Positions 1-64,000 of a DNA stretch of 64,000 bases are shown one piece after another; within the stretch, counting starts at the first letter, position 1; each line of letters opens with the position of its first letter. The DNA is taken from the IMG/VR virus record IMGVR_UViG_3300045135_000252, positions 1 through 64,000 of that record. One strand, 5' to 3'. Below the pieces are notes generated by a model. That model was not told the DNA's origin. It ran no database searches and was given only the letters and a program-made list of their open reading frames with translations. Position numbers and translations under genes: made by a program. The stretch comes from a virus.

Positions 1-1
1 G

Positions 2-319
2 AAAAAGGCGGGCAACAGAGGTGTTCGTGGAAGACCTCCCGGAGATGCGGCGGCAATTAATGAGATGAAGGCTCGGTTATTAGCCAGTCCCAAGTCTCGA
101 AAGGTACTAGACAGTATCGTTAACGCCGCACTGGACGATGAACACAAGAATCAAGCGGCGGCATGGAAGTTATTAATGGATCGAATGCTTCCAGTCAGTT
201 ATTTTGAAAAAGATGCAAGTGGTGGACGAGCCGCTGTCAACATTACCATCACTGGTGTTGGAGGAGAAACAACAATTACTGGTGTTGAGGAAGAAGGAGA
301 GGTCATAGACCATGAGTGA
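2..319 (+). CDS. terS: Terminase small subunit A (5'-truncated by window)
   Basis: Frame is open from base 2 (KKAGNRGVRGRPPGDAAAINEM...); GRPPG motif; lies upstream of terL. Confidence 0.6.
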   Translation, partial: KKAGNRGVRGRPPGDAAAINEMKARLLASPKSRKVLDSIVNAALDDEHKNQAAAWKLLMDRMLPVSYFEKDASGGRAAVNITITGVGGETTITGVEEEGEVIDHE

Positions 320-962
320 AGCGCAACGAATCTTGAATCTAATTGCAAAAGAGAAAGATATGTCTCCTGCACTCATCGAAGATGCGATGAATAAGATTGC
401 ATTCCATGAAAGTTGGGACTCAGAGCAACGCACTGGTATTATTCCTGATCGTGTACAGATGGGTGGTGGCCCCGGACGTGGAGCATTCCAGTATGAGATT
501 GGTGAAGGGAAGTCTGCTGAAGTAGGTCTCAACAGAATCAAAGCATTCTATAAAGATGTGCTAGGCGAAGAACCGCCAGAGTGGGTGCAAGAGTTACCTA
601 TTGATTATAATCCCGCTGAACTTTCTTTAGACCAACAACAAGTATTATTCCTTGCTGATCATCGGATGCGTCCTCGCTCTGACTTTAAGAAACTGGAGTC
701 AATGGATGTTGATGAATGGTGGGGACGTTACCATCAAACACAGAATGATCCTACTAAACGCCGTAAGTTTAGAACTCATGCAGGATTGTATGAAGCTGAG
801 GTAAAAGGTGAGCCGGGCTTTGAAGATATTCCAGTACCACCACAGGAGCCGGGTCGTCTGGATTTTGAGTTACCTCCGATACAGGTACAGCCTGTTGAAC
901 AGGAAGTATCGGGGGATGAATTGATGGGACGCAAGACTTACTTAGGACGTTTGTTTGACTGA
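312..962 (+). CDS. Hypothetical protein, possible lysozyme-like/transglycosylase fold
   Basis: 216 aa; HES...QMGGGPGRGAFQYE...WWGRYH resembles the catalytic-Glu/GxxQ layout of lysozyme-like folds; acidic Pro-rich tail. Confidence 0.4.
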   Translation: MSEAQRILNLIAKEKDMSPALIEDAMNKIAFHESWDSEQRTGIIPDRVQMGGGPGRGAFQYEIGEGKSAEVGLNRIKAFYKDVLGEEPPEWVQELPIDYNPAELSLDQQQVLFLADHRMRPRSDFKKLESMDVDEWWGRYHQTQNDPTKRRKFRTHAGLYEAEVKGEPGFEDIPVPPQEPGRLDFELPPIQVQPVEQEVSGDELMGRKTYLGRLFD

Positions 963-2211
963 TTTAAAAGTAGAGCTACTCCCGTGGCAACAAGAAGTCT
1001 TTAACGACACAACTCGTTTTAAGATTGTTGCCGCAGGTAGACGTACAGGTAAATCACGACTGGCCGCATGGATGTTGATTATCTATGCACTGCAAACAAA
1101 CAAAGGCCATGTGTTTTATGTTGCGCCTACTCAGGGACAGGCTCGTGATATTATGTGGCAGACGTTGCTAGAGTTAGCACACCCTGTCATCAAATCATCA
1201 CACATTAACAACTTGCAAATCACTCTTATTAACGGGTGTACGATTTCGTTAAAAGGTGCTGACCGTCCAGAGACAATGCGTGGTGTCTCCCTTAAGTTCC
1301 TTGTTATGGACGAATATGCGGATATGAAGCCCTCTGTATGGGAACAGATCCTACGTCCTGCGCTTGCTGACCAGAAGGGTGATGCGATGTTCATTGGTAC
1401 TCCGATGGGGCGTAACCACTTCTATGAGTTGTACCAGTATGGAGACATGGGTGACGATGAAAGTTATAAAGCGTGGCATTTCACATCTTATGACAACCCG
1501 TTACTCGATCCAGACGAAATTGATACGGCTAAGAAGTCCATGTCGAGTTATGCGTTCCGACAGGAATTCCTTGCAAGCTTTGAAGCAATGGGCAGTGAGA
1601 TCTTCAAAGAAGATTGGGTTAAGTTTGACGATGAAGAGCCTGAGTTTGGTGATTACTATATTGCAGTTGACCTTGCAGGTTTTGCAGATGTTGAGTCGGC
1701 GACTAAATCCAAAAACAAAAAGCTAGACCAAACAGCGATTGCAATCGTGAAAGCCAATGAGCATGGATGGTGGGTTGCAGATATTGTTCATGGTCGGTGG
1801 GATATCAAGAAAACAGCCAAGAAGATATTTGATGCTGTTGCACGATACCAACCAGTGGCTGTAGGAATTGAAAAAGGTGCGCTGAAGAATGCAGTGCTTC
1901 CATACTTAACTGATATCATGAAGTCAGGTCAACGTTTCTTCCGCGTAGAAGAACTGACGCATGGTAACAAAAAGAAAACAGACCGTGTTGTGTGGGCATT
2001 ACAAGGACGGTTTGAACACGGGCAAATAACTTTGAACAAGGGAGAGTGGAACGCCGCTTTCCTCGATGAGTTATTCCAATTTCCAAATGCCTTAGTACAT
2101 GATGACTTGGTTGATGCATTAGCATACATTGATCAGTTAGCAAAAGTAGCATACACATACGAGTACGAAGAAGACGACTTTGAAATACTAGACCCCGTAG
2201 CAGGATATTAA
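955..2211 (+). CDS. terL: Terminase large subunit A
   Basis: Walker A AAGRRTGKS, Walker B LVMDE, coupling motif FIGTP, nuclease motifs AVDLAG and HDDLVDA. Confidence 0.95.
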   Translation: MTDLKVELLPWQQEVFNDTTRFKIVAAGRRTGKSRLAAWMLIIYALQTNKGHVFYVAPTQGQARDIMWQTLLELAHPVIKSSHINNLQITLINGCTISLKGADRPETMRGVSLKFLVMDEYADMKPSVWEQILRPALADQKGDAMFIGTPMGRNHFYELYQYGDMGDDESYKAWHFTSYDNPLLDPDEIDTAKKSMSSYAFRQEFLASFEAMGSEIFKEDWVKFDDEEPEFGDYYIAVDLAGFADVESATKSKNKKLDQTAIAIVKANEHGWWVADIVHGRWDIKKTAKKIFDAVARYQPVAVGIEKGALKNAVLPYLTDIMKSGQRFFRVEELTHGNKKKTDRVVWALQGRFEHGQITLNKGEWNAAFLDELFQFPNALVHDDLVDALAYIDQLAKVAYTYEYEEDDFEILDPVAGY

Positions 2212-2212
2212 G

Positions 2213-4159
2213 ATGGATTACGAACAGGATTTTGCAAAAGAAGGTTCGCTTGAGAACTGGGTGATTAACAAGTGTAACACATGGCGTGATCACTACGAAG
2301 CAAATTACCAAGAAAAGTTTGATGAGTACTATCGGTTGTGGCGTGGCGTATGGTCTGCTGAAGACTCTATGCGTCAGTCAGAACGTTCACGTATTATTTC
2401 TCCTGCACTGCAACAGGCTGTTGAGTCTAGCGTTGCAGAAGTAGAGGAAGCTACCTTTGGACGTGGTAAGTTCTTTGACATCAAAGATGACATGGCTGAT
2501 CCAAACCAAGGAGACATTCAACTTGTACGCGAACAGTTAACAGAAGATTTTAATTTTGTTGGTGTACGTAAACAGATTGCTGAATGCTTAATCAATGCCG
2601 CTGTCTTTGGTACTGGTGTTGCTGAGATTGTCGCAGAAGAACGTAAGGAGTTTATTCCTGCAACGCAACCAATCCTTGATGGAGAGATGCGAGCAGTTGG
2701 GGTGATGGAGCGTAACCGTACTGTATTTACTTTACGTCCTGTACTACCACAGAACTTCTTAATTGATCCTGTTGCTACCAATATCCAAGAAGCATTAGGT
2801 GTTGCAATTGACGAGTTTGTTCCTTATCACCAAGTTAAGATTCTGCAAGAGCAGGGTGTGTATAATGATGTTGAAGTTGGTACAGCCGCACCAGACAGCG
2901 ACTTAGAGCCAGATCAAGATCTCACTGTACACTTTGAAGACAAGGTACGCTTAACGAAGTACTATGGTCTTGTACCTCGTGACTTGTTTGAAGCAACCGT
3001 GTATGAGATGGAAGATGAAGATATTTCTGAGGAAGGTACAGAGTACGTAGAAGCAATGGTTGTTATTGCAAACGGCGGTACTCTTCTTAAGGCTGAAGCA
3101 AACCCATACATGATGGAAGATCGTCCTGTTGTTGCATTCCCTTGGGATATCGTACCGGGTCGCTTCTGGGGTCGTGGTGTCTGTGAGAAAGGCTACAACG
3201 CACAGAAAGCTTTGGATACAGAACTACGTGCCCGTATTGATGCACTGAGCTTAACTGTACATCCAATGATGGCTGTTGATGCGTCACGTCTTCCTCGTGG
3301 TGCAAAGCTTGAGGTACGTCCGGGCAAAGCGATTCTTACGAATGGTAACCCTGCAGAGATTCTACAGCCATTTAACTTTGGTCAATTAGATCCGAATACC
3401 TTTAACCAGTCTGCATCGCTACAGCAGATGGTACAGATGGCTACAGGTGCTATTGATGCCGCAGGTATTCCGGGTTCTATCAATGGTGATGCAACAGCGG
3501 CAGGTATCTCAATGTCACTAGGTGCAATCATTAAGCGTCACAAGCGTACATTGATTAACTTCCAAGAATCATTCTTGATTCCTATGGTCGCAAAAGTTGC
3601 ACATCGTTACATGCAGTTTGACCCAGAACGTTATCCTGCAAAAGACTTTAAGTTTATTACAACATCATCACTGGGTATTATTGCTCGTGAGTATGAGGTT
3701 ACTCAATTAGTTCAATTGTTACAAACAATGTCACCTGAGTCTCCAATGTACCCAATGTTGATTGAGTCAATTGTGGATAACATGAACTTGTCTAACCGTG
3801 AAGAAATTATCCAACGTTTGCGTGAAGCAAATCAGCCTGATCCAAATCAACAAGCAATGCAACAGCAAGTTATGGAAATGGAGATTGCTCAGAAGCAAGC
3901 AACGATTGCAAACATCCAAGCACAGAACGAAGAGATCATGTCTCGTGTGCGTCAGAATGAAGTTGAAACACAACTACTACCAGAAGATTCTCAGACTAAG
4001 CGTATTGCGGCTATGGCTAAGGGCATGACAAACGTAGATGAGACTGATAAAGAATTTGAGCGTAGAGCTAAACTTGCGGAGCTTGTGCTCAAAGAACGTG
4101 AAATCGCAAGTAAAGAAGATATTGTTGAGCAACAAATGAGGCAAGCTAATGGTAACTAA
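2213..4159 (+). CDS. Portal protein A
   Basis: 648 aa directly after terL; PGRFWGRG motif and Gln-rich coiled-coil C-terminus typical of podovirus portals. Confidence 0.85.
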   Translation: MDYEQDFAKEGSLENWVINKCNTWRDHYEANYQEKFDEYYRLWRGVWSAEDSMRQSERSRIISPALQQAVESSVAEVEEATFGRGKFFDIKDDMADPNQGDIQLVREQLTEDFNFVGVRKQIAECLINAAVFGTGVAEIVAEERKEFIPATQPILDGEMRAVGVMERNRTVFTLRPVLPQNFLIDPVATNIQEALGVAIDEFVPYHQVKILQEQGVYNDVEVGTAAPDSDLEPDQDLTVHFEDKVRLTKYYGLVPRDLFEATVYEMEDEDISEEGTEYVEAMVVIANGGTLLKAEANPYMMEDRPVVAFPWDIVPGRFWGRGVCEKGYNAQKALDTELRARIDALSLTVHPMMAVDASRLPRGAKLEVRPGKAILTNGNPAEILQPFNFGQLDPNTFNQSASLQQMVQMATGAIDAAGIPGSINGDATAAGISMSLGAIIKRHKRTLINFQESFLIPMVAKVAHRYMQFDPERYPAKDFKFITTSSLGIIAREYEVTQLVQLLQTMSPESPMYPMLIESIVDNMNLSNREEIIQRLREANQPDPNQQAMQQQVMEMEIAQKQATIANIQAQNEEIMSRVRQNEVETQLLPEDSQTKRIAAMAKGMTNVDETDKEFERRAKLAELVLKEREIASKEDIVEQQMRQANGN

Positions 4160-4304
4160 GCAAGACGTGGACAACATTCTCCAACAAGTGAATGCCATAT
4201 TGCAGAGATTAGACGACAGAATCTCCGCATTAGAAGCGGAGAATAAGAAGCCTACTACCACAAGGAATACAAAAAGTCAAGCAAAAGACTTGACAAATGA
4301 CTAA
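4149..4304 (+). CDS. Small coiled-coil hypothetical protein (51 aa, not in ORF track)
   Basis: MVTKQDVDNILQQVNAILQRLDDRISALEAE...; overlaps the portal stop codon. Confidence 0.6.
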   Translation: MVTKQDVDNILQQVNAILQRLDDRISALEAENKKPTTTRNTKSQAKDLTND

Positions 4305-4318
4305 AAGTATGGTATAAT
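4290..4318 (+). promoter_or_regulatory. Consensus sigma70 promoter upstream of scaffold/capsid genes
   Basis: TTGACA-17 bp-TATAAT with an extended -10 TG. Confidence 0.85.
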
Positions 4319-4346
4319 ATTTGCATCAATTTACAGGAGAAACTCA

Positions 4347-4580
4347 TTGAGTCCTGAAGAAGAAAAATATTATGAAAATTATCTTGACTTATTCTTACAT
4401 CCGGGTTGGAAACAATTCGTAGAAGAAGCGCAAGAGACTCTTGATACACATATCATTGAAGATATCAAGAGTGAAAAAGAATTATTCCACTTACAAGGAC
4501 AACGCACAGCACTATTGAATATCGTGCGCTTTGAGACTGGAATAAAAAATGCATTTGACATGGAGTCTAACAATGATTAG
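4347..4580 (+). CDS. Hypothetical head-region protein
   Basis: 77 aa, TTG start after AGGAGA RBS; between portal and scaffold. Confidence 0.7.
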   Translation: MSPEEEKYYENYLDLFLHPGWKQFVEEAQETLDTHIIEDIKSEKELFHLQGQRTALLNIVRFETGIKNAFDMESNND

Positions 4581-4791
4581 GCGATATGATTTTAAATGCA
4601 CCAACTGTCAACACATCGAAGAGCAGTGGGTAGATTCATCTGATGAGTTTGCTACTTGTCCTGAGTGTGGAGACACAGCACAGCGGATAATCTCCGCGAT
4701 CCGAACACATTTCGTTGGTTCAGGTTGGCCTGATAAAGACGATGCGTGGGCTAAGGATCACGAGAGAGCCGCTAAAAGATCACATCCATAA
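4573..4791 (+). CDS. FmdB-like zinc-ribbon protein
   Basis: YDFKCTNC...CPECG; ATG at 4573 after GGAG. Confidence 0.75.
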   Translation: MIRRYDFKCTNCQHIEEQWVDSSDEFATCPECGDTAQRIISAIRTHFVGSGWPDKDDAWAKDHERAAKRSHP

Positions 4792-4815
4792 TGCTACGGC
4801 ACGGAGTTTAAAAAT

Positions 4816-5622
4816 ATGGCACGTTTTTTAGATGCTAGTCCCGAAGAACTTGAGGACGGAGAAGAATACTCTCCAATTGAAGAAGAGCAGAATCCGATAG
4901 AGGAACAACCTGCAGAACCAGAAGAGATACAAGAAGCCCAAGAAGAAGATGATATCCCTGAAAAGTATCAGGGCAAGGACATTAAAGATATTGTCCGAAT
5001 GCATCAAGAGGCTGAGAAACTTCTGGGTAAGCAATCTTCAGAGGTAGGTGAACTCCGAAAGATAGTTGACGATTTCGTTAAGACACAGCTAGAAGCCAAG
5101 AATAGCCCACAAGAAACTGTCGAAGACTTTGACATCTTTGACGATCCTGATAAGTACATTGAGAACAAACTTGCTAATCATCCGAAGATCAAAGAAGCTG
5201 AAGAGCTTTCTCGTCAGATGAAACAAGCAGAGATTTTCAACAAGCTCCAAGCGAGTCATCCAGATTTTCGTGAGATTATCCAAGATGAAAAGTTTGGTGA
5301 GTGGGTTGCAAAATCTAAAGTGCGTACTGAATTGTACCAACGAGCAGATCAAAAGTTTGACTTTGATAGTGCTGATGAACTTCTCACGTTGTGGAAAGAA
5401 CGTCAGAACTTAGTAAAAGAAACTACTGAGATGCAAGAGACTGATCGTAAACGCCAATTGAAGTCAGCTTCTACTGGTAATGCGAAAGGGTCAGGAGAGT
5501 CACCAAGTCGTAAAATCTATCGACGTGCTGATATTATTAAACTTATGCAAACTGACCCAAAGAGATACCAAGCCTTAAGTGACGAGATCATGGCGGCATA
5601 CTCAGAGGGTCGTGTCAAATAG
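4816..5622 (+). CDS. Capsid scaffolding protein
   Basis: Acidic N-terminus, IPEKYQGK motif, coiled coil; immediately upstream of MCP. Confidence 0.8.
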   Translation: MARFLDASPEELEDGEEYSPIEEEQNPIEEQPAEPEEIQEAQEEDDIPEKYQGKDIKDIVRMHQEAEKLLGKQSSEVGELRKIVDDFVKTQLEAKNSPQETVEDFDIFDDPDKYIENKLANHPKIKEAEELSRQMKQAEIFNKLQASHPDFREIIQDEKFGEWVAKSKVRTELYQRADQKFDFDSADELLTLWKERQNLVKETTEMQETDRKRQLKSASTGNAKGSGESPSRKIYRRADIIKLMQTDPKRYQALSDEIMAAYSEGRVK

Positions 5623-5640
5623 TGTTAAGGAGAATTTAAC

Positions 5641-6579
5641 ATGGCACTGGGTACTAACCACGTCACCAATACAACTGGTGCAACTTTCATTCCAGAAATC
5701 TGGTCTGATGAAATCATCGCGGCATACGAGAAGTCACTCGTTCTTGCTAACCTTGTAAACCGTATGCCTATGACTGGCAAGAAGGGTGATACTCTTCACA
5801 TCCCTAAGCCAACTCGTGGCAATGCATCTGCTAAGTCTGCTGAAACTCAGGTAACACTGATCGCGGCAACTGAGTCAGAAGTACAAGTTACTGTTGACAA
5901 GCACTACGAATACTCACGTCTGATTGAAGATATTACTGATGTACAAGCTCTTGCTTCTATGCGTCAGTTCTACACTTCAGACGCAGGCTATGCTCTTGCT
6001 AAGCAGGTTGATACTGACCTGTTCGCATTGGGTAAGTCACTGGGCGATTCTGACGGTGCTGACTGGGTTCACAGCAACTCATTCTACATGGATGCTTCTT
6101 CAGGTTTGACAGCTTACGCTGTTGACACTGTTGCGGCGGCTGACATCTTCTCTGACGATGCGTTCCGCGCGGCTGTCAAAGAACTCGATGACGCTGACGT
6201 TCCTATGGACGGACGCTTCCTTGTTGTTCCTCCTTCAGTAGTACAAACTATCCGTGGTATTACTCGTTACAACTCATCTGATTTCGTATCAGGTCAGCCT
6301 ACTGTAAACGGTAACATCGGATCACTGTACGGTATCGACATCTACGTTTCTACAAACTGCCCTATCGTTGAAACTGCCGCAGACAATGCCGCAGGCGGCG
6401 ACTTGAAAGCAGGTCTGTTGGGTCACAAAGACGCAATGGTATTTGCAGAGCAGATGGGTGTTCGTACTCAAACTCAGTACAAGCAAGAATACCTTGGTGA
6501 CTTGTTCACTGCAGACACACTCTACGGTGTGAAGGTCTTGCGTCCTGAATCAGCATTGGCTTTGATCTTCAACGCTTAA
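5641..6579 (+). CDS. Major capsid protein A
   Basis: 312 aa; FIPEIWS, KGDTLHIP, GRFLVVPP and DTLYGVKVLRPE motifs; strong RBS; followed by a hairpin. Confidence 0.9.
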   Translation: MALGTNHVTNTTGATFIPEIWSDEIIAAYEKSLVLANLVNRMPMTGKKGDTLHIPKPTRGNASAKSAETQVTLIAATESEVQVTVDKHYEYSRLIEDITDVQALASMRQFYTSDAGYALAKQVDTDLFALGKSLGDSDGADWVHSNSFYMDASSGLTAYAVDTVAAADIFSDDAFRAAVKELDDADVPMDGRFLVVPPSVVQTIRGITRYNSSDFVSGQPTVNGNIGSLYGIDIYVSTNCPIVETAADNAAGGDLKAGLLGHKDAMVFAEQMGVRTQTQYKQEYLGDLFTADTLYGVKVLRPESALALIFNA

Positions 6580-6587
6580 TGCTATCT

Positions 6588-6620
6588 AGCCCCTCTCCGG
6601 AGGGGCTTCCTAATTCTTTT
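6588..6620 (+). terminator. Probable intrinsic terminator after MCP
   Basis: AGCCCCTC-TCCG-GAGGGGCT stem-loop with a weak U-tail. Confidence 0.6.
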
Positions 6621-6635
6621 TAACTGGAGAGACAC

Positions 6636-7808
6636 ATGGCGATTTATCGTGGAGCAGGTGGTGCAGGTGATGCAACCAATGACATTACGATTAACCGTGT
6701 TACAGAACTAACACAAGATGCGGAAACTGCCGCAACTAACGCCGCCTCTTCAGCTACCTCAGCCGCCTCTAGTGCCACGAGTGCATCAACCTCTGCGACT
6801 AATGCGGCTACTTCAGCAACTGCTTCTGCATCATCAGCAACTGCGGCGGCATCATCTGCTACCTCAGCGGCTACATCAGCGACAGCGGCTCAGACTGCTC
6901 AGACTGCCGCAGAAGCGGCTCAAACAGCGGCAGAGACTGCAGAGACTAATGCATCAACTTCAGCCTCGTCAGCGGCTTCTAGTGCAACCTCAGCGTCTAC
7001 ATCAGCGACTAATGCGGCTACGTCTGCTACCAATGCGGCAACATCTGCAACTGAAGCAAGCAACTCTGCAACTGCGGCGGCTACAAGTGAAACCAATGCG
7101 GCCACTTCTGCAACCAATGCCGCTACATCAGCCACTAACGCATCGACAGCACAGACAGCGGCAGAAGCCGCAAGAGATGCTACACTAGCCGCATACGATA
7201 GTTTTGATGATCGTTACCTTGGTGCTAAAGCATCTGATCCTACAGTAGACAATGATGGTAATGCTCTAGTTGCAGGGTCTTTATATTTTAATACTACTGA
7301 TGGAGTAATGAAGCTCTACAACGGTAGTGCTTGGGTAGCCGCCTATGTGTCTGGTGCAGACTACCTCGCAAAAGCAAACAATCTTTCTGATCTACCATCT
7401 GCATCGACTGCTCGTACAAACTTAGGACTAGGCACAGCCGCTACACTAGACGTAGGCACTGGTGCAAATAACATTGTACAGCTTGATGGGACTGGTGCGC
7501 TTCCTGCGGTAGACGGTAGCAACCTCACCAATGTTTCCTCTGTGGCAACCCTGAATGACCTCACTGATGTAGACACTACAGGCGTTGCTAACGGTGAAAC
7601 CATTGTGTACAACTCAGGTACTAGCTCTTGGGAACCCGGTACAGCAGGTGGTAATACAACTACCTTTGGGCTGTGGGAACACGCTAATACAATCTCTGCA
7701 AACTACAGCATCACCTCTGGTAACAATGCTGTTGCGGCAGGGCCAATTACAATTAACTCAGGTATCACGGTGACGATTCCTACTGGATCAAGATGGGCGG
7801 TGATTTAA
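6636..7808 (+). CDS. Tail fibre protein with Ala/Ser/Thr-rich repeat stalk
   Basis: About 150 aa of AATSATNA-type repeats, then YDSFDDRYLG and ARTNLGLG motifs. Confidence 0.75.
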   Translation: MAIYRGAGGAGDATNDITINRVTELTQDAETAATNAASSATSAASSATSASTSATNAATSATASASSATAAASSATSAATSATAAQTAQTAAEAAQTAAETAETNASTSASSAASSATSASTSATNAATSATNAATSATEASNSATAAATSETNAATSATNAATSATNASTAQTAAEAARDATLAAYDSFDDRYLGAKASDPTVDNDGNALVAGSLYFNTTDGVMKLYNGSAWVAAYVSGADYLAKANNLSDLPSASTARTNLGLGTAATLDVGTGANNIVQLDGTGALPAVDGSNLTNVSSVATLNDLTDVDTTGVANGETIVYNSGTSSWEPGTAGGNTTTFGLWEHANTISANYSITSGNNAVAAGPITINSGITVTIPTGSRWAVI

Positions 7809-7809
7809 G

Positions 7810-7998
7810 ATGACTGTAACGATTAACGGTACAACAGGTGTGGTAGCTCCTGAAAACAAAATGGAACTTGGATACTTCTCCAATGACGATAGCGTTGACA
7901 CAGCAATTACAATCCCAACAGGTGATAATGCGGCCATTGTTGGCCCTGTGACGGTGAATGAAACAATTACAGTGAATGGAACTCTGACGGTGATCTAA
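7810..7998 (+). CDS. Small tail-associated protein
   Basis: 62 aa resembling the C-terminus of the upstream fibre (NAxxxGPxT...VI). Confidence 0.65.
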   Translation: MTVTINGTTGVVAPENKMELGYFSNDDSVDTAITIPTGDNAAIVGPVTVNETITVNGTLTVI

Positions 7999-8552
7999 TG
8001 GCTAGTGAACTTTATGTAGAAACCCTGAAGGGTCTAACAAGTGGCGCAAATGCCAACAAGGTGATTATACCGTCTGGGCAGACGTTGGATATTACTGACT
8101 GGTCACCTCCTGCGGGTACTGTCATCGGGCATCATCATCACACGTTTTCAACTCAACAACAAAGCACGTCTGATACGTTTGCTGATGTAGGTGATAGTTC
8201 ATTTTCTTATACGCCTAAATCAGACAACAGTTATCTATATATTACAGTCAACGCACATATCAATGTGTTTGCATCAAGCGACACTTCAGCAGGCGGAGCG
8301 TTCAATGTACTAGTAGATGGAACAGCTATTAATGAAGTCGGTGCTAACGCCTATGAAATTTTTTCTGGTAGACCAAGTAGCCAAGAAATAAACGAATACG
8401 CACGGTATATCAAACAAGTCAGGTATACCAATACATCAACGTCTGCCAAAACAATTAAGTTGAATTATAGGAAGTATGGTGGAACACGGATTACGTTTAA
8501 TTTGAATAGTAATTTCACTACCTCAATTACAGTTCTGGAGATCGCAGGATGA
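7998..8552 (+). CDS. Tail-tip/fibre-associated protein, paralogue 1
   Basis: Translationally coupled; ends ITVLEIAG. Confidence 0.65.
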   Translation: MASELYVETLKGLTSGANANKVIIPSGQTLDITDWSPPAGTVIGHHHHTFSTQQQSTSDTFADVGDSSFSYTPKSDNSYLYITVNAHINVFASSDTSAGGAFNVLVDGTAINEVGANAYEIFSGRPSSQEINEYARYIKQVRYTNTSTSAKTIKLNYRKYGGTRITFNLNSNFTTSITVLEIAG

Positions 8553-9034
8553 GCAAAATCTATGTAGATGAAATTGCCGGTATTGCCTCTGCGGACACTG
8601 TTGCGATTCCGGGTCATGTGATTCAGGTTGTCAACGTATCAACAACTACTCAAGTCCAAACCTCTTCAAGCTCAGATACTGATACAGGTTTAACAGCCTC
8701 TATTACGCCAACTAGCACATCAAGTAAGATTTTAGTTATTGCCACTGTTATGGGCTGTTATCGTCACACAGACAGCGCATCAACAAGATTACATTTACGT
8801 TTAAAACGTGATGGAACAACTATTAATGATTCAGGCGGTAATTTTGCACTAAATTCTACTTCAGTGCGTATGAGAGGCGAAATTTCCATGTCACAGCTAG
8901 ACAGCCCAAGCACAACTTCTGAGGTTGAGTACAAGATTGCTCTCAGTAGTGATGAAGGGTTGTCGTATGTTGCTGTTCAGAAGGATGGCAACTCAGGCAG
9001 AAGTTCAATAACACTCATGGAGATCGCAGGATAA
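8549..9034 (+). CDS. Tail-tip/fibre-associated protein, paralogue 2
   Basis: GLTASITPTSTSSKILV; ends LMEIAG. Confidence 0.65.
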   Translation: MSKIYVDEIAGIASADTVAIPGHVIQVVNVSTTTQVQTSSSSDTDTGLTASITPTSTSSKILVIATVMGCYRHTDSASTRLHLRLKRDGTTINDSGGNFALNSTSVRMRGEISMSQLDSPSTTSEVEYKIALSSDEGLSYVAVQKDGNSGRSSITLMEIAG

Positions 9035-9579
9035 TGGCTAGTATCATCAAGGTAGATCAAATCCAGACTGCGGCAGGCGGTACTCCAACAGCGGCTGACT
9101 TAGGGATCAATGTTGGAGGAAATGTCTTACAAGTCGTCCAAGCTCTAAAAACAGATACATTCACATCAACTGCGATTATGCCTACGTTTGCAGACATTAC
9201 TGGGTTAAGCGCAAGCATTACTCCAACAAGCACCTCAAGCAAAATTTTAGTTATTTGTAATGGCGGGTACGGTGTTTCCTCACCAAATTACGGTGCGGCG
9301 ATACGACTTGTACGAGGCTCTACTCCAATTGCTATCGGAGATCAGAGGGGTTCTGAAACAAGAGCTTCTGCGGCGACCCCTGTTCCGGGTGTTGGATGGA
9401 TGCAAATGTTCAACGTAACTTACTTAGACTCACCAAATACAACAGCAGCAACAACGTACAAGGCTCAACTCAGTGTTGAATCAGCTATCACAAGCATTAT
9501 AGGCGGGAGTTGGAACTCTGGTGCGGCGTATAACGCAAGCGTTCCATCTATGCTAATACTCATGGAAATCGCAGGCTAA
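9034..9579 (+). CDS. Tail-tip/fibre-associated protein, paralogue 3
   Basis: GLSASITPTSTSSKILV; ends LMEIAG. Confidence 0.65.
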   Translation: MASIIKVDQIQTAAGGTPTAADLGINVGGNVLQVVQALKTDTFTSTAIMPTFADITGLSASITPTSTSSKILVICNGGYGVSSPNYGAAIRLVRGSTPIAIGDQRGSETRASAATPVPGVGWMQMFNVTYLDSPNTTAATTYKAQLSVESAITSIIGGSWNSGAAYNASVPSMLILMEIAG

Positions 9580-9590
9580 AGGAGAAACAC

Positions 9591-9977
9591 ATGGCAAGCG
9601 TATCACAAGCCCTAAGTGAATTAGGCATCACAGAATGGGTTCTCCGTGGAGAGCCTACAACAGAATCAGAGTTCAACCAGATGTTCCGCAAGGTCACTGG
9701 AGCAGACGACAATGGTAGTGCTATTGAGTCGGCGAATCAGGCAGACTGGGGCGTAGACTGGGCAACAGTATCAGCCAAGGTCACTGAACTGACAGCGGCA
9801 GAGCCTATGAAGGCATTGCGTGAAGAGCGTAACCGCCGTATCGCTCAAACAGACTGGATGGCACTTGGCGATGTTACAATGTCAGATGCGTGGGCAACCT
9901 ATCGTCAGGCGCTACGCGACATTACCGATACATACAGCTCACTAGACGATGTGGTGTGGCCTACTAAACCGGAGTAA
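9591..9977 (+). CDS. Tail fibre assembly chaperone-like protein
   Basis: LREERNRRIAQTDW...W.TYRQALRDIT...VWPTKP C-terminal motif. Confidence 0.75.
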   Translation: MASVSQALSELGITEWVLRGEPTTESEFNQMFRKVTGADDNGSAIESANQADWGVDWATVSAKVTELTAAEPMKALREERNRRIAQTDWMALGDVTMSDAWATYRQALRDITDTYSSLDDVVWPTKPE

Positions 9978-9980
9978 GAC

Positions 9981-10400
9981 ATGGCTTACATAGGTAGATT
10001 CTCAAACAACGTAGCCGTCCGGCAGACGTACTTTTATACCGCTACTGGCGGAGAGACGTCGCTGTCTGGTGCTGACGATAACAGCAACCCACTTGTTTTT
10101 ACTGATGGTACTTACGTTGACGTCTACCTGAACGGCGTGCTTCTGGTTAAAGATACGGATTACAACGTCAACACAGCGAATACAATTGCTGGCCTTTCCG
10201 CCCTATCTGCGAGCGATGTGGTCGAGATCGTTGTGTATGACATATTTAGCATCGCTGGGCTTTCTAGCTACACGAAAACTCAGAAGGTTCCTTTTTACAA
10301 ATCTGACAGCACTTTGGATACAATTAGCCTAACGTCGGATGACAAAATTCCATTTACTAAATCAGACGGGTCAGCAAGCAACGTCCCGTTAACGAATTGA
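9981..10400 (+). CDS. Virion structural protein (hypothetical)
   Basis: MAYIG start; VDVYLNGVLL..DY beta-rich domain common in phage structural proteins. Confidence 0.55.
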   Translation: MAYIGRFSNNVAVRQTYFYTATGGETSLSGADDNSNPLVFTDGTYVDVYLNGVLLVKDTDYNVNTANTIAGLSALSASDVVEIVVYDIFSIAGLSSYTKTQKVPFYKSDSTLDTISLTSDDKIPFTKSDGSASNVPLTN

Positions 10401-10408
10401 GGTGAAGC

Positions 10409-10834
10409 ATGGCTAAGTTAGTCAAATCCATATACACAGGTTCGGATGTCACGGCGCTTGGCGAACTCACTGCTGCTGACACTATCGAAGGAGACATCAC
10501 TTTTGCTGCTGACGTAGATGTCAACGGTGCGGCGACTGGCACAGTAACAGCCGATAACGATGGCTCGTTTGATATGGCTGTCGGTAACTTCTTTACATGT
10601 ACGCCAACAGGCGCAATCGACCTGACCTTTACAAACGAAACAGCGGGCCAGTCTGGGATTATCTTGTTGGTCAATACGACTCCACAAGTTGTTACAGTTT
10701 CGCCAGATGTCTGGTTATCAGATGCTGACCTTACTGCGATCAACGCGGCGGGTACTTACCTAATCGGATACTTCTGCCCAGACGGTGTTAACGTATACTT
10801 ATCAGCGACACCTGCTTTGACTGAGGGGGCGTAA
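10409..10834 (+). CDS. Virion structural protein (hypothetical)
   Basis: 141 aa, beta-rich, GAGGTG RBS, within the tail block. Confidence 0.55.
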   Translation: MAKLVKSIYTGSDVTALGELTAADTIEGDITFAADVDVNGAATGTVTADNDGSFDMAVGNFFTCTPTGAIDLTFTNETAGQSGIILLVNTTPQVVTVSPDVWLSDADLTAINAAGTYLIGYFCPDGVNVYLSATPALTEGA

Positions 10835-13800
10835 TGTCTCTTATACCTGTACCAGCAGCCATGCAAGCCGCCACTCGCGGCTTCTACCCCAAGGTCATCA
10901 ATGGGTCTTTGCGATTCAACGATGATGACAGTGCGTACCTGAGTTATAGATTTGCGGCAGGTAATCAAAAAGTTTGGACTTGGAGTGGTTGGGTTAAGCG
11001 TGGAAATTTAACCGGATCGTCTCAGCAGTTAATGGCAAGACGTAATTCAACCAATTCAGAAAGACTTAGTTTAGCTTTTGATTCATCAGATAAATTAACA
11101 TTTCTATCTATAACTGGTGGAACTACGGTTGGTGATATTCAAACAAACGCCGTCTTTCGTGACCCATCGGCTTGGTATCACGTTGTATATGCGTTAGATG
11201 CGGCAAATACTTCTCTAAAGATTTATGTTAATGGTGTAGAACAGTCTGTTAATGTTACTACCGCAATATCAAATACCGACCATCAGTTCAATGCCCTTAA
11301 CGCCATTGCAGAATTAGGTAGATTGCCTAATGCGGCAGTTGCATATCTTGACGGTTACCTAGCCGATGTACACTTCATTGACGGCCAAGCACTCACAGCA
11401 GACGACTTTGGCGAGCTAAAGAATGGCGTATGGGTTGCTAAAGACTACGCAGGAACTTACGGCACGAATGGCTTTTACCTGACCTTTGAAGACGACACAG
11501 AGGTAGAGGCGTTTAATACTGTTTTGTACAGAGGTAATGGTGGTACGCAGAGTATTACTGGCGTTGGCTTCTCACCTGACCTAGTGTGGGCAAAAAAACG
11601 TGGCTCTACTGCCGCAAGTCATCGTTTATTAGACACAGTGCGTGGCGTTCAAAAGAATTTGTATTCTGATTTGACTAGTGCAGAACAAACGCAAAACAGT
11701 GTTATTTCTTTTGACTCGGATGGATTTACTGTTGGCGATAGCGCAGGAACTAACGGATCAGGAGACACTTTCGTTGCTTGGTGTTGGGACGCAGGGGCTA
11801 ACAACGCAGTCACAGGTCATTCGTCTGTTATTTATACTGGTAATGGCGGTACGCAGAAGATCAGTGGATTTGGCTTTAGCCCTGACTTGGTATGGATCAA
11901 GGATCGCAGTAATGCTAGAGACTCAGTAATTTTTGATACGGTAAGAGGTGCCGCAAATTATTTAAGAAGCGCATCCACAGCCGCTGAAGGAACGTCAACA
12001 ACAACTTTATCGTCTTTCGACAAAGATGGTTTTATATTGGGTAATAATGCGGCTAATAATAATACAAGCGAAACCTATGTAGCTTGGGGTTGGGACGCAG
12101 GAGACAGCGATCCTGTATCAAACACTGATGGTTCTATTACATCGACTGTAAAGGCTTCAACGACTAATGGATTTAGTATTGTTAGTTGGACTGGTACTGG
12201 AACCGCAGGAACTATTGGTCACGGCTTGGCTGAGGCGCCTACTTTTATTATTGCCAAGTGTAGAACGTTTAATACAGCTACGGGTAGTGGTACGCATTGG
12301 CCTGTTTATCATACCGGCGTCGGACCAAGTGATATTCCATATTTAAGTAGAGATGTAGCGCCTATTAGTGCTGCCCAAGTGTGGAATGCTACTGCACCAA
12401 CTGGAGCAAGCGATGCCATTCCTTCGGTATTCAGCGTGGGTACCAATGTAAATACTAACGCAGCACCTACTGGTGGTACTGCGGACTATGTTGCCTACTG
12501 TTGGCACGATGTAACTGGCAAGCAGAAGTTTGGCACATACACTGGAAATAATACGGCAACAGGCCCGACAGTGGACTTAGGATTCCGTCCGGGCTTTGTA
12601 ATGATTAAGAACGCTGACGGTACTGGCAACTGGAATATCTTTGACGGATCACGATTCCCATTTGCGGATAATGACTTGTTCCTGAGAGCAAACTTAGCTA
12701 ATGCTGAAGTTGATGGCTCTGGAGAAGGTGCCGATGCGTATGAGGTTGAGTTTACATCAACAGGGTTCATTCCTAAAGCATCTGGAGCATCTAGCCGTAG
12801 TCAGGTAAACGGTAGTGGTACATACATCTATGCCGCTTTCGCAGGTAGCTACTCAGACTACATCACTGACTACAACACAGATGGCTCTATTGACAGCCGT
12901 GTGAAGGCTAGTGATACCACTGGGTTTAGTATGGTTAGCTACACTGGTAGCACATCTGAATCTGTCGGACATGGTTTAAGTTCTGCTCCTAAGTTTATAA
13001 TTGTTAAGGATCGTAGTGCCGCATCATCGTGGGCTGTTTACCACCAAAGTGTCCAAGATACGACTGCTAATGGGTTCTTAGAACTTAACTCAACTGCCGC
13101 TGTGCAGACTGGCAGTAACCCAAGATTCTTGTCAGGAACAGCAGGAACTTCACAGCCCACAAGTACAGTGTTTTATGTGAACAACTACTCTGGTTCATCG
13201 ACAAACAATACAGGTAACGACTACATCGCCTACTGTTGGACAGAAACCACTGGCTACTCAAAGTTTGGAAGCTATAACGGTGACTCAACTACTGATGGGT
13301 CACACGAGATTAACGTAGGTTTCAAACCTGCAATGGTTATCATTAAACACGCTACTGGTGCATACAACGGTGATTGGTTCTTATACGACAATACTCGTGA
13401 CGTTCCTAATGGTGATAGCTACTTACGTCCTAACTTGTCATCAGCAGAAACCGCTAACGGTGGAATGTTGCAACTAACTGATACTGGCTTTGCTTTCTAC
13501 ACCAACTCAGGTAGTCACAATCAGTCAGGCTTTGGTTACATCTATGCCGCCTTTGCAGACACCCGTGAAGCCGCTTTCTGGCTAGATCAGTCTGGTAACG
13601 ACAACGACTGGCAACCTGTGAATCTGGATCATAACGATACAGTGGCAGATAGTCCTACGGATAACTTTGCTACTTGGAATCCATTGGCGAAACTAGGATC
13701 AGTTGCACTTCCAACATTCAGTGATGGCAACCTAACTCTGACCACAAACGCATCAGTAGACACAATGGCTGTTGCTACAATGGGTATTACTTCTGGTACG

Positions 13801-14163
13801 TTCTACTATGAAGCAACCCTGCGGTCAGCGAATACTTATCACCAGTTTGGTGTAGCATCCAAGACTGATTCAATTACAACTAGCACAGATCGTGTAACTT
13901 ACTTTGGCTTTAATGGTTACATCTACAATAACGCTACATCAACAGGCGGTTATGGAACTAATAGCGCAGGAGATGTACTTGGTGTAGCTTGTGATGCTGA
14001 TGCAGGAACAGTGAAGTTTTACCTGAACAACACATTGTTAAGTACGGAAAGTTGGACTTCTAACACTGGCTTGTATATTCCATTTATGGCGGGTTCAAAC
14101 GGAACATACACAGCAGATGTAAATTTCGGCCAACAACCCTTTAAGTACGATCCACCGGCATAA
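10834..14163 (+). CDS. Large adhesin/tail-fibre protein: ConA/LamG-like N-terminus, internal repeats, SPRY-like C-terminus
   Basis: SLRFN, WTWSGWVKRG and FRDPSAWYH motifs; repeated FSPDLVW/FSIVS.TG/GHGL modules; C-terminal VNFGQ. Confidence 0.7.
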   Translation: MSLIPVPAAMQAATRGFYPKVINGSLRFNDDDSAYLSYRFAAGNQKVWTWSGWVKRGNLTGSSQQLMARRNSTNSERLSLAFDSSDKLTFLSITGGTTVGDIQTNAVFRDPSAWYHVVYALDAANTSLKIYVNGVEQSVNVTTAISNTDHQFNALNAIAELGRLPNAAVAYLDGYLADVHFIDGQALTADDFGELKNGVWVAKDYAGTYGTNGFYLTFEDDTEVEAFNTVLYRGNGGTQSITGVGFSPDLVWAKKRGSTAASHRLLDTVRGVQKNLYSDLTSAEQTQNSVISFDSDGFTVGDSAGTNGSGDTFVAWCWDAGANNAVTGHSSVIYTGNGGTQKISGFGFSPDLVWIKDRSNARDSVIFDTVRGAANYLRSASTAAEGTSTTTLSSFDKDGFILGNNAANNNTSETYVAWGWDAGDSDPVSNTDGSITSTVKASTTNGFSIVSWTGTGTAGTIGHGLAEAPTFIIAKCRTFNTATGSGTHWPVYHTGVGPSDIPYLSRDVAPISAAQVWNATAPTGASDAIPSVFSVGTNVNTNAAPTGGTADYVAYCWHDVTGKQKFGTYTGNNTATGPTVDLGFRPGFVMIKNADGTGNWNIFDGSRFPFADNDLFLRANLANAEVDGSGEGADAYEVEFTSTGFIPKASGASSRSQVNGSGTYIYAAFAGSYSDYITDYNTDGSIDSRVKASDTTGFSMVSYTGSTSESVGHGLSSAPKFIIVKDRSAASSWAVYHQSVQDTTANGFLELNSTAAVQTGSNPRFLSGTAGTSQPTSTVFYVNNYSGSSTNNTGNDYIAYCWTETTGYSKFGSYNGDSTTDGSHEINVGFKPAMVIIKHATGAYNGDWFLYDNTRDVPNGDSYLRPNLSSAETANGGMLQLTDTGFAFYTNSGSHNQSGFGYIYAAFADTREAAFWLDQSGNDNDWQPVNLDHNDTVADSPTDNFATWNPLAKLGSVALPTFSDGNLTLTTNASVDTMAVATMGITSGTFYYEATLRSANTYHQFGVASKTDSITTSTDRVTYFGFNGYIYNNATSTGGYGTNSAGDVLGVACDADAGTVKFYLNNTLLSTESWTSNTGLYIPFMAGSNGTYTADVNFGQQPFKYDPPA

Positions 14164-14175
14164 GGAGAAGGAATT

Positions 14176-15270
14176 ATGGCATATAACAAATTATCCACTG
14201 CTAACCTTCCTGATCCTGTCATTGATCCTGCGACTGGTAGTAGCCCTGGAGATTACTTTAATACTGTGTTGTATACGGGTGATGATGTTGATGGACGCAA
14301 CATCACTGGCGTAGGCTTTGATCCTGATTTTGTGTGGATTAAAAGCCGTAGTCTTGCAACAAGTCATTTACTAAACGATGTAATTCGTGGTGGTAACGCA
14401 ACACTGTTTTCAGAAGCAACTTATGCTGAGACAGCAAACAACGGTGGTGGTTACCTAAGCGGCTTCGTTACCGATGGGTTTTCTGTTACTTCAGGATCAT
14501 CTGGTGATAATGCTGTTAATAATACAGGTTCTACTTACGCATCTTGGAACTGGAAAGCCAATGGATCAGGCGTAAGCAACACTGATGGCGACATAACAAG
14601 CACAGTCAGCGCAAACACTGATGCGGGCTTTTCAATCACGCTCTACACTGGGGATGGCACTAATGGAACAAGAACTGTTGGTCACGGTCTATCTCAGAGT
14701 CCTGAGTTTGTCATAGTAAAAAATAGAGATGTAGTTCAAGACTGGATGGTTTGGACGCATGATTTGCCAGCTACTGAAAACTTACGTCTTAACACTACGG
14801 ATGCTGCAAGTACCCCTTCCAATCGAATTAATTCAGCAAGCTCAACGACTGTCGAACTCAACGCCGATTCTGGAACTAAAGTTAATTCTTTGGGCGATAA
14901 TTTTGTCATGTACTGCTTCCACTCAGTCGAAGGCTTCAGCAAGATTGGTAGCTATGTCGGCAACGGTAGTACAGATGGCCCGTTTGTGTACACAGGGTTT
15001 AGACCTGCTTTCATTATGAGCAAGAGGACAGATAGCACTGGTGATTGGCATATGTATGATGTTAAACGTGATACATACAATTACGTTCATAATGCGATAT
15101 GGGCAAACTACTCTAGTGCTGAGTATGACTATGGAGCAACTCAGGTCTGGGATATTTTATCCAATGGATTTAAGGCTAGAACTTCTAGCGTAATTAATAA
15201 CAGTTCGGGTGCAACCTACATCTACATGGCATTTGCCGAACAACCCATGAAATTTAGTAATGCGAGGTAA
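14176..15270 (+). CDS. Adhesin repeat protein (same repeat family as upstream gene)
   Basis: YFNTVLYTG, GFDPDFVWIK, GHGL, GFRPAF and YIYMAFAE motifs. Confidence 0.7.
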   Translation: MAYNKLSTANLPDPVIDPATGSSPGDYFNTVLYTGDDVDGRNITGVGFDPDFVWIKSRSLATSHLLNDVIRGGNATLFSEATYAETANNGGGYLSGFVTDGFSVTSGSSGDNAVNNTGSTYASWNWKANGSGVSNTDGDITSTVSANTDAGFSITLYTGDGTNGTRTVGHGLSQSPEFVIVKNRDVVQDWMVWTHDLPATENLRLNTTDAASTPSNRINSASSTTVELNADSGTKVNSLGDNFVMYCFHSVEGFSKIGSYVGNGSTDGPFVYTGFRPAFIMSKRTDSTGDWHMYDVKRDTYNYVHNAIWANYSSAEYDYGATQVWDILSNGFKARTSSVINNSSGATYIYMAFAEQPMKFSNAR

Positions 15271-15276
15271 CAACTA

Positions 15277-15825
15277 ATGTGGACTTATCTAGGAAAGCGG
15301 GTCCGCGAAGGGCGGATTTGGACAGACAACGAAGGACGCCGGTATCCACCACAGTGGTGGGGTGCTACCTCCTATGACGATAAGGTTTCTCTTGGGCTTG
15401 TATGGGTAAATGACCCCGCGCCTTACGATAACCGTTTCTACTGGGATGCGAACACACCTAAGAACATTGAAGACGTTGATGCAGTCGATGAAGACGGCAA
15501 TCCAGTCCTTGATGAAGATGGTGTGCAAATTGTTACAAAGGGTCTGAAGTCACAAGCCATTGCACAGACTAAAGTCACAGCAGGATCGCTTCTAGCTCCG
15601 ACAGACTGGATGGTGATTAAGGCGGCTGAGGTTGAAGGCTTCTCTGTCCCTGCTGAGGTCACTACATACCGAGCTGCTGTGCGTACTGCATCGAATGACA
15701 TTGAGGCGGCGATTACTGCGTGCACTACACATGATGCGTTCATGGCGCTGTATACTACGCCTGTAGACGAGAACGGTGATCCAACTGGGCCAGCGCCAAT
15801 CAATGCGTGGCCGGAGGCTATCTAA
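15277..15825 (+). CDS. Tail fibre chaperone-like protein
   Basis: LLAPTDW...YRAAVR...WP motifs like 9591..9977. Confidence 0.6.
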   Translation: MWTYLGKRVREGRIWTDNEGRRYPPQWWGATSYDDKVSLGLVWVNDPAPYDNRFYWDANTPKNIEDVDAVDEDGNPVLDEDGVQIVTKGLKSQAIAQTKVTAGSLLAPTDWMVIKAAEVEGFSVPAEVTTYRAAVRTASNDIEAAITACTTHDAFMALYTTPVDENGDPTGPAPINAWPEAI

Positions 15826-16797
15826 ATGGCAATCAGTAAGATTGGTGCTAACGCTATTGCTTCTGGCGCAGTCCCAGACGAGGTTACTAAGTCTGCTTCT
15901 GCTCCCTCTTCACCAACCGCAGGCGATATTTGGTACGACACTACAAATGATTTGATGAAGCATTGGGATGGTAGTGATTGGGTTCAAATGTCCAACACAT
16001 TCAACGCAACTGGTGGCACAGAGGTTACTTCTGGTGGCTATAAGTATCATACGTTCACAACGTCAGACACGTTCAGCGTTACCTCAGGCTCAGAGAGTGT
16101 CGAGTATTTAATCATCGCAGGCGGTGGCGGTGGCGGTCAATTTTATGGCGCTGGCGGTGGCGCGGGCGGCTTATTGAGTGGCACATATACCGCTACCGCA
16201 GGTAGCTACAGCATCCAAATTGGTGCTGGAGGAGCTGCTAAAACTATCAACCAAAACGTAGCTCCTGATAACGGAGGTGATTCTACTGCATTTGGACTGA
16301 CTGCGATTGGCGGAGGCGGAGGCGGAGGCAACTTCACTGCTTCAAACGGCCTCGGCCAGTCTGGTGGATCAGGTGGAGGTTCTAAAGCATCTGGTGGTTC
16401 TGGTGGTTCTGGTACATCAGGTCAAGGTAATGACGGTGGTGATGGTACTGATGGTGTTTATTGCGGCGGTGGTGGAGGAGCCGGTGGAGCCGGTGGAACC
16501 GGAGTTGCAGGAACATCAGCCGGGGACGGAGGTGCAGGAACGACTGCATATTCTACTTGGGCTACAGCCACATCAACAGGAGTCTCTGGATATTACGCAA
16601 GTGGTGGCCCCGGAGGTGGAGGTACTAATGATGCACACGGAGACTATTCACCGGGAGCAGGTATTGGTTTAACCCACGCCACTGCTAACACAGGCTCTGG
16701 AGGCTCTGGTGGCGGGCAAGGTGATTACACTAGTTCTGGAGCGTTATCTTCATCTAACGGCGGTAGCGGTATTGTGATTATTAGATATGCAGTTTAA
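15826..16797 (+). CDS. Glycine-rich tail/adhesin protein
   Basis: GDIWYDT, YKYHTFT, poly-Gly tracts, GSGIVIIRY end. Confidence 0.65.
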   Translation: MAISKIGANAIASGAVPDEVTKSASAPSSPTAGDIWYDTTNDLMKHWDGSDWVQMSNTFNATGGTEVTSGGYKYHTFTTSDTFSVTSGSESVEYLIIAGGGGGGQFYGAGGGAGGLLSGTYTATAGSYSIQIGAGGAAKTINQNVAPDNGGDSTAFGLTAIGGGGGGGNFTASNGLGQSGGSGGGSKASGGSGGSGTSGQGNDGGDGTDGVYCGGGGGAGGAGGTGVAGTSAGDGGAGTTAYSTWATATSTGVSGYYASGGPGGGGTNDAHGDYSPGAGIGLTHATANTGSGGSGGGQGDYTSSGALSSSNGGSGIVIIRYAV

Positions 16798-16809
16798 AGG
16801 AAACAAACA

Positions 16810-17190
16810 ATGGGACACTTTGCAAAAGTAGTAGATGGTAAGGTAGCAAAAGTCATTGTTGCTGAACCAGAATTTTTTGAAACATTCGTAGACGATTCAC
16901 CGGGTAAATGGATTCAGACATCCTATAACACTCGTGGTGGCGTCCACTACGATCCTGCGACTGGTGAGCCGTCTGCAGATCAGAGCAAGGCGCTGCGTAA
17001 GAACTACGCTGGTAAGGGTTACACATATGACGCAACTCGTGATGCGTTTATTCCACCTCAGCCATACGCTAGCTGGACACTAAATGACGATAGCTGCCTA
17101 TGGGAAGCACCTGTTGCATACCCAACTGATGGTAAGATGTACCAGTGGGACGAAGACACAACCAACTGGGTTGAAGTTGTAGGAGAGTAA
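16810..17190 (+). CDS. Phage protein associated with Gly-rich fibres
   Basis: HFAK, WIQTSYN, RKNYAG.GYTYD, W.WDE motifs. Confidence 0.65.
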   Translation: MGHFAKVVDGKVAKVIVAEPEFFETFVDDSPGKWIQTSYNTRGGVHYDPATGEPSADQSKALRKNYAGKGYTYDATRDAFIPPQPYASWTLNDDSCLWEAPVAYPTDGKMYQWDEDTTNWVEVVGE

Positions 17191-17191
17191 G

Positions 17192-18265
17192 ATGAGCAAG
17201 GCGCGTGGTATTTCTAATCTCGTAGACACAAACGGTGATGTGGTTGCCGGTGCGCTTGATAATGCTCCTGATCCCATAACTAAATCTTCGTCTGACCCAA
17301 CTATTTCTACTAACGGAACGCTGGGGGATGTGTTTGTTAACACCACATCTGGTGAAATGTTTGTTCTCACTGATGCCACTACAGATAACAATGTGTGGAC
17401 TAACGTAGGGGATGGATCAGGTGCGATTGGTCCTTATGCTATTTCTTACGTTGTCGTCGGTGGCGGCGGCGGTTCCGGGCAAGACCGTGGTGGCGGTGGC
17501 GGCGCAGGTGGATACCGTAATTCCTATGCTTCAGAAACCTCTGGACGTAATTCTTCGACGGAGACTCCACTATCGGTTCTTGCAGGAACAGTTTTAACCA
17601 TCACTGTTGGCGGCGGCGGTTCACCGAGCGCGGCAAGCAACACTGCTGTTGGTGGTAACGGCGAGGAATCTAAGATTGAAGGTACTGGAATCAACATCGT
17701 TGCATCAGGTGGCGGTGGCGGCGGGTCGCAAGCCGCTGAAGGTGCTGATGGTGGATCTGGCGGGGGTAACGGCTCTGGTAAAGATGTTGCTGCAGGTGGC
17801 GCGGGGACTAGCGGCCAAGGTTTTGATGGTGGTCAGGGTTACGCCACAGAATCTGGCTCATACCTTCGTCAAGGCGGTGGCGGTGGCGGTGCCTCAGAAG
17901 ATGGCGTGACTGGTACTTCTTCTGTTAGAGCAGATGGTGGTGACGGACTTACAACAAACATTAAAGGGACCGGCTCTCCACTTACTCTTGCTGGAGGTGG
18001 TGCAGGGGGCTTGCAATCCGGTACAGGCATCGGCGGTGCAGGTGGTGGCGGTAACACCAACGTAGATGGTGGCACTAACACCGGAGGCGGTGCAGGTGGT
18101 GGCGGTGATTCATCTGCGGGTAAAACAGGCGGTTCAGGCATTGTTATTCTTCGTATGGCTACAGCGGATTACTCTGGTACTTACACTGGAGCTGGAGTCA
18201 CGACAGGGACCGACGGTTCAGATACATACTTAGTGTTCACTCAATCTGGCACATACACAGCGTAG
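17192..18265 (+). CDS. Glycine-rich tail/adhesin protein
   Basis: Poly-Gly tracts and GSGIVILR; paralogous to 15826..16797. Confidence 0.65.
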   Translation: MSKARGISNLVDTNGDVVAGALDNAPDPITKSSSDPTISTNGTLGDVFVNTTSGEMFVLTDATTDNNVWTNVGDGSGAIGPYAISYVVVGGGGGSGQDRGGGGGAGGYRNSYASETSGRNSSTETPLSVLAGTVLTITVGGGGSPSAASNTAVGGNGEESKIEGTGINIVASGGGGGGSQAAEGADGGSGGGNGSGKDVAAGGAGTSGQGFDGGQGYATESGSYLRQGGGGGGASEDGVTGTSSVRADGGDGLTTNIKGTGSPLTLAGGGAGGLQSGTGIGGAGGGGNTNVDGGTNTGGGAGGGGDSSAGKTGGSGIVILRMATADYSGTYTGAGVTTGTDGSDTYLVFTQSGTYTA

Positions 18266-18273
18266 GAGGCTAG

Positions 18274-19230
18274 ATGTTTAGCGCCTTTCCTTTTGCCTCA
18301 AGTGCTTACTCGAGCACACCCATATCCGTTGAGGTAAATGTAACGGGGCTAGCGGCTGTCTCCGCGTTAGGCACAACCACTGTAACTGCATACGCTAACC
18401 ACACAGAAACAGGCTTAGAAGCTACATCTACGCTGGGCACAACTACAATAACTGCCGATGCAAGTGCGACTGAAACGGGCCTAGAAGCTACAGGTGCGGC
18501 TGGCTCCGTCACCATAACAGCCGATGCAAGCGTTACTGAAACCGGACTTCTAGCTACTGCAGCACTTGGTAACGAAGGTGTTGGCGCTGAAGCAAATATC
18601 TCCGAAACAGGACTAGAAGGCACATCAGCCCTTGCGTCTGTAACAGTAACAGCCGATGCAAACCATACGGAAACCGGCTTAGAAGCTGTATCTGCTCTTG
18701 GCACCGAAACTGTACGGATCGTATTTAATTTCAACGTAGTTGGCTTGGAAGCCACTGGTGCTACTGGTACGGTGACTGTAACAGCCGATGCTAACACCAC
18801 AGAAACTGGCGTAGAAGCAACTGGAGCTGTAGGCACTGCCACTGTACAGGCAGGAGCGAGCGTCACGGAAACTGGCGTAGAAGTCACAGGCGCAGTTGGC
18901 TCAGTCACAGTCACAGCAGACGCAAGTCACGCGGCTGTCGGTGTTAATGCAAGTGCATTACTTGGTAGCGAAACTGTTAGTGCAGAGGCGCAAATCACCG
19001 AGACTGGACTTGGAGCTACTGGCGTAGTTGGTAGCGAAACAGTTGATGCAGCGGCTAATGTCACTGTACTTGGTCTAGTAGCTGCAGGTACACTAGGCGA
19101 AACATTCGTTTGGAGCTTGGTGGATGACGCCCAGACTTCAAGCTGGGTAGATGTAGATGATTCACAGAGCACCACGTGGACACTCGTGGATGACGGCAAC
19201 ACGGTAACGTGGGTTGAGATTAAAACGTAG
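18274..19230 (+). CDS. Repeat-rich virion protein
   Basis: About a dozen ~21-aa TETGLEAT..LG..TVTADA repeats; W-V-DD C-terminal repeats. Confidence 0.65.
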   Translation: MFSAFPFASSAYSSTPISVEVNVTGLAAVSALGTTTVTAYANHTETGLEATSTLGTTTITADASATETGLEATGAAGSVTITADASVTETGLLATAALGNEGVGAEANISETGLEGTSALASVTVTADANHTETGLEAVSALGTETVRIVFNFNVVGLEATGATGTVTVTADANTTETGVEATGAVGTATVQAGASVTETGVEVTGAVGSVTVTADASHAAVGVNASALLGSETVSAEAQITETGLGATGVVGSETVDAAANVTVLGLVAAGTLGETFVWSLVDDAQTSSWVDVDDSQSTTWTLVDDGNTVTWVEIKT

Positions 19231-19237
19231 GTGAGAT

Positions 19238-20062
19238 ATGGCGAGTTCATACAGTAACAATCTGAAAATCGAATTGATGACTACAGGTGAGAAAGCCACC
19301 ACTTGGGGATCAGTAACAAACACAAACCTAGGCACTGCCTTAGAAGAAGCGATTGTTGGCTCTGCTGACGTTACATTCTCAAGTGGCGATCTCTCGATCA
19401 GCCTAACTAATTCAAACTCGACACAGACCGCACGCCACGTACGTCTCAACCTGACGGGTACTACTGGAGGCACAGCACGCACACTCACAGTGCCTGATGT
19501 CGAGAAGACTTACATTATTAACAATGGCTGTGCGGACGCTGTAGCTATCTCTAACTCAACTGGCTCGACTGTCTCTGTCCCCGCCGGTAAAACAATGTGG
19601 GTGTATTCGACTGGATCTAACGTCGTAGACGTAACTACACACGTTACATCTCTTACAGTAGGCGCAAGCGCCGATCCAGTAGTCACAGAAGCTGCGACCC
19701 AGACGCTGACTAACAAGACTCTGACGTCTCCAACGATCACTACAGGTTCACTAGGGGACAGCACGGCGACTACACAGACTGCGGGCGACAACTCAACTAA
19801 AGTGGCTACAACTGCTTACGTCGATGCGGCTACAGGCTCGCTAGGTACTATTTCTACACAGAACTCAGATAGCGTAAGTATCACAGGTGGCTCAGTCTCT
19901 GCCACTTTGTCAGGTGATGGCTCTAGTATCACAGCGTTGAACGCTACGCAGTTGACATCAGGCACAGTGCCAGCCGCACGCATACCGGCTGCTACAAGCA
20001 CAACATTGGGTGGGGTCAAGGTGTCCCTGTCTGGTTCCACACTAACTATTAGTACGAGCTAA
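19238..20062 (+). CDS. Tail fibre/tail structural protein
   Basis: LKIELMTTGE...WG..TN N-terminus; QTLTNKTLT and DNSTKVATTAYV fibre motifs. Confidence 0.7.
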   Translation: MASSYSNNLKIELMTTGEKATTWGSVTNTNLGTALEEAIVGSADVTFSSGDLSISLTNSNSTQTARHVRLNLTGTTGGTARTLTVPDVEKTYIINNGCADAVAISNSTGSTVSVPAGKTMWVYSTGSNVVDVTTHVTSLTVGASADPVVTEAATQTLTNKTLTSPTITTGSLGDSTATTQTAGDNSTKVATTAYVDAATGSLGTISTQNSDSVSITGGSVSATLSGDGSSITALNATQLTSGTVPAARIPAATSTTLGGVKVSLSGSTLTISTS

Positions 20063-20064
20063 CT

Positions 20065-20538
20065 ATGGCTATTGTGTTTAACGGCACTACGCTGAACTGG
20101 TATACGAACACCATCATTGCTGACGGTACTACTGTGTCTAGCCCTACTGCTGTTGGGGATGTGTATTTTGGTGCGACTAAGGTTCATGGATTAGATCCTG
20201 CTTGGGACTATACACAGCTTTATAGTTTCGGGCTTGCCCCCGATTCTGGGTATTTTGAATCCACAATCATTCCTACTTTGCTCAGCACATACGCCGCTGC
20301 TTTTGAAGACTCTGGATATGAGACAGGACCCGGCGGGGATACTCGTTGGTATTACAATCTATACGAAGGCTACCGCATGCGTACATCCGACGGCACGTTT
20401 TATGGTGGCGACGATAACCTATATTGGAACAGTAAATACTGGACTGGCTATTTGTGGGAAGGCCGTACTGTGACTGGCGCAAGTACATCACACAATGGCG
20501 GAACAAACTGTTACCTCGATAGGAATAATGGCATATGA
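20065..20538 (+). CDS. Hypothetical protein (possible fibre tip domain)
   Basis: 157 aa, aromatic-rich, directly after the fibre gene. Confidence 0.5.
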   Translation: MAIVFNGTTLNWYTNTIIADGTTVSSPTAVGDVYFGATKVHGLDPAWDYTQLYSFGLAPDSGYFESTIIPTLLSTYAAAFEDSGYETGPGGDTRWYYNLYEGYRMRTSDGTFYGGDDNLYWNSKYWTGYLWEGRTVTGASTSHNGGTNCYLDRNNGI

Positions 20539-20735
20539 AAGAAGTCATTGAAGCCTACAAAGATGGGGATGTAATAGTCCCGAAAACTGAAATAGTTAAA
20601 ATTTGTGCAACTTGTGAGCACGATATTGATGAAGCGGAGATTACGGCTGGGAGCTGCTCTAATTGCGGTCAATCTTTAGGCGTACGCCAATCTGTATCGG
20701 TATGGGCAACATCGGTACCAAGTAAGGATGCGTAA
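20535..20735 (+). CDS. Small zinc-finger hypothetical protein
   Basis: CATC...CSNC. Confidence 0.6.
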   Translation: MKEVIEAYKDGDVIVPKTEIVKICATCEHDIDEAEITAGSCSNCGQSLGVRQSVSVWATSVPSKDA

Positions 20736-21184
20736 TGATTTTCGAGGCCATAGCCGCTATCAAAATCGCCAACGAGGCTATTGGCGCAATTAAAGAGTTT
20801 GCAGGGCATTGCCAGTCTGTAGGTGAGATGGGCAAGGATTTAACCAAGCTCGCCGATGCCAAAGAAGAGTTAGAGCAATCCGCCAAAGACGGTGACATGG
20901 AGGCTTTTTGGGCCTTAGAGGACATTAAAAGACACGAAGCCGAAGTCAAGCAAATGTTCATCTACCAAGGCCGTCCGGGGCTTTGGGAGGATTACGTAAA
21001 TTTCATCGACAACCGAAAGATGATGCGTAAGAAGGCTGCAGAGCGTGAACGCAATAAGAAACTGGCTCGTAAAAAAGCCATTAAGGATGGACTTATGTAT
21101 GCTGGCGTTGGCCTTCTTGTGCTCGGTATTGTGGGCGGGGCCGTGGCCTTTTTATATTTTCTTATTAGCTCTAAAGGCAAGTAG
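20735..21184 (+). CDS. Membrane-anchored hypothetical protein
   Basis: Coiled coil plus C-terminal hydrophobic helix. Confidence 0.6.
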   Translation: MIFEAIAAIKIANEAIGAIKEFAGHCQSVGEMGKDLTKLADAKEELEQSAKDGDMEAFWALEDIKRHEAEVKQMFIYQGRPGLWEDYVNFIDNRKMMRKKAAERERNKKLARKKAIKDGLMYAGVGLLVLGIVGGAVAFLYFLISSKGK

Positions 21185-21187
21185 TGG

Positions 21188-21394
21188 ATGAGCAGCTTCG
21201 TCTCCGCCTTCAGTCCGATTTACACGCTCTCAAGCGTGACTTATCCCGTCGTAGAGACAAAGATTTCGGGCCGGGAAGTGGAAAACGACGGCTCAATCAA
21301 GCCATCGAGAGAATTAACAGTAGAATCGACTACTTACGACCAGCGTGGCCAAGTAGTTATGAACCAGAACTATACCGTGGAGATATGGGTATGA
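21188..21394 (+). CDS. Hypothetical protein
   Basis: 68 aa; its stop overlaps the next ATG (ATGA). Confidence 0.45.
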   Translation: MSSFVSAFSPIYTLSSVTYPVVETKISGREVENDGSIKPSRELTVESTTYDQRGQVVMNQNYTVEIWV

Positions 21395-21714
21395 CTGAAG
21401 AGATGCAAAAGTATGACCTGAACGGTGATGGGGTGCTCGATGAACAAGAGCGTAGAATCATGTTGGAAGACATGCGCCGCAAGATGGAAGACGAAGACGC
21501 ACAGCGCGATTCGATTCGCAAAATGGCTTGGTTTGCTCTTATTGGTCTTCTACTGTATCCATTTGGGATTTTTCTTGCTGATGCCTTCGCTATGGGTACA
21601 GCCGCTCAACTAATTGCTGACATTGCGCCGACTTACTTTGCATCTATTGCTGTATTGGTAAGCGCGTTCTTCGGTGCATCAGCTTTGGGTGCTAAGAAGA
21701 AAGAAGGCGGCTAG
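21391..21714 (+). CDS. Holin-like membrane protein with EF-hand-like loop
   Basis: DLNGDGVLDEQE plus two hydrophobic helices and a basic tail; GGAG upstream. Confidence 0.55.
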   Translation: MTEEMQKYDLNGDGVLDEQERRIMLEDMRRKMEDEDAQRDSIRKMAWFALIGLLLYPFGIFLADAFAMGTAAQLIADIAPTYFASIAVLVSAFFGASALGAKKKEGG

Positions 21715-21837
21715 GTGAAAACCTGCAAGTATTTCTATAACGGCGGGATGTACCACACAGAGTGTGGGTCAAAAGTTTTGTTCCGTCCGGCACAGAGATG
21801 CGACAAGTGTGGTAAGAAACCACAGGAGAAGAAGTGA
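21715..21837 (+). CDS. Small Cys-rich peptide (40 aa, not in ORF track)
   Basis: MKTCKYFYNGGMYHTECGS...RCDKCGKK; fills the intergenic gap exactly. Confidence 0.4.
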   Translation: MKTCKYFYNGGMYHTECGSKVLFRPAQRCDKCGKKPQEKK

Positions 21838-22217
21838 TGCTTAACATGTTACTAGGCCCAGCAATGGAGCTAGGCAAAGAGTTTCTCAAAGGCAAAGCCG
21901 ATGAGAAGAAAGCGATCCAACAGCGCAAGATTAACGCTATTCAGAATGATGCCGATTGGGAATCCAAGATGGCGGACGCTACGAAGAACTCTTGGAAGGA
22001 TGAATTTTTCTCGATCATCCTTAGTCTTCCTTTGATAGCTGTAGCGTATAGTGTGGCGATGGACGATGTAACTATCATCGCCCGTGTCAACGAAGGCTTT
22101 GAGGCGCTGAATAAACTGCCCGACTGGTACCAATACCTTCTGTTTATTGCCGTATCTGCTAGCTTTGGGTTGAAGTCGGCTGATAAGATCATGTCCATGA
22201 AGAAAGGAGGTAAGTGA
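21837..22217 (+). CDS. Holin (3TM GTA-holin-like)
   Basis: SWKDEF motif, hydrophobic segments, LPDWYQ; directly before the lysozyme. Confidence 0.65.
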   Translation: MLNMLLGPAMELGKEFLKGKADEKKAIQQRKINAIQNDADWESKMADATKNSWKDEFFSIILSLPLIAVAYSVAMDDVTIIARVNEGFEALNKLPDWYQYLLFIAVSASFGLKSADKIMSMKKGGK

Positions 22218-22663
22218 TGATGAACATAGACCAACTACGCATGGAGCTGGAATACGATGAAGGCTGCAAGTACGAGATTTATTTAGACCATCTTGACCTA
22301 CCTACGTTTGGTATTGGTCATCTGGTTACTGTAGATGACCCAGAATACGACCAGCCTGTAGGCACTGCGGTGTCTGAGGAGCGAGTCAAAGAAGTCTTTG
22401 AACAAGACGTACAAATCACAATCGGTGAGTGTAAAAAGCTCTACGATGACTGGGATGACCTGCCCGAAGAAGTACAGCTAATCATTGCCAACATGATGTT
22501 CAATATGGGTCGTCCACGTTTGAGCGCATTTAAAGGTATGAAAGCTGGCGTTGATGCCCGTGATTGGAACCGTGCTGCCGATGAGATGGTGGATAGCAAG
22601 TGGTATCAGCAAGTGACAAATCGCGCACAGCGCCTTGTAGACCGCATGCGTAACGTAGCATAA
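22214..22663 (+). CDS. Endolysin, T4-lysozyme-like (GH24)
   Basis: DEG...YLD..PTFGIGHL, NMMFNMG, AADEM.DSKWY.QV..RA motifs. Confidence 0.9.
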   Translation: MMMNIDQLRMELEYDEGCKYEIYLDHLDLPTFGIGHLVTVDDPEYDQPVGTAVSEERVKEVFEQDVQITIGECKKLYDDWDDLPEEVQLIIANMMFNMGRPRLSAFKGMKAGVDARDWNRAADEMVDSKWYQQVTNRAQRLVDRMRNVA

Positions 22664-22673
22664 GGAGCAGAGT

Positions 22674-24587
22674 ATGCCCTTTATCAAACTACAGTTTAAA
22701 CCCGGTATAAACCGGGACACTACGAACTACACCAATGAAGGTGGCTGGTGGGACTGCGACAAAGTTCGCTTCCGTTCTGGCTTTCCTGAAAAGATTGGTG
22801 GTTGGATAAAGGCTACCTCTGAGTCTTACGTTGGTGTTGCGCGTAGCATGTTTACATGGGTTACGTCTTATTCCGATAAGTTCCTTGCGATTGGTACGCA
22901 CAAAAAGGTATACATCGAAGTAGGTGGTATTCTTAATGACATCACCCCTATCCGCCAGACGTTCACTACTACTGCTACAGATAACTGTATTGCTACAACA
23001 AACGGCTCAACGGATGTAACTATTAGCATCACAGGGCACGGGGCCGAAGATGGAGACTACGTCACTCTATCTGGTGCTACTGCTGTTGGCGGTGTACCTG
23101 CTGACGAACTCAATGCAGAGCACGTGGTTCAACTTATTGACCTTGATACTTTTGTCATCACTGTTACTACAGCAGCTACATCTACTGTAGCAGCGGGTGG
23201 CGGCACTGCTATATCAGCGGCGTTCCAAATCTCTATCGGTAACCCTGATACCACGTTCGGTTACGGTTGGGGTGTGGGCACATGGAGCCGGGGGTCTTGG
23301 GGTCTCGGTGCTCCCGTCACTGCTACGCCTGTAGATTTGCCGCAACGTGATTGGTTCTTTGATAAATTTGACAATGACATTGTACTGAACATCCGTAACG
23401 GTAAGCCTTACTACTGGGCGCGTGGCACCATCGCTGCTCCTGATACTGCCCTTGGTACACGTGCAGTTACTCTACAATCTATAGCCACAGCGGCTGGGTA
23501 TGACGCTAACGATGTGCCGGTTAAAGTCGGCCAGTTGCTCGTGTCTCAGAATGATAAGCATCTACTAGCTTTCGGTGCTGTACCTTATGGCTCTACTTCC
23601 GCTTTGGATTTTGATCCACTTCTTATCCGTTGGGCTAGCCAAGACGAACCCGGCCAGTGGGAACCACAAGTAACTAACTCTGCTGGCTTTATCCGTGTGT
23701 CACGTGGATCGCGCATTGTCCGTGCATTACCAACTCGTCAGGAAACATTGGTTTGGACTGATACTCACCTATACGCATTACAGTTCTTGGGGACTACCGA
23801 TGTGTTTGGTTTGCAGGAATATGCTGACGGTGTATCGATTGCTAGCCCACGTGCTTGTGCTTCAGCGGCTAACGCTACGTTTTGGATGGGTCGTGACAAG
23901 TTCTATGTATATACAGGTCGTGTTGACACCCTGCCTTGTAACGTACGTAATTACGTATTTTCTGATATTGACTTTACTCAGGCTGACCAGATTGTGTGCG
24001 GCACTAACGAGGAATGGAGTGAAGTCTGGTGGTTCTACCCAAGCGAAAGCAGTGGTAATAACTGGAACGACCGCTATGTCATTTACAACTATGTAGATAA
24101 GATCTGGTACTACGGTTCCATCGAGCGTACAGCTTGGCTAGATGCACCTACTCGTGAGTTCCCTATTGCTGCAGGATCAGGGCGCGATGATGACGTAGGC
24201 TACCTATACGATCACGAGAACGGTATCGAAGACGATACTAACCCAATGACTGCTTATATCGAGTCTTCTGACTTTGATCTTGGTGATGGTGACGCTTTCT
24301 CACTGACACGCCGTATTATTCCTGATGTACAGTTTGTAGGCTCTACCTCTGTTACCCCTGAGATTGATATGGAAGTGAAAACACGTAACTTCCCGGGCGG
24401 TTCCTTGGCCTCTGATAGCGCAGACAGACAACGTGTAATTAAATCTGCGGTTGGCACATATACAGATCAAGTGTTTGTCAGGGCACGTGCTAGGCAGATG
24501 GCGTTAAGAATTGAGTCAGACACAGCCGGAGTACAGTGGCAGCTTGGCTCTCCTAGACTAGACGCAAGACCGGATGGTAAACGTTAA
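22674..24587 (+). CDS. Tail nozzle/hub (DNA stabilisation) protein
   Basis: 637 aa, propeller-like; LIRWASQD and EVWWFYP motifs; precedes internal virion genes. Confidence 0.65.
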   Translation: MPFIKLQFKPGINRDTTNYTNEGGWWDCDKVRFRSGFPEKIGGWIKATSESYVGVARSMFTWVTSYSDKFLAIGTHKKVYIEVGGILNDITPIRQTFTTTATDNCIATTNGSTDVTISITGHGAEDGDYVTLSGATAVGGVPADELNAEHVVQLIDLDTFVITVTTAATSTVAAGGGTAISAAFQISIGNPDTTFGYGWGVGTWSRGSWGLGAPVTATPVDLPQRDWFFDKFDNDIVLNIRNGKPYYWARGTIAAPDTALGTRAVTLQSIATAAGYDANDVPVKVGQLLVSQNDKHLLAFGAVPYGSTSALDFDPLLIRWASQDEPGQWEPQVTNSAGFIRVSRGSRIVRALPTRQETLVWTDTHLYALQFLGTTDVFGLQEYADGVSIASPRACASAANATFWMGRDKFYVYTGRVDTLPCNVRNYVFSDIDFTQADQIVCGTNEEWSEVWWFYPSESSGNNWNDRYVIYNYVDKIWYYGSIERTAWLDAPTREFPIAAGSGRDDDVGYLYDHENGIEDDTNPMTAYIESSDFDLGDGDAFSLTRRIIPDVQFVGSTSVTPEIDMEVKTRNFPGGSLASDSADRQRVIKSAVGTYTDQVFVRARARQMALRIESDTAGVQWQLGSPRLDARPDGKR

Positions 24588-25231
24588 TGGCGATGGAGAA
24601 GTTTAGGGCGGCACCACTGCCGAACCCTACCATAGAGTACGATGCGGAAACTCAACGCCAGTTGATCCGTGTGCTTGAGGTTTACTTCAACCAGCTAGAC
24701 TCACAGACACCGCTACAGGCTGAGTATTTCAAAGGTCGTGGGGACAAACTCACTTTTCCTACAGCGTTGTACTACAGCACACAAGATCAAACTTATGCGG
24801 CTATCAACACCGCATATCCGGTTACGTACAACAATACGTACTACAATAACGATATGAGCTTAGTTGACAGCTCTAAAATCACTGTAGACCGTGCGGGTAT
24901 ATACAACTTTCAGTTTACTTGCCAATTAGTTAGTTCCAACTCTAGCTCTAAGAACGTGCATATCTGGATACGCAAGAATGGTACTGATGTTACTTATTCT
25001 TCAAGGGCTTACACTATATCTGGCGTAGGTACAGAAGTAACAGCGCAGTGGACGTTTAATATAGATTTGCAGGCGCAACAATACATACAAATTATGACCG
25101 CTACTGACGATACAACGGTCACTATGAACTATGAAACACCGTCCGCGCCTTACCCCGGCACTTCATCTGCTGTAATATCTGTAAACCATGTGTCTGATTT
25201 GGAAGGCATTACAGTTGCAGCGACCCCGTAA
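24587..25231 (+). CDS. Virion protein (tail needle-like, C1q/TNF-like C-terminus)
   Basis: N-terminal helix then GIYNFQF...IWIRKNG beta-sandwich. Confidence 0.5.
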   Translation: MAMEKFRAAPLPNPTIEYDAETQRQLIRVLEVYFNQLDSQTPLQAEYFKGRGDKLTFPTALYYSTQDQTYAAINTAYPVTYNNTYYNNDMSLVDSSKITVDRAGIYNFQFTCQLVSSNSSSKNVHIWIRKNGTDVTYSSRAYTISGVGTEVTAQWTFNIDLQAQQYIQIMTATDDTTVTMNYETPSAPYPGTSSAVISVNHVSDLEGITVAATP

Positions 25232-25248
25232 ATGAGGATAATTGGACT

Positions 25249-26958
25249 ATGAGCCTACAATACGCAGCAGAAGCAGTCCGGAATAAGGGACGCGGCGAAG
25301 ATACAATGCTAGTCCACATGACCCCGGGTGAGGTCAAGGGCTTACAGCAGTTGGCAATGGCTAATGGCGGCAGTCTAACTATTAACCCAGATACAGGTCT
25401 CCCTGAAGCTGGCTTCCTCAAATCACTTCTACCTACGCTGATTGGTGTCGGCCTAGCAGCTACTGGTATCGGTGCTCCTATGGCTGGTCTTATGGTTGGT
25501 GGCTTTGAAGCTATGCGTACCGGAGATATTGGTAAAGGCTTGATGGCTGGTCTTGGCGCATATGGTGGCGCAGGATTAGCTAGTGGACTTCAATCGGCAG
25601 GGGCCGCAGCAGGTAAGCAAGCTGCTACCCAAGGTGCGGAAGCCGCATTATATGACCAAGCCTTGGGTGGTACAGCAGTAGCTCCTGCAGCTTATACAGC
25701 TCCTACTACAGTAGGCGGACGACTAGCCGAAATGGGTTCTGGTTTTAGTAATTTAATGGGTACTGCTGGTACAGCAGGGTCTCAAGCGGCGGCTACCGCC
25801 GCTGCTACAGAAGCAGGTATTACAGGTACAGGTTTAGCTAAAACAGGTATGGCAGCACTAGCTGGCCCATTGACGATGACTCCAGAAATGGAGCCGTACA
25901 AAGCAGAAGAATACAACTACGAAGGTCCATACAAACCAACAAAGCGGGAAGTAACTTACCCCGGCGCTGATCGTGACCCTGCTGACTCTTCAGAGTTTTT
26001 GTACTTCCGCAACACTAATCCTTATCCGGGGTTTGAGACCGCAGCTAGCAGTTCAAATTTACCTCCTATTGACCCTAACGAACCTACGTTCGCAGGTGTG
26101 CCTGTTTCTTTGGCAACTAACCCTGATCTTATGCGGCAATACCAAGACGCTGGATACTATGCAGAAGGTGGTCCTACTGTAGCAGCTCCACCAGAAGGTT
26201 ATGTACCGGGTCAAAGTGCTGAGTTTGTTTATGGCTTCCAGCCAATGGCGGCACAAGTACCTGAGATTCAACAAGAAGCGGCTACACAGAATACTTTAGT
26301 ACAGGCTCCAGTTAGCACTGGTGGCGATGGCGGTAGCGACTATTTAGGTCGTGGTACGCCCATTAACCGTGTAAACACTCAATTGCCCGCATCAGTGCGT
26401 AATGAACTTGCGGATAGGGTAGCAGCGCAGCAACAACGTGCCCTAGCAGCGGCGGCTATTGCATCAGGCGCGTCTCCTAGCGAAGGTGGTAATTGGCAGG
26501 GTGATGAAACTCCAGACGGCGGTGGGTATGAAACCGTAAGTGGTGCTGGCTCTTACTCTGGTGATATTGACCGTAGCGAAGCGTATTTCCGTATGGGCGG
26601 CAAGACTATGGATCACGGCGGGTTTGTTATTGACGCCCATACTGTGTCTGAGATTGGCAACGGTAGCTCTGATGCAGGGCATGCAATGCTAGCTCGTATT
26701 GGTGGAGAGCCAATTAAAGGCGCAGGTGACGGCACTAGCGACTCCATCCGTGCCAATATTGGCGGGGTACAGGAAGCACGTATTGCTAAAGACGAAAACT
26801 ACTTCAGTAAAGAAGATGTGAAGCGTCTTGGCGGCGGTAATTACAAGAAAGGTGAGAAGAAGCTGTATGCGCTTATGAAGAAAGCGCACGAATCACGCAA
26901 GAAGAACGGTCGTGGTCAGGCTTCTGGATTGGATAAACTGGTAACTCGGATGGCTTAA
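25249..26958 (+). CDS. Internal virion (ejection) protein
   Basis: GRGEDTMLVH, TINPDTGLPE, GAGDGTSDSI.A motifs; Gly/Ala-rich hydrophobic segments. Confidence 0.6.
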   Translation: MSLQYAAEAVRNKGRGEDTMLVHMTPGEVKGLQQLAMANGGSLTINPDTGLPEAGFLKSLLPTLIGVGLAATGIGAPMAGLMVGGFEAMRTGDIGKGLMAGLGAYGGAGLASGLQSAGAAAGKQAATQGAEAALYDQALGGTAVAPAAYTAPTTVGGRLAEMGSGFSNLMGTAGTAGSQAAATAAATEAGITGTGLAKTGMAALAGPLTMTPEMEPYKAEEYNYEGPYKPTKREVTYPGADRDPADSSEFLYFRNTNPYPGFETAASSSNLPPIDPNEPTFAGVPVSLATNPDLMRQYQDAGYYAEGGPTVAAPPEGYVPGQSAEFVYGFQPMAAQVPEIQQEAATQNTLVQAPVSTGGDGGSDYLGRGTPINRVNTQLPASVRNELADRVAAQQQRALAAAAIASGASPSEGGNWQGDETPDGGGYETVSGAGSYSGDIDRSEAYFRMGGKTMDHGGFVIDAHTVSEIGNGSSDAGHAMLARIGGEPIKGAGDGTSDSIRANIGGVQEARIAKDENYFSKEDVKRLGGGNYKKGEKKLYALMKKAHESRKKNGRGQASGLDKLVTRMA

Positions 26959-27398
26959 TGCAGGTATCTGCTGTACCGGCTGAATACGTCAAACAGGTTT
27001 GGCCGGATATTACAGAGTATATGCAAGGTGCGGCTGACTACACATATGGCCGCTACGAAGTTGGTGACATATTAGATTTGATTACCGACTACGATTACAC
27101 ATTGTGGATTGCATTTAACGAAGAAGGTATAAAAGGTGCCGTTGTTACAAACTTTAGCGATTATCCTCGTAAGCGTATGCTATGTATGCAGTTTTGCGGT
27201 GGCGTTGAAGTTACTACTTGGCAAGGACCAATGCTAGAATTACTGCAACGTTGGTCAAGAGACAACGATTGCGACGGAATAGAATCCACTGGAAGAGCAG
27301 GGTGGAGCAAAGTATTCAAGTCTGACGGCTACAAACCGCTTTGGCAGACTTACGAACTACCTGTAGACGTACAGGTCGAGGAGCGGAAATATGGGTAA
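26958..27398 (+). CDS. Hypothetical protein, possible GNAT-like fold
   Basis: 146 aa ending GRAGWSKV; sits among the ejection-protein genes. Confidence 0.45.
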   Translation: MQVSAVPAEYVKQVWPDITEYMQGAADYTYGRYEVGDILDLITDYDYTLWIAFNEEGIKGAVVTNFSDYPRKRMLCMQFCGGVEVTTWQGPMLELLQRWSRDNDCDGIESTGRAGWSKVFKSDGYKPLWQTYELPVDVQVEERKYG

Positions 27399-28341
27399 AG
27401 GTAGCGCACCTTCACAACCATCAAGTCAAACGGTAACGCAGACCAATCTGCCAGAATACGCTCGTCCGTATTTTGAAAACCTTTTACAGCGTGGTCAGGC
27501 GGAATCGTATAGAGAATACACCCCGTATCAGGGGCAGCGTATCGCTGGGTTTACACCGGGTCAGACAGCAGTGCAGCAAGAAGTTGCTGGTATGCAAACA
27601 CCGGGTCAATTCCAAGGCGCTACGCAGATGACTACCGCTGCTGGGTTAGGTGCAATGGGCGCTGGGGCACAGGCTATGGGTGCTGGGCAACAATATGCTC
27701 AGATGGCTACTGATCCAAGCCAGATGCAAGCCTACATGTCTCCTTATATGCAGAGTGTAGTAGATACACAGAAGCAAGCCGCTATCCGTGACGCACAGAA
27801 ACAGCAACTAGGTGCGAGCCTAGGGGCGGCTAGACAGGGCACATATGGCGGTGCCCGTCAACTCTTGGCACAGACTGAAAGAGAACGTAATCTAGGATCA
27901 CAACTTGCACAGATCCAAGCGGCTGGCTCTCAGAAAGCATTTGAAGCAGCCCAACAGGCTCAGCAGTTTGGGGCTAACCTAGGCTTACAGGGTATCCAGA
28001 CTGGTTTGCAGGGTCTGGGGCAAGTTGGACAAATGGGTGCTCAGCTAGGTCAGTTAGGCACAGCAGAACAAGGCGCTAATCTACAGCGACTACAAGCACA
28101 GGCGGCATCGGCTGGCGAACAGCGTGCGCTTGAGCAACAGCGTCTTGATACAGCTTATGCTGACTTCCTACGCCAGCGTGACTATCCAATGGAGCAGCTT
28201 AACTACTTCAGCAGCTTACTCCGTGGTCTCCCTGTTCAGATGGGATCGACACAGACAGCTTACGCACAACCACCATCCACGCTACAGCAGTTAGGCGGCT
28301 TAGGTTTGTCTGCGCTTGGCTTGTATAACTTGGGGAGATAA
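27391..28341 (+). CDS. Internal virion/DNA pilot-like protein
   Basis: Gln/Ala/Gly-rich; YQGQRIAGF and YMSPYMQSV motifs; hydrophobic C-terminus. Confidence 0.6.
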   Translation: MGKGSAPSQPSSQTVTQTNLPEYARPYFENLLQRGQAESYREYTPYQGQRIAGFTPGQTAVQQEVAGMQTPGQFQGATQMTTAAGLGAMGAGAQAMGAGQQYAQMATDPSQMQAYMSPYMQSVVDTQKQAAIRDAQKQQLGASLGAARQGTYGGARQLLAQTERERNLGSQLAQIQAAGSQKAFEAAQQAQQFGANLGLQGIQTGLQGLGQVGQMGAQLGQLGTAEQGANLQRLQAQAASAGEQRALEQQRLDTAYADFLRQRDYPMEQLNYFSSLLRGLPVQMGSTQTAYAQPPSTLQQLGGLGLSALGLYNLGR

Positions 28342-28345
28342 CTAG

Positions 28346-30598
28346 ATGCTATCCATTACGGCTCCTGAAGAAATCGCCAAGAAGTACGGTGGTAACAAAA
28401 GAAAGATTCAACAAGCTGCGGCACAGGGCTTAATTGACCCTACATCTGCTGTATTAGCAGGTATGTTCGTTGATCGTATGCGTAACGCAGCAGCTAAAGA
28501 GCAAGCTGAGCAGCCTACAGTTGCTGAACAGGTCATGAACCCACAGCCTCAAGTGGCTCAACAGGGTATGGCGGCTACGCCACAGGCACAACAAATGCCT
28601 CAACAAGCCCAGATGGGTGCGCCTCAGGCGGCTATGCCACAGATGGCTATGGGCGGCGGTTTAGATTCTATTGACTATGTAGAAGGCGATTACGCTGCGG
28701 GCGGCATTGTTAGTTTCGCTGCCGGTGATCCAGTGCGTATGGGCATCACAGACGATCAGCTCCGTAATATGTCACGTGCTCAGTTGCGTGCAGTTGCCTC
28801 AAACGGGCAGATCCCACCGAATATTCGTAATGCTGCAGCAGCTCGTTTGCAATCTATTACACCAGCTCAAGGTCAGCAGCCAACAGTAGGCGGCTTAGCC
28901 TCTACAGATTTAATGCGTGTACCTAATGTATCAGGTGCAATGGACCGTGTAGGTCAGGCAATCATGGGTACAGGTACCGTAGACCGTAATATCGAAGTGT
29001 CTGATACAGGAATCCCAGCGGGGCAGTTCCGTAGTATTACTACTGGTAAAACGCCATCAGAACGTATGATGGGTGATGGCTCTAGCCTCGATGTAGGTAT
29101 GGAGAACTTCACAGACGGTACACCTATCAAGCGCGAGGGCCTTCTCGGTGCAGTAGATGAAGGCATGAGTATGTTCAATCAGTTGAAGAACGCCCCTGAG
29201 CGCGTAGATCCTGCTGAACAAGCTCGTCGTGACCGTGTAGCTCTTGCTATGCAAACACGTGGTGAAGGCCAGAACGTATTCCCTGTGGATACCAGCGATC
29301 CGTTTGATGTAGGTATGGAAACATTTGCGGATAGCCAGCAGGTAACTACACCTACTGCACAAAACGCACCGATGCGTAGTCAGCAGATCCCTACATCCTT
29401 AGGACCACAGGTTGGTCGTGGCGGAGACCCACGTTTGTTTGGCGAAGGTGACGAAAGAAGAGCGGCACTAGCTGCATTGGCGGCACGTAACCCTAATCTT
29501 ATTGATCCTGCGGACGGCATGAAGCCTGAGATTCGCCGTATGACACGTGACGAAGTACAAGCCGCTGGGTTACCTCTTATAGATGCTACTCGTTCTAGAG
29601 GACAAGAAGTGTCTGATGTAGAGCGTTTCCTTTCTAACGAAGGATTTAGTGCCGCTCGTCAGGTTGCTGAGCAGACACCGTCTGTAGCAGACAGAATAGA
29701 AGAAACCGAACAAGCTGTAACACAGCCAGCTCCAGAACCGAAAGAAAGCAAGCCAGCAGATACTACTATGGACATTACTGAACAGTTCAAAGTGTTCGAC
29801 AAAGAGTTGGCTGGCCTTATGGAGAAGCCAGAGCACGGCAAGTACCGTAAGGAAATGGAGAACCTGCTAGACAACAGAGAACAGCGCCTCAAAGACGCCA
29901 AGAAAGAAGGCTTCAGCATGGCGTTGTTACAAGCTGGTCTTGGTATGCTTGCACAGGGCGGTGGACAAACTGCGTTGCAAGCCCTTGGTAAAGCAGCATT
30001 ACCTGCTACTAAGCAATACGCAGCGGCTATCAAAGACGCTAAAGCGGAAGACCGCGAGCTTCTCAAACTTGGCCTCAGCATGGAGCAGATGGACGCTAAA
30101 GAGTTGGCGGCTACCAAACGTGCGCTGGCTCAGATTTATGGAGCGCGTGCTAACACTATGATTAGTCGAGCTACTAGCCTTGATGTTGCTCGCATCGGTG
30201 CTGAGTCAAGAGAGAAAGTAGCTGAAACCACTGCTGGGCCTCAGCAAGCGATTGCTAATGAGATGAGAGCTGCGCGGCAATTAACAAGTGTCGAAGGTCA
30301 GTTAAAAGATATACGTGATGAAAAGAACGAAGTTCGTTCAACAATAGCTTTTCCGTATATGAATCGTTTGGAGAAAGCACAAGCTGAGTTAGATGAAGAC
30401 CCTACTAACAAAGAATTACAAGCAAAAGTAGCTGATATTAGGGGTCTTATCGAAAAAGAAATAAATGCTGAGTTAGAAAGACGCGGTACTCTTGCCCAGG
30501 AGGCTAGGTTGATGCAGCAGCGTAAAGCATATGCTGGGTTAGCTGGTATAGGTTCAGGTGACGGAAACGTTGTAGACTTTAGTTCTTTAGCACAGTAG
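28346..30598 (+). CDS. Internal virion protein
   Basis: 750 aa, low complexity; YAAGGIVSFA motif; coiled-coil C-terminus. Confidence 0.55.
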   Translation: MLSITAPEEIAKKYGGNKRKIQQAAAQGLIDPTSAVLAGMFVDRMRNAAAKEQAEQPTVAEQVMNPQPQVAQQGMAATPQAQQMPQQAQMGAPQAAMPQMAMGGGLDSIDYVEGDYAAGGIVSFAAGDPVRMGITDDQLRNMSRAQLRAVASNGQIPPNIRNAAAARLQSITPAQGQQPTVGGLASTDLMRVPNVSGAMDRVGQAIMGTGTVDRNIEVSDTGIPAGQFRSITTGKTPSERMMGDGSSLDVGMENFTDGTPIKREGLLGAVDEGMSMFNQLKNAPERVDPAEQARRDRVALAMQTRGEGQNVFPVDTSDPFDVGMETFADSQQVTTPTAQNAPMRSQQIPTSLGPQVGRGGDPRLFGEGDERRAALAALAARNPNLIDPADGMKPEIRRMTRDEVQAAGLPLIDATRSRGQEVSDVERFLSNEGFSAARQVAEQTPSVADRIEETEQAVTQPAPEPKESKPADTTMDITEQFKVFDKELAGLMEKPEHGKYRKEMENLLDNREQRLKDAKKEGFSMALLQAGLGMLAQGGGQTALQALGKAALPATKQYAAAIKDAKAEDRELLKLGLSMEQMDAKELAATKRALAQIYGARANTMISRATSLDVARIGAESREKVAETTAGPQQAIANEMRAARQLTSVEGQLKDIRDEKNEVRSTIAFPYMNRLEKAQAELDEDPTNKELQAKVADIRGLIEKEINAELERRGTLAQEARLMQQRKAYAGLAGIGSGDGNVVDFSSLAQ

Positions 30599-30605
30599 GT
30601 AGTTT

Positions 30606-33600
30606 ATGGCTGATGTACGTTTACCTAGCGGCAAGATTATTTCAAATGTGCCGGATGGTGTTAGCCAAGCTCAACTAAGAGAGCTAGCTATAGCAAGTGG
30701 GCAATTTACTGAAGAAGATTTTGTTGCACAACAGCCAGCACCTTCCCAAGCAGATCAAGATGCTGAGCTAGCCGCTCTACGGAGCCGTGTATTAGCTAAA
30801 GACCCCGGGCTTTTCGACTATCTATACGATATCCCTAAAGGTATCGCTCGCGGTGTAGTAGGCGGTGCTGAGTTAGCAGCTCGTGGTATCACCAGCCAAA
30901 TAGCGGACGAGGCTAGCTTCCTAGACCCACTATACGGTATAGAAGAAGGTATTAGCGACGCTGAACGTAAGCAAAGAGCCGCGCAGATGCGGGCTGGTAT
31001 CGAGCGTAGGGTCGCACCAATAGATGAATTTTTAGCTGCTGACGCATCAGTGGAAGGTAGCATCCCATCTACATTCGCAGAAGCTGCTGGTTCGATTATT
31101 CCCGGTCTTGGTTTAGGCGCTATTCCTGTTGCTGGATTACCCACCGCTGGCGCTTATTTTTACGCGCAAGGACGAGGCGAGGCCGCGCAACGAGCTAGAC
31201 AAAGTGGGGCTACAGAAGATCAAATCGCGCAGTCTGCTGACCTTGGTGGATTGGTAGGTCTTTCTGAAATTATCCCAATTCAACGTATCCTTAAACGATT
31301 CCGTAGAGGAGTTGGTGACGACTTTGCTGATGAGGCGGAAGGGCGTATTAAACGCGCATTGAAAGCCGGTAGAGATGAAGCGATACAGGAAGCGGCTGCT
31401 ACTGTCGCGCAGAACGCTATTGCTAAAGGTATATACGACCCAGAGACAGATCTACTAGCTGGTACTCAAGAAGCGCTTGGTTACGGTGCGGGCGTCGGTG
31501 GTCTGACGCAGTTCTTGCTAGATATGTTCGCTAAACGTGTCCAAACTCCCGGACAGCCCGCTCCTACTGAAGGAGTACAGACAGATGAACTTGGACTTGA
31601 TGACGCAGGAGGAGCTGCAGTTAGCACTCCTGCACCTGTCGGGGGAGCTGGAGTTGAGGCAATTACCCCTGATGCTACAGGAGTTGAGCCACGAGGAGTG
31701 GATGTACCTACTGGCGCAGTTCCTGATGCTGGAGTTGGAGAAGGACCAGTCGGTGATCCATTAGCACTTGCTGCTGAACTAGAAACGGCTACTGAAGCAC
31801 AGGTAGCAGCACAGCAAGAATACGACAACGAGATTGATGAGTTAGTTAATCTTGGCCGTACGGAAGAAGAAGCGGCGTTAGAACTAAATACCGACCCGCT
31901 TAAAACCAATCTCGATGCAGCGACTACACGTGTAGCTACGTTGCAGCAACAGCTACAGCAAGCACAGGCACAGACATCTGAAGTCGCTAGTTTAGAACAG
32001 GCTGCCGCAGAACAAGCGGCGCAACAGGCTCCAGAGACAGCTCAACCTGTGGGGCGGACGAAGACTGTTACGGAAACTTCAGCGGATGGTGTTACTACTA
32101 CAAGAACTGAAGAAATACCTGAGACAACGGGTTTAGATACTCCGATAAATGACATAGTTGAAGGCAAAGTTGTTCAAAAATCTGCTCGTGAAATACTGGC
32201 CGAGCAGCAGCGTGTAAAGCAAGAGCAAGACAAACGTCGTGAGTTGTTAAGCGACCCTAAAAAACTTGCTGAGTACGCTGAAGATAAGGGCATTTCTGTA
32301 GAAGAAATGCAAGCCTTGCTAGAGCAGAATACGGTCGATAATTTAGCACGGGAGCTAGAGCTAGAAGACGTTGTTAATCGTCCCGAGTTTAGAGAGCTAC
32401 AAACACAAGAAAAAGAAAAAGCATCTAAGATTAAGTTTAAAGATACGACTGAAGCAGCACCTGAACCAGATGCAGTTGGTGAGCAGTTACAGCAGAATCT
32501 ATGGGAAAGCTATAGCAGTGGCCAAGGTGCACTTGCTAATGACGAGGTGGTTACTACTGCCCGTCAGATCGCCCAAGAAACTGGACAAGAATTTACTGAG
32601 ACAGAGTTCAAAGACTTTGCTTCTAAATATCGTGGTACACAGGCCCGTAAGCGTACAGTTGCTCAAGACTTCACTAAGCGTTTAGACGAACAGCGTCTAC
32701 AAGATACGCCAAAAGATATTCGTGATTCTATTAAGAAAGCACGTGAAATGATGCAGTCCAAAGGCCGACTAGCTGTTGTTGACCGTGATATTGGCGATAC
32801 TGCTAGAGACATTGGCAGTAACTTAGGGCCCGAAGCAGAGACGGCTTTCCTCAATGAAGCACAACGCATTGCTGACGATAACCTAAGACGTTACCAAGAA
32901 GAGAAAGCAGCGGTAGAAGCACAGGCTACTCCTGAAGGAGACTTACCTCCACTGCCAGACCTTATGGATACTGAGAACGAGTTCAGTATTCCAGAGCAAG
33001 CTGAGTTCCGTGACGACGCACTTGTCCGCGTAGGGCAAAACAACCGTTACCCTAAAGGCCCATTACTAGAGCCGTTCAATGCGTTCCGTGTGTACGCTTC
33101 TAAAAAGAACCGTGCAGAAGACGTTATCGAGCTAGTGGCTTTTGATATTGTCGAAGGTTCTACTGAGTACCGCAAGGTAGGTAAAACAGGCGCATTGGCA
33201 CCGGCTATGCCTAAGCTGAAAGAGCGCGATGAGCCAGCAGATGCTATTAGCGACCAAGAAAAGCGGTTCTTCAAGGGGCTAGGCCACGCTGATGTTGCAA
33301 GGGCTGCAGAGTCGTTCATGCGGGCACGTATGTCGCCAGACGCAATAAAGTTATTAGATGAGCGGATTGAGTTCTACAGAGACCGCCAACGTCGTGCTAA
33401 AGCTGCGGCTGCTGCACAAGCTAGTGGTAAGCCTTCTCGTGACCAGAAAATCCAAGCGCGTAAAAAGGCTCTTGCTAAGCAGTTAGAAGCTGAACGTACA
33501 GATACAACTGAAGCGGATTTGATGGAAGTAGCCACCGAAATCGGTGCATCCGATGCGGACGTACGAGCTGCTGAAGCAGAGCTATTAGATAACTATTTCG

Positions 33601-36600
33601 ATATTGCCGATGCCGAACTAACGCTTGATGAAGCGCTGTCTGACCTTGGTATTAACCCAGAGCTTAGTGCTAATGCTGTAACAGCTTTGGAGGGCAACGT
33701 GCATCCGCAAGTAATCGCTGAACTGCAAGCAGGTAATCTGAAGTCGGCGTTGCGGTATTTAACCCTTACATCTTCTAACCCAGACGTAGCGCGAGCTGCT
33801 CGTGTACTAGCTGACAAGCTAGGCGATACACGCATCCGGATGGAAGCTAACCTCCGTAACGAGGCGGGCAAAGAAGTAGCTGGTATGTTCAACCCACGCA
33901 GTAATACAGTAAGCATCAACACTGCTATGGACATTAAACCGCACACCATCCTGCACGAAGTGACGCATGCTCTGACCATTGCTGGGCTAGCTAACAAGTC
34001 CAGTGCTTTCACTAAGCAGCTAAACAACATTTACAACGATGTTAAAGGCCGCCTTGGTACCGCATACGGTACGCAGTCTTTGGAAGAGTTCGTAGCTGAA
34101 GCCTACAGTAACCCAGAGTTCCGCCGTGAGTTAGCTGGTCTGACTCCGAAAGGTGAGCAGATTTCTGTATTGCAGAAGTTGAAGAACACCCTACGTAACT
34201 TTGTACGTCGTTTGATGGGTAGACCCGCTGTCACAGAAGGCACGCAGCTCAGTGAGATTGATAACTTAATCGAAGCCATACTAAACCCAGCACCTCCATC
34301 GCAAGATGCAGAGCCGTTCTACCTGAATAGTCAGCGTGATGGCGTGATGGAAATGCTGAAGCGTATGACTGCTTCACTACGTAGAGCTGGACCGTTAAAT
34401 AAAGAACGCCGTCAGGAATACGTTGATGAAGCACTTGATGCAGTAACGCAAGATGCTCCAGACACTGCGGCCCGCGCTCTATATGGGTTTGGCGATATGC
34501 TGTTCGTTGCGGATATGGCTAAGAAGCTCGGTATGGGCGAGATTGGCGTTAAGATGCAACGTGTCATTGAGTTACAGCGTGGCGAGATCCAAAAGCGTGA
34601 TGATGAAACAGCGCAAGAAGTTAAAGAGCTTGCTAACTGGATGGCCAAGTCTGGCGGCAAAGTAGAAGAAGCATTTAATCGTGTTATCTACAGCCCAGAG
34701 TACGGCGCTACTATTTTCCAAGTAGACCCAACTAAGCCACGCAGTGCTTATGTTGGTAAGTTTGATAACAACGGTAACAGTTTAGAAGAAATCTGGGATG
34801 CACAACGTGCTGACTGGGCTATCCTGCAAGCCGCTGGCGGTGACGTACAATTTAATAAGCTACGTGAGTTCTATAAGAAGCAGCGTGAAGAGCTTATGAA
34901 CATCATTCAGGGTGTTATGGATGATGTATTCCCCGGTGGTGACCCAGCATCTAACCGTTTGCGTCAGACTCTATACAACAAGCTGTTAGCAGATGCCTCT
35001 GATCTCGATGTGTATTTCCCATTGGAACGTCAAGGCTCTTATAAACTGGTCTATAACTTTGTGCCGGGGTCAGAACCAAAAGGTTCACCACCATATGCAG
35101 TAGAAATGTTCACTACTTCTCGTGCTAGAGACAGAGCAAGAGCTGAGTTGATGAACAATCCTGACGTAGACAAGGCAAGTATTGATGTAATAGACGGAGA
35201 GTCTTTAACAGCGCACTACAATCGCACGCCTCCTAACTCATTTATTAAAGACTTGTTATCAGCTATTGAGAACAACCCAGAGATTAGCAATAACGAGGCG
35301 ACCAAAGAGCAGGTATTGCAATTATTTATTGATGCGCTTCCACAGACAGCTTTGGCTAAATCGTTGCGTAGACGTAAAAACGTAGTTGGTTACGCTTCTG
35401 ATTCTTTATTAGCCCTTAAATCTCGTGGGTTTGATACAGGCAGACAAATATCTAAGTTGAAGGCTACGGCTCGTTTGCGTCAGCTTGAAGCGGATGCTGT
35501 AGGGTTTGCTACTCCATCATTGGCGCAGATCAATGCTACTAAAGCAACGATGCCAAACGCTACGCCTCGTCAAATAGCAGAAGCATTGAATACAACGGTT
35601 GATTACCTGAACAATGTAGATCAGATAATTGCACGGGAAGGTATTTGGAAACGTCTGATCCGTCCATTTAGAGGTGAACGTACTCAGGCTCAAATCGAAG
35701 CTGATATTCAAAGATACTTGATTGATCCTATTCGCCGTACTAAGGACGAGTTGGTTATGCGTGCAGAGTTTGCACGTATGGGTGCCCGCCACAAGAGTAT
35801 TGAGAAAGCTGTGCGTTTCGCTAACCAGTTAGCGTTTATGGCGACAATCGGCTTCAACCCTTCATCTGCTGCAGTTAACTTGTCGCAGATACCGTTGTTT
35901 GTGTACCCATACCTTGGTGCTGATTATGGCTACGGTAAGACAGGCACGGCTTTCAAACGCGCTCACGCACTTCTGGGTGCGTATAAGAACGACATTGAGC
36001 GTTACTACAACGTGGATGAGAACGGCAACTACACTGTAATTGACTCGCCAGATATGTCGCCAGCCAAGCGCAAGGTACTTGAAGATTTGGCTCCTATGGT
36101 AGAAGAAGCATCTGCACGGGGGCTATTGAACAGATCATACTTGCTTGACGCACTCGGATTGGAAGAAAGCGGACGCAGCGCAAACGTGATTGATAAGGCT
36201 ACTACGTTAAGTGCTGTGATGTTCAACCACGCGGAACGCTACAACCGTCAGGTTACGTTGCTGGCTACGTACCAGCTAGAGTTAGATCGACTGCAAAAAG
36301 AGAATGCTCAGCGCGAAGGTAAAGCGAAGCTAGCTGACGTAACTATTCGGAATCGTGCTATCAAACAAGCCATTATGCTTACACAGCGCACCAACGGTGG
36401 TTCTGTACTTGAGACTGGTCCACGCTACGCACAGCAAAATATTGGACGTATAGCGTTGATGTATAAAGCATACGGTCTGCGTATGTACAACTCGATGTTG
36501 GACTCAGCAAAAGAATTAGCGGAGAACTTCTTCCCCGGTAATGATCCAGAAGCTAAGCGGATACGTAACAAAGCGTTCCTGCAGATGGTGGGCATCCACG

Positions 36601-37421
36601 GTTCAGCGCTGTTCTTTGCTGGTATCCACGGTATCCCGCTGTACGGCGCGGCGCAGTTGTTAGCTGACCTATTCTTCTTAGGCGACGATGAAGATGATTT
36701 CAACACGTTGATACGTAAACAGGTTGGTGAAACGTGGTACAAGGGCTTAGTCAATGAAATGACTGGGGTAGATATTGCTAGCCGTGTGCGTTTGACAGGC
36801 TTACTGCTACAAGAGAATAGGTATAACACAGACCCTTCTGTTGAAGAGTTTTTTGGTCAGTACCTAGGTGGTCCAGCACTAAGTGTTGCTAAGAAGATGA
36901 TACGTGGCGTGCAAGATTTACATGAAGGTGATGTACAGCGTGGTGTAGAGAACTTATTGCCATCCGCCGTAGCAAATGCGTATAAGTCAGCCTTTGGGCG
37001 CTACCAAGAACAAGGTGGTATATACACCCGTCGTGGCGATCCTATCTACTCTGATATGACTGGCGGAGAACTCATAGCACAGGCACTTGGCTTCGCTCCT
37101 GCTGAGTATACGTTTAAACAAGAGCGTAACTTGCGTAATAAGCGGGTTGAGAAAGCTATCCTGACTGAACGTACCAAGCTAACTCGTAAGTATTACGTGG
37201 CGTTGCGGCTAGGGGACATCGACAAAATACAAAGAGCGCGTCAGGAAATCTTAGATTTCAATGCTAAGCACAGAGATCCGGACATCATTATTGATGCGGA
37301 AGATATTAAGAAGTCTATTCAGCGTCATAGAGAAACATCTCAGCGGATGTACGACGGTGTGACTATTAACCCTGCATTACGCAGAGCAATCGAACTAAGT
37401 AATCAGGAATACAACTACTAA
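30606..37421 (+). CDS. Giant internal virion/polyvalent protein with zincin metallopeptidase and PLxRFG/LPD-like domains
   Basis: 2271 aa; ILHEVTHA...EEFVAEA zincin motif; YFPLERQG; helical C-terminal half. Confidence 0.65.
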   Translation: MADVRLPSGKIISNVPDGVSQAQLRELAIASGQFTEEDFVAQQPAPSQADQDAELAALRSRVLAKDPGLFDYLYDIPKGIARGVVGGAELAARGITSQIADEASFLDPLYGIEEGISDAERKQRAAQMRAGIERRVAPIDEFLAADASVEGSIPSTFAEAAGSIIPGLGLGAIPVAGLPTAGAYFYAQGRGEAAQRARQSGATEDQIAQSADLGGLVGLSEIIPIQRILKRFRRGVGDDFADEAEGRIKRALKAGRDEAIQEAAATVAQNAIAKGIYDPETDLLAGTQEALGYGAGVGGLTQFLLDMFAKRVQTPGQPAPTEGVQTDELGLDDAGGAAVSTPAPVGGAGVEAITPDATGVEPRGVDVPTGAVPDAGVGEGPVGDPLALAAELETATEAQVAAQQEYDNEIDELVNLGRTEEEAALELNTDPLKTNLDAATTRVATLQQQLQQAQAQTSEVASLEQAAAEQAAQQAPETAQPVGRTKTVTETSADGVTTTRTEEIPETTGLDTPINDIVEGKVVQKSAREILAEQQRVKQEQDKRRELLSDPKKLAEYAEDKGISVEEMQALLEQNTVDNLARELELEDVVNRPEFRELQTQEKEKASKIKFKDTTEAAPEPDAVGEQLQQNLWESYSSGQGALANDEVVTTARQIAQETGQEFTETEFKDFASKYRGTQARKRTVAQDFTKRLDEQRLQDTPKDIRDSIKKAREMMQSKGRLAVVDRDIGDTARDIGSNLGPEAETAFLNEAQRIADDNLRRYQEEKAAVEAQATPEGDLPPLPDLMDTENEFSIPEQAEFRDDALVRVGQNNRYPKGPLLEPFNAFRVYASKKNRAEDVIELVAFDIVEGSTEYRKVGKTGALAPAMPKLKERDEPADAISDQEKRFFKGLGHADVARAAESFMRARMSPDAIKLLDERIEFYRDRQRRAKAAAAAQASGKPSRDQKIQARKKALAKQLEAERTDTTEADLMEVATEIGASDADVRAAEAELLDNYFDIADAELTLDEALSDLGINPELSANAVTALEGNVHPQVIAELQAGNLKSALRYLTLTSSNPDVARAARVLADKLGDTRIRMEANLRNEAGKEVAGMFNPRSNTVSINTAMDIKPHTILHEVTHALTIAGLANKSSAFTKQLNNIYNDVKGRLGTAYGTQSLEEFVAEAYSNPEFRRELAGLTPKGEQISVLQKLKNTLRNFVRRLMGRPAVTEGTQLSEIDNLIEAILNPAPPSQDAEPFYLNSQRDGVMEMLKRMTASLRRAGPLNKERRQEYVDEALDAVTQDAPDTAARALYGFGDMLFVADMAKKLGMGEIGVKMQRVIELQRGEIQKRDDETAQEVKELANWMAKSGGKVEEAFNRVIYSPEYGATIFQVDPTKPRSAYVGKFDNNGNSLEEIWDAQRADWAILQAAGGDVQFNKLREFYKKQREELMNIIQGVMDDVFPGGDPASNRLRQTLYNKLLADASDLDVYFPLERQGSYKLVYNFVPGSEPKGSPPYAVEMFTTSRARDRARAELMNNPDVDKASIDVIDGESLTAHYNRTPPNSFIKDLLSAIENNPEISNNEATKEQVLQLFIDALPQTALAKSLRRRKNVVGYASDSLLALKSRGFDTGRQISKLKATARLRQLEADAVGFATPSLAQINATKATMPNATPRQIAEALNTTVDYLNNVDQIIAREGIWKRLIRPFRGERTQAQIEADIQRYLIDPIRRTKDELVMRAEFARMGARHKSIEKAVRFANQLAFMATIGFNPSSAAVNLSQIPLFVYPYLGADYGYGKTGTAFKRAHALLGAYKNDIERYYNVDENGNYTVIDSPDMSPAKRKVLEDLAPMVEEASARGLLNRSYLLDALGLEESGRSANVIDKATTLSAVMFNHAERYNRQVTLLATYQLELDRLQKENAQREGKAKLADVTIRNRAIKQAIMLTQRTNGGSVLETGPRYAQQNIGRIALMYKAYGLRMYNSMLDSAKELAENFFPGNDPEAKRIRNKAFLQMVGIHGSALFFAGIHGIPLYGAAQLLADLFFLGDDEDDFNTLIRKQVGETWYKGLVNEMTGVDIASRVRLTGLLLQENRYNTDPSVEEFFGQYLGGPALSVAKKMIRGVQDLHEGDVQRGVENLLPSAVANAYKSAFGRYQEQGGIYTRRGDPIYSDMTGGELIAQALGFAPAEYTFKQERNLRNKRVEKAILTERTKLTRKYYVALRLGDIDKIQRARQEILDFNAKHRDPDIIIDAEDIKKSIQRHRETSQRMYDGVTINPALRRAIELSNQEYNY

Positions 37422-37444
37422 AAAAGACCCCGCACGAGGCGGGG
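37420..37444 (-). terminator. Intrinsic terminator of the leftward operon at the strand-convergence point
   Basis: CCCCGC-5 nt-GCGGGG stem followed on the - strand by TCTTTTTT. Confidence 0.8.
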
Positions 37445-37512
37445 CACAGCATAGGGAGTCAACCCTTAGAGGTAACCACGAAAACAATTTGCAAAGTCGC
37501 AACTCATTTCGT
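37420..37512 (-). ncRNA. Candidate trans-acting anti-RBS small RNA (~90 nt)
   Basis: Possible TTTACG-18-TACAGT promoter (37548-37519); 5' hairpin; exposed UGGUUACCUCU and GGUUGACUCC complementary to phage RBS motifs; intrinsic terminator. Confidence 0.45.
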
Positions 37513-37526
37513 AGGTAAACTGTATC

Positions 37527-37721
37527 CTAAAGTCGCCATACCCGTAAACCCCTAACTCCTTCTTCGATAACGACTTTTGTCAAAATCTTGTATTTAAGCC
37601 TGTCAGTCACCGCTTTGATCTCATCTCGTGCTGACTTTGGGTCCAAGCAGGGTATGAAAAATGAGTAACCCCGCTTGAACTTTTTCCAGTTAATCTCGTA
37701 ACTGACCTTCTCCACCTGCAT
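37527..37721 (-). CDS. Small hypothetical (possible DNA-binding) protein
   Basis: GYSFFIP...GLRVWR; last gene of the replication operon. Confidence 0.7.
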   Translation of the reverse strand: MQVEKVSYEINWKKFKRGYSFFIPCLDPKSARDEIKAVTDRLKYKILTKVVIEEGVRGLRVWRL

Positions 37722-40542
37722 CTACGGTTTCCTCAACCTCAAGCATTGCGTCCACATCTAAGAACTCGCTGTTATCGCAGTCAAGTACCAAAGCCCTAGT
37801 AGCTGGGGATGAGATCTTCATGCCCTTAGACATACGCTTGTATGTGGTCTCTTTGAGAATCCCTTTCTTTGTAAGGTCTTTCAGGATTCCCTTGTAGTTC
37901 AAGCGGTATTTCACACAGTCTTCCTTGAACGCCTTTGCTGATATGTACATCAACTTAGTGTCAGGCTCGTACCGTATGAATAGATTACCTCTTGGCTCCA
38001 TCAACGGTAGCGTTGGCATCTTAGACCGTGAGTCCACTTCATCGTTGACCACAAGGATGTTCTGCAGGTGCCGGTTAATAAAGTCACCGATTACAGCTAC
38101 CACATCATCCACAGGTGTGCGTACATCTTCACGTAGTTCAGGGAGTAACTTCGCACCGCACCATTGGTAGATACGCATGACGTCCCAGTCGATAAGTCCT
38201 AGATTCCGTGCGATCAAACCGCCTGTAATGTTTGCGGCGATGATTGCAGACCAGAAGCGTTCTTTCTGTGTGATCTTAAACTCACGGTCTACTTTCTCTT
38301 GAATCTGACGGATAGCCGCCTTTACTTCTTCTAAGTTATTCACAAGATATTCAGCGTATATGTCGCCCGCATGCCCGTAGTTCTCAGGAAGCTCAATATC
38401 AAACTTATACTTGGAGGTTACGTCGTTAGCGATCTCTTCGCTGGTAGGGATTTTGTACTCGATGATCCGCATCATTTCTGCTTCTGGGCGGTTCTTTGCC
38501 GCCGCTAGAGCTTCGTAGAACGAGCTGTTTGCAGACGTAGTGACCAAAGTACACCAGTTGGTCAGGTTTTTACGCAGCTCGTTAGTGGACTGCTTCATGC
38601 GCTCTTTCCACTTACCCTGCGATACACCGTAGGCTAGGTCTGATACTTCCTGCGGAGCGCACTCAGTCATCTCGTCTAGCGTTACCGATAGGTTGTTATG
38701 CACACCAAGGCGCATAAACTTAGCGTTCATGGTGTCAGCCTTGAGGCCAGTTAGGTTCTTTGGGTGCCCCCATACGCTGTTCTGCATGTACAGCACGGTA
38801 GACTTACCGTCACCGGAGCCTTCCGCGACCAGACTTACAAGCGCACCTTGCTGACCTGTGTATTTGAAAATCGGCGCACCGAAAGCACATAGTGTGGCAA
38901 ACGCCTGTGGTTCAAGCCCTTTCCTGCCGTAGATGCTGAAGATTTCTTTCCACTTCTCGAATGACCCCGCCTTCTGTAAATGCTCTACAAATGTCTCTGT
39001 AGATGGCGATGGGGGCGTGTGGTACGTACCATCTGCAGTTATCTCTCTATCTCCAATGATAAATTTGCTGTCATTGTCAGCCCATCCAAACTGTAATCTC
39101 ATTAGCTCTGCCTTCTTTTTTGTCTGCATTTCACGTACAGATGCAGTGATGTACCAACTCAGTAACTCACTTTTTTTACTAGCGCCACAAAGCACACCGT
39201 GCTCTGCTAATAGCTTTCGTACTTCTCTTGGCTCTGTTAGCTGTGAGTTAGGGATAATAAATTCAAGAACCCCATCGTGCGGAGTGTGCAGTTTAAACAC
39301 CGCTACGTCCTTCTTGATTGGGTCTTTCATACGTTTCAACACGTATAGATCGTGCTCGTATACCAGCACTGGCTCTTCTTCAGCATTAGCAGAGTCGTAC
39401 CAGATACCACCTGTTTTGCCACGGAAGAACGGAAACGGATACTCAGGGATTTTGTACTTCTCTTCAACACCGTCTTCTTCGATGCTTATGATATTGTCCA
39501 TCTCACTGGCTTTTTCTACCTCACGGCCAAGCACGATGGGGCTTTTAATCTTGCCTTTGAACGGACAACCATCACACCCGCCGGGGTTATTTTCCTCGAA
39601 CTTCTCGCAAGTATGTGGCCCAAGTATATGTTTTATCTTGTGTTCTACTTCGCCCGGGTCATAGTCTGGGTGGTCTGAAGATAGCTTGTGTATGGCTTTG
39701 TCCTTATCTGTACAGAACTTTGCGACAGATAAAGCATTGAACCATCTAGGCTCCACTAAGGTTTCACGGTCTTCATAGCAAGATAGAAGCTGTTGACAGC
39801 CATCACCGTTGCCACTGCGGATCATGATCTTCTTAAAGCTATTAGTCGTAGCGTCAGCAAACTGCTGTCCTAACGCCGTTAACTCACGTTTTGGCGCGGT
39901 CTCAACTTTATCCTCTACACCAAGTATGTCCCGTAACTCATTGAAATCTATAGGGTCAGCTTCCTGAACTACAGATACTGGCTTAGCTGGATCGTCTTTA
40001 AAGTTGAGTGTGCCCGGAACTCTAAGTACACGTGCAACCTCAAACACCGCAGGGTCTACATATAGCTCATGCGTAAAGCACAGCTCACGTAGGCGGTGTG
40101 CGACTGGCTCCCACTGTTCACGGGTTACTTCCTCAGTCAGTGCCCAGTACACGTGGATACCACGGCCAGAGTTGACGAGTATAGGTTCAGGCAGTCCTAC
40201 CAGTTCGCAGAAAGCATCTAGTGCTTCCTTACCACTGTCTTGATCTGCGTAACCATCAGGGCGTCCTGTCTTTTCGTTGACCTCTGCCTTCGTGGGGCCA
40301 CAGTCTATGTCAAGCCAAAAGGCTTTGAGCGACTGTACGTTGTCTTTCTTTCTGTCTGCATCGGTTTGGAATTTAGCCACCGCGAAGAAAGCATTGCGTT
40401 TATCAGCTACGAACTGCTCTGCTAGCTCGTCTAGTTCCTCACGGGTTTGTACAAGTTTCTGTACAATGCTCCTCCCTTTGATACCGACAGCGCAGAACCA
40501 TCCATCTTTCGGCTGTACTGCGTCTAATAGGTCGAATGTCAT
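37690..40542 (-). CDS. Primase-helicase (AEP-like N-terminus plus DUF927/P-loop helicase)
   Basis: FWLDID, NSGRGIHVYW and VLRVPGT primase motifs; Cys cluster; GSGDGKST and TLDE. Confidence 0.8.
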   Translation of the reverse strand: MTFDLLDAVQPKDGWFCAVGIKGRSIVQKLVQTREELDELAEQFVADKRNAFFAVAKFQTDADRKKDNVQSLKAFWLDIDCGPTKAEVNEKTGRPDGYADQDSGKEALDAFCELVGLPEPILVNSGRGIHVYWALTEEVTREQWEPVAHRLRELCFTHELYVDPAVFEVARVLRVPGTLNFKDDPAKPVSVVQEADPIDFNELRDILGVEDKVETAPKRELTALGQQFADATTNSFKKIMIRSGNGDGCQQLLSCYEDRETLVEPRWFNALSVAKFCTDKDKAIHKLSSDHPDYDPGEVEHKIKHILGPHTCEKFEENNPGGCDGCPFKGKIKSPIVLGREVEKASEMDNIISIEEDGVEEKYKIPEYPFPFFRGKTGGIWYDSANAEEEPVLVYEHDLYVLKRMKDPIKKDVAVFKLHTPHDGVLEFIIPNSQLTEPREVRKLLAEHGVLCGASKKSELLSWYITASVREMQTKKKAELMRLQFGWADNDSKFIIGDREITADGTYHTPPSPSTETFVEHLQKAGSFEKWKEIFSIYGRKGLEPQAFATLCAFGAPIFKYTGQQGALVSLVAEGSGDGKSTVLYMQNSVWGHPKNLTGLKADTMNAKFMRLGVHNNLSVTLDEMTECAPQEVSDLAYGVSQGKWKERMKQSTNELRKNLTNWCTLVTTSANSSFYEALAAAKNRPEAEMMRIIEYKIPTSEEIANDVTSKYKFDIELPENYGHAGDIYAEYLVNNLEEVKAAIRQIQEKVDREFKITQKERFWSAIIAANITGGLIARNLGLIDWDVMRIYQWCGAKLLPELREDVRTPVDDVVAVIGDFINRHLQNILVVNDEVDSRSKMPTLPLMEPRGNLFIRYEPDTKLMYISAKAFKEDCVKYRLNYKGILKDLTKKGILKETTYKRMSKGMKISSPATRALVLDCDNSEFLDVDAMLEVEETVDAGGEGQLRD

Positions 40543-40565
40543 CCCTAAATCCTTGCTGTGTAATT

Positions 40566-40802
40566 TTATTTGTCAGCGGCTAGTGAGCTTATTATTTCTT
40601 GTATCTGCTCCAGCTTGGCACGTGGGGCGTTAACCCCACAGAACCAGTTGTATACAGTCTGCCTTGTGACTTCCAAGTGAGCCGCTACGTCTGAGACGGG
40701 CACATCACGTTCGATGCAAACCCGCCCCAGTTGTACGCCCAACAAACGGTCATCGGCTTCTTTATTTAGCTCGATTAGCCTATTGCTGTAGCCATAGCTC
40801 AT
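40566..40802 (-). CDS. Cro/XRE-like HTH regulator
   Basis: VSDVAAHLEVTRQTVYNWF. Confidence 0.8.
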   Translation of the reverse strand: MSYGYSNRLIELNKEADDRLLGVQLGRVCIERDVPVSDVAAHLEVTRQTVYNWFCGVNAPRAKLEQIQEIISSLAADK

Positions 40803-41707
40803 CAGTCGTCATCGCTCCACGCACTCACTACATCAGCGAGACTATTAGTTTCAGGTTTAGGTTCGGCTTTCTTTGCCTGACGCTTAACCGGCTTGGCTTC
40901 TTCTACTACCGGCTCTTCTTCCGGTTCGTCAGAATACACGATCTGCTCTGGTTCACTAGCAGGTAATGCAGTCACTTGATCTGTCTGCGCTGTAGTGATC
41001 TTCGTGTACATATCTGTATCTGGGTTCTTCTGCGCCGCGAGAACCAGCTCGTACTCCTCGTCAGACACCTGACGGATTGGCTTGAAGTTAAGCACATAAG
41101 TCTGGCTTTGGTTGTTAGGATCGTGAGCGATCTGCGTAACCACGGTATCTGGAGATTCTCCGTTACCCGCAAGGAACTTGGTGTAGCTCTCAAACGGATG
41201 CGTATTACCTACACCCTTACCGAACAATGACTTGGACGGAATCTTGAACTGATACACAGTACCTTTAGGATCACCCTCAACCATCACAGCGATGCGGCGC
41301 TGGAACTTACATGCACGGCGGCCACCGCTAGCAGAACCTTGTACATTCTGCGGGCATGTAGCGCATGCTGTTGACTGTGGATTTGAGCACCCTTCGTCAG
41401 GCACATCGCCTTTGTTAGACCAGCAATCAGGTAACGTAGGGTTCTCAGGGTCATACTGTGAGCCATAATACTCACGAGACACCTCTTTGATTGCACCTAC
41501 GATAATCACGTTAAGCGCATCGCGTACTGGGGCACCAGCCTGTTGGCCGTTAACAATGCGAACAAAGTCGCCAGAGTTACGTGCTTGGATACGACGAGTG
41601 TTAGACGTTGTAGATGCCGGAGCAAATACATCGCCCAACGCGCCTTTACGTGGAGTTGATACTGTTACGCCAGTATTGTTTTCAAAAATTGAGACTTGCT
41701 TGCTCAT
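40802..41707 (-). CDS. Single-stranded DNA-binding protein (probable)
   Basis: Start reassigned to MSKQ after AGAGGT RBS; Cys cluster; acidic tail ending WSDDD. Confidence 0.6.
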   Translation of the reverse strand: MSKQVSIFENNTGVTVSTPRKGALGDVFAPASTTSNTRRIQARNSGDFVRIVNGQQAGAPVRDALNVIIVGAIKEVSREYYGSQYDPENPTLPDCWSNKGDVPDEGCSNPQSTACATCPQNVQGSASGGRRACKFQRRIAVMVEGDPKGTVYQFKIPSKSLFGKGVGNTHPFESYTKFLAGNGESPDTVVTQIAHDPNNQSQTYVLNFKPIRQVSDEEYELVLAAQKNPDTDMYTKITTAQTDQVTALPASEPEQIVYSDEPEEEPVVEEAKPVKRQAKKAEPKPETNSLADVVSAWSDDD

Positions 41708-41717
41708 TGTGTACCTC

Positions 41718-42116
41718 TTATTTAGAAGTTGGTTTACGGACTTGCACGGTATATTTGCGGTCGGCTTGAAGCCCTGCTGGTAATACATCAGGGTTTTCCT
41801 CAAGGAATTGCTTCATGTTGCCGTTGTGGATTCTCTGCTCAAGCAGATGAGGAGCGTCATGTTCCTTAATTAGCTTGTACATAGCCTCCCAGTCACTCGT
41901 CCAATACCGTGACGTTATACGACGAGTGACCGTGCCTTCTGGGGTTTTGAAACCGTCTTGGCCGTTTTCCTCACATATTTCTAGTAAGGCTTGGCCTACG
42001 GAATCTAGTTGCTCTTTAAGAGCAGACATTTCTTCTTTGTGCTGGTGTTCTTTTTCGCGTATTGCATCACGAATTTTAAGATACACGGGCACAAGTTTAT
42101 CGGCTGGTGTTGCCAT
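41718..42116 (-). CDS. Replication-region coiled-coil protein
   Basis: 132 aa; first gene after the 42150 promoter. Confidence 0.65.
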   Translation of the reverse strand: MATPADKLVPVYLKIRDAIREKEHQHKEEMSALKEQLDSVGQALLEICEENGQDGFKTPEGTVTRRITSRYWTSDWEAMYKLIKEHDAPHLLEQRIHNGNMKQFLEENPDVLPAGLQADRKYTVQVRKPTSK

Positions 42117-42149
42117 AGTTAGTACCTCTTTTGGTTGACTCCATTAACA

Positions 42150-42177
42150 ACTATAGTGTTGTTTTTGACTTTGTCAA
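42150..42177 (-). promoter_or_regulatory. Sigma70 promoter for the SSB/primase operon
   Basis: TTGACA-16-TATAGT on the - strand. Confidence 0.7.
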
Positions 42178-43730
42178 GAACTTAATTCTTGTCTGTACAG
42201 GTCGATGATCTTCTCGTGATTGTTGATATTATTTTGGAGCATCTTGTACAGGCGTTCTTCTGTTGGGCTTCCTTTAACATGCACAATGGTCATAGCGTTC
42301 TTCTGCCCGGGGCGGTTGATACGCGCATTGGCTTGCAAGTAAGTCTCAACACTGGTGACTGGTGCATACCAGATAATCGTATTTGCCGCAGTCAAAGTGA
42401 GTCCATGCGACGCGGCTTGCGGTTGAATAAGTAGAACACGAGGTTCGGGCTGTTCTTGAAAACTTTGAACAATATCACTGCGCTTGTTGACAGAAACTTT
42501 GCCGTTAATAACCCCACACGTATAGCCTTTATCCTCAAGATAAGTGCGTAGTAACTCAATCGTGTGCGTAAAGGGAACGAAGACAAGCACTTTGTGTGAT
42601 GACTCATTGATAACTTCCTCGATAACTTTGAGGCGGTTGGATACATCAAACTCGATAACTTCACGGGTATCTGTGTATACACAACCACCTGATATTTGTA
42701 ATAGCTTATTCATCGCAGTCGCCGCATTGACCGCAGTTACGTACTCACCATCTGCTTCCATCATTAGCTGTTTCTTCAGCTCGATGTAATACTTCTCTTG
42801 TTGTTTGGTCAGCGGTGCATCTCGTTCTACGTGCGTAACTTCAGGCAGATCAAGACACTGATCTTTCTCAAACCGTATGGCTGGCTGTAACAATCTATGG
42901 ATGTAGTCCTGTGCTTTTGGCTTTGGCACCCACTTAAACTGTGTAACTTTGTACATCACAGAGTCACGGAAATGACTGTAGAACTTAGGGCAGTCTTTTG
43001 GATTTACTAGCTTAGCCAGACCATAGGCATCTAGTGGAGATTGTGCCGCTGGCGTACCTGTTAGCATCCACAACCACTCGGTGTTCTTCATGATGTTGCA
43101 GAGGACTTTCCAACGGTTAGTCTGCGGGTTCTTGTAGGCATTGGCTTCATCGACCACGATCATGTCGAACCCACCAGCCATAATCTCTTCTTTGACTACG
43201 TTGAGTCCGTCAAAGTTAATGACTACAAACTCAGAGCCAGCTTCGATAATCTTCTTACGCGCACGCTTGTCACCATATGCAACGGAACAGCTACGGTGCA
43301 TTGCAAACTTAAACAAGTCCTGCTGCCACGCTGATTTCATAATGGATAACGGGCAAATCACAAGCACGCGCTTTACGCGGCCTAGCTTCATCAGATAATC
43401 AGCCGCCCAGATTACTGATGCTGTCTTACCTGTACCCTGTTCGTTAAAGCAGAAAGCCTTCTTGTGTAGTGACAAGAACGATGCTGTTTCTTTTTGGTGA
43501 TCGAATGGTGTGAACTTGCCTGTCCATTCATAGTCGCGTTTGATGGTTGATGGCGGCTTCTTAAAAGGAAGAGTGGCAAGGGTCTGCATTTCATCGAGAC
43601 CCCAGTGTATAGCCACTGTATATACGTCATCGTCTTCTTTTTCTAAGATCGCGCTCTTTTTGATTGCATCCGTGATGAGTTGCGGATTGCGTGTCCGTAA
43701 TGTCAGGACTTTATTTTCTACGACTTCCAT
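42174..43730 (-). CDS. SNF2-family (SF2) helicase
   Basis: EQGTGKT, VVDEA, LTGTP, HGLTL, QANARINRPGQ. Confidence 0.9.
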   Translation of the reverse strand: MEVVENKVLTLRTRNPQLITDAIKKSAILEKEDDDVYTVAIHWGLDEMQTLATLPFKKPPSTIKRDYEWTGKFTPFDHQKETASFLSLHKKAFCFNEQGTGKTASVIWAADYLMKLGRVKRVLVICPLSIMKSAWQQDLFKFAMHRSCSVAYGDKRARKKIIEAGSEFVVINFDGLNVVKEEIMAGGFDMIVVDEANAYKNPQTNRWKVLCNIMKNTEWLWMLTGTPAAQSPLDAYGLAKLVNPKDCPKFYSHFRDSVMYKVTQFKWVPKPKAQDYIHRLLQPAIRFEKDQCLDLPEVTHVERDAPLTKQQEKYYIELKKQLMMEADGEYVTAVNAATAMNKLLQISGGCVYTDTREVIEFDVSNRLKVIEEVINESSHKVLVFVPFTHTIELLRTYLEDKGYTCGVINGKVSVNKRSDIVQSFQEQPEPRVLLIQPQAASHGLTLTAANTIIWYAPVTSVETYLQANARINRPGQKNAMTIVHVKGSPTEERLYKMLQNNINNHEKIIDLYRQELSS

Positions 43731-43998
43731 TCTTTTTGACTGACCTATCGCTGTTGCGAGAGAACGAACGGTTTGCCGATGCGCTCTTTACTCGCAGGTT
43801 ACCTTTACCGTTAGACCCGCCCTTTGAAATAGGTTTCTTATGGTCTACATCTTTGCCGTCGCCTTTCTTTACGCGACCTTCTCTTTCTAATTTCCGTCTA
43901 GCGGCGTTGCGCTTAGCGCGATTCTTTTTCTGTTCCTCTGTGCCACCGTACTGTTCGTACTCTTTCTTGTACGGGCGTTTCTTGTTTACATACGGCAT
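43711..43998 (-). CDS. Small HNH endonuclease-like protein
   Basis: DVDHKKPISKGG.N...NLR...ANRS. Confidence 0.7.
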   Translation of the reverse strand: MPYVNKKRPYKKEYEQYGGTEEQKKNRAKRNAARRKLEREGRVKKGDGKDVDHKKPISKGGSNGKGNLRVKSASANRSFSRNSDRSVKKNGSRRK

Positions 43999-44008
43999 TG
44001 CTTTGTCC

Positions 44009-44674
44009 TCAGCGTTTGGAGTTATGCTCACAGTGTACTACAGGGCAAAAACGGCACAACGGGCCAGATATAGGGTTCCATACCCCTGAGTCCTCTGCAC
44101 CCGTTAGTCTATCAAGCAATGGGTTAAAGGTCTCGAAATACTTGTTGCGATCTTCGATGTAATGATCTTTCTTTATAAATTCGTTACTAACCACAAAGCA
44201 CAGAGCTGATTTGATCTTCTTGAGCTGTGGAAAGTGAACAAAAAGTGCGGCGGCCACAATGTCTAGCTGTTTAGTATCCGCGTACTTAGCGCTCTTACTG
44301 GTCTTGTAGTCCACGGAGTAAGCGGTATCGCCTTGGATAATCACCAAGTCAGCGATGCCACGCCACCAAACTTCCTTATCAAAGAAGCCACACGGTGCGT
44401 AATCATCATCCGTCAGCTTCAGGCCGAGCTTCATCTCGCAGTGCTTATCGCCTTCGATTTTGTTTAAGGCTTCTAGCGTACCCCTAAGATATGCGAATCG
44501 TTCGGGTACCGGGGTACCTAACTTGATGAAGTCTTCAGCCGCTTTATGCACTTCTTGTCCATAAATAGTGGCCTCACTACCTTGGTCTTTGACATCTTTC
44601 ACTACCTTCAGATGAAAGTATTTCTTCGGGCATTGCTCAAATGTCTTGAGACTACTGTAAGACCACGTTGTCAC
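44009..44674 (-). CDS. PD-(D/E)xK RecB/Cas4-like exonuclease
   Basis: SYSSL..FEQCP, GIADL, VDYKT, QL, C-terminal CRFCP...C. Confidence 0.85.
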   Translation of the reverse strand: MTTWSYSSLKTFEQCPKKYFHLKVVKDVKDQGSEATIYGQEVHKAAEDFIKLGTPVPERFAYLRGTLEALNKIEGDKHCEMKLGLKLTDDDYAPCGFFDKEVWWRGIADLVIIQGDTAYSVDYKTSKSAKYADTKQLDIVAAALFVHFPQLKKIKSALCFVVSNEFIKKDHYIEDRNKYFETFNPLLDRLTGAEDSGVWNPISGPLCRFCPVVHCEHNSKR

Positions 44675-44892
44675 TATTTGTCCTCCGTTTCTACGTCTTC
44701 TACTACATGTAGAAACTTAATCTTTGGGGTATCCTGCCGTAAATTATGGTACTCCAACTGTACTTTAGCAGAGTTAATCATCTTACCTGCTAAGTTAGAC
44801 ATTTCCGCAACGGTTTTGGTTTCTAGATTTCCCTGCGAAAGCATTTCAAACGCATTTGCTAGGTGTTCTCTTAGTTCAACTACATTTTTCAT
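44674..44892 (-). CDS. Hypothetical protein
   Basis: 72 aa, GKMINSAKVQLEY; coupled to both neighbours. Confidence 0.65.
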   Translation of the reverse strand: MKNVVELREHLANAFEMLSQGNLETKTVAEMSNLAGKMINSAKVQLEYHNLRQDTPKIKFLHVVEDVETEDK

Positions 44893-45413
44893 TTCGTGAT
44901 TTCCTTTAAATATCGGTTTATTTTAATAAGCTCTTTGTAAGCCAGCGCCAAACTATCCGGTATTTCGTGCGACGACATACTAGATTTGCACACCATAAGC
45001 TGTTTAACGTAGCTTAAATGAAGCTCATCTACTCGGGCTCTAGAATGCTTATCGTTTAGTCTTTTAAACATTTCAGCATTTCTAGCTTTATAGTTAGCTT
45101 GAGTTTGTTTGTACTTTTCTGTCCGCCTATACTTCTCCCCTCGTAATTTATCTTGAAGTTTATTTTTTTCGTAATTAGCAAGCCTCCAGTCTTTTTTCTG
45201 CTTACGGACTTTCTCTGGGTTTTCTAACAAAGCAGTCCTTTTTATTAACCTATTGCAGCTTTTGCAGTAACTCGACACTTTGTATCTCATTTTTGCGTCG
45301 TAGCTAAACTCAGAAAAACTTTTATAGACCTTACACTTTGAGCATCTTTTGTAGTTAAACCCGCCAGCCTCTACGTAAATTTCTAGACTCTTCGCGCCCA
45401 TAACATTACTCAT
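44889..45413 (-). CDS. Basic zinc-finger protein (HNH-associated-like), AT-rich
   Basis: CSKC..YKSFSEF...YCKSC; Lys-rich. Confidence 0.6.
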   Translation of the reverse strand: MSNVMGAKSLEIYVEAGGFNYKRCSKCKVYKSFSEFSYDAKMRYKVSSYCKSCNRLIKRTALLENPEKVRKQKKDWRLANYEKNKLQDKLRGEKYRRTEKYKQTQANYKARNAEMFKRLNDKHSRARVDELHLSYVKQLMVCKSSMSSHEIPDSLALAYKELIKINRYLKEITK

Positions 45414-45582
45414 CCTTTGTCTTTATATAGTTGTATGGGTCGATCTGCTTCCACATCATCTTTTGTAGTGCATCAACATATGCATCGTATGTAGCTTCTA
45501 CAAACTCCTGCTGTTTATCGCTAGGGATAAACAGCTCTTGGAACTCATGCGGAGTGCAGTCGATCTCAATTTTTACCTTCAT
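45406..45582 (-). CDS. Small protein, DUF6489-like (58 aa, not in ORF track)
   Basis: MKVKIEIDCTPHEFQELF...; fills the gap between neighbours. Confidence 0.6.
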   Translation of the reverse strand: MKVKIEIDCTPHEFQELFIPSDKQQEFVEATYDAYVDALQKMMWKQIDPYNYIKTKDE

Positions 45583-45976
45583 TCAGCTTCTCCAAGCGCT
45601 TGATCTCTGCCTCTGCGTAGAACTTAATCTTCTTCGCATCACGTAGCATCTTGCTATGCGCCACTTCACCGTAGCGGTAGCATGCGCGGAATATCTCGCC
45701 TATTTGGGCATTCATATTCTTGTGCGAAATCAAATCTTGCAGTTCTTTTGCACCGTTTGGCAATACGTAGTAGTCAGCCGAACTTCCGTCTGAGACAGTA
45801 TGAGACGGTATGCGTCTAACAGGTTCGACTAAAGTATTAGTAGAATCTTTTACTTTACGCATGATTTTGTAGGCGTATCCGTATGTAGTACCCATAGCCT
45901 TTGCTATTTCTGCTGGTTTAGCAGTAGGGTTTGCCTTTACGTACTTCGTTACTTTCTGTGCTTTAGTCATTTTCAT
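45566..45976 (-). CDS. HTH plus DUF3310-like protein
   Basis: PAEIAKAMG..YGYAY; GEIFRACYRYG...DAKKIKFYA. Confidence 0.55.
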   Translation of the reverse strand: MKMTKAQKVTKYVKANPTAKPAEIAKAMGTTYGYAYKIMRKVKDSTNTLVEPVRRIPSHTVSDGSSADYYVLPNGAKELQDLISHKNMNAQIGEIFRACYRYGEVAHSKMLRDAKKIKFYAEAEIKRLEKLNEGKN

Positions 45977-46217
45977 TTGAGTTACCTCTCTTTTTAGTCC
46001 ATTTAGTTATTTCCTCCTCAAGGTGTCTATCTACGATGTAGCCCTTAAACGGAGGATTCAGTAGGCTTTCGCCCCTTTGTCTATACGATCTGGCCTTGGC
46101 CTCGTCGTCTAGCATCTCGTATTCCTCTGCGAGGAATAAGTACCACTTTGCGGCACTTTCGATTGTGATCCCCATGCTTTCCATAAGGTCACGCTCAACT
46201 GTTGGTAGCTTTCCCAT
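45963..46217 (-). CDS. Hypothetical protein
   Basis: 84 aa in an overlapping gene chain. Confidence 0.55.
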   Translation of the reverse strand: MGKLPTVERDLMESMGITIESAAKWYLFLAEEYEMLDDEAKARSYRQRGESLLNPPFKGYIVDRHLEEEITKWTKKRGNSNEND

Positions 46218-46398
46218 CTTCGTATCCCATCCTGTATGCTGTTTCTAAAATAGTCATAAGCTCTGTCTTATAGTTGTATTCGACTTCTTCTATTACGGCC
46301 ATTGGGTGTTCCATTCTGAATTTACGCATCTGTGGTGCGCTTGGAGCGTAGGCCACCTTGCCCGTCTCCAAATCTTTACAGAACCAAAATTTCTTCAA
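46195..46398 (-). CDS. Hypothetical protein
   Basis: 67 aa in an overlapping gene chain. Confidence 0.55.
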   Translation of the reverse strand: MKKFWFCKDLETGKVAYAPSAPQMRKFRMEHPMAVIEEVEYNYKTELMTILETAYRMGYEDGKATNS

Positions 46399-46595
46399 GC
46401 CCCGAACCTCTTCGCATGAATGACCTCTGGGAAGTTAAAACTCCGTTCGTACCGATGCGAGTATCTCGCTACCATCTGCTCGATTACTCTGTAGCTCCTA
46501 CCAAAATGTTCTGCGGTTTCTTTAACAGACCGCCCTCTGCTCCAGTAGGTCATGATTTCCTCAATCGTTGCTTCTGAATGTTTCTTTGGATTCAT
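46395..46595 (-). CDS. Small HTH-like protein
   Basis: GRSVKETAEHFGRSYRVI; start reassigned to MNPKK. Confidence 0.55.
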   Translation of the reverse strand: MNPKKHSEATIEEIMTYWSRGRSVKETAEHFGRSYRVIEQMVARYSHRYERSFNFPEVIHAKRFGA

Positions 46596-46683
46596 CTTTC
46601 TTTTTCTTCCCGAATATCCGATCAAAATTTTCTTCAAACTTCTGCTTGTCCGTTGGACGTTGCTTACTGCCTTTCCCTGCCAT
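46561..46683 (-). CDS. Small basic peptide (40 aa, not in ORF track)
   Basis: MAGKGSKQRPTDKQKFEENFDRIFG; start overlaps the polA stop. Confidence 0.6.
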   Translation of the reverse strand: MAGKGSKQRPTDKQKFEENFDRIFGKKKKDESKETFRSND

Positions 46684-48509
46684 TACTTACAATCTCCATA
46701 TGAGTCGCCAACACCAGACTCGCAATCAAGCGGTAGCTCTAGTGCCCACTTGGGTCGCATCCGCATACACATCTCGACATATTCACGGGCTGTGTCAGCT
46801 TCGTCTTCCGGAACCAGACAGCATATCGCATCGTGTACCGTCATAACGACTTGGTACTTCTTTGCTACACGTAACATCTGCTCACCGATAACGATACGGG
46901 CTAGTGCTTGGCACACGTTTTCCACAACTTTTCCACCGTAGATACGGTTAGGTATAGTGGCTCGGCCTTTCTTGGTGTCGTACACCAATTCATCGCGTCC
47001 TTCCTCGTTGACTTGTCGTCTCAGATTTGGATACTTGATATAGAACCCGTTAGGGAGACGGATACCGTGTTTTCCCTCCACGGTTAAAGCTAACCCTCTC
47101 CCTAGCGGGGACGTTGCGTCTCGCTCGATAGCGTTTAGCGCATCACCTGCGGCACGCCAAAGCAAGGGAATCTGCGGGTAAGTCTCTCGGTATACTCTGA
47201 TAATCCGTTGACATTCATCTGCGGGTAAATCGACACCAAAGGTTTTTAACTGCGTACCAAACTTGGCCGCACCCATGCCGTAACCTGCACCAAGGATTGT
47301 TGTCTTGCCGACAAACCGTTCGTCCTTCGTGATCTCCTCCACTTCCTTGCCGTAGATGGCGGAAGCCATAATCTTGTACACATCTTCGCCTTTGTCGAAA
47401 GCGTCTACGAGATCGTCTTGCCCTGCTAGCCATGCGAGCGTCCTTGCTTCGATCTGTGATGAATCTGAATCAATCAGTTTATACCCAATCGGTGCTTCCA
47501 TCGCCATTTTGATAGCTGATGTACGGGGTAGGTTTTGCAGGTTTACTTTGTCGTCTCCGCCCCATCTACCTGTGTGCGCCGCATAGTAGCGTAGTGGTAT
47601 GGGCAACGTGCCGCGATCCGCGATCTCAATAAAGCGTTGAGTACGGGTTTCTTCAATCGTCGATTTGACACCAAGCCTCGCTGAGACAAGAGCTTGTACT
47701 GCTTCGTTCTCATGTTCTAAGAGCGCCTTGAACGCTTCATCCGCCTTTGCGAACGCAAACGTTTCTTTACCCGTTGTAGGACTAACCTTCGTTGGCGGCT
47801 CGACTCCGCAAGCTCTAAGAGCTTTCGCAAATTTATCATTGCTCATTAACTCCTCACGACTCTGAGTAATCATGCTCATCAGTCGGGCTTTGTTTTCTTT
47901 AACGTGCTGTAAGTGTTCTTGCAGTATGTGTTTGTTTAGCTCAATACAAGGCTTAGTAAACATACGTAGAGTGAGATCAATGAGATTAAGCTCACTAACA
48001 GGAAACCTTTTAATAAGGATTTCAAAAAGCGCATAGGTCAAGTCCACATCGTTAATACAGTATCCAGCATATGCTTGTAGCTGTGCCTTTGGAAAGTCCA
48101 GACGCTTTAGTCCTAACGCATTAACTACTTCAGTGCCCTTCTTACCTAAACCGTAATACTGGGTTAGTGCGGCCAGACTTCCACCTACCTCAATAGTGTG
48201 AAGCGCCCGTGCCATGCACAGCGTATCTGCTAACTTCTTTGGGTGTATATCGAAATGCCACGCCATAATTGCAAAGTCGAACATTCCGTTGTGGGCAAGA
48301 GCAATGTTGTCTTCCCACGGGAACTGATCTAGCCACCGCTGTGTTTGCGCCTTAGTTCCGCTAAACCACTCAGTTTCTTCGTCGTTCTTCTTTACAGCTA
48401 CGCCGATAACCTCAAAGCGAGGGTCACGTATGTATTCTTCTGTTGTTAGTTTGTTGAGTCCGTAGTCCTTCGCGTAATACGTCTCGAAATCAATCGTATA
48501 AATATCCAT
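46683..48509 (-). CDS. polA: DNA polymerase family A with 3'-5' exonuclease
   Basis: DFET, HNGMFD, YCINDV exo motifs; TGRW, NLQNLP, motif A DSSQIEAR, motif B KTTILGAGYG, motif C VHD. Confidence 0.95.
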   Translation of the reverse strand: MDIYTIDFETYYAKDYGLNKLTTEEYIRDPRFEVIGVAVKKNDEETEWFSGTKAQTQRWLDQFPWEDNIALAHNGMFDFAIMAWHFDIHPKKLADTLCMARALHTIEVGGSLAALTQYYGLGKKGTEVVNALGLKRLDFPKAQLQAYAGYCINDVDLTYALFEILIKRFPVSELNLIDLTLRMFTKPCIELNKHILQEHLQHVKENKARLMSMITQSREELMSNDKFAKALRACGVEPPTKVSPTTGKETFAFAKADEAFKALLEHENEAVQALVSARLGVKSTIEETRTQRFIEIADRGTLPIPLRYYAAHTGRWGGDDKVNLQNLPRTSAIKMAMEAPIGYKLIDSDSSQIEARTLAWLAGQDDLVDAFDKGEDVYKIMASAIYGKEVEEITKDERFVGKTTILGAGYGMGAAKFGTQLKTFGVDLPADECQRIIRVYRETYPQIPLLWRAAGDALNAIERDATSPLGRGLALTVEGKHGIRLPNGFYIKYPNLRRQVNEEGRDELVYDTKKGRATIPNRIYGGKVVENVCQALARIVIGEQMLRVAKKYQVVMTVHDAICCLVPEDEADTAREYVEMCMRMRPKWALELPLDCESGVGDSYGDCK

Positions 48510-48534
48510 TGGCTCTTTGCGACCTTGCTATGCG

Positions 48535-48963
48535 TTAGGTGTTGGGGTCGGAACTGTCATCAACCTTTGACTGGATGAAGTCAGAAGCGCATTTCGATAA
48601 GCTACGTGCGACTTCGGTAGTCGTGAAAGGTATTGTCCTTTGACTATTACCACCAAACTTAACCCCGCCCCTAGGTGTAGGGCGGTCTTGATCCCGCAAT
48701 AGTTCGTTCATGATGCGCTGAGTAGTCAGATCACCTTGGACATACATTAGTTTCTTGAATACTTCTCCGACTTCTTCGTCAGATAGGAAACCAAGCAGGA
48801 AGCACGGCTCTTTGCGAATGATCGCCTCGGCACGTTCCATAAGTGGTCTTACGATGAACTCCCAACGCTTTTCAGGGTTAAGCTGTGTAGCTCTGAACGT
48901 CAGGTCAAATTCTTCAGGATGGCTCTCCATACGAGCCATGAGAATCTCCATGCTCTTGTGCAT
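48535..48963 (-). CDS. Hypothetical protein
   Basis: 142 aa; AGAGGTAA RBS. Confidence 0.6.
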   Translation of the reverse strand: MHKSMEILMARMESHPEEFDLTFRATQLNPEKRWEFIVRPLMERAEAIIRKEPCFLLGFLSDEEVGEVFKKLMYVQGDLTTQRIMNELLRDQDRPTPRGGVKFGGNSQRTIPFTTTEVARSLSKCASDFIQSKVDDSSDPNT

Positions 48964-49243
48964 AAGTAATTACCTCTAATACTTCAACGATATTATCTTC
49001 GTTTATAACTCTGGTTATGCCGCCCGCACTCCGTATGTCTCGCATCTCTTTTTCTTGTAGTGCAGTTGGCTTATTGCTACCTGCCTTGCACTCAATGCCG
49101 ATGAAGACACCGTTGCAACAACAGATAATGTCAGGCACACCGCTACGTCCATACCCGTGCGTAGCAGGGAAGAAGTAGTACACGCCATGTTCCTTGAGAA
49201 CCTTAACGATCTTGTCTTTTACTTTCTTTTCAGGTGTAGCCAT
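48914..49243 (-). CDS. VRR-NUC nuclease (Holliday junction resolvase-like)
   Basis: PEKKV, GVPDII, GIECKA, PTALQ. Confidence 0.85.
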   Translation of the reverse strand: MATPEKKVKDKIVKVLKEHGVYYFFPATHGYGRSGVPDIICCCNGVFIGIECKAGSNKPTALQEKEMRDIRSAGGITRVINEDNIVEVLEVITYAQEHGDSHGSYGEPS

Positions 49244-49249
49244 AGGTCA

Positions 49250-49278
49250 ACGGTAACTGTCATTTTTGGCAATGTCAA
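49250..49278 (-). promoter_or_regulatory. Sigma70 promoter, probably leaderless, for the VRR-NUC/polA operon
   Basis: TTGACA-17-TACCGT with the ATG 7 nt downstream of the -10. Confidence 0.6.
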
Positions 49279-49339
49279 ATACTTTTTTGGGGTGATCCGA
49301 CTAACAAATGTTAGTCCGACCTGTTCGTTGTATAGACGT

Positions 49340-49363
49340 AAAAAAGCCCCGACTAGCGGGGCT
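49340..49363 (-). terminator. Intrinsic terminator ending the early operon
   Basis: AGCCCCG stem followed by TTTTT on the - strand. Confidence 0.8.
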
Positions 49364-49368
49364 TCGAT

Positions 49369-49533
49369 TCACTGTTGTGATTCAGCGTAATTCGTAAGTA
49401 CAGTCCGAATCATCTTCGTGTAGTTAGGCCATTGCTTGTAGTAGTCAAGCACTTCCTGCGGTATACGCACGTTTACGTGTACCAGTGTAGGGGCTTTCTG
49501 TTTTCCGCGCCCCTTCCGTTTAGGTTGCTCCAT
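49369..49533 (-). CDS. Ribbon-helix-helix (BrnA-like) DNA-binding protein (54 aa, not in ORF track)
   Basis: RKGRGKQK...VHVNVRIPQEVLDYYK...YTKMIRTVL; GGAGG RBS. Confidence 0.65.
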   Translation of the reverse strand: MEQPKRKGRGKQKAPTLVHVNVRIPQEVLDYYKQWPNYTKMIRTVLTNYAESQQ

Positions 49534-50401
49534 TGTCTTCCTCCAAGCTGACGTAATAATGTGTTTCGGTTTCGCGGTAGCCCACGTTAATTAGGGTTTG
49601 CCCATTCTCTATGAGCTTCAACATACCGACCCTGCGTTTTAGCAAGTCGGGTAGTGTAGCATTTTCGTACGTGTAGAATTGGCCGTCGTCTGTTTCCACG
49701 GCATACGTGTTCCCATGAATTAGAACAACCGCCCCTTTCTTTTCTTTCTCGCATTTCTCAATGCTCCTCTTAATCTCGCTATCCTCGTAGGCTTCTCTTA
49801 GTCGCTGTGTTTGTTTGTAGCCATGCTCTTCAGCTATCCGCATATACTTTTCCAAGTCACTCATCAGATAGTCAGACAGGTGATGACAAAACTTCTGGAA
49901 GTGGTTGTGCCACTCACCAGACGCGCAATACGCATTAGTGCCCACGCTTCTACGTACTGTGCTACGTGCTTCGCTCATCAACTCCTTCAGGTCTTTCGGT
50001 CTGAAGTTCTTGAGGATTAGCTTCTTCGCTTTGTCTAGCTTCGTAGTCTTATCCGCGTTGCCACGCTCACGCTTACCCCATATGCGATGGTTGCTGATTG
50101 TGTAGCAGGGTTTGTGGCCGTAGTAGTCACGACCAATATCGCCAAGCTCTTCGCCATCACAATACACAACCCATCGGTGCGGGTAATACTTCTCGTCAGC
50201 ACACCCCGCATTGGTAGCACGTAGGTGATAGCCTCGGAACTCCCACTTAGGGAACTGCTTCGCTAATGGTAAGAGCAAGTCACCCATGAACTTATCCATG
50301 TGCAACTTGTCCATGATGTTGTTGTCAGCAAGTGTCTGATCGGACAGCATCAAGACCACGTTCGGGTACTCACTTAGAAATTGATGTTTGTTTTGCGACA
50401 T
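49520..50401 (-). CDS. Hypothetical early protein
   Basis: Start reassigned to MSQNK after GGAGGTAA. Confidence 0.7.
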   Translation of the reverse strand: MSQNKHQFLSEYPNVVLMLSDQTLADNNIMDKLHMDKFMGDLLLPLAKQFPKWEFRGYHLRATNAGCADEKYYPHRWVVYCDGEELGDIGRDYYGHKPCYTISNHRIWGKRERGNADKTTKLDKAKKLILKNFRPKDLKELMSEARSTVRRSVGTNAYCASGEWHNHFQKFCHHLSDYLMSDLEKYMRIAEEHGYKQTQRLREAYEDSEIKRSIEKCEKEKKGAVVLIHGNTYAVETDDGQFYTYENATLPDLLKRRVGMLKLIENGQTLINVGYRETETHYYVSLEEDNGAT

Positions 50402-50408
50402 ATTTACC

Positions 50409-51260
50409 TCACCACTCAAACTGACCTAGTACGCTATCCACTTTCGCTTTTAGCTCACCCCGGGCATACTCGGAGTCTTTGATTACATCTACGTCAGTAG
50501 CCATTAGTGCTACTTCCAGTTGGCGTCTCGCTGACTCTAAGTCTGGGTCATTGTTCACATTCAAGTGACTGAGCAGACCGCACAAGTCCTGCGCGTTGGT
50601 GATAAACGTATCGTGGAATCTGCGTTTCTTCTCATCTGGTGCATCAGTCAGCTTCTCGCTCATACCCTTGAGTGTCTTGTGCAACCGACCCCATGCGTCC
50701 TTCATCGCATCGTTGACCCGTGTACTGAAGTCAGCTTCGTACTGCTCGCGTAGCTCGTTGAGTTCTTCGCTTGCTACGTCAAGCACAAAGTGTCCAGAGT
50801 CAGGGACAGGGCTAAACGTGTAGCGGTAAGCAAACTTCTCGGCTACCTCCTCAACGTGTGGGTAATCGCTAGCGTTGAACAGCGAACCCAAGTAGTTCTG
50901 ACTGATCTGCACCAGTTGTGGATAATCTATTAGGAACTGCGAGACCATTGAATCGAACTTGGCCTTGCGATCATTAAGCTCCTGCTTGTAGTCCATGAAC
51001 ATACTCGTTGGTAGCATACGCGCACCAGAGTTTGCCCACGGTAACGTTTTAACGTTGTGCCATAAGCGACAACCTGCCGCGAAATCGGCAATCTCTTTCC
51101 GTTGGCTTGAACCTGCCATCAGATTCTTACGCACTTGGGCGGCTTTATCAGTGGCACAGTTTTGTGTAATCACTACGTCAGTAGCGTTCTTGTCCAGTTT
51201 GTTTGCAGTCCAAACTGAAATGTTATGCTCTACGAGCAATGCTCTTGCTGTAATACTCAT
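50409..51260 (-). CDS. DUF3150-like protein
   Basis: TLPW..GARMLP, YP..EV..KF motifs; helical; downstream of the vWA/AAA pair. Confidence 0.55.
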   Translation of the reverse strand: MSITARALLVEHNISVWTANKLDKNATDVVITQNCATDKAAQVRKNLMAGSSQRKEIADFAAGCRLWHNVKTLPWANSGARMLPTSMFMDYKQELNDRKAKFDSMVSQFLIDYPQLVQISQNYLGSLFNASDYPHVEEVAEKFAYRYTFSPVPDSGHFVLDVASEELNELREQYEADFSTRVNDAMKDAWGRLHKTLKGMSEKLTDAPDEKKRRFHDTFITNAQDLCGLLSHLNVNNDPDLESARRQLEVALMATDVDVIKDSEYARGELKAKVDSVLGQFEW

Positions 51261-51292
51261 TGGTAGTTACCTCTATTTAGTTATAAGTCTGA

Positions 51293-51496
51293 CTAACAAA
51301 TGTTAGTCTCATCGTTTTGGATTATTTTATGTCTGACCGCAATGCGATCCCCTAGGTCAACGACCTCTGCGCGTCCTTCGCCCACTTCAACAATGGAGTG
51401 AACAGCCCGACGCAATCTGCTTTTTGTTTTTACTAAAGCAGCTATAAACATGACGTTTGCCGATAGCGACAACGACAGTATGATTGCCATCTCCAT
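51293..51496 (-). CDS. Small membrane-anchored hypothetical protein
   Basis: N-terminal hydrophobic helix; stop codon lies inside the palindrome. Confidence 0.55.
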   Translation of the reverse strand: MEMAIILSLSLSANVMFIAALVKTKSRLRRAVHSIVEVGEGRAEVVDLGDRIAVRHKIIQNDETNIC

Positions 51497-51741
51497 CAGT
51501 TTTCCTCCGGTTTGCCCGCCAACTTCGCCATGTTGTATTGGCGATCTGTCAGCATCTTCATCTGAATTGGTTCGCCCAATTCGTCTTGGTTGTACACATG
51601 GTACGTAGTCACACGGTCATCTCCGTACCCTTTGCGCTTCTCCTCGTGAATCTCCGCGTCACGTATCGTGTCCCAGATAATCTGCGCTTGGTCGGCACTA
51701 AGCACGTATGACTTGTACCCAATCTCAAATAAGAATCTCAT
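51496..51741 (-). CDS. Hypothetical protein
   Basis: 81 aa, coupled to neighbours. Confidence 0.6.
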   Translation of the reverse strand: MRFLFEIGYKSYVLSADQAQIIWDTIRDAEIHEEKRKGYGDDRVTTYHVYNQDELGEPIQMKMLTDRQYNMAKLAGKPEEN

Positions 51742-52952
51742 TCTATTCCGTCCTTTATGTTTACTGACTTACCCACAGGCGCAGTATGATCTGATGTGAT
51801 AACCCACAAGATCGGCTTCGCCCACTCATTACCCCAGTTATGTATGTACCCATCGGTCAGCATGATGATGCAGTCGGGGTCAATGTTCTTGTCCTGCATA
51901 TAGCTGTGTACGCACGTAGGGTCAGTGCCCCCACCACCTCTCGGTTTGGTTGAGTCTTCTAGCGTAGTCAGAGTCGCAGAGTCGTACTCCTCGTGCCCCG
52001 CTACTTCGTGATCCCAGTAGATCAAGTCCACCTTCTCAGGGTTCACCGTCTCGGCTATCGCTTTGACTTCGGACAGGAACACGCTTATCTCGTGTTGCCC
52101 AATCGAACCTGATGTGTCTACGCCTACCACGATATGTCCAACACGTTCGCCAATGAGCGATGGCATATACATATCCATACTCAGATAGCGTCTGTTGATC
52201 CTTCGCCACGAGCTTGCGTCTTTCGCATTACAGGTAGCGTTGACAAACTCACGCAGTACCTCGCGCCAGTCCACCTGTGGTTCTAGCAAGTCACCAAGTT
52301 CACGGCACATATTGCCCGCGCCTTTACCCGCTAGTTTCTGTGCAGTCATCTGGCCTTGGCGTAGTGCTTGGTCAACCTCGCGCTCTAGCTCTTTGACTTC
52401 CTCTTGGGTTAGCTCTTGCGCTCCTTCCCAGTCATGCTCGTCAAAGCCACCGCCTTCACCATCTTGTCCCTGCCCGCCGGAACCACTACCTTCCTGTTGC
52501 TCCTGCTTCAGTAGGTCGAAGACTTGTTTAGTGTTAAGACCTTTGTACTTTGTATCCAACAGCCCGTAGATTTCACCGTCTTTGCGTGGTATCGCAATGG
52601 TCTGCTCGTTCGGGTCTGTGTTGTGCAGTATCAGGTTAATCACGTAGTCACAAGCCATGTTCGCTAGACGGGCGTCCTCGTCATGTAACTTCTTCCAGAT
52701 AATCAAGTGACGAAACGCTTTGTGCAGATTCTCGTGTAGCACAACAAACATAAGCTCCTTGTCGGTTAGCCCGTCAACAAACTCAGTGCCGTATATCTCG
52801 TCACGCCCATTGGTCGCGGCAGTTGGGAAGCCATCACGTACTTCGGTCTTGCCAACCATCATGATGCCAGACCACAACGCAAACTCAGGTTTCCGCATCA
52901 GTGTGATCTTGGCCTTCTTGACCCGTCTTTCAATTTTCGATCTGTCTAACAT
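51738..52952 (-). CDS. DUF2201-like metallopeptidase-vWA protein
   Basis: TAATNG, HENLH (HExxH), MIDAS DTSGS, GGGTD, LTDG. Confidence 0.85.
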   Translation of the reverse strand: MLDRSKIERRVKKAKITLMRKPEFALWSGIMMVGKTEVRDGFPTAATNGRDEIYGTEFVDGLTDKELMFVVLHENLHKAFRHLIIWKKLHDEDARLANMACDYVINLILHNTDPNEQTIAIPRKDGEIYGLLDTKYKGLNTKQVFDLLKQEQQEGSGSGGQGQDGEGGGFDEHDWEGAQELTQEEVKELEREVDQALRQGQMTAQKLAGKGAGNMCRELGDLLEPQVDWREVLREFVNATCNAKDASSWRRINRRYLSMDMYMPSLIGERVGHIVVGVDTSGSIGQHEISVFLSEVKAIAETVNPEKVDLIYWDHEVAGHEEYDSATLTTLEDSTKPRGGGGTDPTCVHSYMQDKNIDPDCIIMLTDGYIHNWGNEWAKPILWVITSDHTAPVGKSVNIKDGIE

Positions 52953-53071
52953 TTGTTAGTCCTACCTCTTGGTTTTTGCTTACCTTTGAGCCAACACTTG
53001 GCACACATCGCGCCATAGTTGTCTCGCACTACGGGCTTATCCCCGCACCACTTGCACTTATCTTCGCTCAC
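52946..53071 (-). CDS. Small zinc-finger peptide (41 aa, not in ORF track)
   Basis: CKWC...CAKC; GTGA-coupled to the ATPase; stop codon inside the palindrome. Confidence 0.5.
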   Translation of the reverse strand: MSEDKCKWCGDKPVVRDNYGAMCAKCWLKGKQKPRGRTNKC

Positions 53072-54132
53072 AGTAAGTCCTCGTTCTTCTGTACCCAGTC
53101 AGCAAACGCTGATGAACTGAACGCCACTGATTGTTTTTGTGGATTCTTCGCTATGTTGATGCAGAAGCACGCTTGCCACTCAGGTTCAAACCGTCCCAGA
53201 TACTCCATGAACGGTGAGATGTTCTGCTTATCAATCTTGGTAATCGCACCGAACACCAGTACAGCACAAGCACCTGCGCTAGTAGGTACATCAGCCGTCT
53301 TGGGTGACTTGGTGATCGACTCCCACGTTGGTAGCTGATCCTGATACTCGACATAGGCTTGCATATCTCGCGCACCTGCTTCGCCAATAGCACCAGTCAA
53401 AGCGGCAATCAGCGACTCTTGGTCTATACGATCCCGTCCTTTCAGTACGTGCGAGGCTCGCTCCAAGGAACGAGGCGATACAAACGCTGTCTGTACTTTC
53501 TTAGGGTTAAAGATGTACGGGTTATTCTCTTGCCCCTCGTCAGTGTATGACGCTAGTGCGTGTGGGAACTGATGCACCCACGACATGACGACAGGCTCAA
53601 TGTCATTGTTGACCGCCCACTCAAGCCACTCCTCAGAGCTAGGCTTTCTAACGTGTAGCGGAATAATACGGTTGCGTGTATGCGCTTTAAGTACGTCACC
53701 AACCCCATCACTTGAGAGGTTGCCGGTCAAAAAGATAATTGACTCTGGGTGTACTGACGTATCACCAAGGCGCGGGTTAGATGACTCGAGCAGCGGGTGC
53801 AACATATTCTTCACCGGCTCGGGAGCTTTCGTAAACTCGTCAAGCATCATCAGCACAGGCTTACCCGTGTGCATACCGAACCGCCCATTAGGGAAGTATT
53901 CGGTTATACCTAACTCACGATTTGCAATCGGCATAGCGATGTCGCCAAGATCCAACTGCGAGCAGTCCATGTAAGACTTGAAATGCTCAGGCTTGCTGTC
54001 TCCGATCAGCTTCATGATGGACGACTTACCGATCCCCGGCTCACCCTGTAAGAAGTATCTTAGCTCTGGTGAAAGAGTGATAAGCGTTGCCGCTTGCTTC
54101 AAAGAAACAGATGTTCCGAATGTAATAGACAT
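53068..54132 (-). CDS. MoxR-like AAA+ ATPase
   Basis: GEPGIGKS, MLDEF, TGN, NR, SPRS; start reassigned to MSITF. Confidence 0.85.
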   Translation of the reverse strand: MSITFGTSVSLKQAATLITLSPELRYFLQGEPGIGKSSIMKLIGDSKPEHFKSYMDCSQLDLGDIAMPIANRELGITEYFPNGRFGMHTGKPVLMMLDEFTKAPEPVKNMLHPLLESSNPRLGDTSVHPESIIFLTGNLSSDGVGDVLKAHTRNRIIPLHVRKPSSEEWLEWAVNNDIEPVVMSWVHQFPHALASYTDEGQENNPYIFNPKKVQTAFVSPRSLERASHVLKGRDRIDQESLIAALTGAIGEAGARDMQAYVEYQDQLPTWESITKSPKTADVPTSAGACAVLVFGAITKIDKQNISPFMEYLGRFEPEWQACFCINIAKNPQKQSVAFSSSAFADWVQKNEDLL

Positions 54133-54228
54133 TTTAGTTACCTCTAATGTAATAGTTGTTAATGGTCTGGCTAACAAATGTTAGTGCGACCCCACTAGCG
54201 TATGTGTTCATTCCGCGCCAGTGTGTAT

Positions 54229-54257
54229 ATTGTACCACAATTATAGTCTTGTGTCAA
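54229..54257 (-). promoter_or_regulatory. Strong early sigma70 promoter
   Basis: TTGACA-17-TACAAT with TG extension. Confidence 0.8.
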
Positions 54258-54261
54258 GTTT

Positions 54262-55221
54262 CTAGCGAAAGAACTTCTCGTTCGCTGTGCTTGGTGTTTT
54301 GCCTCTAGGCACTTCCTTATCGTAGAAAACCTCCTCCCTGTGTAGCCGTAAGATAAAGTTATCAAACGCTTTCAGTGCTTGGTTAGGCGTACAGATCACG
54401 TTGTCGCTATGCCAACCACCGTTGTAACCACCGCACCATGCGGCCAATAGCCATAGCTTGTGAGACATAACGAGATCGCCCTCGTTCGCTAGACTCACCA
54501 TCTCCACAATGTCATCTTGCGAGCCAAGCCCAACGTCCAGACTCATCTTCGGCAACTTGCGTTGTATCTCCCAGTACGAACCGCCCCACTGTGGCTCTCG
54601 TGATACCTCCAGATCGAACAACTCAACGAACTCACTGAACGCATACAGTCCGTCATCGCGTAGCTTCGACATACCTTTGATGTAGTCATAGATGCGCTGA
54701 TACTTTTTACGCACCGTCTTGGCGACACCTCGGTTTACTGCTTTCTGCGTAAGCGTAGGCGGGTTCACGTATTGCAATTTGTAGTCCCGTTTGTATTGCG
54801 GGTAGTCATGATTCTTCACCCACTTCAGTATTGATGGCTTTTTGCGGAACCGCTCTAGTAACGGTAGCCACTCATTATCTAAGCACACCCACAAGTGATT
54901 CTTCTCTCGGCAGAACTGTACACCTAACAGGCTAGTCAGTTGCTCGTACACGCAGTTGTACAGATACGCCTGTATGTGTATCTCACCGTTCGGCTTCCAC
55001 TTCACAATGTAGTCATGCTCATTGTTTGGCTCACCGCTACTCGACCACCCCTCAAAGTACACAACGTCATCATTCGCTAGGCGTTTGATCTGCATATACT
55101 TGCGCGAGCGCAGGTGTATCGGCTTCTGGTTTGTGCCTCGGATAGGCACTACTTGCTCCTCGTGTGTTAGAGCCTTCATATAGGTATCTAACGTAGGAAA
55201 CATATTGCATTTAAACATCAT
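54262..55221 (-). CDS. Hypothetical early protein
   Basis: Start reassigned to MMFKC after GGAG. Confidence 0.7.
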   Translation of the reverse strand: MMFKCNMFPTLDTYMKALTHEEQVVPIRGTNQKPIHLRSRKYMQIKRLANDDVVYFEGWSSSGEPNNEHDYIVKWKPNGEIHIQAYLYNCVYEQLTSLLGVQFCREKNHLWVCLDNEWLPLLERFRKKPSILKWVKNHDYPQYKRDYKLQYVNPPTLTQKAVNRGVAKTVRKKYQRIYDYIKGMSKLRDDGLYAFSEFVELFDLEVSREPQWGGSYWEIQRKLPKMSLDVGLGSQDDIVEMVSLANEGDLVMSHKLWLLAAWCGGYNGGWHSDNVICTPNQALKAFDNFILRLHREEVFYDKEVPRGKTPSTANEKFFR

Positions 55222-55390
55222 CTTTCTCCACATTCCGTCCGGTGCTATGTACCACTGTGCCATTGTCGGTCTCCCTAACATTTGTTAGTCCTACCCTCTT
55301 GGCGCGAACAGCTTCGCGCTTTGCGAGGAACTCTTTTGCCTTCTGGCGATCAAGCACTAGGTTGTGCTTACTTCCTTTTGACTTGTGCAT
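55211..55390 (-). CDS. Small basic protein (59 aa, not in ORF track)
   Basis: MHKSKGSKHNLV...; contains a palindrome copy in frame (LTNVR). Confidence 0.45.
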   Translation of the reverse strand: MHKSKGSKHNLVLDRQKAKEFLAKREAVRAKRVGLTNVRETDNGTVVHSTGRNVEKDDV

Positions 55391-55541
55391 CAGCTTCCAT
55401 CTCCTTCTGCTTATCAGTCACAAAATTCACCGCGATACGATAGATGTGCCACGGTATCTCACTGTCTGGCTGTGTTGATTGGTCAATCACCCAATGACAC
55501 AACTCAAACAAATCCCCTAACTGCTTATCATCAACAGTCAT
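55368..55541 (-). CDS. Small hypothetical protein (57 aa, not in ORF track)
   Basis: MTVDDKQLGDLF...; TAATG coupling, AGGAG RBS. Confidence 0.55.
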   Translation of the reverse strand: MTVDDKQLGDLFELCHWVIDQSTQPDSEIPWHIYRIAVNFVTDKQKEMEADAQVKRK

Positions 55542-55756
55542 TACTTCTCTCCTCGCAACAGCTTCTGCGCTGTGTCCAGTTCTTTCTCAAGACGCAGTAT
55601 CCGGTCATCGCGTTGGCTTAGTGCCTTCTTCGCGTCCATCACAGAGCATTGCAACTGAAGTATGCACAACTCGCGTTCCCACGAGTCATACTGCTCCTTC
55701 GTCATTATCGCTAGCGCAATGTCTAGCTTGGTATCTGTTGGGATATCTTCACCCAT
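55541..55756 (-). CDS. Coiled-coil hypothetical protein
   Basis: 71 aa; GAGGAG RBS. Confidence 0.6.
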   Translation of the reverse strand: MGEDIPTDTKLDIALAIMTKEQYDSWERELCILQLQCSVMDAKKALSQRDDRILRLEKELDTAQKLLRGEK

Positions 55757-55901
55757 CGTTTGACTCCTCTATTTGTATGGCAACAAACCCATGAAAGTCG
55801 TATCCGTCTTCCGTGGCTTCAAAGACAAGAATCCAGTCCTTATCGCTGTATTTCTTACATACAGCGGATATCTCATCTGCCCACTTGTCTACTTCGCTCA
55901 T
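55749..55901 (-). CDS. Small acidic protein (50 aa, not in ORF track)
   Basis: MSEVDKWADEIS...; fills the gap. Confidence 0.5.
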   Translation of the reverse strand: MSEVDKWADEISAVCKKYSDKDWILVFEATEDGYDFHGFVAIQIEESNDG

Positions 55902-55902
55902 C

Positions 55903-56151
55903 TCACTCACGGTGAAAGCCTCCTTTGTTGTTGATGCCCTTCAGGTCTTCAAGGTTGGTGAAGAGCATATAGTTTGATTTGTGCATAGGAGCGATGGTTC
56001 GCACAGTATTCCTAGCTTGCTTGTCACCGCATACTAGGCAGGTTGTGTAGCCAAGCTCTACGCGCTTAGGGGGAAGTATGGTCTCGCCACACTCCCGACA
56101 CTCATGTACACCACAGAACCCTGCGGAGCAGTGTTCGCCTCTGACTAACAT
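55903..56151 (-). CDS. DksA/TraR-like C4 zinc-finger protein
   Basis: CRECGETI...R..LG..TCLVC; start codon inside the palindrome. Confidence 0.55.
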   Translation of the reverse strand: MLVRGEHCSAGFCGVHECRECGETILPPKRVELGYTTCLVCGDKQARNTVRTIAPMHKSNYMLFTNLEDLKGINNKGGFHRE

Positions 56152-56154
56152 TTG

Positions 56155-56391
56155 TTAGTTGCTCCTCTTATCGCTTCCGTCTGCATTGAAACCATGATGC
56201 TTGCGTATTGCTTGAGTCATCGGGTTGGTACTGCGGTAGCAGGTATAAGAGCCACGCTGTGGTGGGCGTTCAGTATGCAACTGCATCTGCATGAAGATGT
56301 ACTGCGCCATCAGGCGTGAGTGTTCGTTGCCATTCTTAACGTGCCATGCTCGCTGGCGGAGCAGACGTTGTGCATCACGTGATAAGGACAT
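56155..56391 (-). CDS. Hypothetical early protein
   Basis: 78 aa; GAGGTAACTA RBS. Confidence 0.6.
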   Translation of the reverse strand: MSLSRDAQRLLRQRAWHVKNGNEHSRLMAQYIFMQMQLHTERPPQRGSYTCYRSTNPMTQAIRKHHGFNADGSDKRSN

Positions 56392-56485
56392 AGTAGTTAC
56401 CTCGTATTGTTGTGTTTTTGCATACCGACTAACAAATGTTAGTCAGATGGGGTTTGAGTATGTACGCGCCTCGCCCCATTTATAT

Positions 56486-56514
56486 ATTGTACCACAAAGT
56501 AACTATTGTGTCAA
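56486..56514 (-). promoter_or_regulatory. Strong early sigma70 promoter
   Basis: TTGACA-17-TACAAT, near-copy of the 54229 promoter. Confidence 0.8.
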
Positions 56515-56519
56515 GTTTT

Positions 56520-56845
56520 CTGTTATGTATTGTTGTAAAGTTATAAAACACTACCCTATTGTTGTAAAAAAATACAACAATGCAAAATCCAGTAATGACG
56601 CGGTGTAGAGGTATGAAAATAGGTGTATTGTTGTATTGTTTCGTTTTTAAATAAATACATTTCCTCTGGGCAGTTTTGCTCTCTTTGCATCTGCATAAGT
56701 GCGTCCTATGGAATCCCTATATAAAGTGTTTTTAAAACGCAACTTTACAACAAAGCATACTTTACTTAAAAATCAATAACTTAGCGTATAACAATACAAA
56801 AACGGTTTTACAACAATACAACTTTGTACCACATTGTTGTGTTTT
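56520..56845. other. AT-rich non-coding region with TTGTTGTA/TACAACAA repeats and an IHF site (origin- or terminus-like)
   Basis: 14-bp inverted repeat 56526-56539/56807-56820; AATCAATAACTTA at 56771-56783 matches WATCAANNNNTTR. Confidence 0.55.
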
Positions 56846-57016
56846 AGGGGGTTTGACTAACAAATGTTAGGCTTAACACATTAAATGCAATTGGCTCTAC
56901 GCGGCTGCGAGAACTGTCATTCTGGCTAACATCGGTTAGGTGCGTAGGTACAAGGTGCGACCCATTCGGGCATAAGCTCAACGCGACTGTGAGAACTGTC
57001 ATCGCAGGGTCGGGAC

Positions 57017-57045
57017 AAAAAAAGGGCGACTCCGAAGAGCCGCCC
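57017..57045 (-). terminator. Intrinsic terminator
   Basis: 9-bp stem, cUUCGg loop, U7 tail. Confidence 0.85.
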
Positions 57046-57051
57046 ATGTGG

Positions 57052-57615
57052 TTATTTCTTTAAACCTAGCTTAACCAGATCCACTTTCTGTGGGTCGTGG
57101 CCAATCTTAAAGATTACTTGTGACAAGAGATCCTGTATCTCTGCTTGCCTTTTAGTTTGTGCTTCCATGCGAGCATATTCAGACCACCGTGGATGGAGTG
57201 ACACCAACAACCGTTCCTCTGGCGTTTTTTCCTTGCCACTGTTTGGTGCGCGAACGCCCTCGGCAAGCGCTCGCCCTGCGTTCTTAATCCTTGCCCAGTA
57301 AGTGGAAGGATTAGATAAATCCTTGCCGGTCTTGGCTTTAAATGCAGAGCGCAATGCCTTGTAGTAAGGACTCTGGAAGTTATTCCATAATCCTTTTTCC
57401 TCTTTATCAGTGGAGTCCTTGGCGTTCTTGACGTCGTACCACTTGAAGCCAGATGCCTTATCAACACAGCCAAAAAACTTATTCAGTTGTTCGGCAGTAT
57501 CGTCGTCGGACAGAGTTGATGAAATCGCAATTTCCGCGTTAGCGATCAATGCGTCCTGTACTGCTTTTGTAGTTGGCTTTTTAGAGACAGCCACAGTCTT
57601 TGAGATGTTTTCCAT
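57052..57615 (-). CDS. Early protein, paralogue 1
   Basis: MENISKTVAVSKK...NPSTYWARIK...HPRWSEYARME...GHDPQKVDL; AGGAG RBS. Confidence 0.75.
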   Translation of the reverse strand: MENISKTVAVSKKPTTKAVQDALIANAEIAISSTLSDDDTAEQLNKFFGCVDKASGFKWYDVKNAKDSTDKEEKGLWNNFQSPYYKALRSAFKAKTGKDLSNPSTYWARIKNAGRALAEGVRAPNSGKEKTPEERLLVSLHPRWSEYARMEAQTKRQAEIQDLLSQVIFKIGHDPQKVDLVKLGLKK

Positions 57616-57811
57616 TTTGGAAACTCCTATTGCAATAGTCAGAACCGGAGTGGCGCTGACGGTTATATAAGAACATATTGTGGTACAAAAAACAGAGTTA
57701 GAACCACAGAGACTAACAATCGTTAGGCAGACCACTGGCTCAACGCGACAAGTGGAACTATCATCAGTGGCTCAGCGCGACATGGAGAACTGTCATCACG
57801 GAGTGAGGACG

Positions 57812-57840
57812 AAAAAAAGGGCAGAGCCGAAGCCCTGCCC
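57812..57840 (-). terminator. Intrinsic terminator
   Basis: 9-bp stem, cUUCGg loop, U7 tail. Confidence 0.85.
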
Positions 57841-57846
57841 GAGTGG

Positions 57847-58065
57847 TTAAGAGTGAGAGTTAAGTGCTTGGCGTGTTCGATCAAGATCATCGTAGCACTG
57901 TTGAATTGCTTGAATCTTGATGTTGGCCGAGTCGATCAATGATTGATCGTGAGGTGTGTATGTTCGCAACGATGTTATGTCATGTAGTTCGTTGCGTAGT
58001 TTCTGAATCTCAAACTGAAGATCCACGATCTGAACAAGAAGGCGTATACCTTTTCCAATATCCAT
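57847..58065 (-). CDS. Coiled-coil early protein
   Basis: Start MDIGK after AGGAG. Confidence 0.6.
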   Translation of the reverse strand: MDIGKGIRLLVQIVDLQFEIQKLRNELHDITSLRTYTPHDQSLIDSANIKIQAIQQCYDDLDRTRQALNSHS

Positions 58066-58078
58066 AGTGTTGACTCCT

Positions 58079-58106
58079 AAAAAGAAGCCCCGCACTTGGC
58101 GGGGCT
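58079..58106 (-). terminator. Intrinsic terminator
   Basis: AGCCCCGC stem followed by TCTTTTT. Confidence 0.75.
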
Positions 58107-58113
58107 AGTGTGG

Positions 58114-58701
58114 TTACTTCTTCAAGCCAAGGGCTTTCAGATCAACCTTCTGAGGATCATGGCCACAAGCGCGGATAACACCGGCCAGAGCGTCCATGAC
58201 TTTCTTGTCACGTTCAGTCAGCGACTCCATGCGAGCATACTCTGCCCAACGTGGGTGAGTGTCGCGTAGTGTGCGCTCTGAAGGAGTGAGATCCTTCTTC
58301 TCACCAAGGCGAAGCGTACCTTCGATTTGCTCCTTGGCTTTACCCTTGACGCGATTCCAAACTGTCGAAGGGTTGGTGTACCGCACCTTCTTCAGCTTCT
58401 CACCGCGTACACCTTCCGCTTCAGCGCGTGCCCGAGCCTTGGCGTGGAGTGCGACATATAGTTCATCGCGCACCTTCCTGATGAGCTTACCCGCATCATC
58501 GGTAGCCTTATCGACATTCTCGACAGCGTACCAATTATGCGCTCCCTTCTTCGCACCGAAGAAGTCATTGATGACCAGAGCAAGCGAAAGCTCCGAAGCA
58601 TCAGCACCAACAGTAGCCGAAGCGGTTTCGACGATCTGAGATTGAACGTCAGCGAAGGTTAGCTTTTTAGAGCTAGCAACAGCTTTAGTGATATTTTCCA
58701 T
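58114..58701 (-). CDS. Early protein, paralogue 2
   Basis: MENITKAVASSKK...NPSTVWNRVK...HPRWAEYARME...GHDPQKVDL. Confidence 0.8.
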   Translation of the reverse strand: MENITKAVASSKKLTFADVQSQIVETASATVGADASELSLALVINDFFGAKKGAHNWYAVENVDKATDDAGKLIRKVRDELYVALHAKARARAEAEGVRGEKLKKVRYTNPSTVWNRVKGKAKEQIEGTLRLGEKKDLTPSERTLRDTHPRWAEYARMESLTERDKKVMDALAGVIRACGHDPQKVDLKALGLKK

Positions 58702-59118
58702 GAGTAGTTACCTCTGTTATGGAATACCGAAGCGGGATTGCTTCGATGGGTTTATAGTCTCATATTGTGGTACAAATATCAGAGTTAGAACCATATAAGG
58801 GGGTAGGGCTAACAAATGTTAGTCAGACCTATGCGACACCCCCCACCCCCCTAGCTCACAGTTAGTTACATACATCGTCTATATGTATAATAATATGCAC
58901 ATTAGATCACCAATTTTGACAAAGCCTTCCCCCTCTTTAGACACTGTCTAAAAAAGACCCCCACCCCCTTGTATTCTGCGCCCGGTTGGCACGCACTCCG
59001 TTTATAGAAGTACCCCCCTACCTAAAAAATTAGAGTCCCGTTTCCTTGATATATTTGTGTTTGTTGCAAATACTCTGTTAGGATCACGCCAACTGAGGCC
59101 ACAAACCGCCGTGCAGAC

Positions 59119-59748
59119 ATGCCAACAACTAAGATAGAGCCGACAAAAGACAAGCCAGTCCCATACGATACGTCGGATGATGCTGTCCCTACGCTGCTAG
59201 AAGAGCTAGCCGTTGCCGGTAATACCGCCGAATTGAAAGCTGAACTTGGTGCTCCACTAGAAATATCTGAAGCCGATGCCGAGCGAGAGAAGAAACTGCT
59301 TGAAGCCGTCGTCAAAGATAAGAGCACGAAGAACCTAACCAACCAAACCACCGCATTTGCAGCCGCTGCGTTCCTAAGATCGTATGGATCGACATTAGCG
59401 TTAGACGTTGCGTCTGCCAGATCAGCCATTACTAACAAGTTGATGGAGATTGCTAACTGTGGTGACACCAGATATGAGCTGAAGGCACTTGAGCTACTTG
59501 GTAAGCACTCCGATATTGGTCTGTTCACCGAGCGGAGCGAAGTGACCATCAACTATAAGAACCCAGAAGATTTGGAGAATGCGATCAAGGAGCGCGTCAA
59601 GCGGTTACTGAACGCTGACGTCATTGATGTTACTCCACTGGGTATGGACTTGGATGAGGAGCTGGGGACCTACGTGGAACCAGAACCTGAGTTAACGGGC
59701 ATTGCGGCGGACTTAGAGAATGGCGGCGAAAGCGAGCGAGATTCTTGA
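59119..59748 (+). CDS. terS: Terminase small subunit B (probable)
   Basis: LKALELLGKHSDIGLFTE motif; overlaps terL B. Confidence 0.7.
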   Translation: MPTTKIEPTKDKPVPYDTSDDAVPTLLEELAVAGNTAELKAELGAPLEISEADAEREKKLLEAVVKDKSTKNLTNQTTAFAAAAFLRSYGSTLALDVASARSAITNKLMEIANCGDTRYELKALELLGKHSDIGLFTERSEVTINYKNPEDLENAIKERVKRLLNADVIDVTPLGMDLDEELGTYVEPEPELTGIAADLENGGESERDS

Positions 59749-61258
59749 GAACATATCCTTAAAGGATATACCGAGTATCCTCCCGGCCCTGACTCCGGGG
59801 GAGCAAGAGAAGCTCTTGGCTGAGCTGGAGCACTTGCAGGCCCTGAAAACCAGAAAATTGGCGCAGGAGAAGTTTCTTGCGTTCGTTAAAGAAGCGTGGC
59901 CGACGTTCATTGCTGGGCGTCACCATGCAAAAATGGCTGAAGCGTTCGAGAGGGTAGCTAAAGGTGAGTGTAAAAGGCTCATCATTAACATGCCGCCTCG
60001 ACATACAAAGTCAGAGTTCGCCTCCTATCTTCTACCCGCGTGGTTCTTGGGCAAGTTTCCCAACAAGAAGATCATTCAGACCTCGCACACAGCCGAGCTT
60101 GCGGTCGGGTTCGGTCGAAAAGTGCGTAACTTGGTCGATCAGGAGGTCTACGCCAAAATATTTCCCGGTGTAGGGCTGCAACAGGACTCCAAAGCGGCTG
60201 GACGATGGGCTACAAACCAAGGCGGTGACTATTTCGCCATTGGTGTCGGCGGTGCGGTGACTGGTAAAGGTGCGGATTTGCTCATTATTGACGATCCACA
60301 CTCGGAACAAGAGGCTGCGCTAGCCGAAATAAACCCGGAAATCTACGATAAGACCTACGAGTGGTACACATCTGGCCCTCGTCAGCGTCTACAACCGGGT
60401 GGAGCCATCGTGATCGTCATGACGCGGTGGTCTAAGAAGGACCTTACAGCTCGTGTGCTCAAGGCAGAGGCTGAAAGGGGCGGAGATGACTGGGAAGTTA
60501 TCGAGTTTCCGGCGATTTTGCCGTCTGAACAGCCCCTGTGGCCGGAGTTTTGGTCCGAAAAGGAGCTAAAAGCGCTCAGGGAAGAGCTACCGTTTCCAAA
60601 ATGGATGGCTCAGTACCAGCAGAACCCGACTTCTGACTCTACGGCCATTATTAAGCGTGATTGGTGGCAGATTTGGGACTCTGAGAACCCTCCACACTGT
60701 GATTTTGTGCTGATGGCGTGGGATACGGCCTTTGAGAAATCAAACCGTGCCGACTATTCGGCGCTCACTACGTGGGGAGTGTTCTATAAGGACGACGAGA
60801 CAGGCGTCCCACAAGCGAATATCATATTACTTAACGCCTTTAGGGAGCGGATGGAGTTTCCTAGGCTAAAACAGGTGGCTCTGGAGCAATATCAGGACTG
60901 GGAGCCTGACTCGATCATCATCGAGAAGAAGGCTTCAGGTGCACCACTTATATACGAGATGCGGGCTATGGGTATCCCGGTGCAAGAGTTCACTCCTACA
61001 AAAGGGAACGACAAAATTACCCGACTTAATGCGGTAGCGGACATATTTGCCAGTGGCAGAGTGTGGGCACCCAACACACATTGGGCGGAAGAAGTCATTG
61101 AAGAAGTTGCAAGTTTTCCTTCAGGGGATCACGATGACTACGTTGACTCTACGTCGCTAGCCCTCATGCGGTTCCGGAAAGGTGGATACATCCGGACACT
61201 GCTCGATGAGGAAGATGAAATACCAAACTTCCGCCGACCGCACGCCGGATATTATTGA
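59720..61258 (+). CDS. terL: Terminase large subunit B
   Basis: IINMPPRHTKS, LIIDDP, VMTRW, WDTA, HDDYVD. Confidence 0.95.
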   Translation: MAAKASEILENISLKDIPSILPALTPGEQEKLLAELEHLQALKTRKLAQEKFLAFVKEAWPTFIAGRHHAKMAEAFERVAKGECKRLIINMPPRHTKSEFASYLLPAWFLGKFPNKKIIQTSHTAELAVGFGRKVRNLVDQEVYAKIFPGVGLQQDSKAAGRWATNQGGDYFAIGVGGAVTGKGADLLIIDDPHSEQEAALAEINPEIYDKTYEWYTSGPRQRLQPGGAIVIVMTRWSKKDLTARVLKAEAERGGDDWEVIEFPAILPSEQPLWPEFWSEKELKALREELPFPKWMAQYQQNPTSDSTAIIKRDWWQIWDSENPPHCDFVLMAWDTAFEKSNRADYSALTTWGVFYKDDETGVPQANIILLNAFRERMEFPRLKQVALEQYQDWEPDSIIIEKKASGAPLIYEMRAMGIPVQEFTPTKGNDKITRLNAVADIFASGRVWAPNTHWAEEVIEEVASFPSGDHDDYVDSTSLALMRFRKGGYIRTLLDEEDEIPNFRRPHAGYY

Positions 61259-61268
61259 GGATTGAACA

Positions 61269-63755
61269 ATGGCAATTGATAAGGCAGTAAACCAAGCCCC
61301 TATGGGCATCGACGAGATGATGGCTCAAGCGGCTAACATGGAGCCAGATATTGAGATCGAAATTGAAGACCCAGAAGAAGTTACCATCAACGTCGGGGGC
61401 ATGGAGATTGTTCTCGACCCGGACGATATGGGCGACGACGAAGAGTTCGGAGCGAATCTCGCCGAAGAGATGGAAGAAGAACAGCTCGCAATGCTCGTCG
61501 GCGAATTGGTTGAAGACTTTGAAGAAGACCATAATTCACGCCGTGACTGGATGCAGACGTATGTAGACGGCCTTGAGCTATTAGGTATGAAGGTAGAAGA
61601 CCGTACGGAGCCTTGGCCCGGTGCATGCGGTGTATACCACCCTCTCCTGTCTGAAGCGCTAGTTAAGTTTCAGTCTGAAACGATGATGGAGACATTCCCG
61701 GCACAGGGGCCGGTCAAGACCAAAGTTCTTGGGAAGGAGACTCCTGAGAAGCTAGAGGTCGCTAAGCGTGTCAAGGATGACATGAACTACCAGCTAACAG
61801 AGAAGATGGTGGAGTATCGCCCTGAGCATGAGCGCATGCTGTGGGGTCTCGGCCTCTCTGGTAACGCCTTCAAGAAGGTGTACTACGATCCGGGCATGAA
61901 CCGTCAGACGTCAATCTACATCCCAGCGGAAGACGTTGTGGTGCCGTACGGCGCGTCTAATATCGAGACAGCAGAGCGTGTAACACACGTAATGCGTAAA
62001 ACCGCTAATGAAATCAAGAAGTTACAGGTAGCGGGCTTCTATCGTAACATTGAGCTGGATGAACCCGGCGATACATTAGATGATATTGAGAAGTCGATTG
62101 CAGAGAAGATGGGCTTCAGTGCGACATCTGATGACCGCCATAAGATTCTCGAAATGCACGTTGACCTCGATCTACCCGGTTACGAGGATAAAGATGAAGA
62201 CGGCAAGGCTACAGGTATTGCGCTACCGTATGTGGTTACTATTGAGAAGAACTCAGAGGTTATTCTCTCGATTCGTCGCAACTGGAACCAAGATGACGAC
62301 TCAAAGCAGAAGCGCAACCATTTTGTTCATTATTCTTATGTACCCGGTTTTGGTTTCTATGCTTTCGGTCTCATTCATTTGGTTGGTGCTTTCGCTAAGT
62401 CCGGCACATCAATCATCCGACAGCTCGTCGATGCAGGTACCCTCTCCAACCTCCCCGGAGGATTCAAAACCAAAGGACTACGGGTTAAAGGAGACGACAC
62501 CCCAATCGCCCCCTCGGAGTTTCGTGATGTAGACGTTGCCTCTGGCACGATCCGCGACAACATCATGACGTTACCATATAAAGAGCCATCACAGGTTCTT
62601 GTAGGGCTTCTGGGTACTATTGTAGAGGAAGGCCGTCGGTTCGCTTCAGCGGCTGATATGAAGATCTCTGATATGTCTGGGCAGGCACCTGTAGGTACCA
62701 CTCTGGCAATCCTAGAGCGTACGCTCAAGATCATGTCTGCTGTACAGGCACGCATCCATTACTCAATGAAGCAGGAACTCAAGCTCCTGAAGAATATCAT
62801 TCGTGACTTTGCGGATGACGAGTATGCATATGAGCCGCGTACAGGCGAGCCAGCAGACCGTGGGCAGGACTACGATAGCGTTGAAGTTATCCCTGTTTCT
62901 GACCCAAATGCCGCCACAATGGCGCAAAAAGTCGTACAGTACCAAGCTGTACTACAAATGGCGCAGTCTGCACCTCAGCTTTATGACATGCCGTACTTAC
63001 ATCGTCAGATGTTAGAAGTTTTAGGTATTAAGAACGCTGAAAAGCTCGTTCCAATGGAAGATGACCAGAAACCAACTGATCCAGTGACAGAAAATATGAA
63101 CCTGTTACAGGGTAAGCCGGTCAAGGCGTTCTTGTATCAGGATCACGAAGCCCACATCGCTGTGCATATGGCAGCAGCTCAAGATCCTAAGATGATGCAG
63201 ATGCTGCAGCAAAGCCCTATGGCTAAGACAATAGGCGCAGCCTTCCAAGAGCATATCGCTCAACACTTAGCTATGGCGTACCGCAAGCAGATCGAAGACG
63301 CTGCTGGAGTCCCTTATCCAACACCAGAGGACAAGATGGACGAGAACACAGAGCTGGAGATCTCTCGTCTCGCAGCCGCTGCAGCGCAGCAGGTACTCGG
63401 CAAGAATCAGGCGGAGCAAGCCGCTCAACAGGCGCAGCAAGCCGCTCAAGACCCAATCGTACAGATGCAACAAGCAGAACTGCAGATCAAACAAGCAGAA
63501 GCTCAACTCAAGGCCCAGAAGATGCAGGTCGAAGCCGCCGAAAAGGCAGACCGTCTGGAGCTGGAAAGAGAGCGTATCGCGTCACAAGAGCGCGTCGCTG
63601 GTATGCAGGTCGGAGCAAAAATTGCTTCCGAGAAAGACAAGTTATCTGCTCAACAGCAGAAGGATGGGCTAGAAATGGGTATTCAGATCGCCCGTGAAGC
63701 AGCTCAGGAAGATCGCGCTATGCGACAAACTCAACAACCAACAGGTGAAGAATGA
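61269..63755 (+). CDS. Portal protein B
   Basis: 828 aa after terL; acidic N-terminus, GNAFKKVYYD, Gln-rich coiled-coil C-terminus. Confidence 0.85.
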   Translation: MAIDKAVNQAPMGIDEMMAQAANMEPDIEIEIEDPEEVTINVGGMEIVLDPDDMGDDEEFGANLAEEMEEEQLAMLVGELVEDFEEDHNSRRDWMQTYVDGLELLGMKVEDRTEPWPGACGVYHPLLSEALVKFQSETMMETFPAQGPVKTKVLGKETPEKLEVAKRVKDDMNYQLTEKMVEYRPEHERMLWGLGLSGNAFKKVYYDPGMNRQTSIYIPAEDVVVPYGASNIETAERVTHVMRKTANEIKKLQVAGFYRNIELDEPGDTLDDIEKSIAEKMGFSATSDDRHKILEMHVDLDLPGYEDKDEDGKATGIALPYVVTIEKNSEVILSIRRNWNQDDDSKQKRNHFVHYSYVPGFGFYAFGLIHLVGAFAKSGTSIIRQLVDAGTLSNLPGGFKTKGLRVKGDDTPIAPSEFRDVDVASGTIRDNIMTLPYKEPSQVLVGLLGTIVEEGRRFASAADMKISDMSGQAPVGTTLAILERTLKIMSAVQARIHYSMKQELKLLKNIIRDFADDEYAYEPRTGEPADRGQDYDSVEVIPVSDPNAATMAQKVVQYQAVLQMAQSAPQLYDMPYLHRQMLEVLGIKNAEKLVPMEDDQKPTDPVTENMNLLQGKPVKAFLYQDHEAHIAVHMAAAQDPKMMQMLQQSPMAKTIGAAFQEHIAQHLAMAYRKQIEDAAGVPYPTPEDKMDENTELEISRLAAAAAQQVLGKNQAEQAAQQAQQAAQDPIVQMQQAELQIKQAEAQLKAQKMQVEAAEKADRLELERERIASQERVAGMQVGAKIASEKDKLSAQQQKDGLEMGIQIAREAAQEDRAMRQTQQPTGEE

Positions 63756-63946
63756 GTACAGATCTATTGAAGTACCTCTCAGACAAGATTGACGAGGAAC
63801 GACAAGTAATTGAGACGGATTTGGCAGCGGGTAAAGCTGCCGATTTCGCCCAATACAAGCACGCCACTGGCGTAATTCGCGGTCTGATGATCGCTAACAA
63901 CATCTTGGCTGAAACAGCCCAAAGAATGGAGCAAGACGATGACTGA
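63752..63946 (+). CDS. Small hypothetical head-region protein
   Basis: 64 aa, YK...G.IRGL motif; coupled to the portal. Confidence 0.65.
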   Translation: MSTDLLKYLSDKIDEERQVIETDLAAGKAADFAQYKHATGVIRGLMIANNILAETAQRMEQDDD

Positions 63947-64000
63947 AATCCTAGTCGGCACAAACCCCGATAATCCGGATGAAGCAACAGCACTACCAGA
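63939..64000 (+). CDS. Start of the next gene (truncated by window)
   Basis: ATG at 63939 after GGAG; MTEILVGTNPDNPDEATALP. Confidence 0.5.
   Translation, partial: MTEILVGTNPDNPDEATALP

What the first reader, a model, noticed from the sequence alone, without database searches (positions are those of the whole stretch)
37420..37548. Candidate phage small RNA antisense to a shared extended ribosome-binding motif of the early genes
Seen: the ~100-bp gap at the strand-convergence point reads on the - strand ACGAAAUGAGUUGCGACUUUGCAAAUUGUUUUCG-UGGUUACCUCU-AAG-GGUUGACUCCCU-AUGCUGUG, then a terminator hairpin and U6. It has a 5' stem (ACGAAA/UUUCGU) and a possible promoter TTTACG-18-TACAGT. UGGUUACCUCU pairs over 11 nt (one G-U) with AGAGGUAACUA, the RBS just upstream of the early genes at 51264-51274, 54135-54145 and 58705-58715; it pairs over 10 nt at 56394 and 45980, with shorter cores at 48970, 50404, 41712, 42123 and 52963. 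GUUGACUCC pairs with GGAGUCAAC at 58070-58078 and 42134-42142. Inference: one RNA made from the replication operon could shut off translation of many early genes by occluding their common RBS, i.e. an RNA-based early-to-late switch. Caveat: the GAGG core is ordinary Shine-Dalgarno; only the extra UAACUA/GUCAAC pairing is specific.
Basis: partly seen in the sequence, partly recalled or inferred. Interest (0 to 1): 0.85.

Follow-up and report, generated by a model that had tools for sequence, protein, structure and literature searches.

The report
Phage RNA that pairs with its operon's start
At the end of this uncultured aquatic phage's replication operon lies a conserved small RNA element whose exposed bases are complementary to the ribosome-binding site of the operon's first gene, and the two sites change together across dozens of related phages, which points to RNA-based self-regulation.

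Summary
Window 37420-37512 (- strand) holds a 5' stem-loop, two C/U-rich stretches (GGUUACCUCU, GGUUGACUCCCU) and an intrinsic terminator with U6. The early-gene motif AGAGGTAAC is over-represented (6 hits, 0.51 expected).

Both stretches together are complementary to the ~26-nt 5' UTR of one mRNA. That mRNA belongs to the gam-like gene (ATG 42116), the first gene of the operon that ends in this element. The operon runs from a TTGACA-16-TATAGT promoter (11/12) to the terminator.

Among relatives, 47 of 62 unique pairs of gam 5' UTR and 3' element keep at least 8 nt of perfect complementarity over the Shine-Dalgarno (SD) sequence plus spacer. Different spacer sequences are each matched by the 3' hairpin loop (permuted pairings: 0 of 10,000 reach the observed mean).

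The seed also matches 9 of 40 early but 1 of 66 late translation starts. A distant lineage with a different seed matches its own early motif (6/38) and not this phage's.

Best reading: an autoregulatory 3'-end RNA, like OppZ/CarZ or the icaR 3' UTR. A wider role on early genes is possible. No RNA data exist, so expression, trans versus cis action and repression are inferred.

The parts
37420..37512 (-). Candidate RNA of about 92 nt: stem-loop 1, two seeds, terminator. It could be a 3'-end-derived RNA or an independently transcribed sRNA.
   Evidence: Sequence. Folds with z of -2.0, 6 of 200 shuffles as good. Conserved in L002-L007 and in metagenome contigs.
37478..37512 (-). Stem-loop 1: a 6-bp base (ACGAAA/UUUCGU) under a variable apex.
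   Evidence: The base is kept in 5 of 5 variants, with one AU>UA compensatory change (L005) and one G.U (L006). The apex is diverged with indels but folds as a hairpin in 3 of 4 variants; the MFE fold of L006 differs. The differences listed in metagenome contigs cluster at 37489-37517.
37468..37477 (-). Seed 1, GGUUACCUCU: complementary to the early RBS motif AGAGGUAAC(C) and to AGAGGUA in the gam-like 5' UTR.
37453..37464 (-). Seed 2, GGUUGACUCCCU: a perfect 10-nt complement to GGAGUCAACC at the 5' end of the gam-like mRNA. It can form a small GGG/CCC hairpin with loop UUGACU.
   Evidence: It is homologous in position to the loop and 3' arm of the anti-SD hairpin of distant relatives.
37420..37445 (-). 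Intrinsic terminator (7-bp stem with 6 GC pairs, 5-nt loop, T6). It works for the - strand only: on the + strand no T run follows the hairpin.
37519..37548 (-). Possible promoter of the RNA: TTTACG-18-TACAGT. The -35 lies inside the last codons of the 64-aa ORF, and the -10 lies just after its stop codon. A start about 7 nt downstream would fall at A37512, the first base of stem 1.
   Evidence: The sequence is present. It scores 8/12 and is not called by the scanner. In 41 of 57 unique relatives the best -35/-10 pair ends 6-8 nt past the stop codon, often TATACT. No difference is listed at 37518-37532 in 4 metagenome runs. This part is inferred.
37527..37721 (-). Last ORF of the operon (64 aa, no family hit), conserved in relatives.
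   Evidence: tblastn found it in 77 of 81 loci.
37690..40542 (-). Primase/helicase (DUF927, phrog_25314).
41718..42116 (-). Gam-like gene (DUF7307, Pam3 gp33-like; weak Mu Gam hit). It is the first gene of the operon and the conserved target.
42117..42143 (-). 5' UTR of the gam-like mRNA: (U)GGAGUCAACC-AAA-AGAGGUA-CUAACU-AUG. This is the target of both seeds (10 bp, a 3x3 internal loop, then 7 bp).
   Evidence: cofold ddG -21.2 kcal/mol. The TSS is inferred from the promoter position.
42150..42177 (-). Promoter of the operon, TTGACA-16-TATAGT (11 of 12). Its -35 lies inside the palindrome TTGAC-AAA-GTCAA.
   Evidence: Conserved in the relatives, including the distant lineages L009-L015.
54135..54145 (-). 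RBS AGAGGUAACUA of the 354-aa ATPase gene: an 11-nt perfect complement to the seed region. It stands for the secondary, lineage-specific candidate targets. The other RBSs in this group are at 51264-51274, 58705-58715, 56394-56404, 45979-45989, 48967-48977, 58069-58077 and 55760-55767.

Best explanation
The gap holds the 3'-terminal RNA element of a 4.7-kb replication operon. The operon runs promoter 42177-42150, gam-like gene, ~300-aa gene, HTH gene, primase/helicase, 64-aa ORF, this element, terminator.

The element is released as a stable RNA of about 92 nt. It comes either from a weak promoter that overlaps the last stop codon or by processing of the operon transcript. Its two single-stranded or loop-exposed C/U-rich seeds pair with the whole short 5' UTR of the operon's own first cistron. 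That pairing covers both SD-like boxes and so blocks ribosome binding. It probably also exposes the mRNA to RNases or to Rho. The result is negative feedback, or a timed shut-down, of the replication module.

Shown here: the sequence anatomy, conservation, structural covariation, seed-target complementarity and its covariation across lineages. Inferred: that the RNA accumulates, that it acts in trans, and that pairing represses translation. Because the seed is complementary to each lineage's preferred early RBS motif, several other early mRNAs may be co-targets.
For: 1. Anatomy. The strongest promoter-like site (11/12) and the strongest - strand terminator in 37400-43800 bracket the operon.

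2. Pairing. The predicted duplex is 10 bp, a 3x3 loop, then 7 bp, with ddG -21.2 kcal/mol, and it leaves stem-loop 1 and the terminator intact. This is the best of 39 early starts.

3. Conservation pattern. The seeds and terminator are invariant or nearly so in 5 variants at 72-90% primase identity, while the apex of stem-loop 1 diverges. Four DNA metagenome runs list no difference at 37419-37488, against 13 rows at 37489-37533 and 18 rows at 37355-37418 (54 further rows were not shown).

4. Covariation with the target. In 62 unique pairs of gam 5' UTR and 3' element, the longest perfect complement is at least 8 nt in 47, at least 9 in 44 and at least 10 in 31. In most it lies on the SD plus spacer, 0-3 nt from the start codon. 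The spacer variants UCAAC, CGAA, CGAC, CGAU, CAAC, CAAA, CAAU and CUA are matched by GUUGA, UUCG, GUCG, AUCG, GUUG, UUUG, AUUG and UAG. With permuted pairings the mean is 7.16 (sd 0.16) against 8.92 observed, 0 of 10,000.

5. Hairpin covariation. 4 of 6 pairs show compensatory changes. 40 cells have changes on both sides against 14.2 (sd 2.8) in shuffles (0 of 500). 91.8% of cells are paired against 45-65% when partners are slid.

6. Strand. The T run and the G.U pairs fit the - strand only.

7. Promoter. A -10-like hexamer at a fixed place after the stop codon is the best-scoring site in 41 of 57 unique relatives.
Against: There is no expression evidence of any kind.

The candidate sRNA promoter is weak (8/12) and was not called by the scanner. 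Its -35 lies in a conserved coding motif, so its conservation is uninformative.

Fifteen of 62 unique pairs lack a complement of at least 8 nt, among them the whole L169-L175 lineage, whose 3' element is short and has no anti-SD. Phage Rollin has no gap at all.

Folding z-scores are modest (-0.6 to -2.9). RNAduplex energies do not separate the gam site (-34.8) from the next hit (-34.5). The best late start reaches ddG -19.2 with the full RNA. The minimum ddG with the seed alone is reached by 3 of 60 full and 2 of 60 core-kept shuffles.

The permutation test ignores phylogenetic relatedness. The flank test for G.U against A.C mismatches was inconclusive (38 against 47).
Confidence: 0.6

Rival explanations
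1. Global early-gene translational shut-off. The RNA's main job is to occlude the lineage-specific extended Shine-Dalgarno motif shared by many early genes, acting as an RNA-based early-to-late switch. The gam-like 5' UTR would be only one of many targets.
For: Starts (-30..+3) with at least 8 nt of perfect complement to the cognate seed: 9/40 early against 1/66 late (G000), 9/39 against 0/45 (G001), 6/40 against 0/48 (G002), 6/38 against 1/46 (G003, different seed). Full shuffles reach the observed count in 0, 0, 1 and 0 of 500. Shuffles that keep the SD core reach it in 0, 0, 5 and 5 of 300. Non-cognate seeds score 0/38, 1/40, 0/39 and 2/40. The early-minus-late mean ddG is -2.32, and 0 of 60 shuffles reach it under either control. 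Seed 1 fits the ATPase RBS (11 nt) better than it fits gam (7 nt).
Against: Only gam-like keeps at least 8 nt in both lineages among 14 orthologous early-gene pairs. Mean ddG over early starts is not beyond shuffles (9 of 60 and 18 of 60). A seed selected only to match gam's RBS would match any gene that shares that RBS. About 30 of 40 early starts have no match. 'Early' is inferred from strand and gene content alone.
Confidence: 0.25
2. Purely cis-acting 5'-3' pairing. No separate sRNA exists. The 3' UTR of the full-length operon mRNA folds back on its own 5' UTR to mask the SD or to protect the ends, as in icaR or hbs mRNA.
For: The same complementarity and covariation apply. The sRNA promoter is weak. 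3'-5' UTR pairing within one mRNA is documented for icaR (PMC3868564, abstract read) and hbs (PMC5737220, search listing only).
Against: The ends are 4.7 kb and five cistrons apart, and the first cistron would be translated long before the 3' end is made. A position-conserved -10-like hexamer lies right after the stop codon in 41 of 57 relatives. Matches to other early mRNAs need action in trans.
Confidence: 0.15
3. DNA-level element. The two inverted copies (the gam 5' UTR and the gap) are binding or recombination sites for a phage protein and covary because both must fit that protein.
For: Inverted copies 4.7 kb apart bracket the replication module. The gap is a junction where different late genes are joined to identical early ends.
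Against: The shared segment is always the SD plus spacer next to a start codon. The 3' copy always sits in a hairpin with compensatory stem changes, between a -10-like box and a same-strand terminator. The 5' copy has no such palindrome. Perfect repeats are only 8-13 bp.
Confidence: 0.07
4. Neutral remnant or plain terminator region. On this reading it is a decayed + strand RBS or gene start, or a 3' stabiliser hairpin with chance complementarity.
For: The + strand reads like an RBS followed by ACG-AAA.
Against: The + strand frame is not conserved (25, 5, 3 and about 25 codons), while the motif is invariant and its neighbours vary. Covariation runs across 62 pairs.
Confidence: 0.03

Closest known systems
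OppZ and CarZ of Vibrio cholerae, autoregulatory 3' UTR-derived sRNAs (Hoyos et al. 2020, PMC7398697; abstract read)
   Same: An RNA at the 3' end of an operon, ending in the operon's terminator, base-pairs with a translation start of its own transcript. This gives post-transcriptional negative feedback.
   Different: Here it is phage-encoded. The target is the first cistron's whole 5' UTR through two anti-SD seeds. A separate promoter is possible. RNase E processing, Hfq dependence and Rho termination are untested. There is no sequence similarity.
icaR mRNA 3' UTR (UCCCCUG) pairing with its own SD in Staphylococcus aureus (PMC3868564; abstract read)
   Same: A C/U-rich anti-SD motif in a 3' region pairs with the SD of the same transcription unit and blocks initiation.
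   Different: icaR is monocistronic and the pairing is described within or between icaR mRNAs. Here the unit is a 4.7-kb, five-gene operon, the pairing extends into a lineage-specific spacer, and RNase III involvement is unknown.
c4 antisense RNA of phages P1/P7 (passages on the c4-icd-ant operon in PMC8198154, which cites Citron and Schuster 1990; that c4 uses two short complementary segments and differs between P1 and P7 is recalled, not read)
   Same: A phage RNA encoded in the same operon as its target pairs through short segments over a ribosome-binding region. The seed and target differ between related phages.
   Different: c4 lies upstream of its targets and serves immunity in a temperate phage. 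Here the RNA is at the 3' end of a replication operon, and no integrase or repressor was noted in the genes scanned. There is no sequence similarity.
Rfam RF00519 mmgR (alpha-r8 family)
   Same: A small hairpin, then a single-stranded GUU..CUCCCUA stretch, then a terminator (alignment).
   Different: The score is 23.2 bits against a gathering score of 41, with E 0.057 for 2 kb. It is not a member. The resemblance is a shared design: an anti-SD motif plus a terminator.
T4 RegA and RegB (recalled, not read here)
   Same: Phage-encoded shut-off of early mRNAs that acts at or near their SD or start regions.
   Different: Those are proteins (a translational repressor and an endoribonuclease). Here the agent would be an RNA.

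Membership tests
Autoregulatory 3'-end-derived sRNA (OppZ/CarZ type) | Lies at the 3' end of an operon and shares its intrinsic terminator | tested here: met
   The element lies between the last stop codon (37527) and the hairpin with T6 at 37445-37420.
Autoregulatory 3'-end-derived sRNA (OppZ/CarZ type) | Seed base-pairs with a translation initiation region of its own operon | tested here: met
   In silico only: 10 bp plus 7 bp, ddG -21.2 kcal/mol. 47 of 62 unique relatives keep at least 8 nt.
Autoregulatory 3'-end-derived sRNA (OppZ/CarZ type) | Released by RNase E processing and bound by Hfq | not testable with these tools
   No RNA data and no known host.
Autoregulatory 3'-end-derived sRNA (OppZ/CarZ type) | Represses synthesis of its own operon's proteins | not testable with these tools
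   Needs reporters or infection experiments.
icaR-type 3' UTR to 5' UTR anti-SD pairing | C/U-rich anti-SD motif in the 3' UTR, complementary to the SD of the same transcript | tested here: met
   CCUCU and CUCCC cores against AGAGG and GGAG of the gam-like 5' UTR.
icaR-type 3' UTR to 5' UTR anti-SD pairing | Both UTRs flank a single cistron, so folding back is plausible | tested here: not met
   Five ORFs and 4.7 kb lie between the two sites.
P1/P7 c4-type phage antisense RNA | RNA and target are in one operon, with the RNA upstream of its target sites | tested here: not met
   They share an operon, but the RNA is at the 3' end, downstream of the target.
P1/P7 c4-type phage antisense RNA | Serves immunity in a temperate phage | not tested
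   No lysogeny genes turned up among the 17 proteins scanned. The whole genome was not annotated.
Rfam RF00519 mmgR | Covariance-model score at or above the gathering score (41 bits) | tested here: not met
   23.2 bits.
Any Rfam 15 family | A match at gathering score in 36500-38500 | tested here: not met
   Four matches, all below their gathering scores.

The most novel reading that the evidence does not exclude
A family of phage-encoded 'private anti-Shine-Dalgarno' RNAs. Each lineage gives a set of its early genes an extended SD-plus-spacer word. It also carries, at the end of its replication operon, a small RNA that resembles the 16S 3' tail but fits that private word better than the ribosome does. 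Accumulation of the RNA would then switch off the replication operon and the marked early genes together, as an RNA-only temporal switch. Seed and word would co-evolve like a lock and key, which could also keep co-infecting relatives from cross-regulating each other.
Probability: 0.25. Interest if true: 0.85.

Novelty: new variant of a known kind. Interest (0 to 1): 0.66.

Why it matters
Few base-pairing RNAs of lytic phages have a known target, and I found none described as regulating the phage's own replication operon. Three searches of the paper library returned no such case, but they cover open-access papers only.

Here the target can be read from comparative data alone. The primase scan found 349 relatives in IMG/VR, and the best 80 were examined. 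Natural compensatory changes in them amount to a mutational test that nature has already run.

The finding offers three things. It extends 3'-end autoregulation (OppZ/CarZ, icaR) to viruses. It gives a concrete, cheap reporter experiment. If the wider early-gene matches are functional, it would be an RNA counterpart of T4 RegA/RegB.

It also shows that extended RBS 'words' in phage early genes can be lineage-specific and tied to a partner RNA. That matters for annotating and engineering phage gene expression.

Tried and rejected
- Near and distant BLAST of the region against 50,697 cultured phage records found no match. The closest cultured relative by primase, Pseudomonas phage Rollin at 30%, has no intergenic gap there.
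- RNA evidence: no RNA holder was listed for window 36500-39500. Expression therefore could not be examined. This is not evidence either way.
- RNAduplex scan of the genome: the gam site was the best non-self hit (-34.8) but barely above an unrelated site (-34.5). The measure allows long loop-rich duplexes, so I dropped it. Its first version timed out.
- Cofold ddG cross-test between lineages did not discriminate for the distant seed, because that seed is locked in a stable hairpin. I replaced it with counts of perfect complements.
I replaced it with a covariance model and pair counts. That alignment is fitted to the model.
- A flank test (G.U against A.C mismatches) meant to prove the RNA strand gave 38 against 47, which is inconclusive.
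- A + strand ORF from ACG and the - strand 35-aa ORF (37395-37502) are not conserved.
- mmgR or SorX membership: both are below the gathering score.
- - strand hits of model R1 upstream of the primase start in distant lineages are a different hairpin (GGAAGUGCAAACUUCC) without an anti-SD.
- The genome-contig scan for a host gave only one MAG contig, so no host could be inferred.
Only 7 were true relatives (alignment scores 138-180, next best 52).
No supplementary files of papers were consulted.


Full report
**Setting.** The window is the first 64 kb of a 73,626-bp IMG/VR virus record. A + strand structural block ends with a 2271-aa gene (30606-37421) whose C-terminal part resembles DarB. A - strand block (37527 to about 59500) carries replication and small unknown genes. 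It ends with a DUF927 primase/helicase (37690-40542) and a 64-aa ORF (37527-37721). The finding lies in the 105-bp gap where the two blocks converge.

**The observation.**
- The - strand reads: stem ACGAAA/UUUCGU, GGUUACCUCU, AAG, GGUUGACUCCCU, a 7-bp GC-rich hairpin, then U6.
- The terminator is unidirectional, because no T run follows it on the + strand.
- AGAGGTAAC occurs 6 times against 0.51 expected (0 of 100 shuffles). Four copies are - strand RBSs and one is the inverted copy in the gap.
- GGAGTCAAC alone is weak (3 against 0.42; 3 of 100 shuffles reach 3).
- TTTACG-18-TACAGT exists but scores 8/12, and the scanner does not call it.

**Conservation.** A primase search of IMG/VR gave 14 loci.
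- In the six closest (72-90% primase identity) the gap is kept with a telling pattern. The base of stem 1 is preserved, with one AU>UA compensatory change and one G.U. Its apex is rewritten with indels, yet it still folds as a hairpin in the window, L003 and L005 (the MFE fold of L006 differs). The 25 nt that hold both seeds, and the terminator, are almost invariant.
- Conservation stops right after the T run, where different late genes are attached.
- Contigs of four DNA metagenome runs list no difference at 37419-37488. They list 13 rows at 37489-37533 and 18 rows at 37355-37418 (54 further rows were not displayed).
- The + strand 'gene start' idea fails. After AGAGGTAACC-ACG the frame runs 25, 5, 3 and about 25 codons in the four variants.
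- Rfam has nothing at gathering score. The best match is mmgR at 23.2 against 41 bits, which reflects a shared design only.

**The target.**
It reads GGAGUCAACC-AAA-AGAGGUA-CUAACU-AUG.
- Just upstream lies TTGACA-16-TATAGT, 11 of 12 and the best promoter-like site in 37400-43800. The only strong - strand terminator in that span is the one in the gap.
- So the element sits at the 3' end of a 4.7-kb operon and is complementary to nearly the whole leader of about 26 nt at its 5' end.
- Cofolding predicts 10 bp, a 3x3 loop and then 7 bp, with ddG -21.2 kcal/mol. Stem-loop 1 and the terminator stay intact.
- This is the best of 39 early starts (-20.3). One of 64 late starts comes close (-19.2).

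**Covariation with the target.** A profile scan found 349 relatives, and the best 80 were kept (52-59% identity for most).
- I located the gam-like start and the region after the small ORF's stop in each locus. That gave 62 unique pairs.
- The longest perfect complement is at least 8 nt in 47, at least 9 in 44 and at least 10 in 31. In most it lies on the SD plus spacer, 0-3 nt from the start codon.
- The spacer differs between lineages (UCAAC, CGAA, CGAC, CGAU, CAAC, CAAA, CAAU, CUA). Each version is mirrored in the 3' element.
- In L172/L183 a second 11-nt segment pairs with the upstream part of the leader, like the two seeds of the window.
- Permuting the pairings gives a mean of 7.16 (sd 0.16) against 8.92 observed, 0 of 10,000. 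This test ignores relatedness.
- Fifteen pairs lack the match, among them the L169-L175 lineage with a short 3' element. Phage Rollin has no gap.

**Structure of the 3' element in relatives.**
- The seed forms the loop and 3' arm of a small hairpin: GGAAG-loop-CUUCC, GAGAG-loop-CUCUC, and also AGAAG/CUUCU, GGAAAG/CUUUCC and ACAAG/CUUGU.
- A covariance model built from 16 of these hairpins finds a + strand match at the expected place in 48 of 73 sources. It does not find the window's own divergent version.
- On the model-fitted alignment, 4 of 6 pairs have compensatory changes. 40 cells change on both sides against 14.2 (sd 2.8) in shuffles (0 of 500). 91.8% of cells pair against 45-65% when partners are slid.

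**A promoter for a separate RNA?** In 41 of 57 unique relatives the best -35/-10 pair ends 6-8 nt after the stop codon of the small ORF. It is often TTTACG-16-TATACT. The -35 lies in a conserved Gly-Leu-Arg coding motif, so only the non-coding -10 is informative. In the window a start 7 nt after TACAGT would be A37512, the first base of stem 1. This is suggestive and not shown.

**Other early genes.**
- Starts with at least 8 nt of perfect complement to the cognate 26-nt seed number 9/40 early against 1/66 late (this phage). They number 9/39 against 0/45 and 6/40 against 0/48 in two close relatives, and 6/38 against 1/46 in a distant relative whose seed is GUUGCUCCU and whose early motif is AGGAGCAAC.
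- Non-cognate combinations give 0/38, 1/40, 0/39 and 2/40.
- Shuffled seeds reach the observed counts in 0, 0, 1 and 0 of 500. Shuffles that keep the SD core reach them in 0, 0, 5 and 5 of 300.
- The early-minus-late ddG difference (-2.32) is reached by 0 of 60 shuffles.
- Against this, mean early ddG is not exceptional. Of 14 orthologous early-gene pairs between the two lineages, only gam-like keeps at least 8 nt in both.
- The matched genes include an ATPase (phrog_1297), next to a DUF2201 VWA/metallopeptidase gene, and several unknown genes.

**Interpretation.**
- The firmest statement: a conserved RNA-level pairing exists between the 3' end and the 5' leader of the replication operon.
- The most likely mechanism is occlusion of the first cistron's ribosome-binding site by a stable 3'-end RNA. 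This would give negative feedback, as shown experimentally for OppZ/CarZ (PMC7398697, abstract) and, within one mRNA, for icaR (PMC3868564, abstract). P1 c4 is the phage precedent for an antisense RNA in the same operon as its target (PMC8198154, passages).
- Trans action, accumulation and repression are inferred.
- The global switch is a live but less supported extension.
- DNA-level and remnant readings fit the hairpin covariation and the constant SD-adjacent position poorly.

**Limits.** There are no RNA data. No host is known. My gene starts come from a simple ORF/SD rule of my own. The covariation statistics are not tree-aware.

Noticed in passing
window 49301-58822: The palindrome CTAACA-WWT-TGTTAG occurs 10 times against 0.08 expected, all in the early block, usually as GACTAACAAATGTTAGTC. 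In three genes (starts 52952, 55281, 56151) the ATG lies in the centre of the palindrome. It may be an operator or an RNA hairpin that holds start codons.
   Followed up: partly
window 42165-42177: The palindrome TTGAC-AAA-GTCAA overlaps the -35 of the operon promoter. A TTGAC-NNN-GTCAA palindrome is kept in distant lineages (TTGACTTTGTCAA). It may be an operator, perhaps for the 78-aa HTH protein of the same operon (40566-40802).
   Followed up: partly
window 54226-54261, 56483-56518, 57642-57706, 58729-58793: Repeated blocks that read on the - strand as strong sigma-70 promoters (TTGACA-17-TACAAT). They are probably the early promoters.
   Followed up: no
window 30606-37421: A 2271-aa gene closes the structural block. 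Only its last ~530 residues match DarB-like antirestriction and giant-protein PHROGs, and it has no Pfam hit.
   Followed up: no
window 37419-37452: In four metagenome runs the summed contig depth rises two- to five-fold over the terminator in three of them (X2, X4, X5; flat in X3). Contigs break at 37419 in X2, X4 and X5, with different sequences beyond. The terminator is a junction shared by variants that carry different late genes.
   Followed up: partly
L190:4961-4985 (also L014, L217, L225, L159, L207): A conserved hairpin GGAAG-UGCAAA-CUUCC lies about 10 nt upstream of the primase start in the distant lineages. It looks like the 3' hairpin but lacks the anti-SD.
   Followed up: no
window 51738-54132: A phrog_1297 ATPase (53068-54132) lies beside a DUF2201_N/DUF2201 metallopeptidase-VWA protein (51738-52952; labelled HNH endonuclease in PHROGs) in the early block. 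Their RBSs match the seed by 11 nt (ATPase) and 7 nt (DUF2201 gene).
   Followed up: no
window 41706-41720: The ~333-aa ORF listed from TTG 41803 more likely starts at ATG 41706. That start follows the gam-like stop and has its own AAGAGGUAC RBS, so the two genes do not overlap.
   Followed up: yes
G003 (L148-L151) 34034 and 34061: A 27-bp tandem duplication of the start region (TAGGAGCAACCATGACCAAA) gives one early gene of the distant relative two in-frame RBS and ATG copies.
   Followed up: no
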